Source: a virus
IMG/VR virus record: IMGVR_UViG_3300047469_000197
Coordinates: 31,131 to 95,130 of that record
Length of the DNA: 64,000 bases
Strand: one strand, 5' to 3'
Shown: in pieces, positions 1 through 64,000 of the stretch
Layout of the letters: the number at the start of each line of letters is the position of its first letter
How positions within the stretch are numbered: position 1 is the first letter of the stretch
The notes under the pieces: generated by a model
What the model was told of the DNA's origin: nothing
Databases searched by the model: none
The model's input: only the letters and a program-made list of their open reading frames with translations
Translations under genes and position numbers: made by a program

Positions 1-627
1 GCCAGTCAGGGCGCTGCGGGGGCCATTCAGCCAGGAATCAAATTCGGTGTGTTTAACGATCGCTTTGAGGGGGTCAGTCGGGTTCGCCGGCTTGCGCATG
101 CTATCCGCGCCAAACATCGCCTTGATGTAGTTCAGGCTGGTGACATTATTGAAGCTGGTGGCATAGCTGCACAGTATGCCGAGCACGTGCTCACTCTTGA
201 GCTGCGACCAGTCTATGCGGTAGGAGGTTTCACCGCGGGCGTTGCGTTCCATGTCCAGAATGGTTTCTGGCATGCTGTAGCGGCCTGCGGCGTTGCGTGG
301 GAAGGTGATTGCCTTCTGGCGGTCCAGCTCACGGAAGACGTCCAGCGCTTCCACCAGTATCGGCTTGCCGCTTGGCCCGGTGTCACCCATGCGCACCCGG
401 TGGCCTGCACGGGAGGTAATGAAATCGCTGGTTTCGTCCACCAGCACCTCGAAATCCTTGGATTCAAGTTCGCGGATGCGGGGGATCAGCATTTCTTCCA
501 GCGCCACGCGTGCGGTTGGTAGCTGCTCGCCTTCGGCAATGAACAGCTCGCCATCTTTCCACGCTGCAGTAGCCAGCATCGGCCTGTCAGTGGTCAGGCA
601 TATGGCGCATATCTTTTTGTTGATCAT
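1..627 (-). CDS. mat: Maturation control protein Mat-like, 3' end outside window; not in ORF track
   Basis: Minus-strand frame from ATG 627: MINKKICAICLTTDRPMLATAAWKDGE...VLVDETSD...RIDWSQLKSEHVLGILCSYAT, resembling P1 Mat as recalled; downstream of ref as in P1. Confidence 0.75.
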   Translation of the reverse strand, partial: MINKKICAICLTTDRPMLATAAWKDGELFIAEGEQLPTARVALEEMLIPRIRELESKDFEVLVDETSDFITSRAGHRVRMGDTGPSGKPILVEALDVFRELDRQKAITFPRNAAGRYSMPETILDMERNARGETSYRIDWSQLKSEHVLGILCSYATSFNNVTSLNYIKAMFGADSMRKPANPTDPLKAIVKHTEFDSWLNGPRSALTG

Positions 628-1027
628 GGGGCGGGTTCCCGGTTATGCCTGCCAGAGATGGGCGGCGTTCGGGTTATTATAAATTTAGTATCTTCTGTCA
701 GCAAACTTAGCAAGAAGGATAACCGCCTGTTATGGCGGTTGAGGGACTGGCACACAAAGATAAAAGAAGGCCGCGGGACGTTAACGGCCTTGGATGCAGG
801 CAGTTGCATGTACTGGCGTCAGAATAAATTAGATGGATTATGGCTTGCAATACATAGTGTTCGGAGTAGGAAAAGAAAAAGGCCGGTATAAACCAGCCTT
901 TAGAGTTTGCCCTGATAGAATCCGGCAAGATAAGCTTCCAAAAAATTGTGACTGATACGTCTAAGCGGGATAATCATAAACACCGATCGCGTCAGAATCA
1001 AGAATTAGTATCTTATGTAAATGAGAA

Positions 1028-1050
1028 GGGCCGCATAAGCGGCCCTTTTT
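1028..1050. terminator. Intrinsic terminator hairpin
   Basis: GGGCCGC-ATAA-GCGGCCC followed by TTTTT. Confidence 0.65.
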
Positions 1051-1205
1051 GAAACTAGTCATAATGGAAAAGCTAATCGCCTTGCGGTGATGCAGATAAT
1101 TTACGCTGCATGTTTTTTGGTTTCAACCTTTGGCGCTCGGTAGAACCAAAAAGACTGGCGGCGGCGGTTAGTGGGTTTCACTTTCCTCATAAAATAAACT
1201 CCCGA

Positions 1206-1847
1206 TTAGTTCTGTATGTCGTATTCGATCCCGGCACGCGTGTAGCTTTCGCGCAGCAGTTCGTACTCAGTGCCGTTCGCTGCCTCAAACTCTGCCCGCC
1301 CGCCGACCGTTCCGCAGGCATGCACCGGCACCAGCCATGAGTATTCTGCTCGCCACTCATCAGGAGCAGCATGCTGGTGGTGCCACTTACACAGCGGGAG
1401 CACTAACTTATGCGCGTCCGGCTTCGTGCGGCCATCGATGTGATGCAGGCTGATCTCCACTGTTTCCTTGCCATTCTTCAGGCACGCAATGCAGGGTAGT
1501 TTGCCCAGCGCATCCATTACCCGGCGCTCGGCTGCGGTTGGCGTTCTGCCTTTACTCCCACGCGAGCGGATCGGGGTGGATCTGGCCTTAACGGCAGGCG
1601 GTGCTGCTGCCTTCTCTTCCTGCTTCTTGCGCGCCTTCTCGGCCTGTTCTGCGCGGTATTCTGGCGAGCTCACGCGGGCGTGGCGCTTTTTGGCCGACTC
1701 AACGGCCTTCTGGAAAACCTGCGCACGGTGTTCGGGATCGGCCCACTTCTCACGTTGTTTCTGCTGCTGCTTAAGCGCAGATCGCTTGGCGGATTCGCGT
1801 TGCTTAGTGCGCTGTTTATCAAGCTGCTCTGCTGAGAGTTGTTTCAT
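1206..1847 (-). CDS. ref: Ref, RecA-dependent HNH-type nuclease
   Basis: Basic N-terminus, GRTPTAAER, PCIAC, LHHIDGRTKPDAH, LPLCKWHHQ; start taken at MKQLSAEQ (1847). Confidence 0.92.
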   Translation of the reverse strand: MKQLSAEQLDKQRTKQRESAKRSALKQQQKQREKWADPEHRAQVFQKAVESAKKRHARVSSPEYRAEQAEKARKKQEEKAAAPPAVKARSTPIRSRGSKGRTPTAAERRVMDALGKLPCIACLKNGKETVEISLHHIDGRTKPDAHKLVLPLCKWHHQHAAPDEWRAEYSWLVPVHACGTVGGRAEFEAANGTEYELLRESYTRAGIEYDIQN

Positions 1848-1875
1848 GGTTTGGCGACCTTTAGAGCGGGTTGAA

Positions 1876-2190
1876 TTAAGCGACAGAAGGCTGAGGCTCA
1901 TTTAAATTATCGGGCCGCATCCACTCCCAGCGTCGCAGCATGGCGCTGGTGTCATGAATTGGCGCACCAGTCATGGCGAGGCGAGCACGGTGCACGTCAC
2001 GCTCATAGCGCAGACGGGCGGCAAGAGCGACATACCCACCAGCTGGCAGGCCGTGCGATACCAGGCTTTCCAGAGGGTCATAAACCTTGGGGCTATCGAT
2101 CATGCTCATCAGAATGGCTTTATCTATGGCTAACGACAGACTGGTTTTATGGGCGAAGCCGCGTTTAAGCGGGCGCTTTTGTTCGGTCAT
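1876..2190 (-). CDS. Hypothetical phage protein
   Basis: Overlapping stop/start chain with neighbours. Confidence 0.6.
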   Translation of the reverse strand: MTEQKRPLKRGFAHKTSLSLAIDKAILMSMIDSPKVYDPLESLVSHGLPAGGYVALAARLRYERDVHRARLAMTGAPIHDTSAMLRRWEWMRPDNLNEPQPSVA

Positions 2191-2426
2191 GGTTTCGGTC
2201 CTTGGTATTGTTCATAAACGCCATAACGCGCCAGCTCTTTTCTCAGCTGGGAGTCGCGCACGGCTACAATCACGCGATCACGCGTATGGATAAACTCGCC
2301 TGGCAGGTCAGGCACCTGATGCAGGGAACGGAAACGCCGCCATGCAGGCACTGAATTAAAAATTGCCAGCCGCAGCGGGTTAGGGATGAACTCAACACGG
2401 CCAGATGGGCCGATAACATCACTCAT
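2187..2426 (-). CDS. Hypothetical phage protein
   Basis: 4-nt overlap coupling on both sides. Confidence 0.6.
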   Translation of the reverse strand: MSDVIGPSGRVEFIPNPLRLAIFNSVPAWRRFRSLHQVPDLPGEFIHTRDRVIVAVRDSQLRKELARYGVYEQYQGPKP

Positions 2427-2815
2427 GGTGTTCCTTGGTCGAAAGAAAAGGGCACTTGGCCACCGCCGCTTACTATGTTCATGCGGTGGCCGAATTTGCT
2501 GGTGGCGCGGATATGATGGGCAGCGCGAATAATGCGGGCCTGTTCGGGCGCCTCAATGATGTAGCTCACAAACCGGGCAGGCTTGCCATCCGCCACACAC
2601 ATCGGACAATGGTCGACAGTGTCAATCCAGCCATTACCGTGGATTGAGCCCTGTTGCGCCACGCAGGATTTACACAGCGGCGCATCGCAGGTGTAGGGCT
2701 TGTTGATGTCAATACAACGACGATCGCCGTCCATCACCAGCCCCCAGCCCAGATAGCCGTCACACAGCAAATCCGCAGCGCCACCACAGAACAGACATAA
2801 CTCACGCTTTGGCAT
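2423..2815 (-). CDS. Cys-rich putative zinc-finger protein
   Basis: CLFC..LLCD..TCDAPLCKSC..DHCPMC. Confidence 0.65.
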   Translation of the reverse strand: MPKRELCLFCGGAADLLCDGYLGWGLVMDGDRRCIDINKPYTCDAPLCKSCVAQQGSIHGNGWIDTVDHCPMCVADGKPARFVSYIIEAPEQARIIRAAHHIRATSKFGHRMNIVSGGGQVPFSFDQGTP

Positions 2816-3222
2816 CAGGCGGCCTGCTGGCTTGCCTGGCGCAGCAGCTGAGTAACGCGAAGATTGATCCCATTAAACCGGCGACACTCTTCCATGCGGG
2901 TGTTACCGCGGCGTTCTTCCGGGCTGGTAAGCATGACAAAGCAGGATCGCTCTTCACGTACACGCTTAGCCCTCTCTGCTTTAGGAGGCATCTCGCTAGG
3001 CTTCGGCCAGTCGCGGAAGTACAGGCGGCGAAAGCCCTGCAACACGATAACCAGATCGCCTGCCGCTTCCATTTCACGTACCAACAACCGGGCAACGGAT
3101 ACACCTTTGCCGATCGCAGTACAGATGTCCTGGATAACCAGATAGCCTTTGCGATCCATGGCGGCGCTCACCAGTTGAGTGCGCTCTGTGTACAGTTGCT
3201 TAGTAGGATTTGTGGAACTCAT
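2815..3222 (-). CDS. Putative winged-helix protein
   Basis: HTH-like IQDICTAIGKGVSVARLLVREMEAAG; coupled to next gene. Confidence 0.55.
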   Translation of the reverse strand: MSSTNPTKQLYTERTQLVSAAMDRKGYLVIQDICTAIGKGVSVARLLVREMEAAGDLVIVLQGFRRLYFRDWPKPSEMPPKAERAKRVREERSCFVMLTSPEERRGNTRMEECRRFNGINLRVTQLLRQASQQAA

Positions 3223-3250
3223 TTTGTCTCTCCGGGTGCCAGCTGGTGGC

Positions 3251-3427
3251 TTATCGATTTCTACGGGTGCGGCGCTTAGGTCGGCGAAACAGACCTCTCA
3301 GTCCACCAGCGATGGCGTCCAGTGCGGCGCGAAGCATTAATAGGGCAAAGGCGACCTTCAGGACGCCAATAAACAACATTGCGGCCCAGCTCAGCAGCTG
3401 GTCAGGGGCGTTAGCGAGATCGCCCAT
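3251..3427 (-). CDS. 58-aa small membrane protein (not in ORF track)
   Basis: MGDLANAPDQLLSWAAMLFIGVLKVAFALLML...RRPKRRTRRNR. Confidence 0.55.
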   Translation of the reverse strand: MGDLANAPDQLLSWAAMLFIGVLKVAFALLMLRAALDAIAGGLRGLFRRPKRRTRRNR

Positions 3428-3548
3428 TGCGCCACTTACTGAACCAGTGCGTCAGGTGCTCCAGACCAATCAGGAAAGCACCCCAGATGAGGCACATCAG
3501 CAGGATGAAGCCGCACACCTTGGCGACTGCCAGAAATTTGATAATCAT
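3411..3548 (-). CDS. 45-aa small membrane protein (not in ORF track)
   Basis: MIIKFLAVAKVCGFILLMCLIWGAFLIGLEHLTHWFSKWRNGRSR; TAATG overlap with upstream gene. Confidence 0.55.
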   Translation of the reverse strand: MIIKFLAVAKVCGFILLMCLIWGAFLIGLEHLTHWFSKWRNGRSR

Positions 3549-4048
3549 TAACGGTTGCTCTTAAGACGCCAGCACAAGCCCGCGCCGGTTTCACGGCTAA
3601 CCAGCGCAAACTCTTCGGCCAGCTGGTAGCTGATGGATTCGACCAGGCTGTCGCTTTTGGGCATCAACCTGGGGGAGTGGGCTTCAGGCATGCCACAATG
3701 CGTCATGATTTCGCGTGTACGCTCCCATACGGGGCGCATGATGTTTTCGGGTAGCCAGTACCAGAACGTTCGGCCAGGCTCTGCACGGGAATGGATCTCA
3801 TCGCTGCGGAGGTGCTGCATATCCACCAGCGCACGTAACCTGGTCAGGCTTTGTGATTCACCTAATCCACACTGGAGGTGTTTACGGTTAGCGGCCAGCT
3901 GGCGGATCGCGCGTGGGAAATGGTCCTCACTGGCCATGCTCACGCGTTCGCCGACATAGCGCTGGATGGCACGATAGGGAAGGTACTTAATGGTCTGGCA
4001 GAAGATGGCGTGCATCAGCGCGTCGTCAGTCACTTTCATCATAACCAC
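3548..4048 (-). CDS. Hypothetical phage protein
   Basis: 166-aa ORF in coupled operon. Confidence 0.6.
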   Translation of the reverse strand: MVMMKVTDDALMHAIFCQTIKYLPYRAIQRYVGERVSMASEDHFPRAIRQLAANRKHLQCGLGESQSLTRLRALVDMQHLRSDEIHSRAEPGRTFWYWLPENIMRPVWERTREIMTHCGMPEAHSPRLMPKSDSLVESISYQLAEEFALVSRETGAGLCWRLKSNR

Positions 4049-4152
4049 GCAGCGCCTCTGCCGCTTTTTATGGCGTCAACGAGGAACAGGCCCAGCCAGA
4101 TACAAAAGCTGGACTCCGCCGCGATGAGGATAACAAGAAGAATGCGTGACAT
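4039..4152 (-). CDS. 37-aa hydrophobic peptide (not in ORF track)
   Basis: MSRILLVILIAAESSFCIWLGLFLVDAIKSGRGAAWL; first gene after operator 4185-4201. Confidence 0.5.
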   Translation of the reverse strand: MSRILLVILIAAESSFCIWLGLFLVDAIKSGRGAAWL

Positions 4153-4390
4153 AGGCTGATCTCGATAAACTACAACTAAAATCCAGTTTAGTATTGTATG
4201 TCATAAGAAACCAGCCTATTTTTGCCATTGTGTTAGGGTTTTTCCGCAGGACGATGAAGCAAAGAGGGTGCGGGGGCATGCCGGGCCACCCCTTTAAGCA
4301 CCTGCCGATAAGTACCTTTTGTTGATCGTTTATAAATAGTGATTTAACATTTCACTGCTTTTTACGGATTTGATTGATTGGTTTGAAGCA

Positions 4391-4846
4391 CTACAGCCCC
4401 TTGCGGGCTGTTTTTATTTTTGTCCAGACCACATTTCCGGGTTGATACGGCATGTTGCGGTGCACCTTACGCATTACCTGGTCTGATTCGCACGGCCCCA
4501 TATCCTTAAGAAACACATCAAAGTCAGCCCACTGCGGACACACTGCGCCCTCAATATTTTTGTAATAACCCATGAGCTGCGACCATTTACGGAATTCCAG
4601 CGAGTTATTCTTAATCGAATGTGTCTGACGTCTTGAACACGACATACAGCGTAAAACAAACCCACTACGTAACTGCATGCCCGAAACAGGGTACTCGCGA
4701 TTGCACTCACAACGTACCTGCCAGTAAGGGCGGTGATCATATTTGAGCCGCACCATATGCAACACTGTGAGACTGCCGAACACCTTCCCGGTGAGATCTA
4801 TGATATTTCTCAATCCTGCCTCCAGATTTCGCCCGTATCTACACAC
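4391..4846 (-). CDS. Degenerate HNH/homing-endonuclease-related protein
   Basis: DLTGKVFGSLTVL..WQVRCEC..VCPQWADFDVFLKDMG..YQPGNVVW. Confidence 0.6.
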   Translation of the reverse strand: MCRYGRNLEAGLRNIIDLTGKVFGSLTVLHMVRLKYDHRPYWQVRCECNREYPVSGMQLRSGFVLRCMSCSRRQTHSIKNNSLEFRKWSQLMGYYKNIEGAVCPQWADFDVFLKDMGPCESDQVMRKVHRNMPYQPGNVVWTKIKTARKGL

Positions 4847-5262
4847 GGGAAACCGTGGCAGCGGCGCTGAAATTCTTCTTTGTATTGAATCGCGGTCGGC
4901 TTTTGCTGTTCGTGCCAGTGCTGGTGGCCAGCAACAAACGCGACAGGCATTGAGCTGTAAGAACTGTAATCGGTGCCTTCGCCACGTGAAGCGGCACGCG
5001 CGCCATCAAACCAGCCGGCGAGGAAATCGGCTCGATCCACCAGCTCAACGGTGAAATCATCTTCATCTCCATGAAGGCGGACGATACCCGTGCGGGATAA
5101 CTGCTCCAGCACAGCCTGATTGCCGGTGATGTCTGCGCCGGAGTAATGGCCAGCATTGTCCACGTAGGAAAAGTGGGTGTAGGGGGTCGCCTCATCCGTG
5201 CCGATCGCTCTCGCTGCAGCGGTGAAAAAGGTCATCTGTTTACGTGAAACTCTCATGGGCAT
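4810..5262 (-). CDS. Hypothetical phage protein
   Basis: 150-aa ORF co-oriented in operon. Confidence 0.6.
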   Translation of the reverse strand: MPMRVSRKQMTFFTAAARAIGTDEATPYTHFSYVDNAGHYSGADITGNQAVLEQLSRTGIVRLHGDEDDFTVELVDRADFLAGWFDGARAASRGEGTDYSSYSSMPVAFVAGHQHWHEQQKPTAIQYKEEFQRRCHGFPCVDTGEIWRQD

Positions 5263-5492
5263 TTGGTCATGTTGGCAAGATTTGAACGCTGAAGCAGGTG
5301 CTCGTTGAGTAAAGCGACAAGCTTACGTGCCTGTGCATCGTCCACCAGTAAGCGCGTTCCGTAAGATTCAATAATCAGGTGGCCAAGAGACTGATCATCC
5401 ATATCGATGGATAGGCATAGCTTATTATTTGAAGGCGGCACGCGGTGGATAGTGTCATCGTGGGAGGTGAAAATAGTCATTGGTTTACTCAA
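5253..5492 (-). CDS. Hypothetical protein
   Basis: 79-aa ORF in operon. Confidence 0.5.
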   Translation of the reverse strand: MSKPMTIFTSHDDTIHRVPPSNNKLCLSIDMDDQSLGHLIIESYGTRLLVDDAQARKLVALLNEHLLQRSNLANMTKCP

Positions 5493-5527
5493 ATGAAATG
5501 ACCGGCGCGCAGCCGGTCGGTAAGGGA

Positions 5528-5902
5528 TCAGGCAAGCTTGGCTTTGATTCCAGTGAAATCCAGCAGGGTCACGGTAAATTCTGCCGCCCTGTCTGCCGCC
5601 TCGCGGGTCCAGAAATCGCCCCTCGTTAACAACAGCCGGGAACCGATGTGTTCACGTAGCTGGCGCTGCGCGCGCGCCTCGTTAACCTCATCAAACCAAT
5701 CCTGTAGCGGAGAGCGCCGGAGACACTTAGTCACCTGACACTGTATTAAGCAGGCCAGCCACGAAAGCATGACAAACCAGATCGTACCGCCCCAGCCAGG
5801 CTGAGTGTTGCAGATGCAAGCCACGATATAGATGGCGAAATACGTTTTCCCGAAGCCGTTACGGCCAGCTACCTGCCAAAATTTAGAGACTGAAGTCTTC
5901 AT
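5528..5902 (-). CDS. Hypothetical membrane protein
   Basis: Likely start MKTSVSKF; two hydrophobic segments. Confidence 0.5.
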   Translation of the reverse strand: MKTSVSKFWQVAGRNGFGKTYFAIYIVACICNTQPGWGGTIWFVMLSWLACLIQCQVTKCLRRSPLQDWFDEVNEARAQRQLREHIGSRLLLTRGDFWTREAADRAAEFTVTLLDFTGIKAKLA

Positions 5903-5915
5903 ATCGATCCTGTTT

Positions 5916-6263
5916 TTATCTGGGCTTACGCCCTCTATTGGCTGCTGCGTCCAGCTGGTGGATGCGCGTTGCGGCCTGCTGGGCTGAGGCGCTGAACACA
6001 CGGTTAAACGCCTCAATTACATGCCCGTCAGATGCCATCATCTCGGCATAAATCTCACGGGCAATGTTCAGGTCGATAGCCTCGACATATGCCTTAGCAG
6101 CGTCCAGGCTATCCATTGGGCGATCAATTTGTATGTAATGCAGTGGTGAGCCTTGGCTGTAGATAAGCCCGCAAGCAACAACGGGCTGATTACCCCGCAA
6201 GCCTGCCTGTGCGTTCAGCTTGCAATCATCAAGTTGGATAATCATTCCGGTTCCTTTTCCCAT
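5916..6263 (-). CDS. Hypothetical protein
   Basis: ORF directly after operator 6289-6305. Confidence 0.55.
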   Translation of the reverse strand: MGKGTGMIIQLDDCKLNAQAGLRGNQPVVACGLIYSQGSPLHYIQIDRPMDSLDAAKAYVEAIDLNIAREIYAEMMASDGHVIEAFNRVFSASAQQAATRIHQLDAAANRGRKPR

Positions 6264-6301
6264 ACATTTACATAATCAAATAAGCACCATTTTAGTATCT
6301 T

Positions 6302-6628
6302 TTACAGAAAAACTTTATGTGCTGGTGGGCGGTTTTTCTCATCATCAGCAAGTATGGCCATTGCCTTGATAATACCTGTATCAGTCAGCTGGTAAGAGGG
6401 TGCTTTACTCCCCGTCCGGCTGACAGCTACGTGTTCAACCAGATAGCCACGGGCCACCAGGCGATTGAGTGAAGCGCGAAAATTACCATTACTTGGAACT
6501 GGTTTGTAGTTTTCGTGGATGTTCGTTTTCAGCGCGGCCACGGTTACGCGCTCTGGCGGATCCGCTCGATAGCGCTTTCCCATGTATCTGAGTGACATTT
6601 TCTGCAATCTGGACAACGGCATTAGCAA
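6302..6628 (-). CDS. Winged-helix protein (position of P1 c8)
   Basis: NFRASLNRLVARGYLVE...YQLTDTG wHTH pattern; AAGGAG RBS; follows cre. Confidence 0.65.
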   Translation of the reverse strand: MLMPLSRLQKMSLRYMGKRYRADPPERVTVAALKTNIHENYKPVPSNGNFRASLNRLVARGYLVEHVAVSRTGSKAPSYQLTDTGIIKAMAILADDEKNRPPAHKVFL

Positions 6629-6667
6629 TGCTCCTTTTGATTTGGCGACCTTTCATTAAGACTGATC

Positions 6668-7699
6668 CTACTTGCTGCGCTTCACCTCCTTGACCACGTC
6701 GAGCATGACCGACTTTTCGGCCTCGATATGGCGGATATAGCTCAGCACCTGTTCGGGCCGTTTCCACGTACCCTCATGCATGATCTGCGCGAGAGTTTTC
6801 CCACGCATAGCCATGTCCTGAGCAGCGCCCACGCGCGGGCTGTGTCCCGTCCACGTCCGATAGTGCGGCCCGGTGGCTGGTGGTTTACCCAGCGCGTTCC
6901 AGGCGCGCCCGAAGATCTTGATAACATTTACACGCGTCATCGGCTTGTCGCCCGCATGCGCGTTGTTGTAGCGATCTACCTTACAGAAAATGTACTCTTC
7001 CGGTTTGTCACGAAGCCCAGCCAGCGACAGCCAGTCGAGAACCCAGGCGGCCACTTCCGGCGACAGCGCCTTTGCAATGCTGTTGGCTTCGTCAATGGTC
7101 TTGGTAAACCCGACATCAAAAACAATCGTACCGTTTGGGCGAAACCGCAGATCACCGACCTTCAGGCGCGCCACGTTGGAGATACGCAGTAGCGAACTGT
7201 AAGCCACGCCAATGAAGGCTAAATCGCGACGATCGGCAAGGCGCTCACTGGCTTCCCATAGGGCGGAAATGCGAAACAGATCCTCAACATGCAGCGGCTC
7301 AGCCTGCGAAACTTCTTCGCCGGCACGGGTGGCGCGCTTGCGAATGGCCTTCATGCCCAACGATACATTCATGTCGTCAGACGGGCGCGGCAGGCCTGCA
7401 TGTTTGTGGAGCTTGTTAATCATGGCCATGTGCTGGTTAACGGTGCTGACTTTGCGCCCATGGTCATTTTTGAGGTGTAACAGATACTCCCGGACGTCTG
7501 CCGGAGAGGCGGGAAGCCACGTTTTTCCACGTTCAGTGCACCAGCGCGCCCATACGCGGACAACCGACAACATCTGAGTCATGGTGTTATCTGAATAGGC
7601 GTCCTGGTTCTCAAACAGGATGCGCAGATTTTGCGCTACCCGTTCATCTAAATTGTCGGGCAGCGCCATAACGCCAGTGCCGGTGTCGTTCTCGGACAT
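6668..7699 (-). CDS. cre: Cre-family tyrosine recombinase
   Basis: 343 aa; AYSDNT, WCTERG, LLRISNVARL (R), FTKT (K), WTGHSPRVGAAQDM (H-x-x-R), GTWK (W), LSYIR (Y): all catalytic residues present. Confidence 0.93.
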   Translation of the reverse strand: MSENDTGTGVMALPDNLDERVAQNLRILFENQDAYSDNTMTQMLSVVRVWARWCTERGKTWLPASPADVREYLLHLKNDHGRKVSTVNQHMAMINKLHKHAGLPRPSDDMNVSLGMKAIRKRATRAGEEVSQAEPLHVEDLFRISALWEASERLADRRDLAFIGVAYSSLLRISNVARLKVGDLRFRPNGTIVFDVGFTKTIDEANSIAKALSPEVAAWVLDWLSLAGLRDKPEEYIFCKVDRYNNAHAGDKPMTRVNVIKIFGRAWNALGKPPATGPHYRTWTGHSPRVGAAQDMAMRGKTLAQIMHEGTWKRPEQVLSYIRHIEAEKSVMLDVVKEVKRSK

Positions 7700-7701
7700 A
7701 C

Positions 7702-7914
7702 TCAGCTCTCCTTGTCGCTGGAATGATCGGTAATCTCTTGACCGTTTGCATCCACCAGCGAACGCCAGGGCTTCATGAGTACGCCATCAATAACCACGCA
7801 TCCTTTAGCCTTGTATCGTGACAACAGCTGCGGCGTCATACTATTGGCCTGAGCCATTCGTGTTAGATTGCCACCAAAATACTGCGCTGCGATCTCGTCA
7901 ATTGTCTTTGCCAT
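7702..7914 (-). CDS. Small Cro-like HTH protein (Cra-like)
   Basis: YFGGNLTRMAQANSMTPQLLSRY; immediately upstream of cre like P1 cra. Confidence 0.65.
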   Translation of the reverse strand: MAKTIDEIAAQYFGGNLTRMAQANSMTPQLLSRYKAKGCVVIDGVLMKPWRSLVDANGQEITDHSSDKES

Positions 7915-8089
7915 CCGGGCTATCCTCTTTATCCAAAACAGATAATGTTTTATCTGTTTCAGATAATATTAGAATTCCCATCGGTTTGTCACGGTAATTT
8001 TTTTGCACTATGGCATGCCGGAGCCATCACTAATCGGCGCAATAGATGGCATCTTGTTAAGTTTATCTTAACAAAAGAAATGTAGTGCC

Positions 8090-8383
8090 GTGGTAAACAT
8101 GCGTCAACTTTTAAAGGCGCATAACATGGTTCCCAAACGGCTAAAAGCAGCACGGATCGCAGCAGGATTAACACAGGAAAAGCTTGGGGTAATGGCGGGG
8201 ATTGAAGAAGCCTCAGCACGTGCTCGCATGTCATATTATGAATCCGGCACCTACCACCCCAATTTTGACACCGCCTGTCGGATTGCGGCGATCCTCGATG
8301 TACCCGAATGTTACCTTTACGCGGTCGATGACGATTTCGCGGCCTTTATCCTCACATCCTACCACCAGCAAAAACACAGCTAA
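8090..8383 (+). CDS. XRE-family HTH regulator
   Basis: KRLKAARIAAGLTQEKLG...ARMSYYESGTYHP. Confidence 0.85.
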   Translation: MVNMRQLLKAHNMVPKRLKAARIAAGLTQEKLGVMAGIEEASARARMSYYESGTYHPNFDTACRIAAILDVPECYLYAVDDDFAAFILTSYHQQKHS

Positions 8384-8794
8384 GCCAGATTTGGCGGGGC
8401 TTAATCGCCAGTTCAGCAGAAAATGAGACGTTGCTACGTGAATTCTTTTTTGGCGCGTGGGTATCAGGTCGCCAGATTTTGCGTAGCGTTACCAGGTTAT
8501 TAACATGACTGGTGGCCAAGCAAGACATTTCTGATTTACTGCAGCGGCCAAATGCATATGTGAAGCGCGCCGGGGTTAGCAATTATTTTCGGCGTAACAA
8601 ATCCACATCCCACCGGCAGAATACATACACAGGCAATAGTGTTGCATAGCTAACGCGGCCAAAAATACTTAGTGGTCGAATCGTTTCAAAAACCTTACAC
8701 ATAGACCGAAAAGCCGTCGGCAGGTGCACGGCGCACTGGTTAGACCAATCAACATGAGAAAACTTCATTTTTTGAGTGGTATCAGCCTCCTAAG

Positions 8795-8828
8795 CCAAGA
8801 TTACATATTGGATGTTATGTAATCTTGG
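8795..8828. other. lox-like recombination site (13-8-13)
   Basis: CCAAGATTACATA-TTGGATGT-TATGTAATCTTGG; perfect 13-bp arms, asymmetric 8-bp spacer, between c1/coi and cre as loxP in P1. Confidence 0.85.
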
Positions 8829-9053
8829 TTGCCGATCGTCGCATGGTAACGGTTTCATTTGGTGATTATTAGTTTCATCCCCCTTACGCTTCCCTTACCC
8901 GATTACAGGACAATTTTTACCCAACGCATAACTATTTCATTTAAACCGGACCTAATGTCCGGTAGTGCCGTGGTTAATCACTATTTGAAATGATATATAA
9001 GGCCATTCCGAAAAAGTGTTAAAAGTAACAATATAATTTGACGAGCTGACAAG

Positions 9054-9257
9054 ATGACGATCACGGCAACACTCCCCGTAATAGAAGATGTAAATTGCGC
9101 CATAACCAAACTTCACATTGATGTGTGCCGACCTGGTGCCGTCTCCATTCTTGTAAAACACTTCTCCATCGTGTGCGGGACTGTACGCATGTCCAGTGAA
9201 AACCGTCGTGCCTTTAGAAATGCGCTGAGAAAAGTCTGTAATAGTGCAATAAACTAA
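9054..9257 (+). CDS. coi: Coi-like C1 inactivator
   Basis: 67 aa directly upstream of c1; PVIEDV..LHID..KHFS..RMS pattern resembles P1 Coi as recalled. Confidence 0.55.
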   Translation: MTITATLPVIEDVNCAITKLHIDVCRPGAVSILVKHFSIVCGTVRMSSENRRAFRNALRKVCNSAIN

Positions 9258-9368
9258 TAAAAAATTGTCAGCTACTGTCCTTTTGGTCGATTTAACCCTG
9301 GAAATATACTAATTTACTCCTTAGTTTAAGGCGTGCACGTTGCGCGCCTTGCTTGGAGAGTAATCAGT

Positions 9369-10235
9369 ATGCATGACATCAGAAAGGCTGAGATCTTGTA
9401 TCAGGAATTCATTGAATTCCGGGACGCGTTTCTTACTAAAGCCCTATTAGAATCCGCAGCACACAGCACAAACATGCACGGGCAGAAATTCCGCCCCGTG
9501 GTTCAGGTTCCTGAGCGTAAGGCAAATTACTGGCGCGAGCAGATCGCCAAGTGGAATGAGTACGCCGAACAGCTACGCCAGTATCCTGAGCTAGGCATTG
9601 AGAAATCCCTTTATGAGCCAGCCCCGAAGTACATCGAGGGAGCTAACCGCGTTCGTGTAAACGTTGTCCCGGCCATCACTTCGAAGAAGATTAGCCGTGA
9701 GGACGTTATCGATAAGATCAAGTCCACGATCGAGCAGTTCAAGGGCACAGAAGATACTAAACAATTCATTCAGAGCCTTGAAACCCAGCTGGAATTACTC
9801 AGCAGCCTTCCGCCGAAAACAGCGCTGCGCTTGCGCCGTGGCGGGTATGAGGATTTGATCTGCACCTACAACACAACGGTTGAAAAGAAACTCATGGAAC
9901 GCGTCACCGCGAACGGCGTTTTCTTTGATGATCGCGTGCTGCGTTATGGCCTGAAGCTCGGCGAAAAGAGCGCGAACGGTCGCACCTCTATCTATGACAA
10001 CGTGCAGCCTCTGCCTATCACCGTCTATAAAGATTCCAAAATCTACCTGATTTCGGATATCGAACGCGCTACCGCTGAAGTCCGTAACCCGGAAGTGGCC
10101 AAGGCCCGCACCCGTGAGTCATGGAACCGCGCCAACAGCAAACGCCGCGCCGGTACGGAGAAGAAAGCCGCTGCCGTCAAAGGTGCTGGCAATGCCGCCG
10201 GTGAAGTGAATCCAGCTGGTGGAGACACAGAATAA
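9369..10235 (+). CDS. c1: C1 primary repressor
   Basis: LYQEFIEFRDAFLTKA, RPVVQVP, QYPELGIEK, SIYDNVQP, KIYLISDIE match P1 C1; convergent with pacB; GGAG RBS before ATG 9369. Confidence 0.88.
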   Translation: MHDIRKAEILYQEFIEFRDAFLTKALLESAAHSTNMHGQKFRPVVQVPERKANYWREQIAKWNEYAEQLRQYPELGIEKSLYEPAPKYIEGANRVRVNVVPAITSKKISREDVIDKIKSTIEQFKGTEDTKQFIQSLETQLELLSSLPPKTALRLRRGGYEDLICTYNTTVEKKLMERVTANGVFFDDRVLRYGLKLGEKSANGRTSIYDNVQPLPITVYKDSKIYLISDIERATAEVRNPEVAKARTRESWNRANSKRRAGTEKKAAAVKGAGNAAGEVNPAGGDTE

Positions 10236-10259
10236 CCCTCCACCAGCCCGGAGGGTTTG

Positions 10260-11759
10260 TTAGTCCTTGAGCCAGTCCAGCGCCTCATTACGGCGGCTCT
10301 CATCGGCCCTGCTGATCACCTCGTTCGCCGGGATGTAATCTGCCAGTTGAGTAAAGCAGAAGGTATCCCAGTGATCGGGCGATTTCAGGTTAAGCTTCGC
10401 CCTCATCTGCTCTTTAGGCATGCACACCCATTGGCCTGCCTCATTGAGAAATACCGGGATTTTGCTCGCCTGGTCAGTGGTTTTCCCGCCCTTATCAAAT
10501 TTCATACGGCCCTGTCGCACGGCGTTGGCCGCATAGACGTTTGCATATGCACGCTGGTTGATGAACCGCTTACGCAGCTCTTTGTTGTGAAGCGGGAAGC
10601 CCCATCGGATGCGCTGCGCAATCACGCCGTGCTTCTCTTCCAGTACGTCCGCCGTTGTGGCACCCACGCCATCTCCATCGATAACAATCGTGATGTTCGG
10701 GTACACCTCCGGATCACATTCGCTGTAGATGTAGTCCGCGAAACGTGACGGGGTCACGGTGGATTCCATTTCCAGCACCTTAAATGGCACCACGCGCCGG
10801 TGTTTTCCGTAGCCACTGATGCGGAATATTGAGAGTACCGACTTATCGCGACCGTTACCCACGTCGCAGCACGCCACCCAGCCCCAGCCCTTAGCCAGGT
10901 ATACATTACGCCGCATTGCGCGATCGCAGTCGTCACGGCCCAGCAGGAAGCCGGATATGGAGGATGGGAACTCACCGCGCACCTTGATGAGGTATTCCGG
11001 ATTCTCCCGCCCGCCGTAGTCCACCAGCTTTTCCCGGATGAACTGCAGCGTAACCAGTGGCGACTCTTCGCTGTTGAGGCGGATCGCCCTATAGATGCCG
11101 TTCGGGTTCTCCGGAGTGACAGCCAGGCGGTGATGTGAGTCATAAAACTCCCCGCTGGTCCGCGTGGGCTGCGAGATGAGCAACAGGCGGTTATCTTCCT
11201 GCGTCAATGCGCCCTTGATGAAGCCAAACGCCTTATCTGATACGCCGGATGCCTCATCGATAATGTAAAGCAGGTGTTCGGCGTGTTCGCCGGCTAGCGC
11301 TTCTTCGTTACCCAAGCGGAAGCCTTTGGGCACCACTTCCCATGCACCCTTAGACTCGGTGGCGAAAAACATCATGTCCGTGAGCGTGAAGTACTGATTC
11401 AGCCACGGGAAGCGCTTAAGGCAGACTTTCCAGTTTTCACGGAGGTACTTGAATATCCCCGTCTTAACCTGCTGCAGCTTGTTCGCCACGATAATGACGC
11501 GGGCGCCGGGGAAGAACAGCATGTAGCAGAGAATCATGATTGAGGTCATATCTGACTTTCCGGTACCGTGTCCGGAGGCGACCGTGGTCTTACTGCCTCC
11601 TTCCTGTACGGCCTCAATAATCATTTCCTGCTGCCATGTCGGGATCTTGCCAAACATCACTTCTGCGGCGCTGATCCAGTCGTATCGGTACAACAGAACC
11701 AGCTCCTGCCAGCGCGGGTCATCTAATACCGAGCGCTTAGCCTTATTGCTGGTGGCCAT
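10260..11759 (-). CDS. pacB: Terminase large subunit PacB
   Basis: Walker A SGHGTGKS, Walker B YIIDEASG, nuclease [11 protein letters not shown] and KSPDHWD. Confidence 0.95.
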
Positions 11760-12972
11760 CGTCTACATCTCCATACAGATGGTTGTTAATCTCTTCGTCC
11801 GGCTCTTCACCATCAGCAAAGTCCGGCATCAGGTTCAGGTCATTCAGTGAGCCGTCAGCGGACACGTCACCCGCCCCCATGTCGTCCACAATCACGTTGA
11901 CGGCTTCCCGCTTCTCGGCCAGCGTGATTTCTAACTCGGCCATACGTGTGGCGCGCTGCTCACGTGCGCGGCGATCCAGCTCTGCCAGGTCAACAGGCTG
12001 TGAGTTAATGTCTTCTCCTGCCCCTTCTTTCATCTCTGCGCGGGCCAACTCCAGCAGCAGAGAAGGAACTTTGAAGCCGTTCGCCTCGATGTAGATGGCT
12101 GTTTCCATGGCGGTCCACTTCTCTGCCTTGCGGCGTGCGTAAGCCTCCATCACACGCTCTGGCTCTGAGAGTTTGCGCAGGTGGAGCTGCTGTTCGCGTT
12201 GGTCTTTGGAATAGCTCTGGCGGAGTCCGGCCATGGTGCGGGCGGTATCGTTGATGCTGGCTGCGGCTGCAGCGAGAACGGAAACGGCTTTGTTGATGGT
12301 GGGCGGCTCATCCTCGCCGGGTACGTGTTCTTCCAGGTGGGCGAGCATTTCAGTAACCGCGCGCTCAAGGGCAAACTGATTAACGAGGGCGCTGCGTATC
12401 ATTCTCGCCTCAATGTCATCGACACCGGCGCGGCTCATCAGCGCCTCGGCTTCCGCGAGATCGTTGTCGTCCGGGACGAGGGCACCAACCAACACCTGGC
12501 CGCCAGCTTTACTCTGATCACCGGCGCGCCCCGACTTGGTCTTTTTGCCGACAACATCCATCAATTGTCCCGTGAGCACACTCGCGGGCGTTTCAGCACC
12601 GGGGGCCGTGTCGCGTGCCTTGGCGGCGCGCACCTGCTCACTTAACGCATTGATTTTACTGGCGGTGGTTTCCCGCTCGCCCACTGAGGTTTGATCACGC
12701 TTGTGATCAGTTTTGCTTTTGCGATCAATTGATCGCGGAGGTGTTTTTGATCGCGAAACTGATCGCGGGGCTGTTTTGGAGGCAGATTTAGCTCCCACCT
12801 GACTGGTTCCCACGCCCAGGTTACGGCGGGCTGTGCCGTGATTTAAATCATATAAATCAGCATATTCCTTTATCGTAACGTCCTGCTTCTGCCTCATCTG
12901 GGCTAGGCGTTCTCTGTGTTCATTCCAGTCCGTTTTCACTTCGCGATCACCGTCTATTACTACGTTGATCAC
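11743..12972 (-). CDS. pacA: Terminase small subunit PacA
   Basis: N-terminal HTH ([18 protein letters not shown]), acidic C-terminus, overlaps pacB, internal GATC cluster. Confidence 0.85.
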
Positions 12973-13030
12973 CGATTCTATTGATCGTTACATCTGCCGT
13001 GATCAAGGTTTTCTCGCACCCGGTGATCAC
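12692..13030. other. Putative pac site: two clusters of (T/C)GATC(A/G) hexamers
   Basis: Six GATC hexamers at 12692-12775 and five at 12944-13030 at the 5' end of pacA, like the Dam-dependent P1 pac. Confidence 0.7.
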
Positions 13031-13157
13031 GTTCTCGCCATTTGTCGGACGAATTACCGTTATTTTGTTGCAATTTACCCGACATTTCGTAAGATGAACC
13101 CGCAACAATCAATCAATCACTTATGTAATTCGCTTAAAAGTTAGGGAAAATTTAGAT

Positions 13158-14264
13158 ATGACTAAAAGTGCACAAACCCCTGTTTTCGTTGCTGTCGATG
13201 GTGGCTCAGGCAATATCGCAGTGCGTTACACCGACGATCAGGGCAATGACGTCTTCAAAATTTCACCGTCACTCATTCGCCGTGGCCTGCTTCAGCAGGG
13301 TACGCAAGAATCTACTTCGACGTGGTTGACCGCCGATGGTGCGCTGTTCTCGGTTGTTGACGATGGCACCAGCATGGAGCTGGAGAACACCTGTGACACC
13401 ATTTACCAGCTGTCTGCGCAAAACCGCGTCCTGGTGCTGGATGCACTGGTTAAAGCGGGCCTGAGCGGTCGTGACGTGGTTATCGCCGATACGCTGCCTG
13501 CCGATCAGTTCTATGGCGACAACGGCATTAACTACGCCCGCATTGAGGAAAAGAAAAAGAACCTCATGCAGCCGATCACCAGCTACACCGGTGCCATTAA
13601 GCCGCCGCGCGTTATCCACTCGGTGATCATGCCGGAAGCCGTTACCGCTTACGTCAGCGCCAGCGTCAGCCCGGACGGCACGCTCAACCCTGCGTTCGAA
13701 GGCGTGACGCGCTGCATCATTGTTGACCTTGGCCGCTTCACCTGCGATATCGCCGTGGTAAACAGCTCGCTTGACGTCCTGAACCGCATCACCACCGAGC
13801 ACGGTATTCACGTGATGGTTCAGCGCCTCTATCACCTCATCCAGCTGCATGAGAAGGAGCTGGGCCTGAGTGAGTCCAAAGAGCTTAATATGGCGTCTAT
13901 GGATGGCTTCATTGAGCGCGGCTACATTGGTTCACAGGCAAAAGCCCGCGAAGCACACCGTAAAGATATCCGCCCTCTGATTTTGCAGGCGGCGCAAGAG
14001 CTGGCTGAACAGATTAAGAGTGACATCCGCGCGGTGACGCACGGTTTCGCTGATGATATCGATATGCTGCTGTTTGTTGGCGGCGGGGCTAACTGGCTGG
14101 GCGGTGCGCTCGAGTTCGTTGGCGATCTGAGCAGTGACTGGCACGACTACACCCATATTCCGGCTCACCCGGAGCGGGCTGTCGTTGATGGTGCATTCCT
14201 CATGCTGGAGCAGCGTAAGGCGCACATCATGGCCGAGCTCACGAAGCCCGTAACGGAGGCGTGA
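13158..14264 (+). CDS. parM: ParM/StbA actin-like partition ATPase
   Basis: VAVDGGSGNI, MPEAV, IVDLGRFTCD, FVGGGA actin-fold motifs. Confidence 0.9.
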   Translation: MTKSAQTPVFVAVDGGSGNIAVRYTDDQGNDVFKISPSLIRRGLLQQGTQESTSTWLTADGALFSVVDDGTSMELENTCDTIYQLSAQNRVLVLDALVKAGLSGRDVVIADTLPADQFYGDNGINYARIEEKKKNLMQPITSYTGAIKPPRVIHSVIMPEAVTAYVSASVSPDGTLNPAFEGVTRCIIVDLGRFTCDIAVVNSSLDVLNRITTEHGIHVMVQRLYHLIQLHEKELGLSESKELNMASMDGFIERGYIGSQAKAREAHRKDIRPLILQAAQELAEQIKSDIRAVTHGFADDIDMLLFVGGGANWLGGALEFVGDLSSDWHDYTHIPAHPERAVVDGAFLMLEQRKAHIMAELTKPVTEA

Positions 14265-14265
14265 T

Positions 14266-14754
14266 ATGGCAGAGAATGACGCCCGCAAACGTGATGCTTT
14301 AACGTTTTCTATCACCGCCCAGGTGCGAAAATCAGCGGCTTCATGCCGTTTTGTAGATGAATTTCGTGCATCGGGAGAACACGCCGAAAAGCGTGCCAAA
14401 GTGATTGCGGCGCTGCGTTCTGGTCAGATGCTTGAAGAGGCTGGCTTAGAGCCAGTCCTCGCATTCCTGGACACGGAAGGGTTTGAAAACCTGAATGTGA
14501 GAGAGCGTCAGCTGCTTGTGCTGGCGCGATTGCAGGATTTTATGGGGGTTAATCCCCATACTGCACCCGTTGCCGTCCCGGTGGAGGTTGTCGCACAACC
14601 ACCATCAGCCCAGGAACAGCAGGCAGAAGAGCCAGAAACTCAGCAGCAGGCCACATCCGAAAAACCGGATGAAAAGCCACCAGCTGAACCACCAGTTGCA
14701 GATAAGAAGCCCAATCCGATGCTTGCTAATTTCGCCAGCAAGCTATCTGGCTAA
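14266..14754 (+). CDS. ParR-like centromere-binding adaptor
   Basis: Directly after parM; structured N-terminus, Pro/Glu/Gln-rich linker, short helical tail. Confidence 0.65.
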   Translation: MAENDARKRDALTFSITAQVRKSAASCRFVDEFRASGEHAEKRAKVIAALRSGQMLEEAGLEPVLAFLDTEGFENLNVRERQLLVLARLQDFMGVNPHTAPVAVPVEVVAQPPSAQEQQAEEPETQQQATSEKPDEKPPAEPPVADKKPNPMLANFASKLSG

Positions 14755-15132
14755 TCGTGATCGTCCCATCAGTGAAAGGGCAAGGCGTAATATTTCGCTC
14801 TCTGCCCTTTCCTTCTCATCATCGCTCATCAGCATTACCGTCCGCCGCCTTGGGTCGATCCGTTCCGGATTGCGACAGCGCTTAAAAAAGGCATCATCCA
14901 GGTGCTTGAGGTGGAAGGTTCGCGGCCTGACAGTATCATCAACAATACAGTCCGAATTATGCGATTTCGCGATAGACAGCATACGTAAGTACACTTCGCT
15001 AACCGACGAACGGTATTGTGGATAACGCTTTTTCAACCCTTCTGTAACCTCTCTGGCGCTGGCTGGTCTGCCATGCTCAATGAGGTACTGCGAAATCTCC
15101 CACGATGTAAATCTCTTGTGCTCGGCTGCCAA
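14743..15132 (-). CDS. lpa: Late promoter activator Lpa
   Basis: RFTSWEISQY, VYLRMLSIAKS, VDDTVRPRTF, MSDDEKER match P1 Lpa; upstream of pacA. Confidence 0.85.
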   Translation of the reverse strand: MAAEHKRFTSWEISQYLIEHGRPASAREVTEGLKKRYPQYRSSVSEVYLRMLSIAKSHNSDCIVDDTVRPRTFHLKHLDDAFFKRCRNPERIDPRRRTVMLMSDDEKERAESEILRLALSLMGRSRLAR

Positions 15133-15350
15133 AGGCTACCCCGTCATAAGATTTCAGTTCGTGTGGGTTTAGCGGCTACCTAAGAATAAGGCGCGGTTAA
15201 GCGCCTTAAGGGACAAAATGGTAGTTATACGCTCAGATAATGCTAAAGCTGCTTTGCATGCACTCACGATTAAACAGCAAGGAGGATAAGCGCATGGAAA
15301 ACAGCCTCAACGTGAACGCGGCCAGGCTCGCGCTCGGAAGGGATTCTATA

Positions 15351-15367
15351 ACATAAGATACTAAATT
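15351..15367 (+). promoter_or_regulatory. C1-type operator (consensus copy) upstream of lpa
   Basis: ACATAAGATACTAAATT; identical copy at 36219-36235 and about 14 variants elsewhere. Confidence 0.75.
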
Positions 15368-15394
15368 TACAAACTCTCGACGCCAGCGTGATTG

Positions 15395-15889
15395 TTATTT
15401 GACTACGCGCATGAGAGAAACAAACGTTCGGCTGTCATTTGACTCTTCCACCAGCTCGGCCCAGTCATCAGGTGGGTTGCCATCTTCCAGCATTCCCTTA
15501 AAGACGCGGTAAGCATCAGATTTAGAGCCATAGGTGCGTAATGTGGTTTCGTCATTCATCCAGGCCAGAATAATTATCTTGCTCTGTGTGTCGTATCTGA
15601 AGAAGAGGCGATAACGTCCAGCTGCAAACTTTGCCCTGCGCCAGCCCCGATATCCTTCACCCAGCGTGTTCCCCTGACGGTATTCATTCCCGGATGGGTT
15701 AACGGTGATCCCCTCATTAATGACTTTCTTCACAACATCCAAAAGCTTGGTGCAACGCTTGCCCTGGAAAGTGTCCGGGTTTTTCTCTCGCTCTTTCTCG
15801 ACCTGCTCAGTCAAGTTGGTAATCTGCTCTTGAAAGCACGGGTGGAGTAATACGGTCCACCCGTTTATTTTTTCTGACTCTGGGGTCAT
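15395..15889 (-). CDS. yhaV: Type II toxin YhaV
   Basis: INGWTVLLHPCF, YRQGNTLG..WRRAKF, RYRLFFRY, AWMNDETTLRTYGSKSDAY. Confidence 0.93.
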   Translation of the reverse strand: MTPESEKINGWTVLLHPCFQEQITNLTEQVEKEREKNPDTFQGKRCTKLLDVVKKVINEGITVNPSGNEYRQGNTLGEGYRGWRRAKFAAGRYRLFFRYDTQSKIIILAWMNDETTLRTYGSKSDAYRVFKGMLEDGNPPDDWAELVEESNDSRTFVSLMRVVK

Positions 15890-16257
15890 TAGTCGTCGTC
15901 CGTTAGTTCCGCGTCTATATCGGTGTCCATGCCAGCAGTCAGCTCGTTAATACGCGCAAACAATGATGCATCAAGCGGCTTCAGATTTTGAGGGTTGGCC
16001 TCCATATCCTTATCCAGAAAACTCAGGAAGCTTTGGATCACCGGATCCAGGTGCTCTTCTTCTTCCTGCTGACGTGAAAGCATCACTTGGCCACCAGCCA
16101 AAAGTGAATACTCGAGATATTCACCCGGCATGAGGTGGAGCGCATCCCTGACTGCGGGCGGTATGGTTGTTTGACTGCGCTCTGTGAGGCGGGATTGCAC
16201 TCTCAGCGCTACATCAGATTTTAAAATGTTCATAATTTGCTTTTTCCTCACAATCAA
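15889..16257 (-). CDS. prlF: Type II antitoxin PrlF/SohA
   Basis: SRLTERSQTTIPPAVRDALHL, DPVIQSFLSFLDKDM, acidic tail. Confidence 0.9.
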   Translation of the reverse strand: MIVRKKQIMNILKSDVALRVQSRLTERSQTTIPPAVRDALHLMPGEYLEYSLLAGGQVMLSRQQEEEEHLDPVIQSFLSFLDKDMEANPQNLKPLDASLFARINELTAGMDTDIDAELTDDD

Positions 16258-16339
16258 CGCCTCAATAATAATGCACCTGCATTACGAATGCAATTGCATT
16301 CACTGGGGTTAGTTGCGTATTTACCCGGCTTAATTGATA

Positions 16340-16355
16340 CTGTATGAATATACAG
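16340..16355 (+). promoter_or_regulatory. LexA SOS box
   Basis: CTGTATGAATATACAG (CTG-N10-CAG) just upstream of the umuD-like gene. Confidence 0.85.
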
Positions 16356-16365
16356 CTATTCCGGA

Positions 16366-16761
16366 GTGAGTATCATGGGCTTTCCTTCCCCGGCGACCGA
16401 CTACGTCGAACAACGGATCACTATCGACTCTCATGTTCATCTCAATCAGAACACCACTTACATCATGCTGTGCGGCGGGCATTACCCTGAAGTGGGTATT
16501 CTCAAAGGCTCAATGATGGCCGTTGATCGCTCAAGAACACCAGGGCATGGCCATATCGTGGTAGCGACGGTCGGAGGTGAGTTTGTAATGCGCAGGCTGT
16601 TAACCCGGCCATGTATGGCGCTGCAGGAGCTCGGAGGCGTGCAGACGATCCACAACATCAAAGAACCGGCTGATTTTATGGCTGATGATTCGCCCGTTTG
16701 GGGCGTGGTGGCTTACGTAGTGACGGATACAGCGGGGTTGGGGTTCAGGGGGGTTGATTGA
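16366..16761 (+). CDS. UmuD/HumD-like S24-family protein
   Basis: MGFPSPATDYVEQRI, VDRS..PGHGHIVVA..GEF, VWGVV. Confidence 0.85.
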   Translation: MSIMGFPSPATDYVEQRITIDSHVHLNQNTTYIMLCGGHYPEVGILKGSMMAVDRSRTPGHGHIVVATVGGEFVMRRLLTRPCMALQELGGVQTIHNIKEPADFMADDSPVWGVVAYVVTDTAGLGFRGVD

Positions 16762-16804
16762 CGATCCCCTCTCTGTTGAGGGAATCATACTTTAGGCGGT
16801 AATT

Positions 16805-17479
16805 TTAAGCGTTTGATTGAATGCCTGCCGCTCCTGCAACTTGCTTAATGACCACCAGCGCCTGTAAATACTTTCTGCCCCAGATGAAAAAGTCATCTAA
16901 TGGCACCAGGGAGAACAGATCGTATTCTTTATGCGGCCAGCAGCGTTCCAGTAGCCTTACATCGGCCAGTGATGGCGCGCAATCCAGCACTTCCTGGCAA
17001 GCTGCCTTGATTGGCTCAAGCTCTTGACGGACTTCTGGCGGTGCATCCTGGAGATCCTTCTCCCAACAGTGAATCTGCATATGGATAGCCCCCTGAAAGC
17101 TTTCCCAGTCCCATTCGTAACACTCATCAACATCCGCGTTGTTAGAGTGCCTTGCCATTTGGAATGACCAGTAAAGCGGATCGCACCCTATCGTCTCCAC
17201 CAGGTTTATGACGTCAGGCTTTGGCGAGGTGAATGTGTGGGCGATCCTCCTGTTGCCGTCGACAACAGTTAGGGTATGGGGGGATATCGTCACCGTGGCA
17301 AATTCCACATCGGCCAGTACGTCTATTAGCGCAAACTCCTTCATGCTTGGGTAGTTGTGCGCCTGTTTAACTATGAAGCGCGGTGCCGACAGCTCCGCCT
17401 CTAACTCTCTTAATGTCTCTTTGAGCTTACATTCTCGGTGCGTGCCTATCACAACTGGTTCCTCGTGCTGGTGTGTCAT
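16805..17479 (-). CDS. Hypothetical phage protein
   Basis: 224-aa ORF with weak resemblance to 24221..24916. Confidence 0.6.
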   Translation of the reverse strand: MTHQHEEPVVIGTHRECKLKETLRELEAELSAPRFIVKQAHNYPSMKEFALIDVLADVEFATVTISPHTLTVVDGNRRIAHTFTSPKPDVINLVETIGCDPLYWSFQMARHSNNADVDECYEWDWESFQGAIHMQIHCWEKDLQDAPPEVRQELEPIKAACQEVLDCAPSLADVRLLERCWPHKEYDLFSLVPLDDFFIWGRKYLQALVVIKQVAGAAGIQSNA

Positions 17480-17707
17480 TTCACATTATCACCATCCCGG
17501 ATAAATAAAAGAGAGAATTCTGTAAATATCTAATTTAATCAATCTCTTGTAAAGCTGACTTAACACAGCTTGCTCAGCTGGCTTAACAAACCATCACTAT
17601 TGGAAAGTCGACTATCCACAGAGCAGTAAAACTATTTGTGTGGGCCTCGATTTATTAACATTGCTGAAGCTTTTGTTATAATCAGTCCCGAACATTAATC
17701 AACTTGG

Positions 17708-18199
17708 ATGATTACTATGGCTTTGACTTGTAATTTCGCCCTTAACGGCATGCCTATGTCTCTTCTCACCTGTTACGGGATCGGCACGTTCCCGGCATTC
17801 TCTGGTCAGAAGCAGGGGCGTAACAATGCCAGCCTCACTACAGTGAAAAATATTGGCCCTATCCCCCAAGGGCGCTACTACATCGTTGGGCGGGAGTCTG
17901 GCGGGCGACTCGGTGATTTGCGGGAAAGCATATTGAAATATGGTTACGGTACTGACCGCCGAGAATGGTTTGCGCTTTACAGGTCTGACGGCAAAATTGA
18001 TGACTGGACGTTTATAGAGGGAGTTAAACGCGGTAATTTCCGTCTCCACCCGATCGGGCCAATGGGATTAAGTGAAGGGTGTATAACCCTGAACCACATA
18101 ACGGATTTTGAACATCTCCGCCGACAGCTTCTTAGAACAAGTATGATCAATGTGCCCGGCTCTCAGATGAAAGCCTACGGCACAATACAGGTGGATTAA
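17708..18199 (+). CDS. Tlde1/DUF2778 L,D-transpeptidase-fold protein
   Basis: FPAFSG, GPIPQGRYYIV, WFALYR.DG.IDD, RGNFRLHPIGPMGLSEGCIT (catalytic His and Cys). Confidence 0.88.
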   Translation: MITMALTCNFALNGMPMSLLTCYGIGTFPAFSGQKQGRNNASLTTVKNIGPIPQGRYYIVGRESGGRLGDLRESILKYGYGTDRREWFALYRSDGKIDDWTFIEGVKRGNFRLHPIGPMGLSEGCITLNHITDFEHLRRQLLRTSMINVPGSQMKAYGTIQVD

Positions 18200-18438
18200 T
18201 GATGAAAAAATGGAGTTTACGCGTACTGGCTTTCATTGCTCTGCTGATAGTAATGAATTTTGCGGTTGCCTGGGTCGTTCGCCTTACCGCACCAAATTTT
18301 ACCGATACACTTGCTGGCTGGTTTAACAGCTCTGGTGTGGAGGACACGGCAGACCTGTTAATCGACTTCACGTTTCTAAGCGCGTTACTGCTGACAGTTA
18401 TAATTATGGGCTTGCTCAGGTTGCGCCGGAGCCGTTGA
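18199..18438 (+). CDS. Two-TM membrane protein coupled to tlde1
   Basis: TAATG overlap; two hydrophobic helices. Confidence 0.7.
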   Translation: MMKKWSLRVLAFIALLIVMNFAVAWVVRLTAPNFTDTLAGWFNSSGVEDTADLLIDFTFLSALLLTVIIMGLLRLRRSR

Positions 18439-18550
18439 ACCTCTCCGGACTACCATTCAGGGAGGCCCATAGGATCAAATACGACAGGTAGCGGGTCGCC
18501 GGCCAAACGCCGGTGCTCTACGAGAGACTCCCGACGCACCGGCACCGCAG

Positions 18551-18721
18551 TTATCCACGAACCAGAATCCTCCATGCGATGAGCTGCGCGCCCACGGCCA
18601 GCACCAGTAACAGCACAATGCGGCGCTTGCGCTTCTTCCAGCCTTCAAACCGCCATTCAGCCAGCGCCCAGCTCACCAGCGCAGCTACTGCCACCAGCAG
18701 CCACACAACCACCTGTTTCAT
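18551..18721 (-). CDS. 56-aa two-TM protein (not in ORF track)
   Basis: MKQVVVWLLVAVAALVSWALAEWRFEGWKKRKRRIVLLLVLAVGAQLIAWRILVRG; ATGA overlap. Confidence 0.55.
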   Translation of the reverse strand: MKQVVVWLLVAVAALVSWALAEWRFEGWKKRKRRIVLLLVLAVGAQLIAWRILVRG

Positions 18722-18984
18722 GCGCGTTGCTCCCTCATCACGTACACGGGCAGCTCCAGGCTGGCAGCGCGATCATGAAACAGGGCCACTGTGCGTGTCG
18801 CTGTGCCACCAGCACCGACCACCTGAACATTCCCGACCGGATGGCCGTAAACGTCAACTACGCGCGCTATAAGCGCCTCAGCGGCGGCGTAAACGTAGGG
18901 GTTTAAATCAGTGCTGCCGTCCGGCTGAGGTTTCTCTGCAAATCCGTTGGCCAGAAACAGCGCTTTTATGTCCTGCCTGTTCAA
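18718..18984 (-). CDS. Conserved phage protein
   Basis: IKALFLANGF.EKPQPDGSTDLNPYVYAAA motif common in phages. Confidence 0.65.
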   Translation of the reverse strand: MNRQDIKALFLANGFAEKPQPDGSTDLNPYVYAAAEALIARVVDVYGHPVGNVQVVGAGGTATRTVALFHDRAASLELPVYVMREQRA

Positions 18985-18987
18985 TCT

Positions 18988-19374
18988 TTACTCCTGAAAT
19001 CCGCGATCGTCGTCATAGCCCACGATTCCGCCATGTGATGCCACCAGCTGCTCTATGAAGGCACGTTCAATGTTTCCCAGAACGTTATCTTCCCCCATCC
19101 GCGCATTCAGTAGTGGGTCATCGTGGCTTGGGAAGCCAATCTCAAAAGCTGTGTAACCGGAAACGTCAGCAAGGCTCTCATTTGGCTGGCAGCTAAACAT
19201 TGCGCTGGCCTGAACGCTCAGGGAGAAGCCATCCGCACATTGTATGCGGCGGTTGAAATAGGATGCCGTGCCGAAAATCTCCATGAGATGGCTGTTGCTC
19301 TTAATGATTTCAGCTTCTTCAGCACACTGGATGCGGCCACCGTTCAACCAGTCGTTTAGCGTCTTTGACATCAT
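18988..19374 (-). CDS. Conserved phage protein
   Basis: RIQCADGFSLSVQAS..EIGFPS..HGGI. Confidence 0.7.
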   Translation of the reverse strand: MMSKTLNDWLNGGRIQCAEEAEIIKSNSHLMEIFGTASYFNRRIQCADGFSLSVQASAMFSCQPNESLADVSGYTAFEIGFPSHDDPLLNARMGEDNVLGNIERAFIEQLVASHGGIVGYDDDRGFQE

Positions 19375-19646
19375 TCACCTCTCTGTTCGGCATACACTAC
19401 GCGAGTAGGCACACCATCTTTCGTGTACCGCTCGTAACCTTCATCGTTAATGGTGCGCCAGCTGTCGCAGTCGGCGTTATCCAGCACCTGATAGATCGGG
19501 TTAGCGAAATCGATATTCACCGGCAGCATTGAGATCTGGCTCTCTGTCCAAGTGCCTTGTTCGATCATGCAGTCACAGCGGCTTTCATGTTCGTCTAAGC
19601 GCTCACATCCGCACCCATCGCAGGTAAAAAGCGTTCTTATCTGCAT
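19371..19646 (-). CDS. Hypothetical protein
   Basis: Coupled ORF with CxxC. Confidence 0.55.
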   Translation of the reverse strand: MQIRTLFTCDGCGCERLDEHESRCDCMIEQGTWTESQISMLPVNIDFANPIYQVLDNADCDSWRTINDEGYERYTKDGVPTRVVYAEQRGE

Positions 19647-19861
19647 CAGATATCCTCATTTCGGCATGAATCTGCCGGATTACCGCATACTGCATCTAAA
19701 TGCTTCTGGATCCACTCGGACAGCTTCAAGCCCTCTTTCTGGGCTTCCGACACATAGCGGTTTTTACGATCGGGGGTGACGCGCATCTGTATCTGAGCTG
19801 TCGCCTGAACATCTCCTTTGAGGGAGTTTAATGCGCGGGGATCGCGTTGTTTGTCACCCAT
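19646..19861 (-). CDS. Ribbon-helix-helix protein
   Basis: QIQMRVTPDRKNRYVSEAQKEGLKLSEWI. Confidence 0.7.
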   Translation of the reverse strand: MGDKQRDPRALNSLKGDVQATAQIQMRVTPDRKNRYVSEAQKEGLKLSEWIQKHLDAVCGNPADSCRNEDI

Positions 19862-19863
19862 AG

Positions 19864-20841
19864 TTACCCTTGTTGGTTTGCAGCCTCAGTAGACGGCAGT
19901 GTGTGGTAGACGTTATTGAAAATGTCAGAGCTAAAGCCCAAGGCGCAATCCATTTCCTCAATGGCTTCCAGCGCGTTCATTGGCGTGCCGTCATCCTGTA
20001 AAATTGAGAAATCATAAGGCAGCACAAAGGAGCCTGCGGTGATGTAGACGATCGCTGGCAAGTCTAATGATTCCGCCTTGCTACCCGTCTCCATGCGCCA
20101 TTCAAAGGCTATCTGATACTCGCCTTCCGTATCGGTAACTGAAGCTGTGCCATACACATCAGCGCCCTCGCGCTTAGTTACCGCGATATTCTGGACGTCC
20201 CACCATTCCAGTTCAAACATATTGCTCAGCGTCATTCTGTGAGCTGGCGAGGTGCCGGGACGCCAGCCAGTCTCCAGAATGTGATTGAACAGGTTCAGGT
20301 AAGGCTCGTTGACATCTTCAAAGGAGCATTCAGTACCAATGTAGCCCGCACAGTGGTGGTTTTTGAGCCATACCAGGGTCGCAAGGTCGCTGCACTGCAC
20401 ATTAACCGTTGCAAGATTGGACTGAATGTCTGCGTAAGCCTCAGCGTCAACAAAGCCGGGTTTCTTACTCTGCTCGATCAAACCAGTCAGGGTGTAAGCC
20501 ATGTGCTGGATTGCGGCGGTAGGCGTCATGGACTCGGCTTCCTTTAAGGGGGCTTTGTATGCCGCTACGGCTTGTGCTAACCAGCCTTCAAAGCGAGCAC
20601 ATATTGAGTTGTTGGGTTCGCGCGACGCGGCTTGATAGAGAGGCTCAACCTGAAAGCGGCCTTCTGCATCTTCCCAAAGCAGGTGGGCTTTATTGCCTGC
20701 ATAACCACATTCGACGGTCGGGGTGAAGCCCTTCGCCAGCAGATCGTTAACGAGGGTGAAGAACGCAGCTTTTAACATCGGTTTCATTGGGTATTCCTTA
20801 GTGCCTGGAGCCGCCAGGGCGGTGGCGCTCGTTAGCGCCAT
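19864..20841 (-). CDS. Hypothetical protein
   Basis: 325-aa ORF in early operon. Confidence 0.65.
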   Translation of the reverse strand: MALTSATALAAPGTKEYPMKPMLKAAFFTLVNDLLAKGFTPTVECGYAGNKAHLLWEDAEGRFQVEPLYQAASREPNNSICARFEGWLAQAVAAYKAPLKEAESMTPTAAIQHMAYTLTGLIEQSKKPGFVDAEAYADIQSNLATVNVQCSDLATLVWLKNHHCAGYIGTECSFEDVNEPYLNLFNHILETGWRPGTSPAHRMTLSNMFELEWWDVQNIAVTKREGADVYGTASVTDTEGEYQIAFEWRMETGSKAESLDLPAIVYITAGSFVLPYDFSILQDDGTPMNALEAIEEMDCALGFSSDIFNNVYHTLPSTEAANQQG

Positions 20842-20859
20842 GGGATGAATGTAATGGGC

Positions 20860-21204
20860 TCAGACTTGCTTGTCAATACAAACAACATAGTCAGCCGGCA
20901 TAGTGATTTTGCTGACTGGCTTTGGGAGTAAAACTTCCACCTTCGAAAAATTGACCTCAGTCTTCTTTTCGGTTGCTTCCAGGCAGACCAGGAACGTGCC
21001 TATCTGCAAGTCCTTACGCCATACGCTGTAGCGATGCCCTAACCCTTCCGGTTGAACCGTTACAGTCACCTGCTCACGGTGCAGCTGCTCAGGGAACTTC
21101 CAGCACCCAAAGTGCCCCATGATTACCAGCTGAAGGCGCTCATCAACCAGCTGCGAAACCTTCGCAATGACCAGGCGCGCATAATCCCGCAATAAGTCAG
21201 TCAT
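20860..21204 (-). CDS. Hypothetical protein
   Basis: Coupled ORF. Confidence 0.55.
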   Translation of the reverse strand: MTDLLRDYARLVIAKVSQLVDERLQLVIMGHFGCWKFPEQLHREQVTVTVQPEGLGHRYSVWRKDLQIGTFLVCLEATEKKTEVNFSKVEVLLPKPVSKITMPADYVVCIDKQV

Positions 21205-21406
21205 GCCATTCGCTCAGCTCTTCTAACACTGCCTCATACGCTTCGTGATGATCCTCAAAGGGTGGCTCGCCCATATACGCCATGCTGTCTACCGTCACTT
21301 TCGCGTTGCTGCGGCAAAAATCACGGTGTTGTTTACGACTCATGGGCCAATCGCTGGTGGCTTTGCGCCAGGCGTGATTAGCCAGCTGCAATTGTGTTTT
21401 AGGCAT
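21197..21406 (-). CDS. Hypothetical phage protein
   Basis: Likely start MPKTQLQLAN. Confidence 0.55.
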   Translation of the reverse strand: MPKTQLQLANHAWRKATSDWPMSRKQHRDFCRSNAKVTVDSMAYMGEPPFEDHHEAYEAVLEELSEWHD

Positions 21407-21644
21407 TGTTTGGCCTCTGCTGAATGTTCGCCCTGAAAAGCCCGCTAATGTGATCAACCAGCTGCATGCCATTAAGCCCCATCAGTCTGAGCGCCACACG
21501 GTCACGGCGATATGCGCACACTTTAGGGCGATTATCATTGCGCTCACGTCCGCGCAGTGATGAGGATGAGTTATACCGTAACAGAAGCGCATTGCTTTGC
21601 TTAAGGTCAGCGGCCACCAGCTGCTGTAGGGTACTACTCGGCAT
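21399..21644 (-). CDS. Hypothetical protein
   Basis: Likely start MPSSTLQQ, overlapping both neighbours. Confidence 0.45.
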   Translation of the reverse strand: MPSSTLQQLVAADLKQSNALLLRYNSSSSLRGRERNDNRPKVCAYRRDRVALRLMGLNGMQLVDHISGLFRANIQQRPNNA

Positions 21645-22356
21645 TCGCCACCTCCTGTGCCAGTCCGTCAATGAACTCAATTACATGGCTTGCAAGGCTG
21701 TTGCAGCCGTCTGCATTCAGGCGGTCACTGACTTCTCGCCAGCGGTCATAAGCTTCGTTGCGTTGCGGGTCTTCTATGTACTTCACGATGTTATCTAACG
21801 CATTCTTGCTGCCCTGATGGCACTCACGCGCTTCCAGTACTGCAATGCGCGCCTGTGCTTCTTTGTATGCTTCCACCAACGCCGGTGGTGATGTGGGAAT
21901 GCCCTTCAGCTTGTCCACGATGCAGTAAGCGATCTGCTCGCGTAGCTGGTGGGTATGGCCGTAAGTTTTAGCGATATCACGCAACTGGTTAACGGTTTCG
22001 CGGATTTCATGATCAGTAATCGGCTGAATATGGCTCTTGGCCACCAGCTCTGTGATGGCTGATTCCAGACGTTTCCCCAATGGCGTCTTGGTACAATGCT
22101 CAGCCCATTCGTTACTGTCGAGAAGGCCAAGTACTGCCTGAACGTCATCAGCCAGTGGCCGGGTAACATAATCCATCAACGGATTTGTGGCGTCATGAAT
22201 ATGCATTGCGGCGCCACGGCGCTGAAGGCGGTGCAATACGGTGTAAAGCGCGAATGCTTCCGTGCGTTCGCGCCCGACTTCCAATGAGCAGGCGACCTTG
22301 TGAGCATCGCTTGCCAGATGATCAAGACGGTCGTAAATGTCTTGTGACGTCATCAT
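21634..22356 (-). CDS. Mosaic phage early protein
   Basis: ITDHEIRETVNQLRDIAKTYGHTHQLRE segment typical of phage early proteins. Confidence 0.6.
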   Translation of the reverse strand: MMTSQDIYDRLDHLASDAHKVACSLEVGRERTEAFALYTVLHRLQRRGAAMHIHDATNPLMDYVTRPLADDVQAVLGLLDSNEWAEHCTKTPLGKRLESAITELVAKSHIQPITDHEIRETVNQLRDIAKTYGHTHQLREQIAYCIVDKLKGIPTSPPALVEAYKEAQARIAVLEARECHQGSKNALDNIVKYIEDPQRNEAYDRWREVSDRLNADGCNSLASHVIEFIDGLAQEVANAE

Positions 22357-22541
22357 TCACCCACCCACGTTTCAGGCCAGCCAGAAACAACACCGGCGCA
22401 CGTCGGCACGGACTCTTTGGGGTTGCGCTGTTGGTGAGCATCACGCGCCATGTCTTCCGCCTGGCGCCGGTCATTGGCCTTAACACGGCAATGCCTGAAG
22501 CCGCTATCAGCTACTAAAATCACTGTGAATTGCCTGGCCAT
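22353..22541 (-). CDS. Hypothetical protein
   Basis: Coupled 62-aa ORF. Confidence 0.5.
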   Translation of the reverse strand: MARQFTVILVADSGFRHCRVKANDRRQAEDMARDAHQQRNPKESVPTCAGVVSGWPETWVGE

Positions 22542-22844
22542 CTACTTTTCTTCTCCGTGCGCATTAATTCCATGGTTTGCGAGGAAGCCCACCAGCAGCT
22601 CTTTTGCTTCGTCGCTGCAGTGCGACATTGCGTCCGCCCACGTTGGCCAGCGCTGATGATCCGCAAAGAATGAATACTGATAGTGAAGCGAATCCCGGTT
22701 ATGCGGCATACCTTCCTCATGCTTACAGGCGCATTGCGGACAGGTTCCCGAAGGCGCGGGAACGATCGCTAACTGGCTATCCTTGTGAGACACCTGTCGG
22801 GTTTGGGTGTCGTACATCGATACGTTAATCGGAATGGTTTTCAT
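22542..22844 (-). CDS. Zn-binding phage protein
   Basis: CPQCACKH..PHN..SLHYQY..RWPTWADAMSHC. Confidence 0.65.
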   Translation of the reverse strand: MKTIPINVSMYDTQTRQVSHKDSQLAIVPAPSGTCPQCACKHEEGMPHNRDSLHYQYSFFADHQRWPTWADAMSHCSDEAKELLVGFLANHGINAHGEEK

Positions 22845-22846
22845 GC

Positions 22847-23116
22847 TTATCCCGCCGTGCTGTGAACTGCATTGGGGAAATCCAGCGTTTCGCCGCCGAA
22901 GTCCGCCTTGAGACGACTCACGGCGCTACACCACTCGCCGCCGTTCTTACTCTGATCGTCGTCTATCTCGTCTTCACGGGTCGCATCATGCAGGCAGAGC
23001 TGCGAGTCGCCGATGGTATAAAAGCCGATGCGCGTTGAAGGGCAGCTGTTAAGCATGTCCTGTAGCTCGTTAAGCCAGGCGCGTTCTGCTTTCGTAAGGG
23101 GTTTAGTTTTTGCCAT
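22847..23116 (-). CDS. Conserved phage protein
   Basis: LTKAERAWL..LQ..L..CPS.RIGFYTIGD..VHSTAG. Confidence 0.7.
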   Translation of the reverse strand: MAKTKPLTKAERAWLNELQDMLNSCPSTRIGFYTIGDSQLCLHDATREDEIDDDQSKNGGEWCSAVSRLKADFGGETLDFPNAVHSTAG

Positions 23117-23589
23117 TACTCGCCGTCCTTCTTGAATGTGAACCAGTGTGTTAAACCGCGTTTGCCACTGTTGTGGCCAAACAGGGGCTTTTGGGTGGTC
23201 AGCGCTAAAATTTCCTGCACCGGGATGTGCGTTTCATTCCATTTGAAGATGAGAACGCCGTGAGGCTTCAGCACCCTGAATGCCTCAGCAAACCCGGCGC
23301 GCAGGTCTTCGCGCCAGGTGCCTTTGTTGAGCGCCCCGTACTTCAAACGCTGCCAGCCTTTTTCACCGGCGCGCGTGAGGTGCGGCGGATCGAATGCCAC
23401 CACGTAAAAAGATTCATCCGCAAACGGCAGTTCGCGAAAGTCGGCAATGGTGTCCGGGGAGATAACCAGCTCCCGATCGGGCAGCTGGTGGGTTTCCGCC
23501 CGAATATCGGAGAAAAGTACACGCGGATCCGCTTTGTTGAACCACATCATGCGTGGACCACAGCACATGTCTAAAACGTCCTTCTCCAT
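23116..23589 (-). CDS. Small class I SAM-dependent, probable DNA amino-methyltransferase
   Basis: VLDMCCGPRMMWF, FDPPHL, FRVLKPHGVLIFKWNE. Confidence 0.85.
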   Translation of the reverse strand: MEKDVLDMCCGPRMMWFNKADPRVLFSDIRAETHQLPDRELVISPDTIADFRELPFADESFYVVAFDPPHLTRAGEKGWQRLKYGALNKGTWREDLRAGFAEAFRVLKPHGVLIFKWNETHIPVQEILALTTQKPLFGHNSGKRGLTHWFTFKKDGE

Positions 23590-24224
23590 CAGCGCGCGCC
23601 CTCGCAGAAATAATCGTTACAGCCGGTGAAATTGTAGGGATCGAACTGCCAGCTGATTTTTCCGCATTCCGGGCAGTTAAAGCGGACCTTGCCGCTGCTG
23701 GGCTTACGGCGTCGAATCCGCCTGATATGATCGGGAACGCGCAAACCCACTGCCTGAACCATGCGGCGAGCATTGAAGAGCGGGAGTGGGAATGTGCGCC
23801 GCTTAACTTTGTCAGCCACATGGAAAGGCAACCACACCAGCCCGTCCTGATCGCCTGGCTCCGGGTAGATGGTTGCTTTGGTGAAATCGGTTGTGGGCAT
23901 GCCGCCATTACGCAGCCAGTAAAGGTCGTTGCCGTCCCAGCGTTGCTTTTGAAATGCGACGTACTGGATGCACCCCTGCTCAATGGTGGTCTTGTACGGC
24001 ACGTGCTGGTGATCGACGTGGATCACGGCCAGCGCATCCACACTGGTAGCGCAGACGGGCTGGTCTATCTCGCGGCCATGGTTCCAGGCGCGCTGCGCCT
24101 CTTCGAGCGTATAAGAGTGCGCCTTATCAATATTGGTGTTGTAGCCCTGACCGTTATGGCAGTGAAATGCGGCATTACTGCCCACGCTGTCGCGGGTGCA
24201 GATGAGGTAAAAGCGGTCTTTCAT
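23589..24224 (-). CDS. Conserved phage protein with C-terminal zinc ribbon
   Basis: Likely start MKDRFYLIC; GYNTNIDKAH, WDGNDLYW, CPECG. Confidence 0.7.
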   Translation of the reverse strand: MKDRFYLICTRDSVGSNAAFHCHNGQGYNTNIDKAHSYTLEEAQRAWNHGREIDQPVCATSVDALAVIHVDHQHVPYKTTIEQGCIQYVAFQKQRWDGNDLYWLRNGGMPTTDFTKATIYPEPGDQDGLVWLPFHVADKVKRRTFPLPLFNARRMVQAVGLRVPDHIRRIRRRKPSSGKVRFNCPECGKISWQFDPYNFTGCNDYFCEGAR

Positions 24225-24916
24225 GCCACCAGCTCCCGCATGTTGATTGACTTGGTCACGGCAGCAACGGCCATTTTTTTCAGATCGTATTTTCTGATAC
24301 CCCATTGGATGGCGTAGCACAGCCACAGGAAGCTCGGACGCAGGCGGCGGGCGCTCACGTCATACCATTCGTCACCGAAAATTTCGTAGCAGCCCTCCAT
24401 GTCACGCACCATGGCCATTGCTTCATGCTCATCGTAAGAGATATTCAGAATCTGATTTATTTCGTAGGTGTATTGCTCCACCAGCTGAGCGCTTTCACTG
24501 CTGGCATCCGCCAGCTCTTCAGGATCGAACTCCTGACTTGCTTTCCAGCCGTCAAAGGCTGTGTTGACGTTATTTTCAAACCCTTCAGCATCCCATTCAA
24601 AGCAGTTAGCCCTGGCGGTGCCGCTCAGGCCTTCCGATTTCCCAGACCAATAGTCCGGATTGGTTGATAGATCGGCCTCCGGGTGGTCGGTGCGGAAGAA
24701 GTCGAACATGTCATCCAGGCGGCGGAATGTCATTGTGCCGGCATCACCATAAACAGTGAGGTGCCCCGGCCACGTGACCAGGCCAAAGAGATAAATGCTG
24801 CTCCCCGGACGACAAAGGACAATGTGGCGATGTACGCCGTCATCCTGGATGATCTGGAGCTGGTGGCGATCGGTGTCGGTCAGGAACGCTTTGAGAACAT
24901 CAACTTTTAGGCTCAT
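24221..24916 (-). CDS. Conserved phage protein
   Basis: DDGVHRH..PGSS.Y.F.LVTWPGHL...GD.GT..F.RL.DMF.FFR..FLWLCYAIQWGI. Confidence 0.75.
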   Translation of the reverse strand: MSLKVDVLKAFLTDTDRHQLQIIQDDGVHRHIVLCRPGSSIYLFGLVTWPGHLTVYGDAGTMTFRRLDDMFDFFRTDHPEADLSTNPDYWSGKSEGLSGTARANCFEWDAEGFENNVNTAFDGWKASQEFDPEELADASSESAQLVEQYTYEINQILNISYDEHEAMAMVRDMEGCYEIFGDEWYDVSARRLRPSFLWLCYAIQWGIRKYDLKKMAVAAVTKSINMRELVA

Positions 24917-25128
24917 CAGATATACCCCTCGCTGATCAGCTCAGTGAGAGTTACACCAAGGGCAGCGGCGTACTTTTCGCAAGTTGTGATTGTTGGCTGT
25001 CCACGGCTAATCGTGTCCGACACTGTACGCGCCGTTACTCCCAGCATGGAGGCCATCTCGGTTTGCTTCATTTTCTGGCGGCGCATCAGCTTACGGACGG
25101 CCAGGTTGAAAGAAAAATTACTTTTCAT
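24916..25128 (-). CDS. XRE HTH protein
   Basis: MKQTEMASMLGVTARTVS..PTITT. Confidence 0.8.
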   Translation of the reverse strand: MKSNFSFNLAVRKLMRRQKMKQTEMASMLGVTARTVSDTISRGQPTITTCEKYAAALGVTLTELISEGYI

Positions 25129-25397
25129 TTAGACTCCGCCGCGCCAATCAGGCCGCGCATCTGGCTTTGGAACTGGTGAATGCCCGCGTTGCGGCCACTC
25201 TCGAAGGCGTGCTTGGTTGCGCTGCCAATAACAGCCACCAGCTGAGGGATAAGTGCGTCAGGGGTGCCAGCAGGCAAGGTGCAGCTTAAATCCCCCTGGT
25301 CATCATAGATTTCAAATGAGCCGTCTTTCCGGCCAACTGCTGTGTGTGACTGCCCCACCGCAAATGTGCAGGTGTAGGATTTATTTTTATCTGTCAT
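25125..25397 (-). CDS. Hypothetical protein
   Basis: ORF preceded by AAAGGTCGCCAA motif. Confidence 0.6.
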   Translation of the reverse strand: MTDKNKSYTCTFAVGQSHTAVGRKDGSFEIYDDQGDLSCTLPAGTPDALIPQLVAVIGSATKHAFESGRNAGIHQFQSQMRGLIGAAESK

Positions 25398-25483
25398 AGG
25401 TTGGCGACCTTTTTACTGATTGTGGAGCGCGCCGAACGGGGTCAGCGCGTAGTGTGGAAAGATTTCCTGTGTACAGCCGTTAC

Positions 25484-25858
25484 TCACCATTCTTCGCCCA
25501 TGGCTTCTGGCGGCGAGGTATCAATCAGAGCTATCGCATCATCGTAATCTGACGCCTTAATCTGGCCGCTACTCATCGAAAGGCGCATGAACACATTCGA
25601 CTGACCGTTTGCTAACAGGTATGCCGTAGCGCCTGCGCAGTGGGCCTCCTTACCGGATGGGTGGTAATGGTCGCCGCATTCTGAGTTTTCGCCGCCCGTG
25701 GCGTAGGTGGTTTTATGGCACGGGAAAGAAGCAAAACTGTTACCCAGTAGCTCCGCCTTGATGCCGTCCAGCCTTCCCGGATTGAGTTCTATGCCGCCTT
25801 CGCTCAGGAACGGGCAATTTGCACAGGGCTTTTTGAGCGCAAAATATCGATCACTCAT
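25484..25858 (-). CDS. Cys/His zinc-binding phage protein
   Basis: KKPCANCPF..FPCHKT..HCAGA. Confidence 0.7.
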   Translation of the reverse strand: MSDRYFALKKPCANCPFLSEGGIELNPGRLDGIKAELLGNSFASFPCHKTTYATGGENSECGDHYHPSGKEAHCAGATAYLLANGQSNVFMRLSMSSGQIKASDYDDAIALIDTSPPEAMGEEW

Positions 25859-26067
25859 GTGCGCTTGAACTCAAATACTTTGTCTACATCGAATGCCCGC
25901 ATGATTTCATCGTCGAAGCCATAACGGCCCATGACTTCAGCTGCGGCGCGTTCCATCTCGGCGCAAAAAGCCTGATAACCGCCTTCCTTCATTTTGTTTG
26001 TCCACCAGTCGAGGGCATTACTCGCTGTCGGCGTGAACTTGGCGGTCAGGTGCTGTTTCTGGCTCAT
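25855..26067 (-). CDS. Hypothetical protein
   Basis: Likely start MSQKQHL, ATGA coupling. Confidence 0.55.
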   Translation of the reverse strand: MSQKQHLTAKFTPTASNALDWWTNKMKEGGYQAFCAEMERAAAEVMGRYGFDDEIMRAFDVDKVFEFKRT

Positions 26068-27164
26068 GCTGCTTCCTCTGGTTCGCAAATCTCGTCTTCT
26101 GGCGCACAAATTGAAATGGTGAACGGGTTTTCAATATCTTTAACCTGTCGCTCGTCGACTTTAACCAGTCGCTTACGCATCGCTTTTAGTACTGTCAGTG
26201 CCAGCTGGTAGCGCTTTGGATCAAACGCCTGCATATGCGTGATTCCCCGCACAATATCCAACACATCGTAGTGATACATGGCGTTGACCATCTCCAGCCA
26301 GGCGGCGAACTCGTTAACGGAACGGGTGGCCACCTGATATGCGCTTAATACTTCCTCGCGGCTGATTTCAGCGGGGATCTCTTTCAGCTGCTCCAGCGCT
26401 CTTTCAATGACCGGGAGACGTAACGCCGTTGTGTTTCCGACCAACATGAAACCCAGATATGCCTCCAGGCTGCCGAATGTCTCTAACACTCGTTTTGCGT
26501 AATCCGGGGTGATCTGGCCTATCGGGATAGCCAGGCGATGCGATTTAACGCACTTAGCCCAGTGTTCCTCTGCTGCCTGATGACAAAGAGCGCGACCTTT
26601 AACCGGATGGCCATACGGATCCTTATAGGGAACGCGTGCGATGGAGATCCGCTGCGGCTTGGTGCGGTCTTTATCGACAAATAGCGCATCGAGAACTTCC
26701 GCCTCCATTTTGTTGATCACCAGCTGGCGGTGTGCACGTCGAACGCCGCCACGCTTCGCGCTCAGCGCCTTGGCCGGGTAGGTGTTTTTTACAGGTGCAG
26801 GGCTTCGCTCGATGGCTCTGGCTAAAGCTTCTTCAGCCTTGTTGAGCTCAATCTGGGCTTTCATCACTGCGCTGGCGTCAGGGACAACGTTGTCCTTGGT
26901 GATGCGCTTTTTCAGGTCCGGCGCGGCGAGCTTTGCCTCTTTCCAGTCGGCCATGAAATCAGAGCGAAGCGTGAAATTGATTTTAAAGAAATGCCGGGTA
27001 GTGCCTGCGGCTGCACCGGCTTCTGTGATGCCCATTGAGGCGTAGCGCTTGGAGAGTCGGCTGGTCGCGAACTCAATAAATTCGGCTGGCCCCTCAATGC
27101 ACATAATCATCAAAGCGTGGCGGGCTTTAAGCCCCTTCTCTATCACAACATACGCTTTTGCCAT
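26064..27164 (-). CDS. Early protein whose N-terminal domain is shared with DarA
   Basis: First gene after operator 27240-27256; IEGPAEFIEFA..LSK..FMADWKEAK. Confidence 0.75.
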   Translation of the reverse strand: MAKAYVVIEKGLKARHALMIMCIEGPAEFIEFATSRLSKRYASMGITEAGAAAGTTRHFFKINFTLRSDFMADWKEAKLAAPDLKKRITKDNVVPDASAVMKAQIELNKAEEALARAIERSPAPVKNTYPAKALSAKRGGVRRAHRQLVINKMEAEVLDALFVDKDRTKPQRISIARVPYKDPYGHPVKGRALCHQAAEEHWAKCVKSHRLAIPIGQITPDYAKRVLETFGSLEAYLGFMLVGNTTALRLPVIERALEQLKEIPAEISREEVLSAYQVATRSVNEFAAWLEMVNAMYHYDVLDIVRGITHMQAFDPKRYQLALTVLKAMRKRLVKVDERQVKDIENPFTISICAPEDEICEPEEAA

Positions 27165-27430
27165 GAGTGAGTGTTCCTGTTGTTAGCTGTGTTTGGCGGA
27201 AAACAACTATAACTATTCCTAAAAGACTTATGCAAGATAAATTTAGTATTGTATGTCATTGCTTTTCGATTCCTTAACACAGCATATAGAGGCATAAACA
27301 ATTAAAAGGAGCTTTTATTTAGTACCCTAGTAGCACTTTTTGCTTAAGATTAATCCTTGCCAGCATGCTCAGCAGAGCATATATTAATGGCTCAGCGGCA
27401 GATGTCGCCAACAACCTTAGAGAAACGAAA

Positions 27431-28246
27431 ATGAACGTTACTATCGCCGCTAAAACTTTCCAGATTGCACAAGCCGCTTACCTGAACCTGAGCAAGAAAA
27501 ACGAAACTCTGCGCAGCACTAAAGCGCTCATCAATGAAAAGCTGGACGAAGTACGCAGTAGCGGCCAGTTTTCACAAGCTAATAACCTGGACATGTATCA
27601 CGTGTTCAAAAGCGTCCTTATGGCTCACCGCGTTGAAGCCGCCCGCAACGCGCTTAAGGATCAAATGCATGGCGCTCGCCTGTGCCTGATGCTGGGCGAC
27701 CACTCCAGGTTGTCTGAGACGCAGCCTGTCGTTGTTTCTTATCAGCTCATCCTTGAGGCAATCGCACTTGCCAAGCACCTGATGGACGCTTGCGGCTGGC
27801 CTTTTGAAGATGCAGCTGCTGAGTTCTCAGGCCGCACCGGCATGGTGTACGAACCCACGTCCAAGGCAGATTTCATGCAGTACCTGTCAGTTAACCTGGA
27901 GAACTGCACGGACGAATCAACTGAAGCAAAAAAGCCAGCTAAGGCACCAGTCACTCCGACAGACCAAAAGGTCTGCCGCATCAGCGCGCGTGTGGCATTT
28001 CTGGAGGCTTACGCCACTGAGATTGGTGATAACCCTACTTCACAGGAAAACACGCTTCTGCGTCTGTTTGTGCGCGCTGGCGACCAGTTGCCAATTGATG
28101 GCGGTAAAGCGTGGTTTTACAGATCTTGGCGGCAGGTCGACATTATCCGCGGGGATGATGGCGGCTACGACATGATGGTGTGGGAGATGATCAATAAAGA
28201 CACCGCCACTCACGCAGTAGTAGAGCGCCTGATTATCGAAGCCTGA
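27431..28246 (+). CDS. Hypothetical protein under palindromic operator
   Basis: Likely start MNVTIAAK at 27431; TTGCCA..TATATT promoter with embedded palindrome upstream. Confidence 0.75.
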   Translation: MNVTIAAKTFQIAQAAYLNLSKKNETLRSTKALINEKLDEVRSSGQFSQANNLDMYHVFKSVLMAHRVEAARNALKDQMHGARLCLMLGDHSRLSETQPVVVSYQLILEAIALAKHLMDACGWPFEDAAAEFSGRTGMVYEPTSKADFMQYLSVNLENCTDESTEAKKPAKAPVTPTDQKVCRISARVAFLEAYATEIGDNPTSQENTLLRLFVRAGDQLPIDGGKAWFYRSWRQVDIIRGDDGGYDMMVWEMINKDTATHAVVERLIIEA

Positions 28247-28304
28247 TGAATTAACACCATTACGCCCCACCAGCTGGTGGCGCTTTACTACAGCAGGAGC
28301 AGCA

Positions 28305-28514
28305 ATGAAAAAGTTCATCCAGAAAAGAGCCGCCGAGCTTATCCCTGGCGATGTCGTGGTGATGGCTAATGAGGTTGAGATACGCGTCCAGACGTGTAGC
28401 GTGACCAGTATTGCTGTGACGGTGAAAGATACGAATAACAACACCCGTGAGTGGTCACCATCGTATATCTGTTACACACTGAACCCGAAGCATCCGGAGT
28501 TTGGAACGCCGTGA
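28305..28514 (+). CDS. Small beta-rich protein
   Basis: AGGAG RBS; followed by terminator. Confidence 0.65.
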   Translation: MKKFIQKRAAELIPGDVVVMANEVEIRVQTCSVTSIAVTVKDTNNNTREWSPSYICYTLNPKHPEFGTP

Positions 28515-28520
28515 ACAAAG

Positions 28521-28543
28521 AACCCGCAAGCGCGGGTTTTTTA
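28521..28543 (+). terminator. Intrinsic terminator
   Basis: AACCCGC-AAGC-GCGGGTT followed by TTTT. Confidence 0.75.
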
Positions 28544-28575
28544 TGGGACAAAGGAATAGCCGCCCTGATGGGCGG

Positions 28576-28812
28576 TTAATTGCTGGAGGGCTTGCGGGTC
28601 ACGTCGAAATCCGGGTGGCTGTCGCAAAGCAACAGGAGATAGTGATACTCAATATAACTCAGACTCCGGTGGGACTTGTTGTCTGACTCTTTTGCCTGCC
28701 AGCTGCGGTAATTCATGCCAAAGGCATCTGCCATCTGCTGGAGCGTATATCCAGCCGATTCACGTATCGCCTTTACCTGTGCGCCTGACGGCGGGATCCA
28801 ATCTTTAATCAT
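28576..28812 (-). CDS. Small HTH regulator (KorC/Aca-like)
   Basis: PPSGAQVKAIRESAGYTLQQMADAFGMNYRSWQAKE; palindrome in its own promoter. Confidence 0.75.
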   Translation of the reverse strand: MIKDWIPPSGAQVKAIRESAGYTLQQMADAFGMNYRSWQAKESDNKSHRSLSYIEYHYLLLLCDSHPDFDVTRKPSSN

Positions 28813-28922
28813 CCTACACCCTTCGATTCTCTGCGCCTGCGAGTGCTTCGCGCTATTGCCGCCATACTAACAAAAAAGCATGCTCACGGGAGCATGCTTT
28901 CATAGGCTGGTTGCCGGAACTG

Positions 28923-29219
28923 TCAAGCCGTCTTCTTGGCAACCTTCCAGGCCGCTTTGAACGCAGCCACCAGATCGACAGGTATCCAGTAGCCGCTACT
29001 GTAGCCATCAGAATAGACCGGGCAACGATCGGAGAAATGCCCCCAGGTTTGATAATGCTTGCTGTTGGCGTAGCAGTAGCAAGGCAGCTCCGTGAGGCTC
29101 AGCGCATCCTCAATACGTTCAACGCGATCCCCCTGCTCTTCGGTGCCAACGATAATAAAATACCAAAGGCCGTCATGCTCCCGGTCATTCGAATTGATGC
29201 TTTCACGCTGCAGTCTCAC
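28923..29219 (-). CDS. Small protein, DUF5417-like
   Basis: MRLQRES..DG.WYFIIVGT..FKAAWKVAKK; two palindromic operators upstream. Confidence 0.55.
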   Translation of the reverse strand: MRLQRESINSNDREHDGLWYFIIVGTEEQGDRVERIEDALSLTELPCYCYANSKHYQTWGHFSDRCPVYSDGYSSGYWIPVDLVAAFKAAWKVAKKTA

Positions 29220-29416
29220 TGTTCAGATCCCCGCGCAAGCAAATCACCGGTGGTCGCGTCTGTATTTGTATAAAGGGTCATTTGTCACATCTCTGATGGG
29301 TGAGCAGCAACGCGCTGCCCTTAAGATGTAACTTATGCTCAACTGAGCATGTTGGCAAGTTTTTATGCTCCGCTGAGCATGCTTTACCGTCACGCGTTAA
29401 TAACGGGACGCTGACG

Positions 29417-29719
29417 CTACTGTGAACCCAGGATACCGCTTATATCTGTTGATAAGCAGTCTTTGTTTTTTTTCACTATAGCTGCGGCAACCAGCACCCC
29501 GGCAATAGTAACCGCTAAAGGAAATGCCAATGTCGTCAAGGTCCCGATAGAAAGGATTTCCACAAGCGTATACACCCAGGCCGCAACAACACTGACAGCA
29601 ATCCCTTTCAGAAAGCGATTAGTTTGTTCTACACCACAGGCATACGATGATTTTTGGTAACAGGCGAGCATCACTAAAGACAGAGCAGATAATACAAAGG
29701 TTCTTCTTGTTAAGGCCAT
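29417..29719 (-). CDS. Three-TM membrane protein (AT-rich)
   Basis: Three hydrophobic segments; GAGG RBS. Confidence 0.65.
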   Translation of the reverse strand: MALTRRTFVLSALSLVMLACYQKSSYACGVEQTNRFLKGIAVSVVAAWVYTLVEILSIGTLTTLAFPLAVTIAGVLVAAAIVKKNKDCLSTDISGILGSQ

Positions 29720-29728
29720 TTGGACGCC

Positions 29729-30265
29729 TCACTTTATCCGGGTAAATACTGGGGTTGCGGTTACGTTATAGAGTTCGCGCAATGCGAATGATGTCAATAT
29801 CCCGGAGACTGCAGCCTGTTCGAGGCTGTATCCGGAGTAAACCTTTTCAAGAGGAACGGATGATAGGTACCTATCAATGACTTTATGAATGCCATCCATA
29901 CTTAGCCCTTTTTTGTCATATGTTTCTTTGTAGATTTTTGTCACCAGCCCCATGCGATACTCAGACTTGAGCTTAAAGATCCTTGTCCAGACGTTTAAAT
30001 CGGCATCATGTCTCAGCATGTTGGCGAGCAGAACGGGCTCACCTTTTTGTATTCTAGGCACAATTTCTTTAATAAATTGGTCAACCGAGCTGCCACAAGA
30101 CACGCTGAAAATAAAAATTTTACTGTCTTTTGTTACCGGGCCAATTGGAAAAGTACTCATGGCCTGAGCGTCAGTAAGCCCGAAAGTATGGTCTTTTATT
30201 GGTTTGACAGACACAAAATTGAAATCATCAATCTTCACTGTTTTAGGTTTGGCGGAAAGATCCAT
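29729..30265 (-). CDS. Hypothetical protein (AT-rich)
   Basis: 178-aa ORF ending 9 nt before the membrane gene. Confidence 0.7.
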   Translation of the reverse strand: MDLSAKPKTVKIDDFNFVSVKPIKDHTFGLTDAQAMSTFPIGPVTKDSKIFIFSVSCGSSVDQFIKEIVPRIQKGEPVLLANMLRHDADLNVWTRIFKLKSEYRMGLVTKIYKETYDKKGLSMDGIHKVIDRYLSSVPLEKVYSGYSLEQAAVSGILTSFALRELYNVTATPVFTRIK

Positions 30266-30805
30266 TTATAGTTACTCACGGTTACTAACATAATACAAGA
30301 GTAGTTGAGTTTTCGCTGCTTGCTCGGCTCGTTAAGGCGTCTGAATATCTGCTATACGAATGATGCCGGTAGTAAACAAACGCTAAAAGCCATTCAGTAC
30401 CATCCATTCGATCCTCTCTTTCCTGTTCAGCCGCTGGCGACACTCCTGCTGAGTAATGCACCGTGCCCTTAGGCATAACAAACATATCTAACATGGAGTT
30501 TAGTTTTAGATGTAAAAAAGCCCATCACAAAGATGGGCAAAGACTACACACAGCAATTTCGTTGTTACCAGATCGCTACATCATAACGGAGAGAACACCG
30601 TGAAGCTTTGGGCAACCGCTTGGCTCGGTCGGTGCTCTCTCCTGTTGTGCCCCCGCCTTTTCGCCACGCATCGGCGGGGTAATGCGCTTTCTCCAGCTCG
30701 CAGACTACCTGCGGCCTTATGGCTAGATTGCAGTGAGCAATAGCTCATTGCAGCCGTGTTCTTTCACACCGTCACGGGCTGGTTAAGTCTGCCGCTGACT
30801 GCCGT

Positions 30806-30982
30806 CTATGGCTGTTTCGTTACTTTTACTTTAAGTGCAGCGTTGATGAACGGCCATGCGAGATATACCGCCAGACCTATCAGAATGCCGTCAGAGACAC
30901 GCGACAGGATCATGCTGGTGAAATCCACCAGCACGGACATTACAAGCAATGCCGCAACGAGCAGCAGCTTAAGATTGAGCAT
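30806..30982 (-). CDS. TciB-like small membrane protein
   Basis: MLNLKLLLVAALLVMSVLVDFTSMILSRVSDG; overlaps end of tciA. Confidence 0.6.
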   Translation of the reverse strand: MLNLKLLLVAALLVMSVLVDFTSMILSRVSDGILIGLAVYLAWPFINAALKVKVTKQP

Positions 30983-31409
30983 CGAGGTGATTTTCCAGAC
31001 GCAATCCGAGAATATTTGCGATCTCTTCCAGCACCTTGCGCTCTTGTGGTTCAACTTCGCCATCTGCTTCAGCAATTGCAACGGCTACATCAAGCACGTC
31101 CTCTGCTTCGCGTGTGTCGTGTTTAACATCTTCGATTTCACGCAGAGCGGCACGACGGCCAATTTTGAAATTCGTTTCCAGCTGGCCGATGATCGTGGAG
31201 CTGATTCCATTAATTTCAGAGGTGAATGCCGCGAGCGCTGGCTGATTGCGCAGCACCTGCTCAATCTTCGCCTTCTCTGACGTTTCGCATTCGCCATCGG
31301 CATAAGCAACCAGGTAGGCAGCATTCACGACTGCCTGCGCCAGATCGCGCTTCTCAAATTTCTTGATTTCAGATTTTGCAGCTTTCGCTTTTTTCAGGAG
31401 CCCAAACAT
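30969..31409 (-). CDS. tciA: TerB-family protein TciA
   Basis: MFGLLKKAK..LVAYADGECE..AIAEADGEVEPQERKVL. Confidence 0.85.
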   Translation of the reverse strand: MFGLLKKAKAAKSEIKKFEKRDLAQAVVNAAYLVAYADGECETSEKAKIEQVLRNQPALAAFTSEINGISSTIIGQLETNFKIGRRAALREIEDVKHDTREAEDVLDVAVAIAEADGEVEPQERKVLEEIANILGLRLENHLDAQS

Positions 31410-31494
31410 ATTCGTTTCCTTCTTTTGGTTGCCCTGGTGAGGCAGAGTTATCGCATTTTATCTGCGGCCACCAGCTGGTGGCCAAACAGAGGAT

Positions 31495-31731
31495 TTATTC
31501 TTCCAGCTGGAGCACGCCATACTGAGAATCTTCTAAATCATTCTCGGCGTAAGCGACCAGGCCGCTGTACTCAGGCAAACCCTCATCAGGGAACGCCGGG
31601 ATCTCAGCGTGCGAGATGATGGCTTTGCGTTCGGCGCTGAAGCCTTCTTTCTCGGTTACGTCTAAATCAAAAAACTCAGCGAGTGCTTTGATTTGGCTGC
31701 AGTTCAGTTCTGCATATGTCTTGCGTTCCAT
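31495..31731 (-). CDS. Small acidic protein
   Basis: GAGG RBS; 78 aa. Confidence 0.55.
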   Translation of the reverse strand: MERKTYAELNCSQIKALAEFFDLDVTEKEGFSAERKAIISHAEIPAFPDEGLPEYSGLVAYAENDLEDSQYGVLQLEE

Positions 31732-31761
31732 AGTGCCTCGATAAAAGTGATCGGGGGGTAT

Positions 31762-32139
31762 TTACCTTGCCAGGCGGTGATAGAAGGCACGCGAAGCAGC
31801 TGCGCCGATGCAGAGATTAATACCGGGGCGGTACATATCATCAACGCCGTTCCGCAATTGCTGTGTGAGCTCTTCCCCGACTAAATCCATACCGCTGGCC
31901 TGGATGTCCCGTATAGCTTTGGCGGTGGTCGGCGCGTTTTTACATGCCTTCACTGCCAAAGCCAGCTGTTCGCGATGTTCTGGTGTCCAGTCGCTTTGAC
32001 TGTGCACCAGCTGCATAGCCACCTCAAAGACGCGGTACAGGGCCGCGCTTTCAGCCGTAAGGTGTTTAACATTGGCGGTTAATGCCTGGAACTGGTCAAT
32101 AACCGCCTGTAGTGAGATCGGGAGTGTGTTATCAGTCAT
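31762..32139 (-). CDS. Hypothetical phage protein
   Basis: Coupled to upstream gene. Confidence 0.55.
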   Translation of the reverse strand: MTDNTLPISLQAVIDQFQALTANVKHLTAESAALYRVFEVAMQLVHSQSDWTPEHREQLALAVKACKNAPTTAKAIRDIQASGMDLVGEELTQQLRNGVDDMYRPGINLCIGAAASRAFYHRLAR

Positions 32140-33010
32140 TCTCTACTGTGTGGCGTTGATCTACCGTCACGCACCCTTTCGCCATGCTGATTTTTTCAAT
32201 CTGCGCTTTGGTCGGGTTGTTCGGGAAATAGATGTAATTGGTCTGTCCGCCAATGCGCACATCAGAAAACACGGCACGGAAACGGGAGCCATCGGGCCAG
32301 TTAGCATTAGGGCGCATTGTCTCTTTGGTACCGAAGTTCATGTGCCCTGCTTCCCGGAATGAACAGAATTCATCAGTGATGCGGCGTGACTCCGAACCTG
32401 TTGATTCCATCACGTGTACGCGCGCACGGCGGGCCGTAAATTCAACATAGTGTTCGTTGAAATCCTGCTGTGACGGACGGTGTTTAAAGTGAACGTAATA
32501 CGCAGCGCCATGCAGATCCGTGTTGAACGGCTCCACCAGGATTTTCCAGTTGTAGCCCTGTACCCAGAAACGAGAGTCGTTGATAAAGGATTCAGGCTGG
32601 CGGCGAAGCGGCTGCTCTACCCCCTTCACCTTAATCTCTTCAATCGGCGGCATGATTTCACGCTTAGGTTCAGGAGCCTGTACAGGCGCTGCTTGTGCTA
32701 CAGGTGCTGGAGTGGCGATGACTTGCGCGGGTTTAATAGGGGCAGAAGATGCCACGCTTTGCGGAGTAGACGGGCTTGCCTTGGCGGGTTCGCTAACTAC
32801 TGCCGCGGGTGCCGTCTCAGTAACAGCCGAATTGAGTACTGAAGCTGCCGCCGCTGGCTTGGCGATCATGTTCCACAGGCTGAGGAACTGATATCCCTCT
32901 TCCGGCGTAATCGCTTTGTTTGTGGCGATCTGGAACATCAAGCAAACACGGCTCATGGCGTCTGCGGTCGGGGCTTCAAATTGGGGCAGTTCTGTCTGCA
33001 AAGCGTTCAT
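32132..33010 (-). CDS. Hypothetical protein with Pro/Ala linker (position of P1 pmgT)
   Basis: Operators at 33087-33103 and 33163-33179 upstream. Confidence 0.65.
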   Translation of the reverse strand: MNALQTELPQFEAPTADAMSRVCLMFQIATNKAITPEEGYQFLSLWNMIAKPAAAASVLNSAVTETAPAAVVSEPAKASPSTPQSVASSAPIKPAQVIATPAPVAQAAPVQAPEPKREIMPPIEEIKVKGVEQPLRRQPESFINDSRFWVQGYNWKILVEPFNTDLHGAAYYVHFKHRPSQQDFNEHYVEFTARRARVHVMESTGSESRRITDEFCSFREAGHMNFGTKETMRPNANWPDGSRFRAVFSDVRIGGQTNYIYFPNNPTKAQIEKISMAKGCVTVDQRHTVEND

Positions 33011-33198
33011 ATTAATGTCCTATTAAAGTAATTAGTCGCAACGGTATGCCGTTTTGCGTGCAGGGAATTTAGCTCATGCAATTTTGACATACAATACTAA
33101 ATAGGAATTTATTTGCCACATTGAACCAGGCAACAAAGGCTCTTTACTGAATTTATTGATTGATTAAGGATACTAAATGTATGAATTTAGCTGCTAAA

Positions 33199-33954
33199 TC
33201 ACTTCATCAGATCACGAACTTTAAGCAAATCGTCCATGGTATCCACCCCATGTGCTGACAGCTCATTTAGACGATGAATCCGGATCCTGCCGCCGTTCCA
33301 TAACACCCGCAGTTGTTCCAGCTTTTCCGTGTATTCCAGCGGTGAAATGCCCCACTTGATGAAGTCCAGGAGGAACCCGGCGTGATAAGCATAAACACCG
33401 ACGTGACGCATGAAATAAGCCCGCATGGTGTGATCGTAAATCAGTTGGCCGTCCCGCGAGAACGGCACGCCGGCGCGTGAAAAATACAGAGCGTTGCCGG
33501 TTCTATCCCCCACGACCTTAACCACATTCGGATCGTCCAGCTCGGTGGCCGTAAGGTCGGATACGGCGACCGTCGCCATTTCTGTGCCGCTTACCTTCAA
33601 TAACTGCGCCAGCTCTGCCAGGTGCTCACCGGGAAACATCGGTTCATCACCTTGCAGGTTCACGATCACAGTGCTTTTAGGGATACCCAGCTCGGATATG
33701 GCCAGCGCGATGCGGTCGGTGCCACTGACGCATTCAGAAGGCGTAAGCTTTACCATCACCCCCTCATCAGCAGCTATCCTGCCAATCACAGGATGATCAG
33801 TAACGACGATCACTTTTTCGGCGCCTGACTCTTTGGCGCGATCAATCGTGTGCGCGATCATCGGGCGGCCATTAATGTTTTGCGTGGGTTTCATCGGCAG
33901 GCGTGTTGAGTTCATACGGGCGGGGATAACAACAGTGAACGGGGTGTAACTCAT
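33199..33954 (-). CDS. kdsB: CMP-Kdo synthetase (3-deoxy-manno-octulosonate cytidylyltransferase)
   Basis: VVIPARMNSTRLPMKP, SGTDRI, IVNLQGDEP, ALYFSR, RHVGVYAY, LEYTEKLEQLRVLWNG, GVDT..DL. Confidence 0.95.
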   Translation of the reverse strand: MSYTPFTVVIPARMNSTRLPMKPTQNINGRPMIAHTIDRAKESGAEKVIVVTDHPVIGRIAADEGVMVKLTPSECVSGTDRIALAISELGIPKSTVIVNLQGDEPMFPGEHLAELAQLLKVSGTEMATVAVSDLTATELDDPNVVKVVGDRTGNALYFSRAGVPFSRDGQLIYDHTMRAYFMRHVGVYAYHAGFLLDFIKWGISPLEYTEKLEQLRVLWNGGRIRIHRLNELSAHGVDTMDDLLKVRDLMK

Positions 33955-34003
33955 TGGGGAATGCTCCGGGGGGAAAACCGGGCCGCAGCAGCGGCCCTAC
34001 AAC

Positions 34004-34273
34004 TTAAACAGACTCACTCTGCGGGAACTCTTCCGCGTAAGCTTCAAGATCACCGCTACTGGCCGCCTTAATCGCTGACTTCAGCGCATCGAGGGCGTTC
34101 TTGGCGATAGTCCAGAGCTTGCCGTAAAGCTCCTGGGTGCCACAGCTCTTGTGCGAGAAGACCAGGCGGAACTCCCCCGCCTCAATGCGCATAGAGAAGT
34201 TTTCACTCAGGCGCTTAACCCACCAGAAAATCTCTTCCAGCGTGTAACCACGATACTGCTTATCCGTTGGCAT
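34004..34273 (-). CDS. Hypothetical protein
   Basis: In operon ahead of kdsB. Confidence 0.55.
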   Translation of the reverse strand: MPTDKQYRGYTLEEIFWWVKRLSENFSMRIEAGEFRLVFSHKSCGTQELYGKLWTIAKNALDALKSAIKAASSGDLEAYAEEFPQSESV

Positions 34274-34275
34274 AA

Positions 34276-34584
34276 TTATGAGCTCGCTTGCTCATAAAGC
34301 GCCTGCTCTGCGGCATGCTGAAGCGGGTCGTCCACCAGCCCAAAGGTCAGGCGAGAGAACAAAGCGCGAGCCTTTTCGGCGGCAACCTCAGCCTCTGCGT
34401 CCGGGGAAATCTCCAGGAACGCCGCATCGATAACCTGGGGCAGCGTCCCGGTGTAGGTGTACGCTTCACTCTGTTCGTCAACGATTGAAAGCGCAGCCTG
34501 GCCGCTAGAGCCTTTGCTCAGGGTCATGCTGGTGGTTTCGTGGAAGATCCAGAACAGCTTTGCTTCATACGATAATTTCGACAC
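34276..34584 (-). CDS. Hypothetical protein
   Basis: AAGGA RBS with GTG start. Confidence 0.55.
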   Translation of the reverse strand: MSKLSYEAKLFWIFHETTSMTLSKGSSGQAALSIVDEQSEAYTYTGTLPQVIDAAFLEISPDAEAEVAAEKARALFSRLTFGLVDDPLQHAAEQALYEQASS

Positions 34585-34689
34585 TTTTCGTTTCCTTGGT
34601 TAGTTGGATTGTTCTGTGCACTTTTAAGCAGTGCCCTAAGAACCACAGGCAAAGCCTTTGAAACGCTGGCGTGCCGGGTGGCATGCGTG

Positions 34690-35970
34690 TTATTTCGGCT
34701 GCTTACCGTGTGCCAGCACCGGCACACCGTTCTCTTTGTCCCAGCTGTCGACCAGCAGATAACAGGCGGCAAGAATCGCCTCAGCCATCTTCTGGCTGAT
34801 GCCCTTGGTCATGGCCAGTTCGCCAGCGTCAAACATCACGATGTCGCGAAGAGTGTTGTGATTGTCAGCCAGCAGCGCTTTTCTGGCTGCTGCGGTCAGC
34901 CCTTCAATGCTTTCGGTCGGAATGCTGCGTGCCCACTCGGTACGCTGAAGCAGGTGCGGATGCGTGCTCTCGAGCTCATCCTTGATCATATCTTCCAGCG
35001 CATCGTAGATGTCATCAGGCCAGTACTCCGTGACCAGCGGATCGCGGCGATAGCTTGGGCGCAACCACTCGTTGAACGAGACAGCTGCACCAACGCCAAT
35101 GGAAAGCCAGATGATGAAAGTAAAGTCGAGGTTGTTGATCAAACGCGGGCGCACGTCTGCACTCTGAAGGGTGTAGGTGCCGTGATAGCGGCGGTTTATT
35201 GTGAAATGTAGCGGTTGGCCACCAGCCATTATGGTTTCATAGCGATAGCCCGCGCTGATACCATCATTACGAGCGATGTGACCAGCAAGGCGGGCAACCT
35301 CACCACGTTCAGACTCCAGCCCCTGCATCAGTATCGTGTTTTGCTGGCGCAGATCCAGGCTCGCAGCATCGCGCTCCCGGAGAGACTTGCCCAGCTCAGC
35401 AATTTTGGCGCGGTCAGCGCGGGCTTCCGTTTTAAGTTCGGTGTTTTTCTTCTTGAGTTTTTCCGGCTCCAGAATCTTCAGCGCTTTGATCTCAGCACGC
35501 ATGTTGATATCGCGTGTCTTGTACACCTCGATCATGCTGTTCTTTTCTTTGAGCTCGCCCTTATTGGTTTCAAGGAGGCCGGTAAGCTCATCGATATGGC
35601 GCTGGAATTCGAAACGGGCGCGCTCAATGGCTTCAGAAACTTCTTCGTCTTGGTTATTCAGGCGACCTAATGCGACCTCCAGCTCATCCCGGACTTTAGC
35701 CAGGTCAGACTGCACAAGTCGCAGCGCCATATCACGGCTGCCAAGCGTTTCCACCAGCTCGTCCGTTTCGTTGTAATCGGCATTAGCTATGCCCGCCAGC
35801 TCTTCTGCCCAGGCGCGAAGCATCTGCATGCAGTTATCGATATAGCGCACCGTCATGTCATCACCGCTGACGCGCTTAATGGCATAGTTGAGCTGGGCTA
35901 GTGGACCTTCGATTTCCTGCAGCTTCTCGAAAATGCTGGGTGCTTCTGCAACGGCTGGTTGAGCGGACAT
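34690..35970 (-). CDS. PmgS-like coiled-coil protein with C-terminal HhH-like domain
   Basis: 426 aa, long coiled coil; syntenic with P1 pmgS. Confidence 0.7.
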   Translation of the reverse strand: MSAQPAVAEAPSIFEKLQEIEGPLAQLNYAIKRVSGDDMTVRYIDNCMQMLRAWAEELAGIANADYNETDELVETLGSRDMALRLVQSDLAKVRDELEVALGRLNNQDEEVSEAIERARFEFQRHIDELTGLLETNKGELKEKNSMIEVYKTRDINMRAEIKALKILEPEKLKKKNTELKTEARADRAKIAELGKSLRERDAASLDLRQQNTILMQGLESERGEVARLAGHIARNDGISAGYRYETIMAGGQPLHFTINRRYHGTYTLQSADVRPRLINNLDFTFIIWLSIGVGAAVSFNEWLRPSYRRDPLVTEYWPDDIYDALEDMIKDELESTHPHLLQRTEWARSIPTESIEGLTAAARKALLADNHNTLRDIVMFDAGELAMTKGISQKMAEAILAACYLLVDSWDKENGVPVLAHGKQPK

Positions 35971-35981
35971 ATATTCTACCT

Positions 35982-36215
35982 TTAAAGTTTGGTGCTGGCC
36001 GTGTGCATGCTCATATAGCCGAGGTATGAAACGGACAGCACCGGCACGTTATCCGGGTAGTCTTCCTGCCTGGCGAGCATGCCCAGCCGTAGCGGAGTCA
36101 TGAGATTATCCGGGTACTGCGCTATCAGTGAGCGCGCCCCGTTGTCGGTCATAAAGCACACCGAAAAAAAGTGATAACGGCGGGAAAATATCTTACGTAG
36201 CAGGCTCATAGGCAT
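35982..36215 (-). CDS. PmgR-like small protein
   Basis: VLSVSYLGYMS; flanked upstream by two operators. Confidence 0.6.
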   Translation of the reverse strand: MPMSLLRKIFSRRYHFFSVCFMTDNGARSLIAQYPDNLMTPLRLGMLARQEDYPDNVPVLSVSYLGYMSMHTASTKL

Positions 36216-36320
36216 CCGACATAAGATACTAAATTATGATCGCGCAACAATATCCACAATTTAGTATCTTTTGTAAAGTTAAATGGGTGATTACCCGCCT
36301 TTTATGGCAAATAACCGGAG

Positions 36321-37043
36321 TTAACTGGTTTCGCTTTCTGCCGCAACCTCGTAGGTAAGGAACGGTGGCACCCACGATTCACCACAGTCTCTGGGACGTG
36401 GTTTGCCGTGGAAGATCACCACGCGCGTGCCTGTAGGCAGCTCACCATTTCCGCGAGAATAGCGCTCAGTGGCATACGGGCTTTCCCCCACTTTCACTAC
36501 GTCGGCCTTATAGCTCACGAACCAGCCCGGATAGAGATCCTGGAAGCGCGGACAGTCACCAATCACCCCGCGAATGAAGCCTTGATCGCCCCACTTCTTG
36601 GTGATGGTGCACTCCTGGATGTGACGTTGCGGCTCACGCCAGAACGTGTCCCAGACGGCTTTTTTAGCCGCATTAGGGATGAACATCACTGAGCTCATCA
36701 GATATTGTGGATGGTAGAAATCAGTCAGCATCACCATCTTGTCGCTGGAGATTTTCAGCAGCTTTTTGATGTCGCCGGTGATAACCGTATCCAGATCGAA
36801 ATACAGCAGGTCATCGGTAATATCCGGACGGAACAGATCCATTTTCGCCCACCAGCCTTTAACACCTCGATACGGGTTAGACAGGTTGACGCATGTCACG
36901 CCGTCCATCACAAACGGGATATCGGTAAAGCACAGGATTTCCGCGCCCGCAGGCAGCTGGGCAACGATCGTGCGCACATCATCAGCGGAGTAATCACCGC
37001 CAGAACGCAAAACAAGAGCAATTTTTAGCTGTTTTTTAGCCAT
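36321..37043 (-). CDS. GT-A (GT8-like) glycosyltransferase (PmgQ-like)
   Basis: GWWAKMDLF, LYFDLDTVI (DxD), GDQGFI, IFHGKPRP. Confidence 0.85.
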   Translation of the reverse strand: MAKKQLKIALVLRSGGDYSADDVRTIVAQLPAGAEILCFTDIPFVMDGVTCVNLSNPYRGVKGWWAKMDLFRPDITDDLLYFDLDTVITGDIKKLLKISSDKMVMLTDFYHPQYLMSSVMFIPNAAKKAVWDTFWREPQRHIQECTITKKWGDQGFIRGVIGDCPRFQDLYPGWFVSYKADVVKVGESPYATERYSRGNGELPTGTRVVIFHGKPRPRDCGESWVPPFLTYEVAAESETS

Positions 37044-37633
37044 TCTTTAAAACTCATTTGAGGGATGGAATTGAGCTTCCCGCAGGAAACCACGTTGATT
37101 TGAGACAGCGCAGAGCTGAACAACAGCGGCAGGTGAGATAAGTTGCCGGGAGTCCCGCCAGAATGCACACGGGCCTCCTGTGTGGCATCCACACCCACCA
37201 GCGCGACATTGCGGTAGCCAAGGTGGTGCGCCAGCCCCAGCGCGCCCCAGGCACTGTTACCGTTATGGATATAACGCGTGTTTTCTGACAGCCCACTACG
37301 CGCGGACCAGCGCCACAGCCACCACTCTGGAGAGTGTTTAACAGGCGGTTCCTCACCACGCAGGGACAGGCGCTCAAACTGGTGAACATTGGGCAGGTCA
37401 ATGGGAAGCCCCGCCGCAAAATAGGTCACGTTTCGGCGCCGGATGCGCAAGCGCCGCATGTTGATCGCGGATGGGTCCAGGGTGAAGAAATATGAGGCGC
37501 GACTGATCCAGTCGATAGCGCCATTAACCGCAATAACCGGGACGCCTCGCGGAGGTACAAACTTGTCTGCGGACGGCCCGGAAGCCACGATGATCACGCG
37601 ATCACCGCCTCCAGGCTTTTTAAAGGAAAGCAT
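37025..37633 (-). CDS. Maf/sialyltransferase-like protein (PmgP-like)
   Basis: IIVASGPS, VIAVN, FFTLD, NSAWGALGLA, ALVGVD. Confidence 0.7.
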   Translation of the reverse strand: MLSFKKPGGGDRVIIVASGPSADKFVPPRGVPVIAVNGAIDWISRASYFFTLDPSAINMRRLRIRRRNVTYFAAGLPIDLPNVHQFERLSLRGEEPPVKHSPEWWLWRWSARSGLSENTRYIHNGNSAWGALGLAHHLGYRNVALVGVDATQEARVHSGGTPGNLSHLPLLFSSALSQINVVSCGKLNSIPQMSFKEWLKNS

Positions 37634-38160
37634 GCTAGTTCAGTTCTCCGGGAACAGTTAAAAATCTCAACGTGCGGGAGCTGCTTACGCACGCCGTCGA
37701 ATTCTTGCTGCCACTTGGCAACGCTGTAGTTCGTCGGGTTGCGAAGACCGTGCTGATGCCTGCCATGGAAATGCTCACCGTGCGTCACGGAACAGTCATA
37801 ACCGAGCAGGTAGATAGTCTTCGCGCCGAGGCTGGCAGCAAACTGGATGGCCATAGAGCCGGAGTTGAAAGCAACGTCAGCAGCGCCGAAGCGCTGATAT
37901 TCCACATCGTGGGTACGGCTGGCGACTTTCGAGGCGGTACAGCGGCGGATGTCATGAGGAACATCGGCACCGTACACTTCCCACCACGTTAGATCGCCAG
38001 CGAATAAGGCGTATGGCTGTCGGAACATGCCATATGCGTTATTCACTGCCACTACCGGAAATCCTGACCTCTCAACTACTTCACAGTCTGCCTTTGCAAG
38101 CGATGGTCCAGACGCTACACAAAACACAGTTTCAAATTGCATTCGCACCACATAAAACAA
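37594..38160 (-). CDS. Maf/sialyltransferase-like protein (PmgN/O-like)
   Basis: CVASGPSL, VVAVNNA, NSGSMAIQFA, IYLLGYDC, HFHG, IFNCS. Confidence 0.7.
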   Translation of the reverse strand: MFYVVRMQFETVFCVASGPSLAKADCEVVERSGFPVVAVNNAYGMFRQPYALFAGDLTWWEVYGADVPHDIRRCTASKVASRTHDVEYQRFGAADVAFNSGSMAIQFAASLGAKTIYLLGYDCSVTHGEHFHGRHQHGLRNPTNYSVAKWQQEFDGVRKQLPHVEIFNCSRRTELACFPLKSLEAVIA

Positions 38161-38187
38161 ACCGGCACATGTGCGCCGGTCAGAACA

Positions 38188-38559
38188 TTACGATGAAGGG
38201 ATATCTTCCTCGCCCCAAGTGGAATCAGATTCGCGCTCCACAATCTCATTCACCTGGCTGAAAGCTTGCTCGCTGCGTTTTTGATACCCGAACTGGCCAT
38301 ACTGAAGGGCTGAGAGCGAGGAAGGTTCTGGGCTGGTGAGATCGCGGCGGGCGTGCTGCTCGCTTTGCGGGTTGTGGGGCTGCTCTTCGTTGTTCACATA
38401 CACAGTCACTTTCCCTTTGTGGATAGTGATCACCGCGCCACACGATTCAACAACCAGCGTGTCACCCTCTGGCAGGCGAACGGTGGTCACATCAGAATGG
38501 AGGGTAATCTCACCCTCGATGGAAGTTTGTAGAGCTGGGTCGTGTTGTTTGTTGTTCAT
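38188..38559 (-). CDS. Hypothetical protein
   Basis: Likely start MNNKQHD. Confidence 0.5.
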   Translation of the reverse strand: MNNKQHDPALQTSIEGEITLHSDVTTVRLPEGDTLVVESCGAVITIHKGKVTVYVNNEEQPHNPQSEQHARRDLTSPEPSSLSALQYGQFGYQKRSEQAFSQVNEIVERESDSTWGEEDIPSS

Positions 38560-38684
38560 GGGTTTCCCGGACAGTAAATGACGGCGGGAAATGAGTGAGA
38601 CATAGCCCGCCAATTCATGGATGGGAAAATTATTCCACAAATACTGACATAAAACACTAACAAGGCTGTTAGTTAACGCAATTC

Positions 38685-39290
38685 TTACAGTGTTTGCCCT
38701 GTTGTGAGCAACCAATAACGCAGCGTTACCTCTACCATTTCCTCCCAGCCCCAGACCTGTTCACAGGCGTAACCCTCTTCGCGCAGTAACGCCTGCCAGC
38801 CTTCCTGCAAGTCACTCATGGAGTTTTTCCCCACCTTTAACTCGATGTGAAGGCCGTGATAAACGCCGCGCGCTGCGTTCAGGGTGACGTCAGGAAATCC
38901 GCGTTTTTGCCCTTCTGCCTTCATCTCAAATCCGGTCAGCTGGTCGCGCACGCCCCCATTTGGCGTGGCGTGGAGGCGATCATAAATGTCCCGGTGCTTA
39001 CGCCACATGAAATCGAAATAAGTGACCTGGGCGCGGTGCTCCGGGCCTTTACGCTTGGCGTACTTCGGATCGCGCTCCAGCTTCAGCAATTGCTGGGCAT
39101 GGGGTGACGGTGCCAACTCCACTTCAAGGGCTTTGAGCTGTTTCAGTGCGGGTGATTTCACGGCGGTGCGCGCACGCGCGGTTATGTCGGGAATACCGTC
39201 ACTCTGGCGGGGTTTACGGGGCTTGGCGAGCTTGCCCGACTTGCTGCGACCGTTTGCAGCAAGCCAGTCATCTGTAAGACGCAAAGTCAT
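38685..39290 (-). CDS. VRR-NUC domain nuclease (PmgM-like)
   Basis: EHRAQ, HATPNGG, KAEGQKRGFPD, HIELK (PD-(D/E)xK). Confidence 0.88.
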   Translation of the reverse strand: MTLRLTDDWLAANGRSKSGKLAKPRKPRQSDGIPDITARARTAVKSPALKQLKALEVELAPSPHAQQLLKLERDPKYAKRKGPEHRAQVTYFDFMWRKHRDIYDRLHATPNGGVRDQLTGFEMKAEGQKRGFPDVTLNAARGVYHGLHIELKVGKNSMSDLQEGWQALLREEGYACEQVWGWEEMVEVTLRYWLLTTGQTL

Positions 39291-39520
39291 CAGTCAGCAC
39301 TACGGTAAGCACCGTGATTGCGCAGCTTTGCTGCCCGCTCTTCGTGCCAATCCTGCGAACAATGCTCATCGCAGAACTTTTTTTCACCTATCCGCTCTTT
39401 GCAGTAATGACAAGTTCCGGTAAACGGAAGTTTGTCGGCTGCTGAATTGCGGGCGTGCTGAATCTGTTGGTCAAGAATTACCTGTTCATTTTCGGTCAGG
39501 CGGTCGAGTTCATCGCTCAT
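39290..39520 (-). CDS. DksA/TraR-like zinc-ribbon protein (PmgL-like)
   Basis: MSDELD..FTGTCHYC..FCDEHC. Confidence 0.75.
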   Translation of the reverse strand: MSDELDRLTENEQVILDQQIQHARNSAADKLPFTGTCHYCKERIGEKKFCDEHCSQDWHEERAAKLRNHGAYRSAD

Positions 39521-39534
39521 AAAAATCCGTTGTT

Positions 39535-39780
39535 TTACTGCCCCCCACCCTCCAATCGGGCAAGGTCATATAAGTTTTGATATGTCAGTAAAGTTAACGG
39601 AGATTCTGAACATAGTATACTAATTTTTATTGCTGCCTCAGCAGTCAGTGCCTGTTTTCCGTTAATGAGGCGTGAAAGAGTCGCACCAGTTAAGCCAACT
39701 TTTCGGCCTGCCTCATTAACGCTGAGGTTCTGCTTTTCAAGGCTTGCCCGCAGAATTTCACCAGGGTGTTGGGGTTTCAT
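39535..39780 (-). CDS. HigA-like HTH protein
   Basis: HPGEILR, LSRLINGK..LTAEAAIK, QNLYDL. Confidence 0.8.
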   Translation of the reverse strand: MKPQHPGEILRASLEKQNLSVNEAGRKVGLTGATLSRLINGKQALTAEAAIKISILCSESPLTLLTYQNLYDLARLEGGGQ

Positions 39781-40184
39781 ATTGCCTCTGTTCTGATTAA
39801 AAAAAAGCGCCGCATGGGCGCTTTAATCTTTGGGTTATCCGTGCCGTGAGGCGTGCTCAAGGATCTGGTTAAGTATGAAAATGACCGTGAAAACAATTGG
39901 GAATGCGACTGCAACAAACTTAGCTTTTTCCGCCAGCGGTGTAACATTTTTGTGGCGAACCTGAGTGCGTGGCTTGTGGCCGTCTCGACCAACATAATCA
40001 ATCATGTTAATATCCTTAAGTTGTTCCCGTGGGCTGAGTTTGGCGACCTTTCCACTGGGTAAACGGGGGTCCGCTTCGGCGGACCTTTCTTATTTCAGGA
40101 CCTAATTAAGCGCCCCATCATTACGCGTTACGTAACGCGCAACAGGATAGTAACCAGATTTCTTGATACATACAATACTAATTT

Positions 40185-40448
40185 TTATATAACTTCCCTG
40201 TATGCCTCCGAATCCAGGTATTGCACCCCGATCCGGATTGCCTCTTTCCATCCTTCGACAGATACGTCCCGCATTAGCTTAATCGGCTGCCCAGATTCCG
40301 GGTGCAGTAAATATGTCCAGCGCTCCCCCTTATGCAGGGTGATAACCTTCCGGCGATAGTGATGATGTACGATTTCACAACCGTAGCGTTGTGCCTCTTC
40401 CTGCAAGCGGCGTTTATCCATAAATTTATTGCGTTCCAGTGCTGCCAT
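40185..40448 (-). CDS. lxc: Lxc-like corepressor
   Basis: Last gene of darB-ulx-lxc; RLQEEA..GCEI..W..EGWKEAI resembles P1 Lxc as recalled. Confidence 0.65.
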   Translation of the reverse strand: MAALERNKFMDKRRLQEEAQRYGCEIVHHHYRRKVITLHKGERWTYLLHPESGQPIKLMRDVSVEGWKEAIRIGVQYLDSEAYREVI

Positions 40449-40466
40449 GCGTTACCCCCCTATGCA

Positions 40467-40901
40467 TTACTCTTTTGGAGTTACTTTGCTCTCCAGATCC
40501 AGATCGTAAGAAACGAGCTCATACGGTTCATCATCGATATTTTCCGGTACCGCAAGCTGGTGACTGCTGGAGAAAATAAGCCCGTTCCTTAGCCGTTCCT
40601 GCTGATAAAGATACGCAGCGACTGCTGTCAGCGCGTCATTCTCATACTGGTAAATATCGGCTATATCTTCGTCGACCTGATGACCAACAACAGAAAAATT
40701 CCGTTCAATTAACAGTTGCTTCAACGCGGCCCACCAAGGGCCGAAACTGCGATAATAACGCGGCTCTGATGCCAGGCACTGCGCCACCCCGGCCAGATAA
40801 TCATTCAGGAAATCATCTTCACTGCGCCCGTCGAGCGAGCCTGTGAGCACGGTGCTTAAGTACTGATCATCCGGGCGTAGCGTGTCTTTTAAAGTTGTCA
40901 T
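40467..40901 (-). CDS. ulx: Ulx, DarB incorporation factor
   Basis: MTTLKDTLRP, YRSFGPWWAALK; follows darB. Confidence 0.75.
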   Translation of the reverse strand: MTTLKDTLRPDDQYLSTVLTGSLDGRSEDDFLNDYLAGVAQCLASEPRYYRSFGPWWAALKQLLIERNFSVVGHQVDEDIADIYQYENDALTAVAAYLYQQERLRNGLIFSSSHQLAVPENIDDEPYELVSYDLDLESKVTPKE

Positions 40902-40942
40902 GTTCTATGATTGCCGGATTATTCCGGCAATATCCTTATATT

Positions 40943-43900
40943 TTAGTATTTTGCAACCACTTTGAGAATTTCCTCTTGATCGTATCTGGTAGAGATAAGC
41001 CACCAGCCGCCTGGGAATTCTGAGTCGTCGCGCCACCCACTGAAGAATTTAGCTCCGTACTGGGATTTCAGTTCATCTTTAGCCCGGTACAGCGCCCCCT
41101 CTTTGCCCTGCGGATCGTGCAGGCCGAAACAACCGCCCGCGGCAAAATTTACGCCGCGCTTGCTGCGCACCTGTGTTGTGTTGATGCGCACGACGATCTC
41201 GGAGGTGTCCACCAGCCCAGTAACCACCTCGGCCTTTTCAACCTTGGCGACATCAGCGCTCTTCTCTTGCTCTATCTGCTCAGGGGTAATCTGACCGCGC
41301 GCAAGCTGATACGTTTCTTTCATCGTTTTGCGCTGCTCGTCGCTCAGCTTCAGCAGACGGCTATCAACATCATGCGCAAATGCCATCAGGTTATCCGTGT
41401 TAACCAGCAGCTCAGGCGTTATGGTGGCCGCTGAAGAAAGCCCCAGAATGACCGCAGCGGCACACATGATCACACCCTGCAAACCGCCCTGGCTACTCGC
41501 AAAAATACCCTCAAAGGAACCGTACCCCTCGACCGCATGGAGAACGCCCTTTTCAAAGCTCAGCTCGCCACGTTCAACATGCGTCTTGAACTCCGCATAA
41601 TCATCCTGGGCTCGCTGTGCCTTACCGGCTATCAACATCTGTCGTGCTTCTGAATATGCTTGCGCAATTGCGTCCTGCAGCGCCTTTTCAAAATCAGCGG
41701 TGTTGGTGTATGTCGCATCAATATCGCCGTTCACGAATCGCATACCTTGCAGGCGCGGTACATTGACCGAACCGTCCAAGATGAAGCTGGCTACTGCGCG
41801 GTTGTAGTCAAAGTCATAGGTGTACATCTTGCCGCTCATACGCTTGGCCACCACGGCGTTGATCACATCTGGCCCGGCAATCTCACCCAAACCATTCATT
41901 ACCGTCTGATAGTCCTTACCAAACAGCGCAACGAGGAAGTCTTTTGCGGCGTAGCTGATATTGCGTTTGCGGCGCTCCATGATAGCAATGGTCTGTTTTA
42001 ACTGCTCATCGCTGCGATCGGGATAGACCAGAGATGCGCCATTCTGCTGATACCACTTTGCGTCAACATACATCCCATAACTGCCGAAGCCACTACTTCT
42101 CCGGTTCAGCTCGACCAGATCATACTTGCCATCTTTAATGCACACCGCCTGGGAGTCAGTCAGCATCAACTGGCCCGTGACGATGTAGTGCTTAAACTGA
42201 TCTTTGGTCAGCATGTCATGGATTGATGCCATGCTTACCCCACCCTGGAACTTACTCAGCAACTCCAGCTCTGAGGCTGTCACATCGCTTAGCGCGCCAA
42301 GATAGGCGACCGGAACACCTTTACTTGAACCCGCTACGTTAGTCCCATTCGCCGAAAAGATGCCGCGCATGTCAGCCGTCTGAGCATCAAAATCTAGGCG
42401 GCTAATACGCGCATACGAGATCTTGTTGTTCTTGGAACCGTTGCTGGTGGTATTGAAGTTATAGATCTGGCCGACCTTGAACGCCCTGCCGTCCACAACC
42501 AGAAAGTCTTTGCCGTGGTCGATCACGTCCGGGTCGATATCCAAAATGCCCTCATCGATCGCCTTTTTCACCACTGGACGGAGACGCTTGATCTCCTGCT
42601 CGGCTTTCGCCAGGCGGGCAATTTTACGTTGCTGTTTCACCAGCTGAGAGCGGGCATCCGCATCGAACTTGCTGCGGTCGTTAAGCTCCAGACGCTTGGC
42701 GCGTATCTCAGATTCGGCAATTTTAAACTCATGCTTTGGCCGCCAGTCATTCGGATTGTCGGTCATTTCAGCCTGTGCCTGAGCCTGTTTCTGCAGCAGG
42801 GCTTCAAGCTCGGCACGGGCCTCTTGCAGACCGTCAGCGAAGGAGGTTGCGCGGGATTCCAGCGTAGTGATTTTGTCCTTCTCTGTTGCCAGATCCGCAG
42901 CGCCGGCATGTTGTGCCTTGATGTAGTTCGACAGGTCGACGGCTGCGCGTTTCTTCGCGCGCGCCAGGGCGGCAGCTTTTGCCTCAGCGAGCTGTTGGGC
43001 AATCCGGCGCTCACGTTCTTCCGGATTGGCTGAGAGCAGCAACTGCATTTCAACCATGTTGCCTGCATCGGCGTTAGCCATCTGCGAGGCGTCAGACGTC
43101 AGGATCTCCTTAATCCAGGTGCGCTTGCGCTTCAGTGTCTGAAGGCGGAACTCATCAAATGAGCCCTTGCCGCAGTAATACCAGACGTTCACGCGGTCGT
43201 GAGTTGAACCCACGCGGGCGCCGCGCCCGTTACGCTGATCAATACTGGCTGGCGTCCATGGCAGCGTCAGATGGTGAATGTCCGTTGTGCCTTTGTGCAG
43301 GTTAATGCCTACTTCAGCCTTTTTATTGCAGATGAGGATGCTGGTGCGGCCTTCGTTGTAATCGGCGGCGATTTGCTCCAGCCCGCCCAAACTCACCTCA
43401 TTGATGGCAGCGACATACTCATCATAGGCGGCTTTCTGGGTGTTATAGTTCAGTACCTGGTCTTCAGTCGGATCGTCCGGCAGGTCTTTAGGCGGCTTCA
43501 CCTTTTTAGGCTTCTTGCCCTTTTTACCTGCATCAGCAACGGTTGTTGCGTTCAGGATCCCAATCATTGACGGGTCAATGCCCAGCTGCGTGGCGAGAAT
43601 CCGCTTTAACTTGCCGTGCTGGCTTTTCTCATCGGTGAAGATGATCTGTTTGCCGCGCTTTAATCCCTCTTTCAGGCGCTCCACCAACGCTGAGTATTTC
43701 GGCGTTAGAGGGTGAGACATATCCTTTTCCTGAAGGCCGAACTTCGCCAGGCGCTTCATCACTTCCTGTTCAAACACCTCTGGCACTACCAGTGTGGTAA
43801 ACGCGCCAGTGTCTTTGACGCTGAACTGACCTTCTGCGCCATAGCTGTCTTCATCTTCACTGTCTGCGTTGATGGCACCGGGAAGATCGGCCACCAGCTG

Positions 43901-46900
43901 GCGGATGTTTTCGGCCTGCTCTGCCGGGAAACGGAAGGTTATTTGACGGTGATACAGATCCATATCCGTACAAACTCGGTCCATGTCACGGATGATCGCA
44001 AAGATGGAATCTGGCGGTATCAGATTGCCGTCATCATCCTTTGTGATTTTGTCAGTCTGGCCAGCTGAAAGCTTCTCCGCACGCTCGCGCAGCTCTTCAT
44101 ATTTTTCCGCCTGCTCCGTCGACATTGGCGCTTCTGCGGTATTTTCTTCCAGCTCCGGTATTTTTACCTCCTGAGCCACGTCCGCGGAGGTTTTCAGAGT
44201 CGTCCAGCGGTGGAAAATACCGCGCAAGCCATCAAGGTTTTTGAACCCTACCAGCCCCTGCTTCTGCTCAACTTCCCCCGACAATTTGATAACACTGCAC
44301 ATCTCAGTGAGGCCAAACTCTTTAACGAAATCGTCCGGGGTGTAGATACCCATACGCTGCCAGTCGGAATAGCTCACGCAGTGGGAAAGCATGTTAAAGG
44401 CATCAATCGGGCTGTTTACCACTGGCGTTGCGGTCAGCAATACCGGTCCACGCCCATTGTTTTTCGACATCAGATAGGCGTTTTTCACCGCCATATCTCG
44501 CGCTGATTGCGCAACCTGCGGGGATGGGAGATATGCCAGTTGTGTGGCTTCACGGCCAGCACTGTAGCTGTTGCGGTAGTTGTGGCCCTCATCAGCGATC
44601 ACACTGTCAAAATGCATGTCTTCAAAATACGGGTAATCGTGTTGTTTCTCAGTGCCGGTATCTGAGTGCTCCGTTAACAGGCGGTCTTTTTTCTTCTGCT
44701 CGCGGTATGAGTCAGTACCGATTTTCACGCGCCCTGCGTCGGCCTGAGCAAACAGAATATCCTGTGCGTGATCGCGGACCGTCTCGGCACGCAATGGGAT
44801 CCCTGAATACTGCTCTTTGGTCATGACCACCAGGCGCGTATTACTGTGCGGGATCTGGTTCATGCGGGCTTTAACAGTGTCAGAGCCCGACAGCGACAGC
44901 GCATCACGCGTCAGCGGCTGGCCATCTCTGCCCATTACCGGGTTGCCGCTGTCATCCAGAACAGGCACCTGCTTAGCGTTACCCTCATCATCCAACTGCA
45001 CATCGAGGCCAACAAACAGGATGTTGCTGAACACCTGCGGCGAATAGAACGATTTGGCTTCGTGATACCAGTTTTCATAAACCGCTTTCGGCACGACGAT
45101 CGCGGTGCGGGTGCTGCGTCCGTTTTCGAAGTTGTACGCCTCCAGCGCCAGCGCCGTAGTTGTCTTACCCAGTCCAGTTCCAAAGCCCAGGATGCCGCGC
45201 CCGTCTTCTGAGAGACGGCGAACTTCCTGATTCTGGTAGCTGAAGGGTACCCGCTCACCACTTATGCCCGTGAGGTTCAGGCTGGCATCAGACTGTTCAA
45301 ACGGGATGTAAGCATTGAACGCGTTGTTGTACTGCTCAGCGAGCGCGTCGATCTCATCATGCTGGCGGATCCAATCGTTAAAACCAGATTCCAGATCTTT
45401 AATTTTCTCCAGATACGACTCCGCATTAATACCAATCGGCTTGCCACCATTGAGGTATTTTTCCAGCTGCGGCAGGAATGGGTCGCTGTTTGACTTGCGG
45501 GCATAGGTCGGCACCGTGGCGCCGGTGCTGTCCTTTTTCAACACGGTGCCGTATCGGTATCCGGCAAACACCCCGTTGGTGCCCTGGTAGCCCTGTTCAG
45601 AGACGAGCGCCCCATTCTCGACTTCGATTTCTTTGACATACGTCAGCTCGTCGTAGCCATTTTCTTTCAGGTATTCCAGTAGCAAGGAACGGTCAAACCA
45701 GCGCGAGTTGAGCGAAAACGTAATGTCGTCAATACCAGTCCACTTGCGGCGCGCATTGATCTGCTCCAGCTGTCGCAGATAATTATCTTTTTGCGGGCCT
45801 TCACCAATAACCCCCAGAACACCCTTAATCCCGGCACTCATGACGCCAATATCACCGCTGGTGGCGCGGTCCATAGGCATCAAATCGCCATTGGCTGTGA
45901 GGGCGATCCCGTCCGTGCTGGCGAGCATATCCAACAGCTGATCATCACTTTCTGGCAGCGTTGCGGCGGATGTTTTGCGGAACTCTTCCAGGGTGATCGG
46001 CACCAGGTCGATCTGATTAAACAGATGGCGGATAACCTGCTCATGGTTGGTGGCGTCATAAGCTGGTCCGGTCTGCGTTTCGAGCTTGCCCTGGAGAAAG
46101 TCAGACAGCTGGCCATCGGTCGTAATGGCCGCGCGGAACTTCAGCCAGTTGCCGCTGCTGTTGCCAGAAACCTTGCTCACACGGCCTTGGTTCGGGTTGC
46201 CGAACCGCTGTAGCTCACCTTCCACCAGCCGCGCTACGCTTTGGCGCATGGTATCCACGTCAACCGCAGGAAGATGGCTGGCGGCGGCGTCCTGCAGCAC
46301 ACCGATCTGAGCACCAATGATCGCACCACGGAAAACGCGTTCACGCTGGGCAACGGACACGCCCTGTGCAAACTGAAATGCTTTGCGGGTTGGCTCATCA
46401 ATGCTGTTCGGGTAATCCTGCATCAGCGCCTGCATATGATCCCACTGGCGCGCCAGCAGGGATTCAGGATTGCGCATCACCACTTTGAGCTCGTCCAGAT
46501 TACTAATGCCATAGCGTGCCGGATCTATAGCCTGCGGCTGGCCGGAAACATCAAGCACCCACTCACCCGCGGTGAACACGCGCCACTGACCGTTAATCTC
46601 GCGTTGCTCGCCTTCCTCTGCCTTCATGGTCTGCGGTTGCTGGATGCTCAGCATGTCCCAGTTGATGCGGCTATCGAACTTCTGCGCCAGTTTTTCTTTG
46701 ATAGCAGCAGGCGTGATCTGGTCGTTTCGGATGATGATGCGGCCTTGGAAACCTTTCTCGGTTTCGCCGTATACGAACCGCCTTCCGTCCTGTTCAAACC
46801 ATTTGCCGGCGATGAACTCTGGCCATAACACGTTAGCCTCCGTCAGCAGCGTTTCATCTGCCTGCGCAATCAGATCGGCCAGTGCTTCCGGGTGCTTCTG

Positions 46901-47770
46901 CAATACCCAGACGTCAACGGCAGTCGACGTGCCGTTTTCTTCAAAGGTGCCGGATGGCAGGCGGTGCGCGCCCAGGAACTCGGCTTTACGTGATACCTGC
47001 TGGCGCAGTTTCTTCATGCGACTGCCGCTGGTCATGCCGTATGGCACAACAATGCAGGCGATGCCGCCAGGGCGGATTTTGTCGAGTAGACGGAGAATGA
47101 AGTAACGGCCTATGTCTTTTTCTTTGGTGTACGCCTTATCGAGGTTGATCGTATCCCCGCGTGCGTCCCCAAACGGCACGTTCCCAACACAGTGATCAAA
47201 GCTGTTGTCTGCAGTACCCGCTGCGAGCGTTTCGAAAGGCGCAACTTTCACGTCGTCTTCCGGGTGGAGCAGCTGGTTAATGCGTCCTGAGATCGAGCTG
47301 ATTTCTGTTGCCGTCATGATGGTTCCGCGCGGCTTGGTTTCGTTGAATACCCCGGCGCCAGCGGATGGCTCCAGTGTGTTGCCTACGTCAGCGTTGTGGA
47401 GCTTCATGATCTGCCACATCCCTTCTGCAACATACTGCGGTGTGTAGTACTCATGAGTTGAACCGCCGATCCCCCCCTCACCGGTATAGCCCGCCAGAGT
47501 CTGGCGCTGCTCATCGTTCAGCTGCGCCCCATCAGGCAGGCTATTCAGTAATTCCAGTGCCTTGCGGTTAGCTTCCTTCCGCGCGCGCTCTACAGACACG
47601 CCGCTTTGCTTGGTGATCCCAAACACCACTGGCTTACGTATCACCCGTGCCAGCGCCTGAATGAAGCGAACGATCTCACCCACTGAATTGCAGGCAAGTA
47701 TCGCCTTGCTGAACGCCTCTTTGTCGTCGGCCATCGTCACCTCCAAAGTGAACATTTGATAAATTGACAT
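40943..47770 (-). CDS. darB: DarB antirestriction protein (N6-MTase plus SNF2 helicase)
   Basis: YTGEGG, EYYTP, LEPSAGAG, GNVPF, GTGLGKT, DEGH, LTATPVVNS, QRNGRGAR; about 2270 aa. Confidence 0.95.
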   Translation of the reverse strand: MSIYQMFTLEVTMADDKEAFSKAILACNSVGEIVRFIQALARVIRKPVVFGITKQSGVSVERARKEANRKALELLNSLPDGAQLNDEQRQTLAGYTGEGGIGGSTHEYYTPQYVAEGMWQIMKLHNADVGNTLEPSAGAGVFNETKPRGTIMTATEISSISGRINQLLHPEDDVKVAPFETLAAGTADNSFDHCVGNVPFGDARGDTINLDKAYTKEKDIGRYFILRLLDKIRPGGIACIVVPYGMTSGSRMKKLRQQVSRKAEFLGAHRLPSGTFEENGTSTAVDVWVLQKHPEALADLIAQADETLLTEANVLWPEFIAGKWFEQDGRRFVYGETEKGFQGRIIIRNDQITPAAIKEKLAQKFDSRINWDMLSIQQPQTMKAEEGEQREINGQWRVFTAGEWVLDVSGQPQAIDPARYGISNLDELKVVMRNPESLLARQWDHMQALMQDYPNSIDEPTRKAFQFAQGVSVAQRERVFRGAIIGAQIGVLQDAAASHLPAVDVDTMRQSVARLVEGELQRFGNPNQGRVSKVSGNSSGNWLKFRAAITTDGQLSDFLQGKLETQTGPAYDATNHEQVIRHLFNQIDLVPITLEEFRKTSAATLPESDDQLLDMLASTDGIALTANGDLMPMDRATSGDIGVMSAGIKGVLGVIGEGPQKDNYLRQLEQINARRKWTGIDDITFSLNSRWFDRSLLLEYLKENGYDELTYVKEIEVENGALVSEQGYQGTNGVFAGYRYGTVLKKDSTGATVPTYARKSNSDPFLPQLEKYLNGGKPIGINAESYLEKIKDLESGFNDWIRQHDEIDALAEQYNNAFNAYIPFEQSDASLNLTGISGERVPFSYQNQEVRRLSEDGRGILGFGTGLGKTTTALALEAYNFENGRSTRTAIVVPKAVYENWYHEAKSFYSPQVFSNILFVGLDVQLDDEGNAKQVPVLDDSGNPVMGRDGQPLTRDALSLSGSDTVKARMNQIPHSNTRLVVMTKEQYSGIPLRAETVRDHAQDILFAQADAGRVKIGTDSYREQKKKDRLLTEHSDTGTEKQHDYPYFEDMHFDSVIADEGHNYRNSYSAGREATQLAYLPSPQVAQSARDMAVKNAYLMSKNNGRGPVLLTATPVVNSPIDAFNMLSHCVSYSDWQRMGIYTPDDFVKEFGLTEMCSVIKLSGEVEQKQGLVGFKNLDGLRGIFHRWTTLKTSADVAQEVKIPELEENTAEAPMSTEQAEKYEELRERAEKLSAGQTDKITKDDDGNLIPPDSIFAIIRDMDRVCTDMDLYHRQITFRFPAEQAENIRQLVADLPGAINADSEDEDSYGAEGQFSVKDTGAFTTLVVPEVFEQEVMKRLAKFGLQEKDMSHPLTPKYSALVERLKEGLKRGKQIIFTDEKSQHGKLKRILATQLGIDPSMIGILNATTVADAGKKGKKPKKVKPPKDLPDDPTEDQVLNYNTQKAAYDEYVAAINEVSLGGLEQIAADYNEGRTSILICNKKAEVGINLHKGTTDIHHLTLPWTPASIDQRNGRGARVGSTHDRVNVWYYCGKGSFDEFRLQTLKRKRTWIKEILTSDASQMANADAGNMVEMQLLLSANPEERERRIAQQLAEAKAAALARAKKRAAVDLSNYIKAQHAGAADLATEKDKITTLESRATSFADGLQEARAELEALLQKQAQAQAEMTDNPNDWRPKHEFKIAESEIRAKRLELNDRSKFDADARSQLVKQQRKIARLAKAEQEIKRLRPVVKKAIDEGILDIDPDVIDHGKDFLVVDGRAFKVGQIYNFNTTSNGSKNNKISYARISRLDFDAQTADMRGIFSANGTNVAGSSKGVPVAYLGALSDVTASELELLSKFQGGVSMASIHDMLTKDQFKHYIVTGQLMLTDSQAVCIKDGKYDLVELNRRSSGFGSYGMYVDAKWYQQNGASLVYPDRSDEQLKQTIAIMERRKRNISYAAKDFLVALFGKDYQTVMNGLGEIAGPDVINAVVAKRMSGKMYTYDFDYNRAVASFILDGSVNVPRLQGMRFVNGDIDATYTNTADFEKALQDAIAQAYSEARQMLIAGKAQRAQDDYAEFKTHVERGELSFEKGVLHAVEGYGSFEGIFASSQGGLQGVIMCAAAVILGLSSAATITPELLVNTDNLMAFAHDVDSRLLKLSDEQRKTMKETYQLARGQITPEQIEQEKSADVAKVEKAEVVTGLVDTSEIVVRINTTQVRSKRGVNFAAGGCFGLHDPQGKEGALYRAKDELKSQYGAKFFSGWRDDSEFPGGWWLISTRYDQEEILKVVAKY

Positions 47771-47809
47771 AGGATACTAAATTTCATTCTATCGAAGGTG
47801 TAATCTGCA

Positions 47810-49537
47810 ATGCCAAAATTTCCTTTCGACAACATCCGTAAGGCGCTGGAAACAGTGTTACCCGGTAGTCGAGCCAATAAGGGTACGCCGCTGGCCCTTG
47901 GGCCTTCTGGCAGCGGTGGATATGGGGCGATTTATTCCCGCTCAGGCCTTCTTGGGTCTGACTCAGCAGGGAAAGACTTGTCTGATTCGTTGGTGAATCC
48001 GGGGCGGGAAATTCTGGATGAACTTCGGCTACCTGAAGAGCGGATCGAGCGCTATCCCTTTTTCGAAGAGATGTCCGTTTATCCAACGCTGGCGGCAGCG
48101 GTGAATATCCATGTCTCCTATGCGTTCTCCATCAACAAAAATACTAATCTCTCGTTCAGGTTCAAGCCGGTTCAGAACCATGAGGACAAGGATTACAAGG
48201 TGGCTACGGCGCTATGCGATGAGCTGATGAACGATATCGGCCAGGCCATCAATCAGGAGCTCCCGCTGTGGGGAACTCTGATGGCAATTTTCGGGGTGGC
48301 GTATATCCGTCCGTACACCACGCCAAAAGTTGGGATCACCAGCTTTGAGTGCAATTTCTACACCCTTCCCTATTTCGTGAAGGAGTACGAAGTTGGTGGC
48401 CAACTGGCAGGTTTTACGGGCGACTACCTCAAAGATGAGAAAGGTGCTCTGACATTTGCCAAGCCATGGGAGCTGGTGCCGATGAAAACGCCGCACTGGC
48501 GCCCTAAGCGCAACATGATGCCGATGTACACCGGTACGGAACAATACAGCCTGCTATCCGATCCGATGAAGCGCACGCCTGTTGAAACCCAGAACTATGG
48601 CACGTCGATTCTTGAATACGCCTATGAGCCGTACATGAACCTGCGCGCTGCAGTGCGATCGGTGAAAGCCTCCCGTTTTAACGCCTCCAAAATTGACCGC
48701 CTCATTGGCGTGCAAATGGGCATGCTCGATCCGGCACGCGGTGCGGAGTATCAGCGCACCATGTCACAGCAGCTAAAACGTTCTGCAGAACAGATGGAAA
48801 AACGCGCACGCGGGCATAACGCGGCCACCACTGTGACAAACACAATTCTGCCAATCATGGGAGACGGCAAAGGTCAGCTCCAGATCGACACGCAAACAAT
48901 CCCAGTAGATATCACCGCGATTGAAGATGTGCTGTTTCACGTTAAGCAGCTGGCCGCTGCCGTCAGCCTTGATTACACGATGCTGGGCTTTGCGGATCAG
49001 ATGTCTGGCGGGTTAGGTGAAGGCGGTTTCCTGCGCACGTCGATTGCTGCCGGGATGATCGCCGGCTGGTTGCGTGGCGGTGCCGCGGAAACGATTTACC
49101 GCCTGGCTGACATTCATCTGGCCACCAAGCACGGCAAGGTTTACCCGCCAGGCCAGCGCCCTTACACCCTTGAATTTTCCTCAATGGCTTCCGCCATCGA
49201 ACTGGAAGAAAACGCCGCCATGGATTCACGCGCGAACTACGCCAGCGTGTTCGTCACCATCGTTGATGCCATCTGCAATAACCCTGCACTGGCTGGCTCT
49301 GAGACGTTTAAGCAACTGGTAATGGGTGATGTGCTCCGTGTACCGGACGAGCGCCTGACCGCACTTCTGAAGGAGATCAAAAGCGCGGCCAGCTCCCAGG
49401 GCGGCAACATGATGGAAGGCGTTGGTGACGATGCACCAATGAGCGACCGCGAACTGATGGAACTGATCGGCTCCATGAATCCCGATGACGTGAAAGACGT
49501 TATGACCAAAATTTTTAGTAAACCATTCAGCAACTGA
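47810..49537 (+). CDS. prt: Portal protein Prt
   Basis: 575 aa, divergent from darB as in P1; ETQNYGTS, GGLGEGGFLRT. Confidence 0.85.
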   Translation: MPKFPFDNIRKALETVLPGSRANKGTPLALGPSGSGGYGAIYSRSGLLGSDSAGKDLSDSLVNPGREILDELRLPEERIERYPFFEEMSVYPTLAAAVNIHVSYAFSINKNTNLSFRFKPVQNHEDKDYKVATALCDELMNDIGQAINQELPLWGTLMAIFGVAYIRPYTTPKVGITSFECNFYTLPYFVKEYEVGGQLAGFTGDYLKDEKGALTFAKPWELVPMKTPHWRPKRNMMPMYTGTEQYSLLSDPMKRTPVETQNYGTSILEYAYEPYMNLRAAVRSVKASRFNASKIDRLIGVQMGMLDPARGAEYQRTMSQQLKRSAEQMEKRARGHNAATTVTNTILPIMGDGKGQLQIDTQTIPVDITAIEDVLFHVKQLAAAVSLDYTMLGFADQMSGGLGEGGFLRTSIAAGMIAGWLRGGAAETIYRLADIHLATKHGKVYPPGQRPYTLEFSSMASAIELEENAAMDSRANYASVFVTIVDAICNNPALAGSETFKQLVMGDVLRVPDERLTALLKEIKSAASSQGGNMMEGVGDDAPMSDRELMELIGSMNPDDVKDVMTKIFSKPFSN

Positions 49538-49544
49538 GGTACTT

Positions 49545-50585
49545 ATGGAACATAAAGTTTTAGCTACTCATACCGACCGTTTTTCTCTTTACCGCAAGGT
49601 GCGTAAGGGCAAACAGAACAACCGCAATTACATGTTAGAAGCGGTCAAATCGATGATCGAACACCCGGAGACGATTGAAGGCCTCCGCCTGGGTGAGCTG
49701 TACGGCTACTACGGCCATTCTCGCCGTCAGCTGGCTGGCAAAATGGAACTACCTGAAACCGCTGTTGTGATGGTTGAAGGCAAACCAGTGGTGTTGGATA
49801 ACATTCCGGCCTGCCGTACCACTGCTATTAGCGTGGATGCTGATGGCGTTGTCACTCACACACAGGAAATTCTGGACACGCCGACCGGGCGCATTGTCGC
49901 GGGCATGCTGGAATCGCGTGCTGGTGGCTGGTCATGGGTAACGACTGGCCGCGACTCGCAGCAAATTTCTATTCCTAAAAACCTGTACGGCTTCGACTAC
50001 GTTCTCAATCCGAATTTCATCAGCAAAGATCACCCGGCGGCGATGTTCGAAAGCAACGACGATCGCAATACCGCCATGACGGAATCCATGACCGGACAAG
50101 GCTTCGGTGATGAATCAGTAACCGCAATTATTGAACACGCGGACAAGCTGGCTCAGCACGAAGCAATGTTTGAGAGCGCCATGCGTCTGGAAGAGCTGGA
50201 AGAGGCGATGCTGGAAGCGACCGGTCAGCTGCTGGCACAAGAGGCACAGTTAGCCGAGCAGGCGGTAGCCAACGCGGCGCTGCAGGAAGAGAAAGCTATG
50301 TTCGAGAGCGCGACCGATGCGCGGGCGGCCAAAATGGCCATCGTACTGGACAAGCTCCCGGTGTTTACTAACACTGCGCAACGCGCCGCCCTGGCAAGCA
50401 TGCAGACCGATGATGATGTTGCGATTGTCAGCGCGCTGTTTGAATCAGTTGCCCGCCTAGAAGTCGCCACCCTTCCGCTGGATGTCATCGTGGAGAGTGC
50501 GGCCAAGCAGCCGAGCAAACCGTCCAAACCATCCATGCAATCTTTTGTGTCTTTCCAGGATGAAGCGCCTCGTTTCGGTGCTTAA
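49545..50585 (+). CDS. pro: Prohead protease Pro
   Basis: GELYGYYGH, HTQEILDT, GGWSW, GFDYVLNPNF; repeated AMFES processing motifs. Confidence 0.85.
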   Translation: MEHKVLATHTDRFSLYRKVRKGKQNNRNYMLEAVKSMIEHPETIEGLRLGELYGYYGHSRRQLAGKMELPETAVVMVEGKPVVLDNIPACRTTAISVDADGVVTHTQEILDTPTGRIVAGMLESRAGGWSWVTTGRDSQQISIPKNLYGFDYVLNPNFISKDHPAAMFESNDDRNTAMTESMTGQGFGDESVTAIIEHADKLAQHEAMFESAMRLEELEEAMLEATGQLLAQEAQLAEQAVANAALQEEKAMFESATDARAAKMAIVLDKLPVFTNTAQRAALASMQTDDDVAIVSALFESVARLEVATLPLDVIVESAAKQPSKPSKPSMQSFVSFQDEAPRFGA

Positions 50586-50743
50586 TAACAGAGCAAAACC
50601 TACCTGATCATCCGATCAGGTAGTATTAATTTAGTATATTATGTATTGATCCTTTTCACGATCCACGTTTAAACTCCCCCCGCAACACTATTCAACGAAT
50701 ACGTTTTAACTCACTTCAAGGCGTCCTCTGGGCGCCTTCTCTT

Positions 50744-50998
50744 ATGGAGATTGTGTTGGAAAACCAGCATCGCCTTATCAAGAAGTATCGCGAGCTCAGC
50801 CAGGCCGAGATTGACCTTATGAACGAATCGGAGGAGTTGGAGCAGATCGTTCTCGACTTCATCAACCGCGTGAAAAAGGTTAATGCCGATCAGGTTGTGG
50901 AAATAGATATGCGCTGGCTCAGCATTGGCCTGACGAACATCGAGCAGGGCTTTATGGCCGTCTCACGCTCTATCGCAAAACCAGGCAACGCAGAATAA
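50744..50998 (+). CDS. acb2: Acb2-family cyclic oligonucleotide sponge (anti-CBASS)
   Basis: ENQHRLIKKYRELSQAEIDLMN..RWLSIGLTNIEQGFMAVSRSIAKP matches the Acb2 signature. Confidence 0.88.
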   Translation: MEIVLENQHRLIKKYRELSQAEIDLMNESEELEQIVLDFINRVKKVNADQVVEIDMRWLSIGLTNIEQGFMAVSRSIAKPGNAE

Positions 50999-51011
50999 GG
51001 AAAGGCCACCT

Positions 51012-51974
51012 TTGGGGGGTGGCCTTGAACAGGTAAATGCAATGAATTTAACGTGTACGAATATACAGCAGAAAGGTGCTTCCTTCAAGGAAAACGGGGA
51101 TTTAAACAGCTTCGGGCTTCGGCGCGCGGTGGATTTAATAGCCAACGAAAACCTGCCCAGAGCAGCACGCACGATCTTATCGATGGTATGTCCAGTTGCC
51201 GCCAGTACGTCAGCTTATAAGATCACCAAATCACGCCGCCGCATGGCTGATGAGTGTGGTGCAACCGAGGCGACAATCCGCCGCAATCTTAAAAAAGCGG
51301 TTGATGCCGGCATTCTCATTAGCACTCTGATTTTTGATAAATCCGAGAATGGTCGCGGCCAGATGCCGACTGAATACCAGTTCACATCACAGTTTATTGA
51401 AGCTGCAAAATCACTGTGTATGACACTGGATAAAGCCCGTGATGGCATCACCGCGGCTAAAACTTTGTTCGCAAAAACCCTTCATACCATCCGCAATATT
51501 TTTTGTGGCAAGAGCACCCCCCGATCAGAACTACCTGCCACCCCAGATCAATCTGATCGACAAGAATTAGTATCTTTTGACTTAAAGAATTCAAAAGAGG
51601 TTCCAGCTAGCGCTGAAAAAGTTTCTGTTGTTAAAAATGTAAAAGCCTGGGCTGAGGCCAAGCATGAGCGTGCTACGACGCAAGCTAATGACTATGCCGA
51701 ACGTCAGGATCTGGCACTTGCAAAACGCAGTGCCGAACGTGAACAGCTGGATAAGCTGGTAAGGCGGCGTGCATTTACCACTGGAGCAGCCGTTAAGCGC
51801 CAGAGCACGTCCACCAGCCACAATGAGACACGCTTTGATGAAGCAAACAGGCTTCACGATGAATCGATGCGGATAGCAGCCCAAAAGGCCGCTGAATCCA
51901 AAGCCCGTGGGTTCTCCCCGGCATCCATTTTGGCGAAGCACTTCCCTCACCGTAAATCTTCTAACCAGGAATGA
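51012..51974 (+). CDS. repL: Lytic replication protein RepL
   Basis: LPRAARTILS..AASTSAY.I.K..R.MA.ECG....TIRR..K.AV..GIL..YQFT..F matches P1 RepL; true start probably 51042. Confidence 0.85.
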   Translation: MGGGLEQVNAMNLTCTNIQQKGASFKENGDLNSFGLRRAVDLIANENLPRAARTILSMVCPVAASTSAYKITKSRRRMADECGATEATIRRNLKKAVDAGILISTLIFDKSENGRGQMPTEYQFTSQFIEAAKSLCMTLDKARDGITAAKTLFAKTLHTIRNIFCGKSTPRSELPATPDQSDRQELVSFDLKNSKEVPASAEKVSVVKNVKAWAEAKHERATTQANDYAERQDLALAKRSAEREQLDKLVRRRAFTTGAAVKRQSTSTSHNETRFDEANRLHDESMRIAAQKAAESKARGFSPASILAKHFPHRKSSNQE

Positions 51975-51978
51975 AGAC

Positions 51979-52557
51979 ATGACACAGCAAGCGACTCAGC
52001 AGCAACGTTCTTTCCGCCCGAAGGGTGGCAACCCGATGGCTAACACCGGCCCGAAACCAACTAAAAAGCAGATCCAGGAAAGTTTTAAGCCACAAGGTAG
52101 TACGGCCACGCGCAAGAAGAATCGCAGTCAGCGCCGCCTGGTTGAAGAGTTATTCCCTCAGCTGTTCGTGAACGGCTACCCGTTACCGATGAAAAGCGGC
52201 ATCAAAGACGACATGCTCGCGCAGATTGTGCGCCGTGGATTGGATATCTCTGAAGAGCGCTTGCAGGCGGCGCTGCGTGCTTGCTGTGCATCACTGGTAT
52301 ACAAAACGCGTCTGTTCACTTTCCGTTTCCGACGCGATCTGAACGGTCAGGCAGTTGAGACGATTAGCAAAGAGGATCGCGCGCACGCGTGGCAAGGGCT
52401 CACCGAATACCGGAAGCAGCATAAGTTACCGGCGATCCGCCCTTCATGGTTCCTCGGTGTCCGCAAAAAGGGACCAAATAAAGGTCGCAGCAAACCTCTG
52501 CGTGGCATGACAACTCAGAAAAACCAAAAGGTCATTATTCCACCAAAAAGCCGTTAA
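51979..52557 (+). CDS. ProQ/FinO-domain RNA-binding protein
   Basis: LFPQLF..PLPMKSGIKDD..ALR....S..Y..RRDLNGQAVETIS. Confidence 0.85.
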   Translation: MTQQATQQQRSFRPKGGNPMANTGPKPTKKQIQESFKPQGSTATRKKNRSQRRLVEELFPQLFVNGYPLPMKSGIKDDMLAQIVRRGLDISEERLQAALRACCASLVYKTRLFTFRFRRDLNGQAVETISKEDRAHAWQGLTEYRKQHKLPAIRPSWFLGVRKKGPNKGRSKPLRGMTTQKNQKVIIPPKSR

Positions 52558-52804
52558 CCTATATACCGTGTGGTTGACCAGTGTTTTTCCAACACTTAGA
52601 CTGCGAAAACATTGCATGAGTCACATATGAATGTAACGTTCAAATCCTGCTAGTCGGTGTGATGATCGAAGTGCCCTTTAAGCTAAAGGGTTAGATATTA
52701 TCGTGTTGGCTATGATCGTCTTAACAAAGTTTACAGTTCCGCGAGATCCTTGGAACTCAGAACGTGTTAATCTCTTACCCACTGTCTGAAGCAAAATTCA
52801 GGCA

Positions 52805-52946
52805 CAAAAAAACCGCCTCATTGGGCGGTTAATTTGTGATTCGCGAACGTTTGCAGGCGTCCGTTAATCATAGAGTTATTAGTTTTTAGTCCAATAACTC
52901 CAACTGTTCGTGTGTCTGTCGCAACAGCGCACAAGCAGCGTCTCAA
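52805..52946 (-). ncRNA. Candidate antitoxin sRNA (about 140 nt)
   Basis: Minus-strand -10 TATATT at 52952-52957; 5' end GAGACGCTGCTTGTGC is antisense to 53212-53227; ends in AACCGCCCAATGAGGCGGTTTTTTT terminator. Confidence 0.65.
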
Positions 52947-53300
52947 TGAACAATATAACCTTGCAACCCGACAAAAACAACGAAAAAAGTTCCTTGAAAT
53001 ATGTGGTTCTGCAAGGAATTTAGGGCATCAATTAGGGTGCGTGTTCATAAACATATTCATATTAATCAGTATATTGATTGATGTTTTACAGATCCGGATC
53101 TATGCGAATTAGGATCCACTCTGCACTTTCGGTATTATGTTTTTGGGGCCGTCCACCAGTTTTGCAGCTGGTCATCGGGCTTTAGGGAAACGGAAATATA
53201 GCCCCCGCGAAGCACAAGCAGCGTCTCGCAAGCTTGTTTGTCAACTGGCCTATCCGATGGGGTTTAGTTGAATAGCGGATCTCTATAGGGGGATCGCACA

Positions 53301-53429
53301 ATGAAAACACGAAGTGGCTTGATGATTACGTTGTTCGTTGCTCTGGTGATTCAGTCTGTAAGCGGCGGTGAAGGGTGGCAAGTTAACACCCCCATCAACG
53401 TTAACGTGACTGTCTACCAGTACAAGTAG
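53301..53429 (+). CDS. 42-aa hydrophobic peptide, candidate type I toxin (not in ORF track)
   Basis: MKTRSGLMITLFVALVIQSVSGGEGWQVNTPINVNVTVYQYK; AGGGGG RBS; terminator-like stem at 53440-53466. Confidence 0.65.
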   Translation: MKTRSGLMITLFVALVIQSVSGGEGWQVNTPINVNVTVYQYK

Positions 53430-53491
53430 CGCTAAAGATACCGCCGCCAGTTTGGGGCGGTTTTCTCATTCTGGCTTCCTGCCACCTACAA

Positions 53492-53770
53492 ATATGTGTC
53501 ACAACATGCATTCATTGCTGGCCGATGTTCACCCCGCGCAAAACATGTGTCACAGCATGCAATCCAATGGGAAATATGTGTCGCAACATGCTCAAGTGCA
53601 TGCTGGCACACAGGTTTGCTTAAAAAACTCCCGGCAAAGGTTAAATCCTGCCCTACCATGCATGAGTTAACACATCTTTTCATACCAAAAGCATGTTCAA
53701 ACACATGTTTTATACCGCTACACCATGCCAGAACACATATTTAGTTTGTGATGCATATCACGACACATAT
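53492..53770. repeat. Copy-control iterons (incA-like), 8 copies in two orientations
   Basis: ATGTGTCACAACATG-type x3, then CATG-N5-ACACAT-type x5, downstream of repA. Confidence 0.85.
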
Positions 53771-53772
53771 TT

Positions 53773-54636
53773 TCAATCTAACGCTTTGAGTTTCTTGTTT
53801 CTTTTGTGAATGATGACATAGTTTTCCTGCCCTTTTTTGGTCACGGAATACTCAATATACTGAATGTCAGCCATAGCTTTAAGGGCTGCTTTAATGAGCC
53901 GATTCTGTTCAAAAACAGCAGACGTCAGCAACAGGCGCTCTCGTATCCTGGTGAAGGAGATAGGCGCAGGATTATCAGGAAGGCTGGCGATGTAGGTATA
54001 CAGAGTTTGCGCGACCTCCTTCCCTTTGAGCTCATTGTAAGGGTGCTTACGCAATAAGATCGTATAGTCGATTTTATATAGCTCCCAAAGCCTTTCATCA
54101 GCCTCAAGCGTCACTGAATCATCGCTACGGTCCATGATGGCTGTTTTAAGCAATTGGGTGAAAAACATTTTGTCGCCATCTTTGCGTTTAAACTGCACAA
54201 CCTTCGTACCCAGCTTTGCCAACGAGTCGAAGATCTGGTTTCTCAAACGATGGTTTATCTGCCGGGACTCATAACAACAAAGGTGAGCAAACTCTTTGAA
54301 AGGGAGTGTGATCTTGTTCGTAGACAGGCCGTGCTTACTGAATGCACCAATAACCCCCATCCAGACGCTGAAATCAGTTGTGATGTTAAGGCGCTCACCG
54401 CGTATCTGAATGTCGTCGTACCCTTCCTTCCGGGCAAAGCCAAGTGAGGAAAATGGTGCTGAAACATCAATGATATGCTCTGAGCCCTTTTTGATAGAGC
54501 GGCTATTCGGGACGAATACGCCTAATCGCAAGAGTATGGCCGGTTGGATCGATGAGTTCTGAGTAACTGTTAATTGCTTGTGGGCTTCATCACCCTCAAT
54601 AATCAACGAATCATTAAAGAAAACCTTTTCGCTCAA
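53773..54636 (-). CDS. repA: Plasmid replication initiator RepA (P1/RepFIB Rep_3 family)
   Basis: SIQPAILLRLGVFVP, EGYDDIQIRGERLN..TDF.VW.G, AQTLYTYIASLP; likely TTG start at 54636 after GAGG. Confidence 0.92.
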   Translation of the reverse strand: MSEKVFFNDSLIIEGDEAHKQLTVTQNSSIQPAILLRLGVFVPNSRSIKKGSEHIIDVSAPFSSLGFARKEGYDDIQIRGERLNITTDFSVWMGVIGAFSKHGLSTNKITLPFKEFAHLCCYESRQINHRLRNQIFDSLAKLGTKVVQFKRKDGDKMFFTQLLKTAIMDRSDDSVTLEADERLWELYKIDYTILLRKHPYNELKGKEVAQTLYTYIASLPDNPAPISFTRIRERLLLTSAVFEQNRLIKAALKAMADIQYIEYSVTKKGQENYVIIHKRNKKLKALD

Positions 54637-54692
54637 TGTATTACCCTCAATAGTCACCCACGATCCCGCCTTGTGGATGAAAATATGCGTTT

Positions 54693-54911
54693 GCATGTTA
54701 TGACACATGTTTAAGCATGTTATGACACATAAATATCATGCTGTCACACATGTTTTGCATGCTGTGACACATGTTTTACATGTTATGACACATGCAAAAG
54801 CTCTGAGAGGCGCACCAGCTCTGGGCTGCGAGCCAGGGGGATCTGTTTGGATCTGTTATAGGATCTACTCAGGATCTATTTATTGGATCTACTTAGGGGA
54901 TATGTGGATAA
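54693..54911. other. Plasmid origin oriR: 5 iterons, GGATCT repeats, DnaA box
   Basis: CATGTTATGACACAT-type x5 at 21-22 bp spacing (54693-54795); five GGATCT at 54839-54890; TGTGGATAA at 54903-54911. Confidence 0.9.
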
Positions 54912-54973
54912 CTTTCGAATGGAATAGCGCAGAAGTGTTTGAGAACGCCGCATATTTCAGCGGCGGAAGTTGC

Positions 54974-55459
54974 TTAGCTTGTCAGTTTACCACCAAAGTC
55001 CTGGTATGCCTTAAGCAGCTTGTTGATGTCATGTGCATGCTGGCCATAGTCGTTACCCGGTAGGCTTGCCCAGATGTTGGAACACGCCTCAATTGCCGCA
55101 GTAATGTTGCCAGCCTCAATAAGCGGCAATGCCCTCCGCTCTTTCAAGATCTGATCACACAACTTTTCCTGACTGGCCACCGAGAAGTCTGGCAAAGCCA
55201 GCTGCTTTTTGTAAGCGGGCCAAAACTTGAAAAGCTGCTGATATCCACCGGATGCAGTCGAGCGCTGCCCTGCTTTGTTGAATACCTTACCCAAACGGCC
55301 ATTGGCGAACGGGTGATCACTAAAATCTGTGAACACTTCAAGCTTGCCATCGGAACCAGTCACGATAACGTCATAGCCGCCGTTCTTGGTCAATGGATGA
55401 TTTAACGTGCCTTCAGAAAAACGCAGCATTTTTTTGAACGCCAGAAGATTTGAACTCAT
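54974..55459 (-). CDS. Endolysin, lambda R-type lytic transglycosylase
   Basis: AF..ML.FSEGT, GYDVIV, FTDFSDHP, STASGGYQ, LPDFS..SQ, IWASLPG..YGQ. Confidence 0.93.
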   Translation of the reverse strand: MSSNLLAFKKMLRFSEGTLNHPLTKNGGYDVIVTGSDGKLEVFTDFSDHPFANGRLGKVFNKAGQRSTASGGYQQLFKFWPAYKKQLALPDFSVASQEKLCDQILKERRALPLIEAGNITAAIEACSNIWASLPGNDYGQHAHDINKLLKAYQDFGGKLTS

Positions 55460-55665
55460 AGCCCACCTCAGATGTAACTTTCAATAGAATCAGGGGTGAA
55501 CATCTGTAGAATTTTTTGCATGTAAAGGACTCTCCGGAGTCCTTTTTCTTTGGCAATATTATCCGAAGTTGCATTTGCCAATGTCGAAATCCATTGCACA
55601 GCTTTTTGCACGCGTTTACTGTAATTACGCAAAAAAAACAGCAGCATATAAAAAGGGATCTGACA

Positions 55666-55992
55666 TTGAAAAAGACACTCGCGGCACTTCTTGGCGTGGC
55701 CCTCTCATTCACAGCTACCGCACAAACCGCAGCAAGCTTCCTGGAAGGCTCTCACTTGGTAGCAAAGAACACTAATGGCGCATCGGCTATCATCATGATT
55801 CAAGCGTGCCAGGCGAACCGTAAGGGCATTTCTGCATATGACTTCGCTCAGGCTGCTTATAAGCATTACAAGCCTTACGGATGGTCAAAGGCGCAATTTG
55901 ACCGCCTGATAGATCCCGCTTATGACTTCTCAGAACAGGCTAAGGGATCGGATTGTGACCAGCTGGCCATAAACCTGATTGAAGGGCTTTAA
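55666..55992 (+). CDS. Exported protein (moron)
   Basis: TTG start, signal peptide MKKTLAALLGVALSFTATA, two Cys, terminator 56006-56028. Confidence 0.7.
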   Translation: MKKTLAALLGVALSFTATAQTAASFLEGSHLVAKNTNGASAIIMIQACQANRKGISAYDFAQAAYKHYKPYGWSKAQFDRLIDPAYDFSEQAKGSDCDQLAINLIEGL

Positions 55993-56027
55993 TCGGGGAA
56001 AAAGTAAGGCGGCATAAGCCGCCTTTT

Positions 56028-56387
56028 TTATGACTGTTCGCCTTGCGCGAAACGTTCATCGGTATCCTGCTCAATCGCCGCCAGCTCATCCTGCCAGTCC
56101 TGCGGCACACCGCTAACCTCAATCGAATAGATTTTCATAACGTTCAGCACCTCATAAGGTGCACACACGTTATTCTTCAGAGGGTAGATCCCCTGAGCAG
56201 CGCCCTCTGCGGTTAGGGTAATGTTCCAGAAAAGCACCTGAATATCCTGCAGCGAGAAATCCCCGGCCACCGTCATTTCGCACGGCTCTGTCACTTCATC
56301 ACCCGCAAAGGCAATCGTGCCACGCTGTTCGCCTTTACTTAGTTGAACGGTTATCACAATCCATGCACTCCCTTCAGGAAACCACAA
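56028..56387 (-). CDS. Hxr-like small protein
   Basis: Follows ddrB as in P1; true start probably MITVQL. Confidence 0.5.
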   Translation of the reverse strand: MWFPEGSAWIVITVQLSKGEQRGTIAFAGDEVTEPCEMTVAGDFSLQDIQVLFWNITLTAEGAAQGIYPLKNNVCAPYEVLNVMKIYSIEVSGVPQDWQDELAAIEQDTDERFAQGEQS

Positions 56388-57970
56388 ACGAGCTGGAGCA
56401 GCTGGTCATCATTGAGCAACGACACCGCGCCCGCTTCACTGTTAGCAAGATACTCAAATGCTGATGAGAAAACTTCAGTCGCATAGGCTGCGTGAGTATC
56501 CCGTGAGTTTTTTGCAGCATACACCTTACCAACATACGGTGACGAGAGGGCGTCAGTGATACCGACCTCATCATCAGAATAGTTGCTGTAGTAAAACTTA
56601 TTTAGTGGCCTGATGGCCGTTCTGTCACCGCCAGCACGGCCTGTAAGATAGGATGTAGCCATTTTCAGCGCATCAGGATTGCTGTATTCAAAGTGATGCC
56701 CCACTTCATGCCACAATACTTTTTTGCCCCCGCGCGGGTTAAGCGCAATGACTTTCTTGGCCTGATGCGCAAATGACCGGCCACGATTAAGATCGATTGC
56801 TTTAAGGGTCTTGAGTTGCCCACCAGCCAGCTTGTAGACGGCTTTAAGATCATCAATAAATGCCCCGTCCCGCCCCTCGCGCTCGTTATATTCATTCATC
56901 AGTTTTTTGCTGATCTTAATCCCGCTCACCCACTCTGCGGCATCAGCATCACTCACTACGTCCGTGCTGAGCAGCTTCTCACGCATTTCATCAATAATCG
57001 GCGCGACTTTGCTGATTGGTGTGGCGATAAAATCTTTGAGCCATGAAGCAGCGCCTTTGCTGGTGATGTTGTTTTGCAGATAGTTCTGACAGCCGTTGAG
57101 CTCTGCCGCACTACCAAAACCGAACCGCCCATTAATCAGCGCATCAACAACTTTTTCATGGTTGCTGCCGAACTGCGTTTTTACGTTCAACCATTCCAGT
57201 GAGTCCGCATTAGCCACATCCAGCGTTTGAACCACCAGCTGCTTGGCTTCAGCCATCGCGGCTGAAACGGGAGTGGTCAACCCCTCAAGCATTGCCGCGC
57301 CATCGTGCTGCATCGGAGCGAGTTTCTGTCCCGCTTGTTCCTGCGTTAGGGTCGCTGCATTTACGCGATCGTCGCTGGTGGCCATCATCATAAAAATATT
57401 GGCGGCAGAGTTATTAAGCAGGTCGCCAGCGCGGTTTAGGATCATCATCACAACACCGCCTTTCAAGGATCCATCAGCTTCCTGAATGGACTTGACGATA
57501 GCCGATATTACGCGGGCGGCTGCATCGCGATCCTCAACCGTTTTAGCATCACGCCATGCCTGTATTGCAGGCCGAATGCGGAACAGATCACCGGACACGA
57601 ATATGAACTTCCAGGCACGTTCTGTGCCGAGATATACCCAGCTGAGGTTCAGCAACTTCGCTGCAGACACCGCGAAATCCATGAACATCATGGATGAGTT
57701 CATAAACATATTTTGTTTGGCTGACTTCAGGGTTTTCCCCATCAATGCGGTTGTCATGGCGGTGAAGGCCAGGATTTCCGTTTCACTGGGCTCAGCCTGC
57801 TGTAACAGTTTGCTGAGCTTGCTAAATATAAATCGCTCATCCCCGCCAATTGGCCCATCGCCCCAGAATCCGCCGATCGCTTCAGCGACTTCGCCGGCCG
57901 ACTGGCATCCGCCAATGATCGCCTTGGTTATCTTATTCGTTTTAGGCGCTTTGAGAGTCGTTTTAAGCAT
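56354..57970 (-). CDS. ddrB: DdrB-like protein with HExxH motif
   Basis: Follows ddrA; LWHEVGHHFEYSNP..YVGKVY..TEVFS. Confidence 0.7.
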   Translation of the reverse strand: MLKTTLKAPKTNKITKAIIGGCQSAGEVAEAIGGFWGDGPIGGDERFIFSKLSKLLQQAEPSETEILAFTAMTTALMGKTLKSAKQNMFMNSSMMFMDFAVSAAKLLNLSWVYLGTERAWKFIFVSGDLFRIRPAIQAWRDAKTVEDRDAAARVISAIVKSIQEADGSLKGGVVMMILNRAGDLLNNSAANIFMMMATSDDRVNAATLTQEQAGQKLAPMQHDGAAMLEGLTTPVSAAMAEAKQLVVQTLDVANADSLEWLNVKTQFGSNHEKVVDALINGRFGFGSAAELNGCQNYLQNNITSKGAASWLKDFIATPISKVAPIIDEMREKLLSTDVVSDADAAEWVSGIKISKKLMNEYNEREGRDGAFIDDLKAVYKLAGGQLKTLKAIDLNRGRSFAHQAKKVIALNPRGGKKVLWHEVGHHFEYSNPDALKMATSYLTGRAGGDRTAIRPLNKFYYSNYSDDEVGITDALSSPYVGKVYAAKNSRDTHAAYATEVFSSAFEYLANSEAGAVSLLNDDQLLQLVCGFLKGVHGL

Positions 57971-58021
57971 GTTTTACTCTTTAAGTGTACCTACGCCCTC
58001 CGGCGTAGGTGTTGGCGCGTC

Positions 58022-58393
58022 TCAGGCTGCTACAGCCGCCCTGTCGTTAACCCAAGTGATGGCTCCTGCTTTAACGTCATCCAGCGTCAGGTAAATTCCC
58101 ACATACTGATCCAGCGTGTTCAGCGTTGTGACAAACTCACTATCCTGTTGCGTGGTGAATTTACCCGCCAGGAAATCAGTAACGATTTCTGGCTGAACAT
58201 CAGCGGGTTTTGGAGGCTCAGGGTCAGCTGGTGGCGGCGAGACAGCCGCAGCGCCATAGCCGAGCTTGACCAATACCTCATCCACTTTGTCGCCAATATC
58301 GAGTAGGTCCAGCCCTTTGGCGGTTTTAGCCTGCTCCAGCAGGCTATCCAGTTCATCGCTCAGATCGAGCCGTTCTAATGCGGTTAAAGCCAT
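58022..58393 (-). CDS. ddrA: DdrA
   Basis: MALTALERLDLSDELDSLL..GLDLLD..VTDFLAGKF; coupled to darA. Confidence 0.8.
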   Translation of the reverse strand: MALTALERLDLSDELDSLLEQAKTAKGLDLLDIGDKVDEVLVKLGYGAAAVSPPPADPEPPKPADVQPEIVTDFLAGKFTTQQDSEFVTTLNTLDQYVGIYLTLDDVKAGAITWVNDRAAVAA

Positions 58394-61300
58394 TAAGCTG
58401 CACCCCGCGCCACTGCGGCCAGCAGATCAGAGAGTTTCTGCGCCGCTGCATTCACCAAGTCTTCGTTTTCCTCGTAAACACCTGCGTCCGTCAGGGCCGT
58501 GATGGCCGCGCGCACGTTACCGCGGGCGGTGCGGATTTCGATCATGTCGCCTGAATTCATCTGCGCCACCTCCTTTAGATAGTCGATAGCCTTCTGTGCG
58601 GCGCTGTCGGCTTCGGTCTTCGGCGGTTCAGGGTCGGTTACTGGCGGTGGTGTTGTCACAGGTGCGGCTTCTTTAAGCGTTGGGAACGGTGATCCAAAGT
58701 CAATTGCTGACTTCACCCGCGATATGTTTTCCTGGCTGGCGCTCACAGCCAGTTTGTCCGCCATTTCCATCAGCTCGTCGTTGCTGATGTGCTGGCCGTC
58801 TGCCCAGTTTGAGATCGAATCAACACTATGACCGGTGAAGCTGGCCAGCAGCGCTGCAGCTTTGCCGAATGTATCCATCTCATTATCCGGGGTGACGTCT
58901 GGCACGGGGACCGGGTCTGGGATTGGCGCAGGTTTGGCCGGAGTGTCATCAATCGCCTTGAAGGTTTCGCCGCTCAGGTGGATCGAGGTGACTCCCAGCC
59001 CTTTAGCCTTAATCAGTTCAAGGTCCGCAGGGGTTGCGCTGTACTTAAGCGAAAGGTGCGGCAGATACTCAGGGTATGAATGCGCCCCGCCCGCAGCGGT
59101 GAGCTCATCAAAGCGCTTCTTGAGGTCTGCGCTATCCAGAATTGCCACTAACGCCTCATTTGGCGCATTGCCAATGATCTTGTATTCGCCGGTCAACCGT
59201 GCCAAATAGGTGCGGCCTGGCTCTGGCTGGATGAAGATCGAATGATCTTTGGAGTACATGAGGGTTACGTGCAGCTTCTCAGGAGTGATGCCGCCATTAA
59301 TCCCCAGAGCGCTGACCTGATCTGCAACCGCTCCAGCCTCAGCTACTGTTGGCTTAACGCTTACATAGCCATTGTTCCCACCTTCTGTGGGTGCCGGGAT
59401 AGCCGGTGCTACAGGTGGGGTCGGTGCATCATCGGTTTTACCATTAACCCAGCGCTCCTTGAGATCCTTCCAGTCGCCCATGAATACCGATTTGTCGCCG
59501 CGGTCGACGCCAAAGGCAACGCTGATTTCGCCCTCATGTTTTCCATCTTCTTCGACGTCCGCAGAATCGTAGTCCTTCGACAGCTCCTTATCAGCCCAGC
59601 GAATGAAGTCCTCCGGGCCTTCGATCCACATCATTAGCCGACCATCGCGCGGTAGCCCCTCGCCTTTGGTCTGCTCAAATGCGCGCGCAACAAGACTGCG
59701 CTTGGAAGGTTTGACGGGTGGAGTCTGTTCGACTGGCGGCACAGCAGCTGGCGGGGCAAATTTCGCGGCACCCTTCCCGGTAAGGATCTCATCATCCTTG
59801 CGTAGAACGTAGATGTACTGGAGGCCAGAGATTTTAAAGCGCTGCATACCGAACCCAGCAGCCATAGCGGCTTTCACCATCTGATAGCGCGATTCTGCAA
59901 ACTCCGGGTTACTGGTCGCGGACTGGCCATTAATTTTGAACTTCGCGGCGGCAACGATATCGTTGAGCGTGGATTGCGTGTACCAAATCGGGTTATCTCC
60001 GCTGGTGGCACCTTTTGCGATCGTCGGCATCGCCGCGCCCGTCTGGATACTTTCCAGTGGAACAGTGTCGCCGTCTGAGAGCTGCACGCCGCTGTTATCG
60101 TCTGGCTTGGGTGTGTCATCAACTGGTGCCGGTGGCGGAGCCGGGTTGTCTTTCTTGACCTGCTTGAAAAATTCCATGTAGCGAAGAGAGGCTTTGCTGC
60201 CCATATTCTGGCGAATCGTCTGGAAGCCACCAGCATCTTTCATGCTCTGCGGAAGCTTATCCGCCTTTGGCGCGTCATCGGCGAGATAGTCCAGGTAAAA
60301 CGCATTTTCATTGCCAGGGTAAGCCTGAATCAGCGGGATCAAATCGTTTAGCAAGGCGTTGAAACTAGAAGTCGTCTGCTTCTTCTGGAAATCCACCAGC
60401 TCAAACTGCGCAACGTCACCCGCATCGAGCGGAGAAGCGTAGGCAACAGCACCGTTACGATAGTCAGACGGGTCGAAATCTTTCGCTTTCACGATCGGTA
60501 GCTCTGCTGCTTCTTCAACTGTTGCGATAACAGCAGGCTTCGGCTCCTGCGGCAAAGCGCCGGGGCCAGCCGGACGTGCGCGCAAGCCATACCAATACAG
60601 TGATCTCGGACCGGGATCGTTAGACGGCGGCGGTACAGAATTACGGGCCTTCAGCGCCGGGATATCGCTCAGGTCAGACACCTGCCCTTTGTACATGATG
60701 AGGTCTTTCAGGTCGGACACGTCGACCGTGTCGAGACGGCTGGCAAGGTCAGTCAGATCGCCAGTCGGGATGTTCTGGTTATAAGCCCAGTTAGCCACAT
60801 AGGTGTCTTTGTAACCGGATTTAGCCTGGATGGAGGTCAGGGCATCGGCACGCGCTTTACGATCGGCCATCTGTGCCGCTGCAGCGTCATCTTTTTTCTG
60901 TTGGGCGGCGGCGAGCTGGCTTTGCAGTTCAATGTTGAGCTCGTCCTGCTTGTCGGCCTTGTTGGTCAGATCCGAAAGCGTTTGTGAGTCCGCCTGAATC
61001 GAAGCATTCATCTGGTCGCCCTGCTCTACCAATGAAGCCTGTTGCTCTTCCAGCTTATCGCCGGCTTCTTGCATCGTAGCGATCTCGGCTTTGATAGCGT
61101 TCTGCTTTGCCTGCGCATGCTGGAATTTAGCGGTGTTTCGCTCAATGAGGTTAGACAGAGCAGTCGTAACCACTTTCAGCGAAATATCGCGCCCATTGGA
61201 CGGGGAAACCACGTGCGTGACGTCTTTTTTGTTCAGCAGGAACTGGAACGCTACCAGTGTGTCGGTTGCGGTGATGCTGCTGGCATTCCCGGTAGGGCTA

Positions 61301-61749
61301 TGGAAAACCAGCGTAACGGTCTGGCCATCAGACAGCGGGATAATCGCAGGCATAACAGCGAGCCCCTGAACCTTACGGACGCGACCAATGTTGGCGCCAC
61401 CCATCGCCTGGCTACCATCATCAGACTCTCCGGACGTGTCATTTCCAGCGGTGATGCCTGAACCGTTCAGAGACTGGTTTAGTGCCCGGATAAAGGCACG
61501 CATGCTGCCGGACAGTCGGGCGCGCGTGCTGGTGATGGCTTCGAACATCTGCGCGTTCTGTTCAATGAGGACCGGCACGTCGTAGAAATACGTCGACTCG
61601 ATGTCTGCCATGTTCACGGCTTCCACCATGAAATGCTCCCCTTCGCCCTGGTACAGTTCGTTAAAGAACGTATCGGGGATCATGATTGCCGGGATGTCCT
61701 GACGGTTTTGCAACAACATCCCTTTGCTGAGGTTGATATCACGCAGCAT
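58393..61749 (-). CDS. darA: DarA internal head antirestriction protein, extended with extra domains
   Basis: DarA_N (IIPLSDGQTVTLVFHSP..FQFLLNKKDVTHVVSP), coiled coil, DarA_C-like (YWYGLRARPAGPGALP), inserted 2H domain, C-terminal NAAAQKLSDLL. Confidence 0.9.
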   Translation of the reverse strand: MLRDINLSKGMLLQNRQDIPAIMIPDTFFNELYQGEGEHFMVEAVNMADIESTYFYDVPVLIEQNAQMFEAITSTRARLSGSMRAFIRALNQSLNGSGITAGNDTSGESDDGSQAMGGANIGRVRKVQGLAVMPAIIPLSDGQTVTLVFHSPTGNASSITATDTLVAFQFLLNKKDVTHVVSPSNGRDISLKVVTTALSNLIERNTAKFQHAQAKQNAIKAEIATMQEAGDKLEEQQASLVEQGDQMNASIQADSQTLSDLTNKADKQDELNIELQSQLAAAQQKKDDAAAAQMADRKARADALTSIQAKSGYKDTYVANWAYNQNIPTGDLTDLASRLDTVDVSDLKDLIMYKGQVSDLSDIPALKARNSVPPPSNDPGPRSLYWYGLRARPAGPGALPQEPKPAVIATVEEAAELPIVKAKDFDPSDYRNGAVAYASPLDAGDVAQFELVDFQKKQTTSSFNALLNDLIPLIQAYPGNENAFYLDYLADDAPKADKLPQSMKDAGGFQTIRQNMGSKASLRYMEFFKQVKKDNPAPPPAPVDDTPKPDDNSGVQLSDGDTVPLESIQTGAAMPTIAKGATSGDNPIWYTQSTLNDIVAAAKFKINGQSATSNPEFAESRYQMVKAAMAAGFGMQRFKISGLQYIYVLRKDDEILTGKGAAKFAPPAAVPPVEQTPPVKPSKRSLVARAFEQTKGEGLPRDGRLMMWIEGPEDFIRWADKELSKDYDSADVEEDGKHEGEISVAFGVDRGDKSVFMGDWKDLKERWVNGKTDDAPTPPVAPAIPAPTEGGNNGYVSVKPTVAEAGAVADQVSALGINGGITPEKLHVTLMYSKDHSIFIQPEPGRTYLARLTGEYKIIGNAPNEALVAILDSADLKKRFDELTAAGGAHSYPEYLPHLSLKYSATPADLELIKAKGLGVTSIHLSGETFKAIDDTPAKPAPIPDPVPVPDVTPDNEMDTFGKAAALLASFTGHSVDSISNWADGQHISNDELMEMADKLAVSASQENISRVKSAIDFGSPFPTLKEAAPVTTPPPVTDPEPPKTEADSAAQKAIDYLKEVAQMNSGDMIEIRTARGNVRAAITALTDAGVYEENEDLVNAAAQKLSDLLAAVARGAA

Positions 61750-62374
61750 TTTGGCTCTCCATCGTTTTGATTTTGTCTTGCAGCTGGGCGGTCAATGCTT
61801 GCGCGGTGGCATAGCGCGTCTGTGCGGCTGCAATGCGTTGCTGAATGTTTGAGGATTGTGCCGTGTACTTTGCAACTTCATCCGAAATGGCCTTGGTACT
61901 GGTGGCCAGCTGGTCACGGCGATCTCTGGCTTCCTTCAGGCGCTGTACGTTGGATTTAACAGCCGCTCGGTTGTCGGAGGTGTCAATCACGCGCTTCGCC
62001 TTTCTCGCCAGACCATCCGTGAACTTTTGCGAGTTCTGCTTAACGATGGTGCTGAGCGAGTCGGCCACTTTAGCGAGCGTGTCGGCATGCTGGACGGGAA
62101 TGGATCTGCCATTGAGCTTAAAGCTCGCCAGGTCGCCGGAGTCGTTAACGGCGATCTTCACTTCCTGCTGATCCTGGAAGCGAAGAACAGCGGTTTTTAC
62201 CTTGATGCCGTTAGAGTTCGTCGGGCGATTGCTGGCATCAACGTTCTCGACCGTCAGGCCAGCTTTCCCCAAGGCATCGATGAAAGGCTTAAGCCCTTTC
62301 TCAGTGACCTGGTTGAAGTCCAGTAAGGCATACTGATTACCGTTAGATGAATGGAGGCCGGGAGTTTTAATCAT
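61739..62374 (-). CDS. hdf: Hdf (homologue of darA fragment)
   Basis: Likely start MIKTPG; YALLDFNQVTEKGLKP, VNDSGDLASFKLNG. Confidence 0.85.
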   Translation of the reverse strand: MIKTPGLHSSNGNQYALLDFNQVTEKGLKPFIDALGKAGLTVENVDASNRPTNSNGIKVKTAVLRFQDQQEVKIAVNDSGDLASFKLNGRSIPVQHADTLAKVADSLSTIVKQNSQKFTDGLARKAKRVIDTSDNRAAVKSNVQRLKEARDRRDQLATSTKAISDEVAKYTAQSSNIQQRIAAAQTRYATAQALTAQLQDKIKTMESQNAA

Positions 62375-62807
62375 GTTGGGAATCCCGTACCAGCTGAATA
62401 TTGAGTTCTTTTTCCACAACCAGCTCCATAGGGAAGATGCGATAAAGTGGGTTGAAGAAAGAGTCACCGTGCACGACTTTGACTCGGACAATCCAGACGC
62501 CGTCCGGACTAACCTTACTGGCGGGAATGTCGAGGTATTCGCAATTCTCACCCGTGCGCGAGTGCTCAAGCGTTCTACGGCCACCCGCAATAACGGTGGT
62601 AGGAAAACGTTTGTCGCGCAGTGAATACTCAATCGTTGCGCCCTTCAGACGGTTAAATTTAACGTTGAAGAAGAACGGAATACGCACATGCTCATTCTCA
62701 ACTTTATGATCGCCGGCACGCAATTTAGTGATGTTCGACCGCGGCAAACAAAAGCGGTCACCAATCATGTAAATTGCAGCGGCTGAAATGATGATCCCAC
62801 CTATCAT
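62367..62807 (-). CDS. lydB: LydB antiholin
   Basis: N-terminal TM, NPLYRIFP; between lydA and hdf. Confidence 0.8.
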   Translation of the reverse strand: MIGGIIISAAAIYMIGDRFCLPRSNITKLRAGDHKVENEHVRIPFFFNVKFNRLKGATIEYSLRDKRFPTTVIAGGRRTLEHSRTGENCEYLDIPASKVSPDGVWIVRVKVVHGDSFFNPLYRIFPMELVVEKELNIQLVRDSQHD

Positions 62808-63130
62808 TTGCCCCCCTTAGAAAAGAGCTGAACTAAAACTTTGCCGATTGCCTCGGTATTGAGACGTTTGGCCATGTGAATGATTTCATTTCCGTTATTG
62901 CTCGAAAGCAGGACGGAAAAGTAGATGATTGGTTGATCTAAGTGGTTATGCTTCCCCACGTAGAAAGCCATCAGCCCCGCAGTAACAGCGATAAAAGTTT
63001 CCGTAAAAAAATCCAAAACAGTTCCTTTAATCCTGCCCTCCCTGATCCCCATGAGGAAAACGCCAATACCACTCAGGATCGAAAGCGCGACAGCGACGGC
63101 AATCGGTATTAATTCGGTGGTGTTGAGCAC
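62804..63130 (-). CDS. lydA: LydA holin
   Basis: MLNTTELIPIAVAVALSILSGIGVFLM, AVTAGL, SNNGNE. Confidence 0.85.
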   Translation of the reverse strand: MLNTTELIPIAVAVALSILSGIGVFLMGIREGRIKGTVLDFFTETFIAVTAGLMAFYVGKHNHLDQPIIYFSVLLSSNNGNEIIHMAKRLNTEAIGKVLVQLFSKGGK

Positions 63131-63219
63131 CTCTTTCCCCTATTGGTTGTCTTTGTCGTTGCCGGGATTTTATGGAAAGTAGCATTTGCGGCGTGAGTGA
63201 TTACGCCGCAGGGAAGGAA

Positions 63220-63780
63220 TCAATTGGGGTAAGTGGAGGCGGGGAAATATTTGTAGATTGTTGGTAATGATACATCGTAAAGCAGGGCCAACTGCTTACG
63301 GTCGATGCCCTTCTTAATCAGGCGCTCAGCTTGCTCAACAACTGTAGGCGTCATCTTGGCCCTTCTTCCGCCAATTCTGCCTTTCGCACGCGCCGCCGCC
63401 AGGCCAGCCAAAGTTCGCTCTAAATTAAGTTCTTTTTCCATTTCAGCGAAAGCGCACATGATATGAAAGGCAAAGCGTCCCATCGGTGTATTCGTATCAA
63501 TGTTGTCCGTGATACTGATGAGATGAACGCCACGGGCGCGCATTTCTGTTACCAGAGAAACCAGATTCATGACGCTGCGGCCAAGCCTGTCTAATTTCCA
63601 AATAACCAAGGAGTCACCCGACTTAAGGGCTTTCATTGCCTTTGTCAGGCCCGGTCGTTTTCCCTTCATTCCGCTCATTTTATCTTCAAAAATCTGAGCG
63701 CATTCTAAACGATTCAAGGCTTCTCGCTGCAAATCGGTATTTTGGTCGATTGTTGAAACCCTGATGTAACCAATTTTCAC
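63220..63780 (-). CDS. cin: Cin-type serine DNA invertase
   Basis: IGYIRVSTIDQN, WKLDRLGRS, GRIGGRR, HTH ending YKYFPA. Confidence 0.93.
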   Translation of the reverse strand: MKIGYIRVSTIDQNTDLQREALNRLECAQIFEDKMSGMKGKRPGLTKAMKALKSGDSLVIWKLDRLGRSVMNLVSLVTEMRARGVHLISITDNIDTNTPMGRFAFHIMCAFAEMEKELNLERTLAGLAAARAKGRIGGRRAKMTPTVVEQAERLIKKGIDRKQLALLYDVSLPTIYKYFPASTYPN

Positions 63781-63866
63781 CCAATCCCCCTCTCTCTAAG
63801 TACCATTCAAAAATGAGATCATGAAGGATCATTCCTAAAAGCGCACTTAATAAAACTTCAGTCTCA

Positions 63867-63892
63867 TTAAATTAAACCTTGGTTTTTCTGAA
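63867..63892. other. cix/hix-type 26-bp inversion crossover site
   Basis: Reverse complement TTCAGAAAAACCAAGGTTTAATTTAA fits the hix/gix/cix AAACC-AAGGTTT core. Confidence 0.85.
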
Positions 63893-64000
63893 GAGGTTTC
63901 AGCGCTAATTGAAACGCTCCATGGTTCGCAAACTTTTACCACAAGTGGTTATTTCACAGTCCCTGAAGGGGTCTATACGGTTTACCTATCAGGTTGTGGC
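63875..64000 (+). CDS. Start of silent variable tail-fibre segment (Sv'-like), partial
   Basis: Frame through cix: NLGFSEEVSALIETLHGSQTFTTSGYFTVPEGVYTVYLSGCG; no start codon. Confidence 0.7.

Follow-up and report, generated by a model that had tools for sequence, protein, structure and literature searches.

A Cre-type recombinase and its probable 34-bp lox-type site in a P1-like phage-plasmid

We analysed a window of 64 kb, which comprises bases 31131-95130 of a 95,130-bp IMG/VR virus record. Read in the orientation of a gene for a Cre-type tyrosine recombinase (here called cre, with product P0001), the locus contains pacA, pacB, a C1-like repressor gene, a perfect 34-bp palindrome, an HTH_3 regulator gene, a 70-aa open reading frame (orf70) and cre itself (Table 1). 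The C1-like gene is oriented divergently, and about 500 nt of non-coding DNA separates it from the palindrome.

Table 1. Features of the recombinase locus, numbered from the first base of the window.
Feature	Position	Strand	Remarks
Cre-type tyrosine recombinase, 343 aa (P0001)	6668..7699	-	uninterrupted ORF; domain and homology matches
70-aa ORF (orf70)	7702..7914	-	adjoins cre start; no family match; 59% identity in Pantoea plasmid
Imperfect palindrome, 17-4-17	7929..7966	.	promoter region separating orf70-cre from the divergent HTH gene
HTH_3 (Cro/CI-type) regulator	8126..8383	+	divergent from orf70-cre
Candidate lox-type site, 34 bp	8795..8828	.	perfect, unique palindrome; homologous or analogous sites in relatives
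Left arm, 13 bp, CCAAGATTACATA	8795-8807
Asymmetric spacer, 8 bp, TTGGATGT	8808-8815
Right arm, exact inverted copy of CCAAGATTACATA	8816-8828		13/13 complementary
C1-like prophage repressor, 300 aa	9333..10235	+	28% identity to P1 C1 (E 2e-33); phrog_1678
pacB-type terminase subunit	10260..11759	-	61% identical to P1 PacB
pacA-type terminase subunit	11743..12972	-	phrog_1711
TGATC[AG] hexamer cluster (pac-like)	12692-12765		inside pacA; place equivalent to P1 pac

The recombinase matches PF00589 (Phage_integrase; E 8e-16) and PF02899 (N-terminal SAM-like, DNA-binding; E 5e-6), and its residues 12-336 align with solved Cre structures (phmmer against PDB; E about 1e-73). We regard this homology to solved structures as decisive for a predicted Cre-like fold. 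An earlier note on this DNA had described an intact 343-aa Cre homologue, a description that the uninterrupted reading frame and the alignment to Cre bear out. The BLAST comparison with known Cre-type recombinases that it proposed gave, by tblastn, identities of 38.5% with P1 Cre and 42.9% with Dre of phage D6, the closest characterized relative by sequence; in a multiple alignment, identity with P1 Cre was 37%. Protein relatives of P0001 also exist at 94%, 73% (from Enterobacter hormaechei) and 61-64% identity.

The alignment further showed that the catalytic residues are kept: R172, K200, H286, R289, W312 and Y321 of P0001 correspond to R173, K201, H289, R292, W315 and Y324 of Cre. The sole deviation in the active site is N175, which stands where Cre has E176. 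Asparagine at this position is also present in the 94% and 73% relatives and recurs in a separate clade that includes proteins of Xenorhabdus, Yersinia ruckeri and Plesiomonas. In Cre itself, asparagine and threonine were the strongest substitutions for Glu176, with high activity in vitro (Gibb et al. 2010; PMC2943603). Because asparagine recurs naturally in two lineages and E176N is highly active in Cre, N175 is no argument against the activity of P0001.

With spacers of any length from 0 to 20 nt allowed, the 64-kb window contains no perfect 13-nt inverted repeat other than the 34-bp palindrome. It has the simple layout of a lox site, with two 13-bp inverted arms around an asymmetric 8-bp spacer, and it lies near the recombinase gene as a single copy: no second copy was found in the whole 95,130-bp record when up to 3 mismatches were allowed. 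A search for extra half-sites or accessory arm-type repeats at up to 2 mismatches likewise found none. We measured a gap of 1,095 nt between the start codon of cre and the site, in keeping with the distance of 1.1 kb that had been claimed, and the claim of exact loxP geometry (13-8-13) also held, coordinates included. That such a palindrome should lie near a recombinase gene by chance is vanishingly improbable. The genome, with its one copy, offers no replicate occurrences of the site; however, only about 0.001 perfect 13-8-13 repeats are expected in 64 kb, and in 40 dinucleotide-preserving shuffles of the window, in which 13-nt inverted repeats were counted, no perfect one occurred, and the mean was 0.05 when up to 1 mismatch was allowed. 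Given also the homologous site in a Pantoea plasmid described below, we rejected a chance origin.

The surroundings of the site resemble those of loxP in P1. The order in the P1 record is pacA-pacB-c1-(coi, imcBA)-lox-(cra)-cre; the order in the window agrees with it, and so does that of D6, also a P1-like phage-plasmid, in which the site likewise lies between c1 and the recombinase gene. The pac-like hexamer cluster lies 207-280 nt into pacA, and about 3.9 kb separates it from the 34-bp site, compared with 3,994 bp in P1. Thus, the locus has the layout of a P1-like cyclization and dimer-resolution module, with the site and its gene flanked by the c1 immunity region and the ref/early region and downstream of pacAB in the direction of packaging, and the P1-equivalent position that the earlier note had claimed for the site is upheld by the shared gene order and the PacB and C1 matches. 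Relatives of the recombinase sit on circular plasmids of 96-99 kb with terminase, Ref and ParM. The source record is a P1-like phage-plasmid of roughly 95 kb.

We then considered the relatives of the recombinase. From IMG/VR, GTDB genomes, plasmids and phages, 108 loci with relatives were collected, and the 2.6 kb upstream of each gene was scanned for 13-8-13 inverted repeats. As a positive control, the same scan recovered loxP 419 bp upstream of P1 cre. We found that about 90 of the 108 relatives have an upstream 13-8-13 site with an A-N-A / T-N-T inner core, mostly 50-450 bp from the gene and in a few cases at 0.6-1.9 kb. Palindromes elsewhere in these loci, which together span about 900 kb, were few, and all were without this core. 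Vibrio-type sites, seen among distant relatives, have quite different arms with inner AGA/TCT.

Among relatives with available DNA, the closest is encoded on a plasmid of Pantoea sp. CCBC3-3-1 (NZ_CP034366.1), with a recombinase 60-62% identical to P0001. Its site has the arms CCAAGGCAATATA and, reverse-complemented, CCAAGGCCATATA; the spacer is identical to that of the window, its orientation relative to cre is alike, and the outer CCAAG is kept. The phage and Pantoea arms differ at 4 of 13 positions (6, 7, 8 and 10). Positions 6, 7 and 10 are altered alike in both arms, while position 8 differs between the two Pantoea arms; dyad symmetry is therefore largely kept, as three of the four changed positions changed together. 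Phage and plasmid DNA can be aligned through the flank facing c1, and on the cre side the alignment breaks immediately after the site. The site thus forms a mosaic boundary, as expected for a recombination site. The two loci also share the orf70 and HTH cassette, but they differ in that the Pantoea site lies 1.9 kb from its gene, with an extra gene between. It is mainly in this one relative, at 60-62% identity, that conservation of the site itself is seen.

More distant relatives have 13-8-13 sites of their own: Citrobacter freundii plasmids and two viral contigs, with recombinases 52-53% identical to P0001, and one viral contig at 50%. These sites are perfect or near-perfect and lie 0.2-0.6 kb upstream of the gene. 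In a maximum-likelihood tree (IQ-TREE), computed as a quick tree rather than by careful search, P0001 falls with the Pantoea, Citrobacter and viral-contig relatives in a clade of 13 rows (SH-aLRT 100). Five sites of four types are known in that clade, and none of them follows the TAACTT arm pattern dominant elsewhere in the family.

Because the Pantoea plasmid carries a homologous site, about 90 of 108 relatives carry similar ones and the P1 control was recovered, the recombinase and the palindrome are very probably a cognate pair. The earlier note had taken the Cre homologue and the palindrome for a natural pair, and the sites of the same geometry near most relatives, together with the homologous Pantoea site, support that view. 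On this comparative evidence, we consider it highly likely that the 34-bp palindrome is the native lox-type site of P0001 in a P1-like phage-plasmid.

An alternative is that the 34-bp palindrome serves as an operator, or as a stem-loop in a transcript of the c1 or HTH region, and that the recombinase has another target, such as the imperfect palindrome at 7929-7966. That sequence can be read as a 13-8-13 repeat with 2 mismatches, and with about 230 bp between it and cre it is as far upstream as family sites usually are, whereas the 34-bp site lies at 1.1 kb, beyond the 50-450 bp of most relatives. The 34-bp site also folds stably as RNA (-17 to -21 kcal/mol; z about -4 to -5), and symmetric changes in its arms would be as compatible with a hairpin as with binding by a dimer. 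However, the sequence at 7929-7966 is without the A-N-A/T-N-T core of the roughly 90 family sites, and it is better described as 17-4-17; it overlaps a sigma-70-like promoter predicted on the minus strand between two divergent regulator genes, and its Pantoea counterpart is an imperfect 13-5-13 repeat of different sequence. The 34-bp palindrome, by contrast, combines exact lox geometry with the family core and with a spacer that is identical in Pantoea and resembles that of loxP, and a terminator scan found no T-run at it. We therefore judge the alternative improbable and retain the 34-bp palindrome as the lox-type site.

Its distance from the gene can be explained by what lies between. The site is 1.1 kb from cre, rather than 0.42 kb as in P1, because the HTH/orf70 cassette intervenes. 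This cassette is present in the phage and in the Pantoea plasmid and is missing from the relatives at 50-53% identity. Within it, orf70 is probably co-transcribed with cre, and the 7929-7966 palindrome is probably an operator. The start of the HTH_3 gene was listed at GTG 8090; alignment with the Pantoea homologue (67% identity) favours, and so suggests, the ATG given in Table 1. We compared the orf70 product with P1 Cra and found no similarity; thus, P1 differs from the phage in having Cra, of which a homologue is lacking here.

A second alternative accepts the pair as cognate but supposes that it is weak, depends on a helper (orf70 or a host factor), or cross-reacts with systems of the rox/pox type. 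Several observations point this way. N175 replaces the usual acidic residue; orf70 adjoins the start of cre, and both are conserved together in the Pantoea plasmid; and about half of the predicted Cre-type pairs that have been tested were inactive, and some were weak (PMC10250229). These points are countered by the high activity of E176N in Cre and the natural occurrence of asparagine in two lineages, by the same-clade relatives (50-53%) that are without the orf70/HTH cassette and still keep a site next to the gene, and by the lack of accessory arm-type repeats at up to 2 mismatches. Overall, we think a weak, assisted or cross-reacting pair unlikely, although the chance of it is appreciable. 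The part of this alternative that concerns cross-reaction depends on the arms.

The earlier note had held that the arms keep only the inner ATA/TAT of loxP. We found this divergence to be overstated: an arm of the site differs from the loxP arm at 7 of 13 positions and shares the other 6 (positions 3, 4, 7 and 11-13). The claimed distance from rox was overstated as well, since the arm matches the two rox arms (D6 record) at 8-9 of 13 positions, including T-T-A at positions 7-9, and mismatches them at 4 and 5. The differences from rox fall at arm positions 2, 5, 6 and 10, plus position 1 in one arm, and in the spacer. Several natural sites of the TAACTT type, such as that of Pantoea sp. C3 plasmid pC3_2, are closer still, at 3 mismatches. 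At its centre the spacer reads TGGATG, one base away from the central six of loxP (TGTATG), in an orientation relative to cre that is alike. The site keeps T at position 7 and A-T-A adjoining the spacer, features reported for active sites (PMC10250229).

Residues of the recombinase bear on the same question. K43, R259 and G263 of Cre discriminate loxP from rox (Karimova et al.; Jelicic et al.; cited in PMC10250229). At these positions P0001 has T, V and K, whereas Dre has R, P and K; the lysine at the G263 position is thus common to P0001 and Dre. At the position of Cre E262, P0001 has isoleucine, which among the 108 locus-derived and 24 aligned proteins occurs otherwise only in the 94% relative; Dre has glutamate. 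From the arm, which is off loxP at 7 of 13 positions and off rox at 4-5, and from the T/V/K residues, a new specificity of the pair appears plausible. Nevertheless, Dre is active on a site that departs from rox at four positions (PMC10250229), the arms of pox, the site of Panto, are one base from rox (PMC4957104), and Panto is promiscuous, recombining rox and, weakly, loxP. Given this promiscuity and the rox-like arm, cross-reaction with the Dre and Panto systems is possible.

We tentatively propose, while doubting that it will hold in full, that the clade of P0001 forms a separate specificity class off the TAACTT arms, of which this pair would be a member that needs no cofactor and is fully orthogonal to all characterized Cre-type systems. 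If so, the clade would be a natural series showing how residues 43, 259, 262 and 263 recode arm positions 2, 5, 6 and 10.

From homology with Cre/loxP we infer how the pair would bind DNA, where it would cleave, its independence of accessory factors and its biological role. One recombinase monomer would bind each 13-bp arm, and two occupied sites would then come together in synapsis as a tetramer. Tyr321 would make cuts staggered by 6 bp at the two ends of the 8-bp spacer, and the strands would be exchanged via a Holliday junction, without accessory factors, with the direction of the site set by its asymmetric spacer. In P1, Cre can circularize the DNA because lox is contained in the terminally redundant part of the first headful. 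At about 3.9 kb downstream of the pac-like site, the site of the present phage would be included in the corresponding stretch, if the phage is a headful packager. By analogy, the pair would play the part to be expected in a P1-like phage-plasmid, as its module for cyclization and dimer resolution: terminally redundant phage DNA would be circularized after infection, and dimers of the plasmid-prophage would be resolved before partition.

Set beside known systems, the pair shares with Cre/loxP of P1 the full-length protein family, the 13-8-13 geometry, the inner ATA/TAT and a site between c1 and cre at about 3.9 kb from pac. It differs from Cre/loxP in its protein (37-38% identity), in its arms, in the distance of the site from the gene, and in having T/V/I/K at Cre K43/R259/E262/G263 and N at Cre E176. 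From Dre it differs at positions 259 and 262, and P0001 belongs to a separate, well-supported clade. With Vika/vox, Nigri/nox, VCre/VloxP, SCre/SloxP, YR1-YR12 and some 500 predicted pairs, it has in common a Cre homologue and a nearby palindrome of 13-15 bp arms with an 8-bp spacer. About 500 Cre-type pairs have been predicted by a discovery pipeline that searched +/-1 kb around the gene, and eight have been validated (Jelicic et al. 2023; PMC10250229). At 1,095 nt, the site of the phage lies just outside such a 1-kb window, so a pair like this one might be missed by that pipeline.

By megablast, the 4-kb region had no match among phages and, among plasmids, matched only over a 155-bp stretch inside the recombinase gene. 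A search of IMG/VR with the site pattern, exact or degenerate, returned nothing and then one chance match, and a search of metagenomes returned 16 matches, none of which had a recombinase motif on the contig and which we therefore attribute to chance. No relevant paper came up when full texts were searched for the arm sequences; the main text of Jelicic et al. prints no sites, and its supplement of about 500 pairs lay outside the search.

Judged by its sequence, the pair would be an additional candidate of a known and already mined Cre-type kind, and it changes no concept. Its use as an extra tool for genome engineering, which the earlier note had raised, is plausible. If active and orthogonal, it would extend multiplexed genome engineering by an extra independent channel, with possible uses in lineage tracing, intersectional genetics and genetic circuits, and would be a further starting point for the directed evolution of designer recombinases. 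The arms and the specificity residues (T/V/I/K) are unusual in the family, and graded natural sites could help to decode Cre-type recognition. Such a graded series of sites can be followed from the phage to the Pantoea plasmid, then to the Citrobacter plasmids, and finally to a viral contig that encodes a recombinase with the exact sequence of a Nissabacter protein.

Comparison with the closest relative for which DNA is available, a locus on the Pantoea sp. CCBC3-3-1 plasmid (L110), indicates that the lox-type site is a mosaic boundary between the phage and the Pantoea plasmid. When window 8650-8980 was aligned with L110:2860-3200, similarity was found on the c1 (C1-like repressor) side, ending exactly at the site. 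Possibly, site-specific recombination swapped modules between related elements with a common spacer.

The interval between the lox-type site and cre holds a divergent regulatory cassette that is kept in the Pantoea plasmid relative and missing in the 50-53% relatives. This cassette combines an HTH_3 regulator, an operator-like palindrome and a short ORF, and it suggests that cre expression is under repressor control, unlike in P1, where multiple promoters are controlled by Dam and C1. For the HTH gene, the ATG at 8126 is a more likely start codon than the GTG at 8090, since the alignment with the Pantoea homologue begins at residue 13 and continues from there. On the far side of the lox-type site, about 3.9 kb away, a hexamer cluster represents a candidate pac site; the pac-to-lox geometry matches that of P1.

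Features of the window around the lox-type site
Feature	Window position	Description
Divergent regulatory cassette	7702-8383	between lox-type site and cre
Operator-like palindrome	7929-7966	17-4-17; part of cassette
HTH_3 regulator gene	8090-8383	part of cassette
70-aa ORF		part of cassette; adjoins cre
Lox-type site	8795-8828	13-8-13 perfect inverted repeat
TGATC[AG]-type hexamer cluster	12692-12765	n=7; inside pacA, same position as P1 pac site

Other Cre-type relatives also have sites nearby. Natural sites with arms that differ from loxP by just one or a few bases occur on Pantoea sp. C3 plasmid pC3_3 (L045:3802-3835) and at about a dozen Pantoea loci, and the recombinases paired with these sites are only ~40% identical to Cre. 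These pairs echo YR4/lox4, which showed that very different proteins can serve near-identical sites (PMC10250229). A Rhodospirillales MAG contig (L109) carries a 13-8-13 site in two perfect copies (3852-3885 and 5213-5246) with reverse-complementary spacers, and a distant Cre-like gene (29% identity) lies between them. As an inverted pair, these sites would flip the segment containing the recombinase gene.

At its two termini the 95,130-bp record, whose end coincides with window position 64000, carries a perfect inverted repeat of 127 bp, and these termini are probably two copies of one inverted repeat. Such copies could be, for example, those bordering an invertible tail-fibre segment, as in P1. 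Since the contig probably breaks off at each of them, a segment may be absent from the record. The repeat length, 127, resembles an assembler k-mer.

Follow-up and report, generated by a model that had tools for sequence, protein, structure and literature searches.

To our knowledge, every Acb1 enzyme characterised so far is a free protein that the phage produces once infection has begun. The known members, among them T4 gene 57B and the proteins of Erwinia phage FBB1 (7t26/7t27) and Burkholderia phage BCSR5 (9q2g/9q2y), are about 150 aa long, carry two His-x-Thr/Ser motifs and belong to Pfam family PF23474. Their activity is the metal-independent cleavage of 3'3'-cGAMP, cUA, cAAA and cAAG. 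P1 is restricted by a type III CBASS, and assays of P1 have been run in which T4 Acb1 was provided in trans (PMC9117128). Fusions, portal proteins and virions go unmentioned in the main text of that study (Hobbs et al. 2022; PMC9117128). Acb1 has been detected in the virions of Vibrio phages (bioRxiv 10.1101/2024.12.24.630238).

Delivery of a related activity with the virion was proposed in 2017, when Iyer, Burroughs, Anand, de Souza and Aravind described, in the text of their paper, 2H domains on portal or MuF proteins that were predicted to degrade defence nucleotides, and listed DarA-N among the domains of phage-type polyvalent proteins (PMC5512222). No test of the portal/MuF delivery idea was found in the literature searched. 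A different route to the same end is taken by Gp15, an ejectosome protein of ICP3/T7-like phages. This virion protein accompanies the DNA into the cell, where it acts against CBASS by blocking the effector CapV stoichiometrically, leaving cGAMP untouched (bioRxiv 10.1101/2025.07.23.666291).

In P1, about 55 copies of DarA, arranged as DarA-Hdf pairs, line the inner capsid wall and are gone from emptied heads; a head protease cuts off the N-terminal piece of DarA, and residues 383-639 are flexible in the capsid structure (PMC12810830). Here, we describe a DarA orthologue that carries an Acb1-family domain within this flexible half.

The darA gene and its setting

The window is a 64,000-nucleotide stretch of IMG/VR record IMGVR_UViG_3300047469_000197, a 100%-complete virus record of 95,130 bp; all coordinates are those of the window. 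The genome, 95 kb and complete, belongs to a P1-like phage of the phage-plasmid type that infects Enterobacterales. PHROG assignments give the gene order lydA-lydB-hdf-darA-ddrA-ddrB, which matches that of P1 (NC_005856) and of P1-like plasmids from Pantoea and Citrobacter. All features of this region described below lie on the minus strand. Upstream of lydA, a putative late promoter (63167..63185; -22 box ATGCTACTT, -10 TAAAAT) shares 14 of 19 bases with the annotated P1 LPdar, and this similarity suggests an LPdar-like promoter. The longest possible ORF for hdf, which encodes the partner of DarA in the P1 capsid, spans 61739..62632 (PHROG Hdf-like, E 5e-45 from residue 96; Pfam DarA_N, E 7e-12). 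Its true start is probably near 62374; the Pantoea orthologue has 211 aa. Downstream of darA are ddrA (58022..58393; PHROG DdrA-like, E 1.5e-35) and a ddrB-like gene (56354..57970) whose 538-aa product is shorter than that of P1, matches phrog_2299 (E 1e-34) over profile positions 592-991 only and contains no Pfam domain.

The darA gene itself is a single ORF at 58393..61749, stop codon included, and encodes 1,118 aa (the protein is referred to below as P0001). The first-pass annotation had called this protein DarA and given its length, omitting the strand, and both calls hold. Pfam DarA_N (PF18788) is found at residues 68-206 with 119.3 bits (E 1e-34), and the alignment to P1 DarA (PDB 9ukm, E 4e-90) covers residues 4-409 and 1027-1115. 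DarA_N, a C-terminal domain like that of P1, a DarA_C match close to threshold and the synteny together identify the product as a DarA orthologue. It is much longer than P1 DarA (639 aa), as had been noted.

The shared architecture begins with residues 1-69 (61543..61749), which align with P1 DarA 3-69, the part that is removed by the head protease in P1; by analogy, P0001 would be cleaved at the same place. Next come DarA_N (61132..61548), the hexon-binding part in P1, and a long alpha-helical or coiled-coil segment (residues 207-304; 60838..61131) that aligns to the P1 DarA helix domain and gives weak coiled-coil Pfam matches. A probable DarA_C domain (residues 384-453; 60391..60600) had been named in the first-pass annotation as DarA_C-like; the region aligns with P1 DarA, and precomputed PF18789 annotation is present on close relatives, whereas its own PF18789 score of 24.8 bits falls slightly below the cut-off of 27. 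A conserved C-terminal helical domain (residues 1027-1118; 58396..58671) closes the protein and is 53% identical to P1 DarA 545-634.

P0001 has the operon position of P1 DarA (PDB 9ukm/9vz0; PMC12810830) and shares with it DarA_N, the long helix, a probable DarA_C and the C-terminal helical domain, at an identity of only ~38-53% over the shared parts. The penton-binding segment of P1 is replaced by an unrelated helical unit (residues 305-375; 60625..60837), and ~480 extra residues, comprising two orphan modules (A and B), the Acb1 domain and a second helical unit (residues 962-1026; 58672..58866), are present in the C-terminal half. All of these inserts fall in the part equivalent to the flexible region of P1 DarA. 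As the first-pass annotation had observed, Pro-rich linkers separate the modules (residues ~546-556, 667-680, 776-790, 940-960 and 1028-1045). It had also described a twice-repeated helical unit: profile comparison of residues 305-372 with 962-1028 aligned 51 columns at 29% identity (hhalign probability 85.6%, E 5.6e-6), and BLASTP gave no alignment between the two; a possible repeat is visible at the profile level only.

Two earlier readings were abandoned. A DUF5417-like domain had been proposed, and Pfam returned no DUF5417 match for the whole protein (E<=1) or for five sub-segments (E<=10). The name polyprotein, which implies cleavage between modules, was not adopted, since Pfam found no peptidase domain in P0001 and the conserved P1-like C-terminal domain lies beyond all inserts.

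The Acb1-family domain

An Acb1-like phosphodiesterase segment had been placed at 58946-59370 (residues 794-935), and the Pfam search agrees almost to the residue. Residues 795-935 (58945..59367) match PF23474 with 72.8 bits against a cut-off of 27 (E 3e-20; profile positions 4-139 of 144). In the genome-level scan the score was 77.1 bits, and this was the single Acb1 match in the 95,130-bp virus record. Both HxT/S motifs noted in the first reading are present, as H827-V-T829 (59263..59271) and H898-L-S900 (59050..59058). Each catalytic histidine is invariant in a 64-sequence family alignment, and the threonine of the first motif is nearly so. The second motif is HxS, in contrast to the HxT/HxT tetrad of the described active site (PMC9117128); the family consensus also has a serine at this position.

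The AlphaFold model of the domain (pLDDT 94.5, pTM 0.87) has a compact 2H phosphoesterase fold. A Foldseek comparison with Acb1 had been suggested as a check, and the best five matches were all solved Acb1 structures (9q2y, 7t26, 7t27, 9q2g; TM 0.69-0.80, E 1e-8 to 4e-7). Matches to the remaining 2H families were far weaker (E >= 2e-3). The family profile matched FBB1 Acb1 (7t26) at E 1e-23. By profile and model, the DarA-borne 2H domain is a member of the Acb1 family with a complete HxT/HxS catalytic tetrad, and a predicted enzyme. It departs from the known members in being embedded in a 1,118-aa, probably capsid-internal protein with Pro-rich linkers on both sides.

In FBB1 Acb1, the aromatic residues Y12, W74, F107 and W147 stack on the bases of the ligand, E141 contacts adenine and residues 145-152 form a C-terminal lid. 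The HMMER alignments to 7t26 end at about chain residue 113, and the N-terminal tyrosine aligns (Y795). The C-terminal lid was not recognisable in P0001, with no aromatic residue among the ten that follow the last strand; model confidence falls past this strand, where the Pro-rich linker begins. With neither the lid nor the full set of base-stacking residues mapped onto P0001, the substrate range or efficiency of the domain may differ from that of FBB1 Acb1. Its substrates would be CBASS signals, and it would be active while tethered.

Relatives and orphan modules

Acb1 is commonly fused to other phage proteins, and fusions with portal, Mu-type portal and MuF proteins as well as with one giant polyvalent protein were confirmed. 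Fusions to DarA are rare, forming five 90%-identity clusters in large protein collections and occurring in 1 of 664 DarA-matching plasmid records. A scan of GTDB species genomes yielded no close relatives of the Acb1 module, and a scan of viral contigs only two proteins, of ~600 aa with a C-terminal Acb1, which are probably portal fusions. In a quick maximum-likelihood tree, the five Acb1 domains borne by DarA group as a single clade (SH-aLRT 99), and each of them retains the two HxT/S motifs intact. Two of the relatives, P0002 and P0003, are on contigs of 85-97 kb and another, P0010, is on a contig of 10 kb.

The protein is under purifying selection. Relative to the Pantoea orthologue, DarA_N is 86% identical with a dN/dS of 0.044, and the ratios for DarA_C and the C-terminal domain are 0.048 and 0.062, respectively. 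Acb1 is the most diverged block of the protein, at 60% identity as opposed to 86% for its neighbours; its dN is 0.31, and no dN/dS is given for it because its synonymous sites are saturated.

Three further segments of P0001 are conserved among relatives. The stretch that follows DarA_C (residues 454-545; 60115..60390) is kept in 9 of 9 relatives and has no Pfam or PHROG match. Module A (residues 556-668; 59746..60084) corresponds to an unknown domain that had been placed at 59770-60060 and is indeed a conserved module without a family match, present in P0001-P0006 and, at another position, in darA genes of Serratia. Module B (residues 678-778; 59416..59718) is conserved in P0001, P0007 and P0008, with a diverged copy after Acb1 in P0004. 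Neither A nor B matched Pfam or PHROG, neither had homologues among shorter or longer proteins, and the ESM Atlas held no usable match for either. An AlphaFold prediction of the orphan modules from an 8-sequence alignment was unusable (pLDDT 46). As in phage-type polyvalent proteins, several domains are combined in one chain of P0001, namely DarA_N, Acb1/2H and at least two further conserved modules.

The position of Acb1 is variable as well: the domain follows DarA_C and modules A and B in P0001 and precedes DarA_C in P0010. This mosaicism lends substance to the earlier suggestion that DarA is a cargo scaffold. Modules A and B are conserved, are restricted to DarA proteins and occupy different positions in different DarA backbones. 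It is possible, if doubtful, that the flexible half serves DarA as a cargo rack prone to recombination, on which small, exchangeable modules reach the host from the capsid wall, and that A and B are undescribed counter-defence effectors delivered by the virion.

Proposed delivery with the DNA and its alternatives

Virion loading and co-ejection of DarA-Acb1 are a reasonable inference from P1, given that the Acb1 domain lies in the half that is flexible in the capsid and that P1 DarA lines the wall and is absent from emptied heads. The best reading of the locus, which we hold at roughly even confidence, is that a ready-made anti-CBASS nuclease is delivered with the DNA. The gene would be transcribed late, together with the lysis and dar genes, and proheads would each take up tens of copies of DarA-Acb1 (55 in P1). 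DarA_N and the long helix, which make up the N-terminal third, would bind the inner capsid wall with Hdf as in P1, and the C-terminal half has grown into a string of small modules on Pro-rich linkers. After trimming of its N-terminus by the head protease, the protein would leave the head along with the DNA. A second anti-CBASS layer would then be provided by an Acb2-like sponge ORF (50744-50998; Acb2/Tad1-hairpin, E 1.4e-13) that adjoins the lytic replication genes. The virus record, which represents the phage alone, contains no CD-NTase (SMODS) match.

Alternatively, the Acb1 domain may act mainly late, in the virion-producing cell, with the DarA fusion giving abundant late expression and perhaps placement at assembling proheads, just when CD-NTases are sensing capsid or prohead proteins, and with delivery to the next host being incidental. 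The location of darA in a late operon, lydA-lydB-hdf-darA behind its LPdar-like promoter, fits late action in the producing cell equally well. Protein newly made there could do the work. Structural proteins that appear late are frequent triggers of CBASS, and type I CBASS escape mutations map to virion assembly proteins, which suggests late sensing (review PMC13728456); delivery of the enzyme at time zero is therefore not obviously needed, and the Acb2-like gene beside the replication genes already covers other phases. However, a late gene for a free enzyme would do equally well here. That carriers inside the capsid (DarA, portal, MuF) have been used repeatedly suggests that selection has favoured packaging, and DarA proteins retain the Acb1 module at two different positions. 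We regard a mainly late role as rather unlikely, if still credible.

The 2H domain could also act outside CBASS, on the 2',3'-cyclic phosphate ends that host anticodon nucleases or further metal-independent RNases leave on RNA, on 2'-5' oligoadenylates or on the cyclic oligoadenylates of type III CRISPR. Enzymes of the 2H class perform all such reactions, and the text of Iyer et al. offers RNase activity or 2'-5' oligoadenylate degradation (PMC5512222); the FBB1 Acb1 lid and several of its ligand contacts have no mapped counterpart, and PHROGs labels the family 'RNA ligase'. Against this, the sequence (72.8 bits in Pfam) and the fold are clearly nearer to characterised Acb1 enzymes (E 1e-8) than to LigT, CPDase or Usb1 (E >= 2e-3), 3'3'-cGAMP and cAAA were cleaved by all 10 of the Acb1 homologues that Hobbs et al. 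assayed (PMC9117128), and an Acb2-like sponge on the same genome fits CBASS pressure. A non-CBASS substrate appears unlikely. It is very improbable that the domain is a non-enzymatic passenger, whether in decay or with a structural role only: the fusion is rare and Acb1 is its most diverged block, but the motifs are intact in every DarA-borne copy, the protein is conserved despite saturated synonymous sites and the fold is predicted with high confidence.

Anti-CBASS delivery by DarA is less novel than had been implied, as 2H domains in virion-delivered polyvalent proteins were published in 2017 (text of PMC5512222) and portal, MuF and polyvalent Acb1 fusions are common. No paper on a DarA-Acb1 fusion was found in the literature searched; the figures of PMC5512222 may draw DarA-N together with 2H. 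As in the phage-type polyvalent proteins of that text, an effector-type 2H domain is joined to a head-packaged protein, with nucleotide degradation predicted on entry (PMC5512222). The DarA carrier is a rare new version of the strategy predicted there. In contrast to the portal, present in 12 copies, it is a multi-copy protein of the capsid wall (55 copies in P1). No Pfam match in P0001 corresponds to the processing metallopeptidase (MPTase) that frees the domains of polyvalent proteins, and for P1 DdrB such a domain is only a prediction. Whereas Gp15 likewise enters with the DNA and leaves the signal in place, the DarA domain would be expected to destroy it catalytically.

DarA is an unusually tractable system in which to study such proposed delivery, as P1 is sensitive to CBASS, assays with Acb1 in trans exist, and cryo-EM has shown where DarA sits in the capsid and in how many copies. 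P1 genetics is easy, and trans-complementation is able to separate delivered from newly made DarA protein. The mosaic of orphan modules in DarA offers a defined site at which to seek new counter-defence domains, and, if the flexible half is a cargo rack, a survey of DarA inserts would be a route to new anti-defence domains. If Acb1 is indeed carried on the capsid wall, phages would pre-load signal-degrading enzymes and thereby close the gap ahead of phage gene expression.

The darA gene and its operon

The DarA orthologue under study, P0001 (1118 aa), is encoded on the minus strand at 58393-61749, exactly the coordinates given in the first-pass annotation, and is, as stated there, far longer than the 639-aa DarA of P1. 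Pfam places DarA_N at residues 68-206 (E 1e-34) and DarA_C at residues 384-453, the latter at 24.8 bits, slightly below the cut-off of 27. In a search of PDB sequences, P1 DarA (9ukm) aligned to residues 4-409 and then to residues 1027-1115 of P0001 (E 4e-90). In a BLASTP comparison with P1 DarA, the first 450 residues were 38% identical and the last 90 were 53% identical. For DarA_N, DarA_C and the C-terminal domain, dN/dS was 0.04-0.06 in comparison with the orthologue from a P1-like Pantoea plasmid.

In this lineage, residues 305-375 (60625-60837, minus strand) form an unrelated helical unit in place of the beta-rich penton-binding domain of P1 DarA. The unit is duplicated near the C-terminus of P0001. 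This repeat, already proposed in the annotation, is a weak one: it was invisible to BLASTP and emerged in profile comparison (probability 85.6%, E 5.6e-6). A "DUF5417-like" domain, also proposed, was absent at every threshold used.

The neighboring genes follow the order of the P1 darA operon, which is the same in the P1 record and in Pantoea and Citrobacter P1-like plasmids: cin (63220-63780), the holin gene lydA (62804-63130), lydB (62367-62807), hdf (ending at 61739), darA, ddrA (58022-58393), a ddrB-like gene (56354-57970, minus strand, 538 aa) and a lysozyme gene (54974-55459). Upstream of lydA, at the head of the operon, lies an element resembling the P1 late promoter LPdar (63167-63185, minus strand; -22 box ATGCTACTT, -10 TAAAAT), with 14 of 19 bases the same as in the annotated P1 promoter. 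For the ddrB-like gene, the match to the PHROG containing P1-type DdrB is confined to the C-terminal part of the profile (positions 592-991), no Pfam domain was found in its product, and it seems to lack the N-terminal half of P1 DdrB. A 2275-aa DarB-like protein (40943-47770, minus strand) with Eco57I-type methylase, SNF2/ResIII helicase and Helicase_C domains completes the Dar set of hdf, darA, ddrA, ddrB-like and darB. The source IMG/VR record (95,130 bp) is rated 100% complete, and the DarA-borne domain is its sole Acb1 match. Among plasmid records, the closest is that of a 96-kb Pantoea plasmid, with 76% nucleotide identity across the portal and head-processing genes.

The Acb1 module of DarA

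Acb1 (PF23474) was found at residues 795-935 of P0001 (E 3e-20, 72.8 bits versus a gathering score of 27). A search of PDB sequences aligned Acb1 of phage FBB1 (7t26) to residues 795-904, and the family profile matches 7t26 at E 1e-23. When the module was aligned with 63 representatives from an exhaustive HMMER search, both histidines were invariant and the first threonine nearly so; the motifs are H827-V-T829 (59263-59271, minus strand) and H898-L-S900 (59050-59058, minus strand). The AlphaFold model built on this 64-sequence alignment had a mean pLDDT of 94.5. In Foldseek, its top five PDB matches were all Acb1 enzymes (E 1e-8 to 4e-7, TM 0.69-0.80), the top matches being those of Burkholderia phage BCSR5 (9q2y/9q2g) and Erwinia phage FBB1 (7t26/7t27), and LigT, CPDase and Usb1-type 2H proteins ranked below them (E >= 2e-3). 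The sequence alignments to the FBB1 structure end two-thirds of the way through, and the C-terminal lid and part of the ligand contacts described for FBB1 Acb1 could not be traced in the module; model confidence drops past the last strand, immediately before a proline-rich linker. Pfam, fold and invariant histidines bear out the annotated Acb1-like domain with both HxT/S motifs. This core observation is confirmed: a DarA orthologue contains an intact member of the Acb1 family, from which we infer the mechanistic steps discussed below.

Carriers of Acb1 and the mosaic of DarA inserts

At E <= 1e-3, the exhaustive search with the Acb1 module returned 404 members of the family. Of the best 150, about 30 exceed 250 aa in length, and the fusion partners among the long proteins scanned were portal, Mu-portal, MuF, a 3735-aa polyvalent protein and DarA. 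Judged by domain composition, Acb1 accompanies other putative effector domains in two virion-associated polyvalent proteins: P0107 (771 aa) joins it to MuF and an ADP-ribosyltransferase exoenzyme domain, and the 3735-aa protein, P0092, to ART-PolyVal and LPD38. The portal of cyanophage Pam3 (PDB 8hds) ends in an Acb1-family domain (chain residues 482-609, profile E 5.7e-12); the word "phosphoesterase" is absent from the paper on its structure (PMC9942802).

Phage "polyvalent proteins" were defined by Iyer, Burroughs, Anand, de Souza and Aravind in 2017, with DarA-N and 2H among the phage-type domains listed (PMC5512222). There, 2H is fused to MuF or portal and was proposed to degrade the nucleotides of nucleotide-activated defences, whereas P0001 bears Acb1 on DarA, a multi-copy carrier on the capsid wall. 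We did not find a DarA-Acb1 fusion described in the literature searched, which covered the text of the 2017 paper. The DarA carrier is rare: it comprises five 90%-identity clusters, each with one to three members, and those contigs whose size is known are as large as phage-plasmids. It occurs in 1 of 664 DarA-matching PLSDB records. A quick maximum-likelihood tree groups the five DarA-borne modules in a single clade (SH-aLRT 99), whose nearest neighbors, at weak support, include portal- and MuF-fused forms.

The inserts of DarA show a cassette pattern. Among nine aligned proteins retrieved with the insert region as query, module A (residues 556-668 of P0001) occurs in six, module B (residues 678-778) in three, Acb1 in four and the second helical unit in all but one; a diverged copy of module B also follows Acb1 in the Pantoea protein. 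In the fifth DarA-Acb1 protein, P0010 (912 aa), the backbone is of the P1 type and Acb1 stands before DarA_C instead of after it. In Serratia P1-like plasmids, the product of the darA-position gene (705 aa) contains module A at 45-47% identity, around residues 310-400; in Serratia marcescens plasmid NZ_OW849140.1 (gene at 2577-4694), it lies at about residues 309-404 with 46% identity. This different siting is further evidence of module shuffling within DarA. Modules A and B matched no Pfam or PHROG family and no Atlas cluster, and in a collection of 5.8 billion proteins they had no match below 614 aa or above 1957 aa in length; their joint AlphaFold model (pLDDT 46) was unusable.

Proposed capsid loading, delivery and anti-CBASS function

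Cryo-EM of P1 located 55 DarA-Hdf pairs on the inner capsid surface, pairs that are not present in heads after DNA ejection (PMC12810830). Residues 70-382 of P1 DarA are ordered and residues 383-639 flexible; residues 1-69 are missing, consistent with cleavage by the head protease (PMC12810830). All inserts of P0001 fall in the region that corresponds to this flexible half, after the capsid-binding part and ahead of the conserved C-terminal domain. On the simplest reading, the modules would be strung like beads on proline-rich linkers inside the capsid lumen and exit the head together with the DNA, and the Acb1 enzyme would thereby reach the cytoplasm ahead of any phage transcription. Packaging and ejection are proposed by analogy with P1 DarA, and the later steps are likewise proposals. 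Processing as a "polyprotein" found no support, as neither P0001 nor its ddrB-like neighbor showed a peptidase domain and all inserts precede the conserved C-terminal domain. The first-pass interpretation as a whole is partly supported. Elsewhere, Acb1 has been detected in particles of Vibrio phages (bioRxiv 10.1101/2024.12.24.630238), and a CapV-blocking ejectosome protein has been reported (bioRxiv 10.1101/2025.07.23.666291).

Alternatively, the main importance of the enzyme may lie late in infection, within the producer cell: darA is a late gene, and CD-NTases are thought, according to a review, to sense structural proteins at the late stage (PMC13728456). The 2H domain could also have RNA ends or other nucleotides as substrates instead of CBASS signals, as Iyer et al. 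permit (PMC5512222), but it is far more like the characterized Acb1 enzymes. Acb1 cleaves 3'3'-cGAMP, cUA, cAAA and cAAG without metal, and 10 of 10 homologues assayed were active (Hobbs et al., PMC9117128). The domain is unlikely to be a dead passenger, since its motifs are intact in all five DarA-borne copies and synonymous change is saturated (60% identity and dN 0.31 between the module and its Pantoea counterpart).

Hobbs et al. challenged a type III CBASS with P1 in the presence or absence of T4 Acb1 expressed in trans (PMC9117128), the selective pressure to be expected on a P1-like phage. A second, sponge-type anti-CBASS candidate is an 84-aa Acb2/Tad1 hairpin ORF (50744-50998, plus strand; PF24729, E 1.4e-13, 51.3 bits versus 27), just upstream of a 320-aa ORF (51012-51974) without a named family. 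With both in one genome, the phage appears to invest twice in anti-CBASS. DarA-Acb1 is experimentally convenient for testing whether virions deliver a signal-degrading enzyme, and the two orphan modules carried by this DarA are worth screening.
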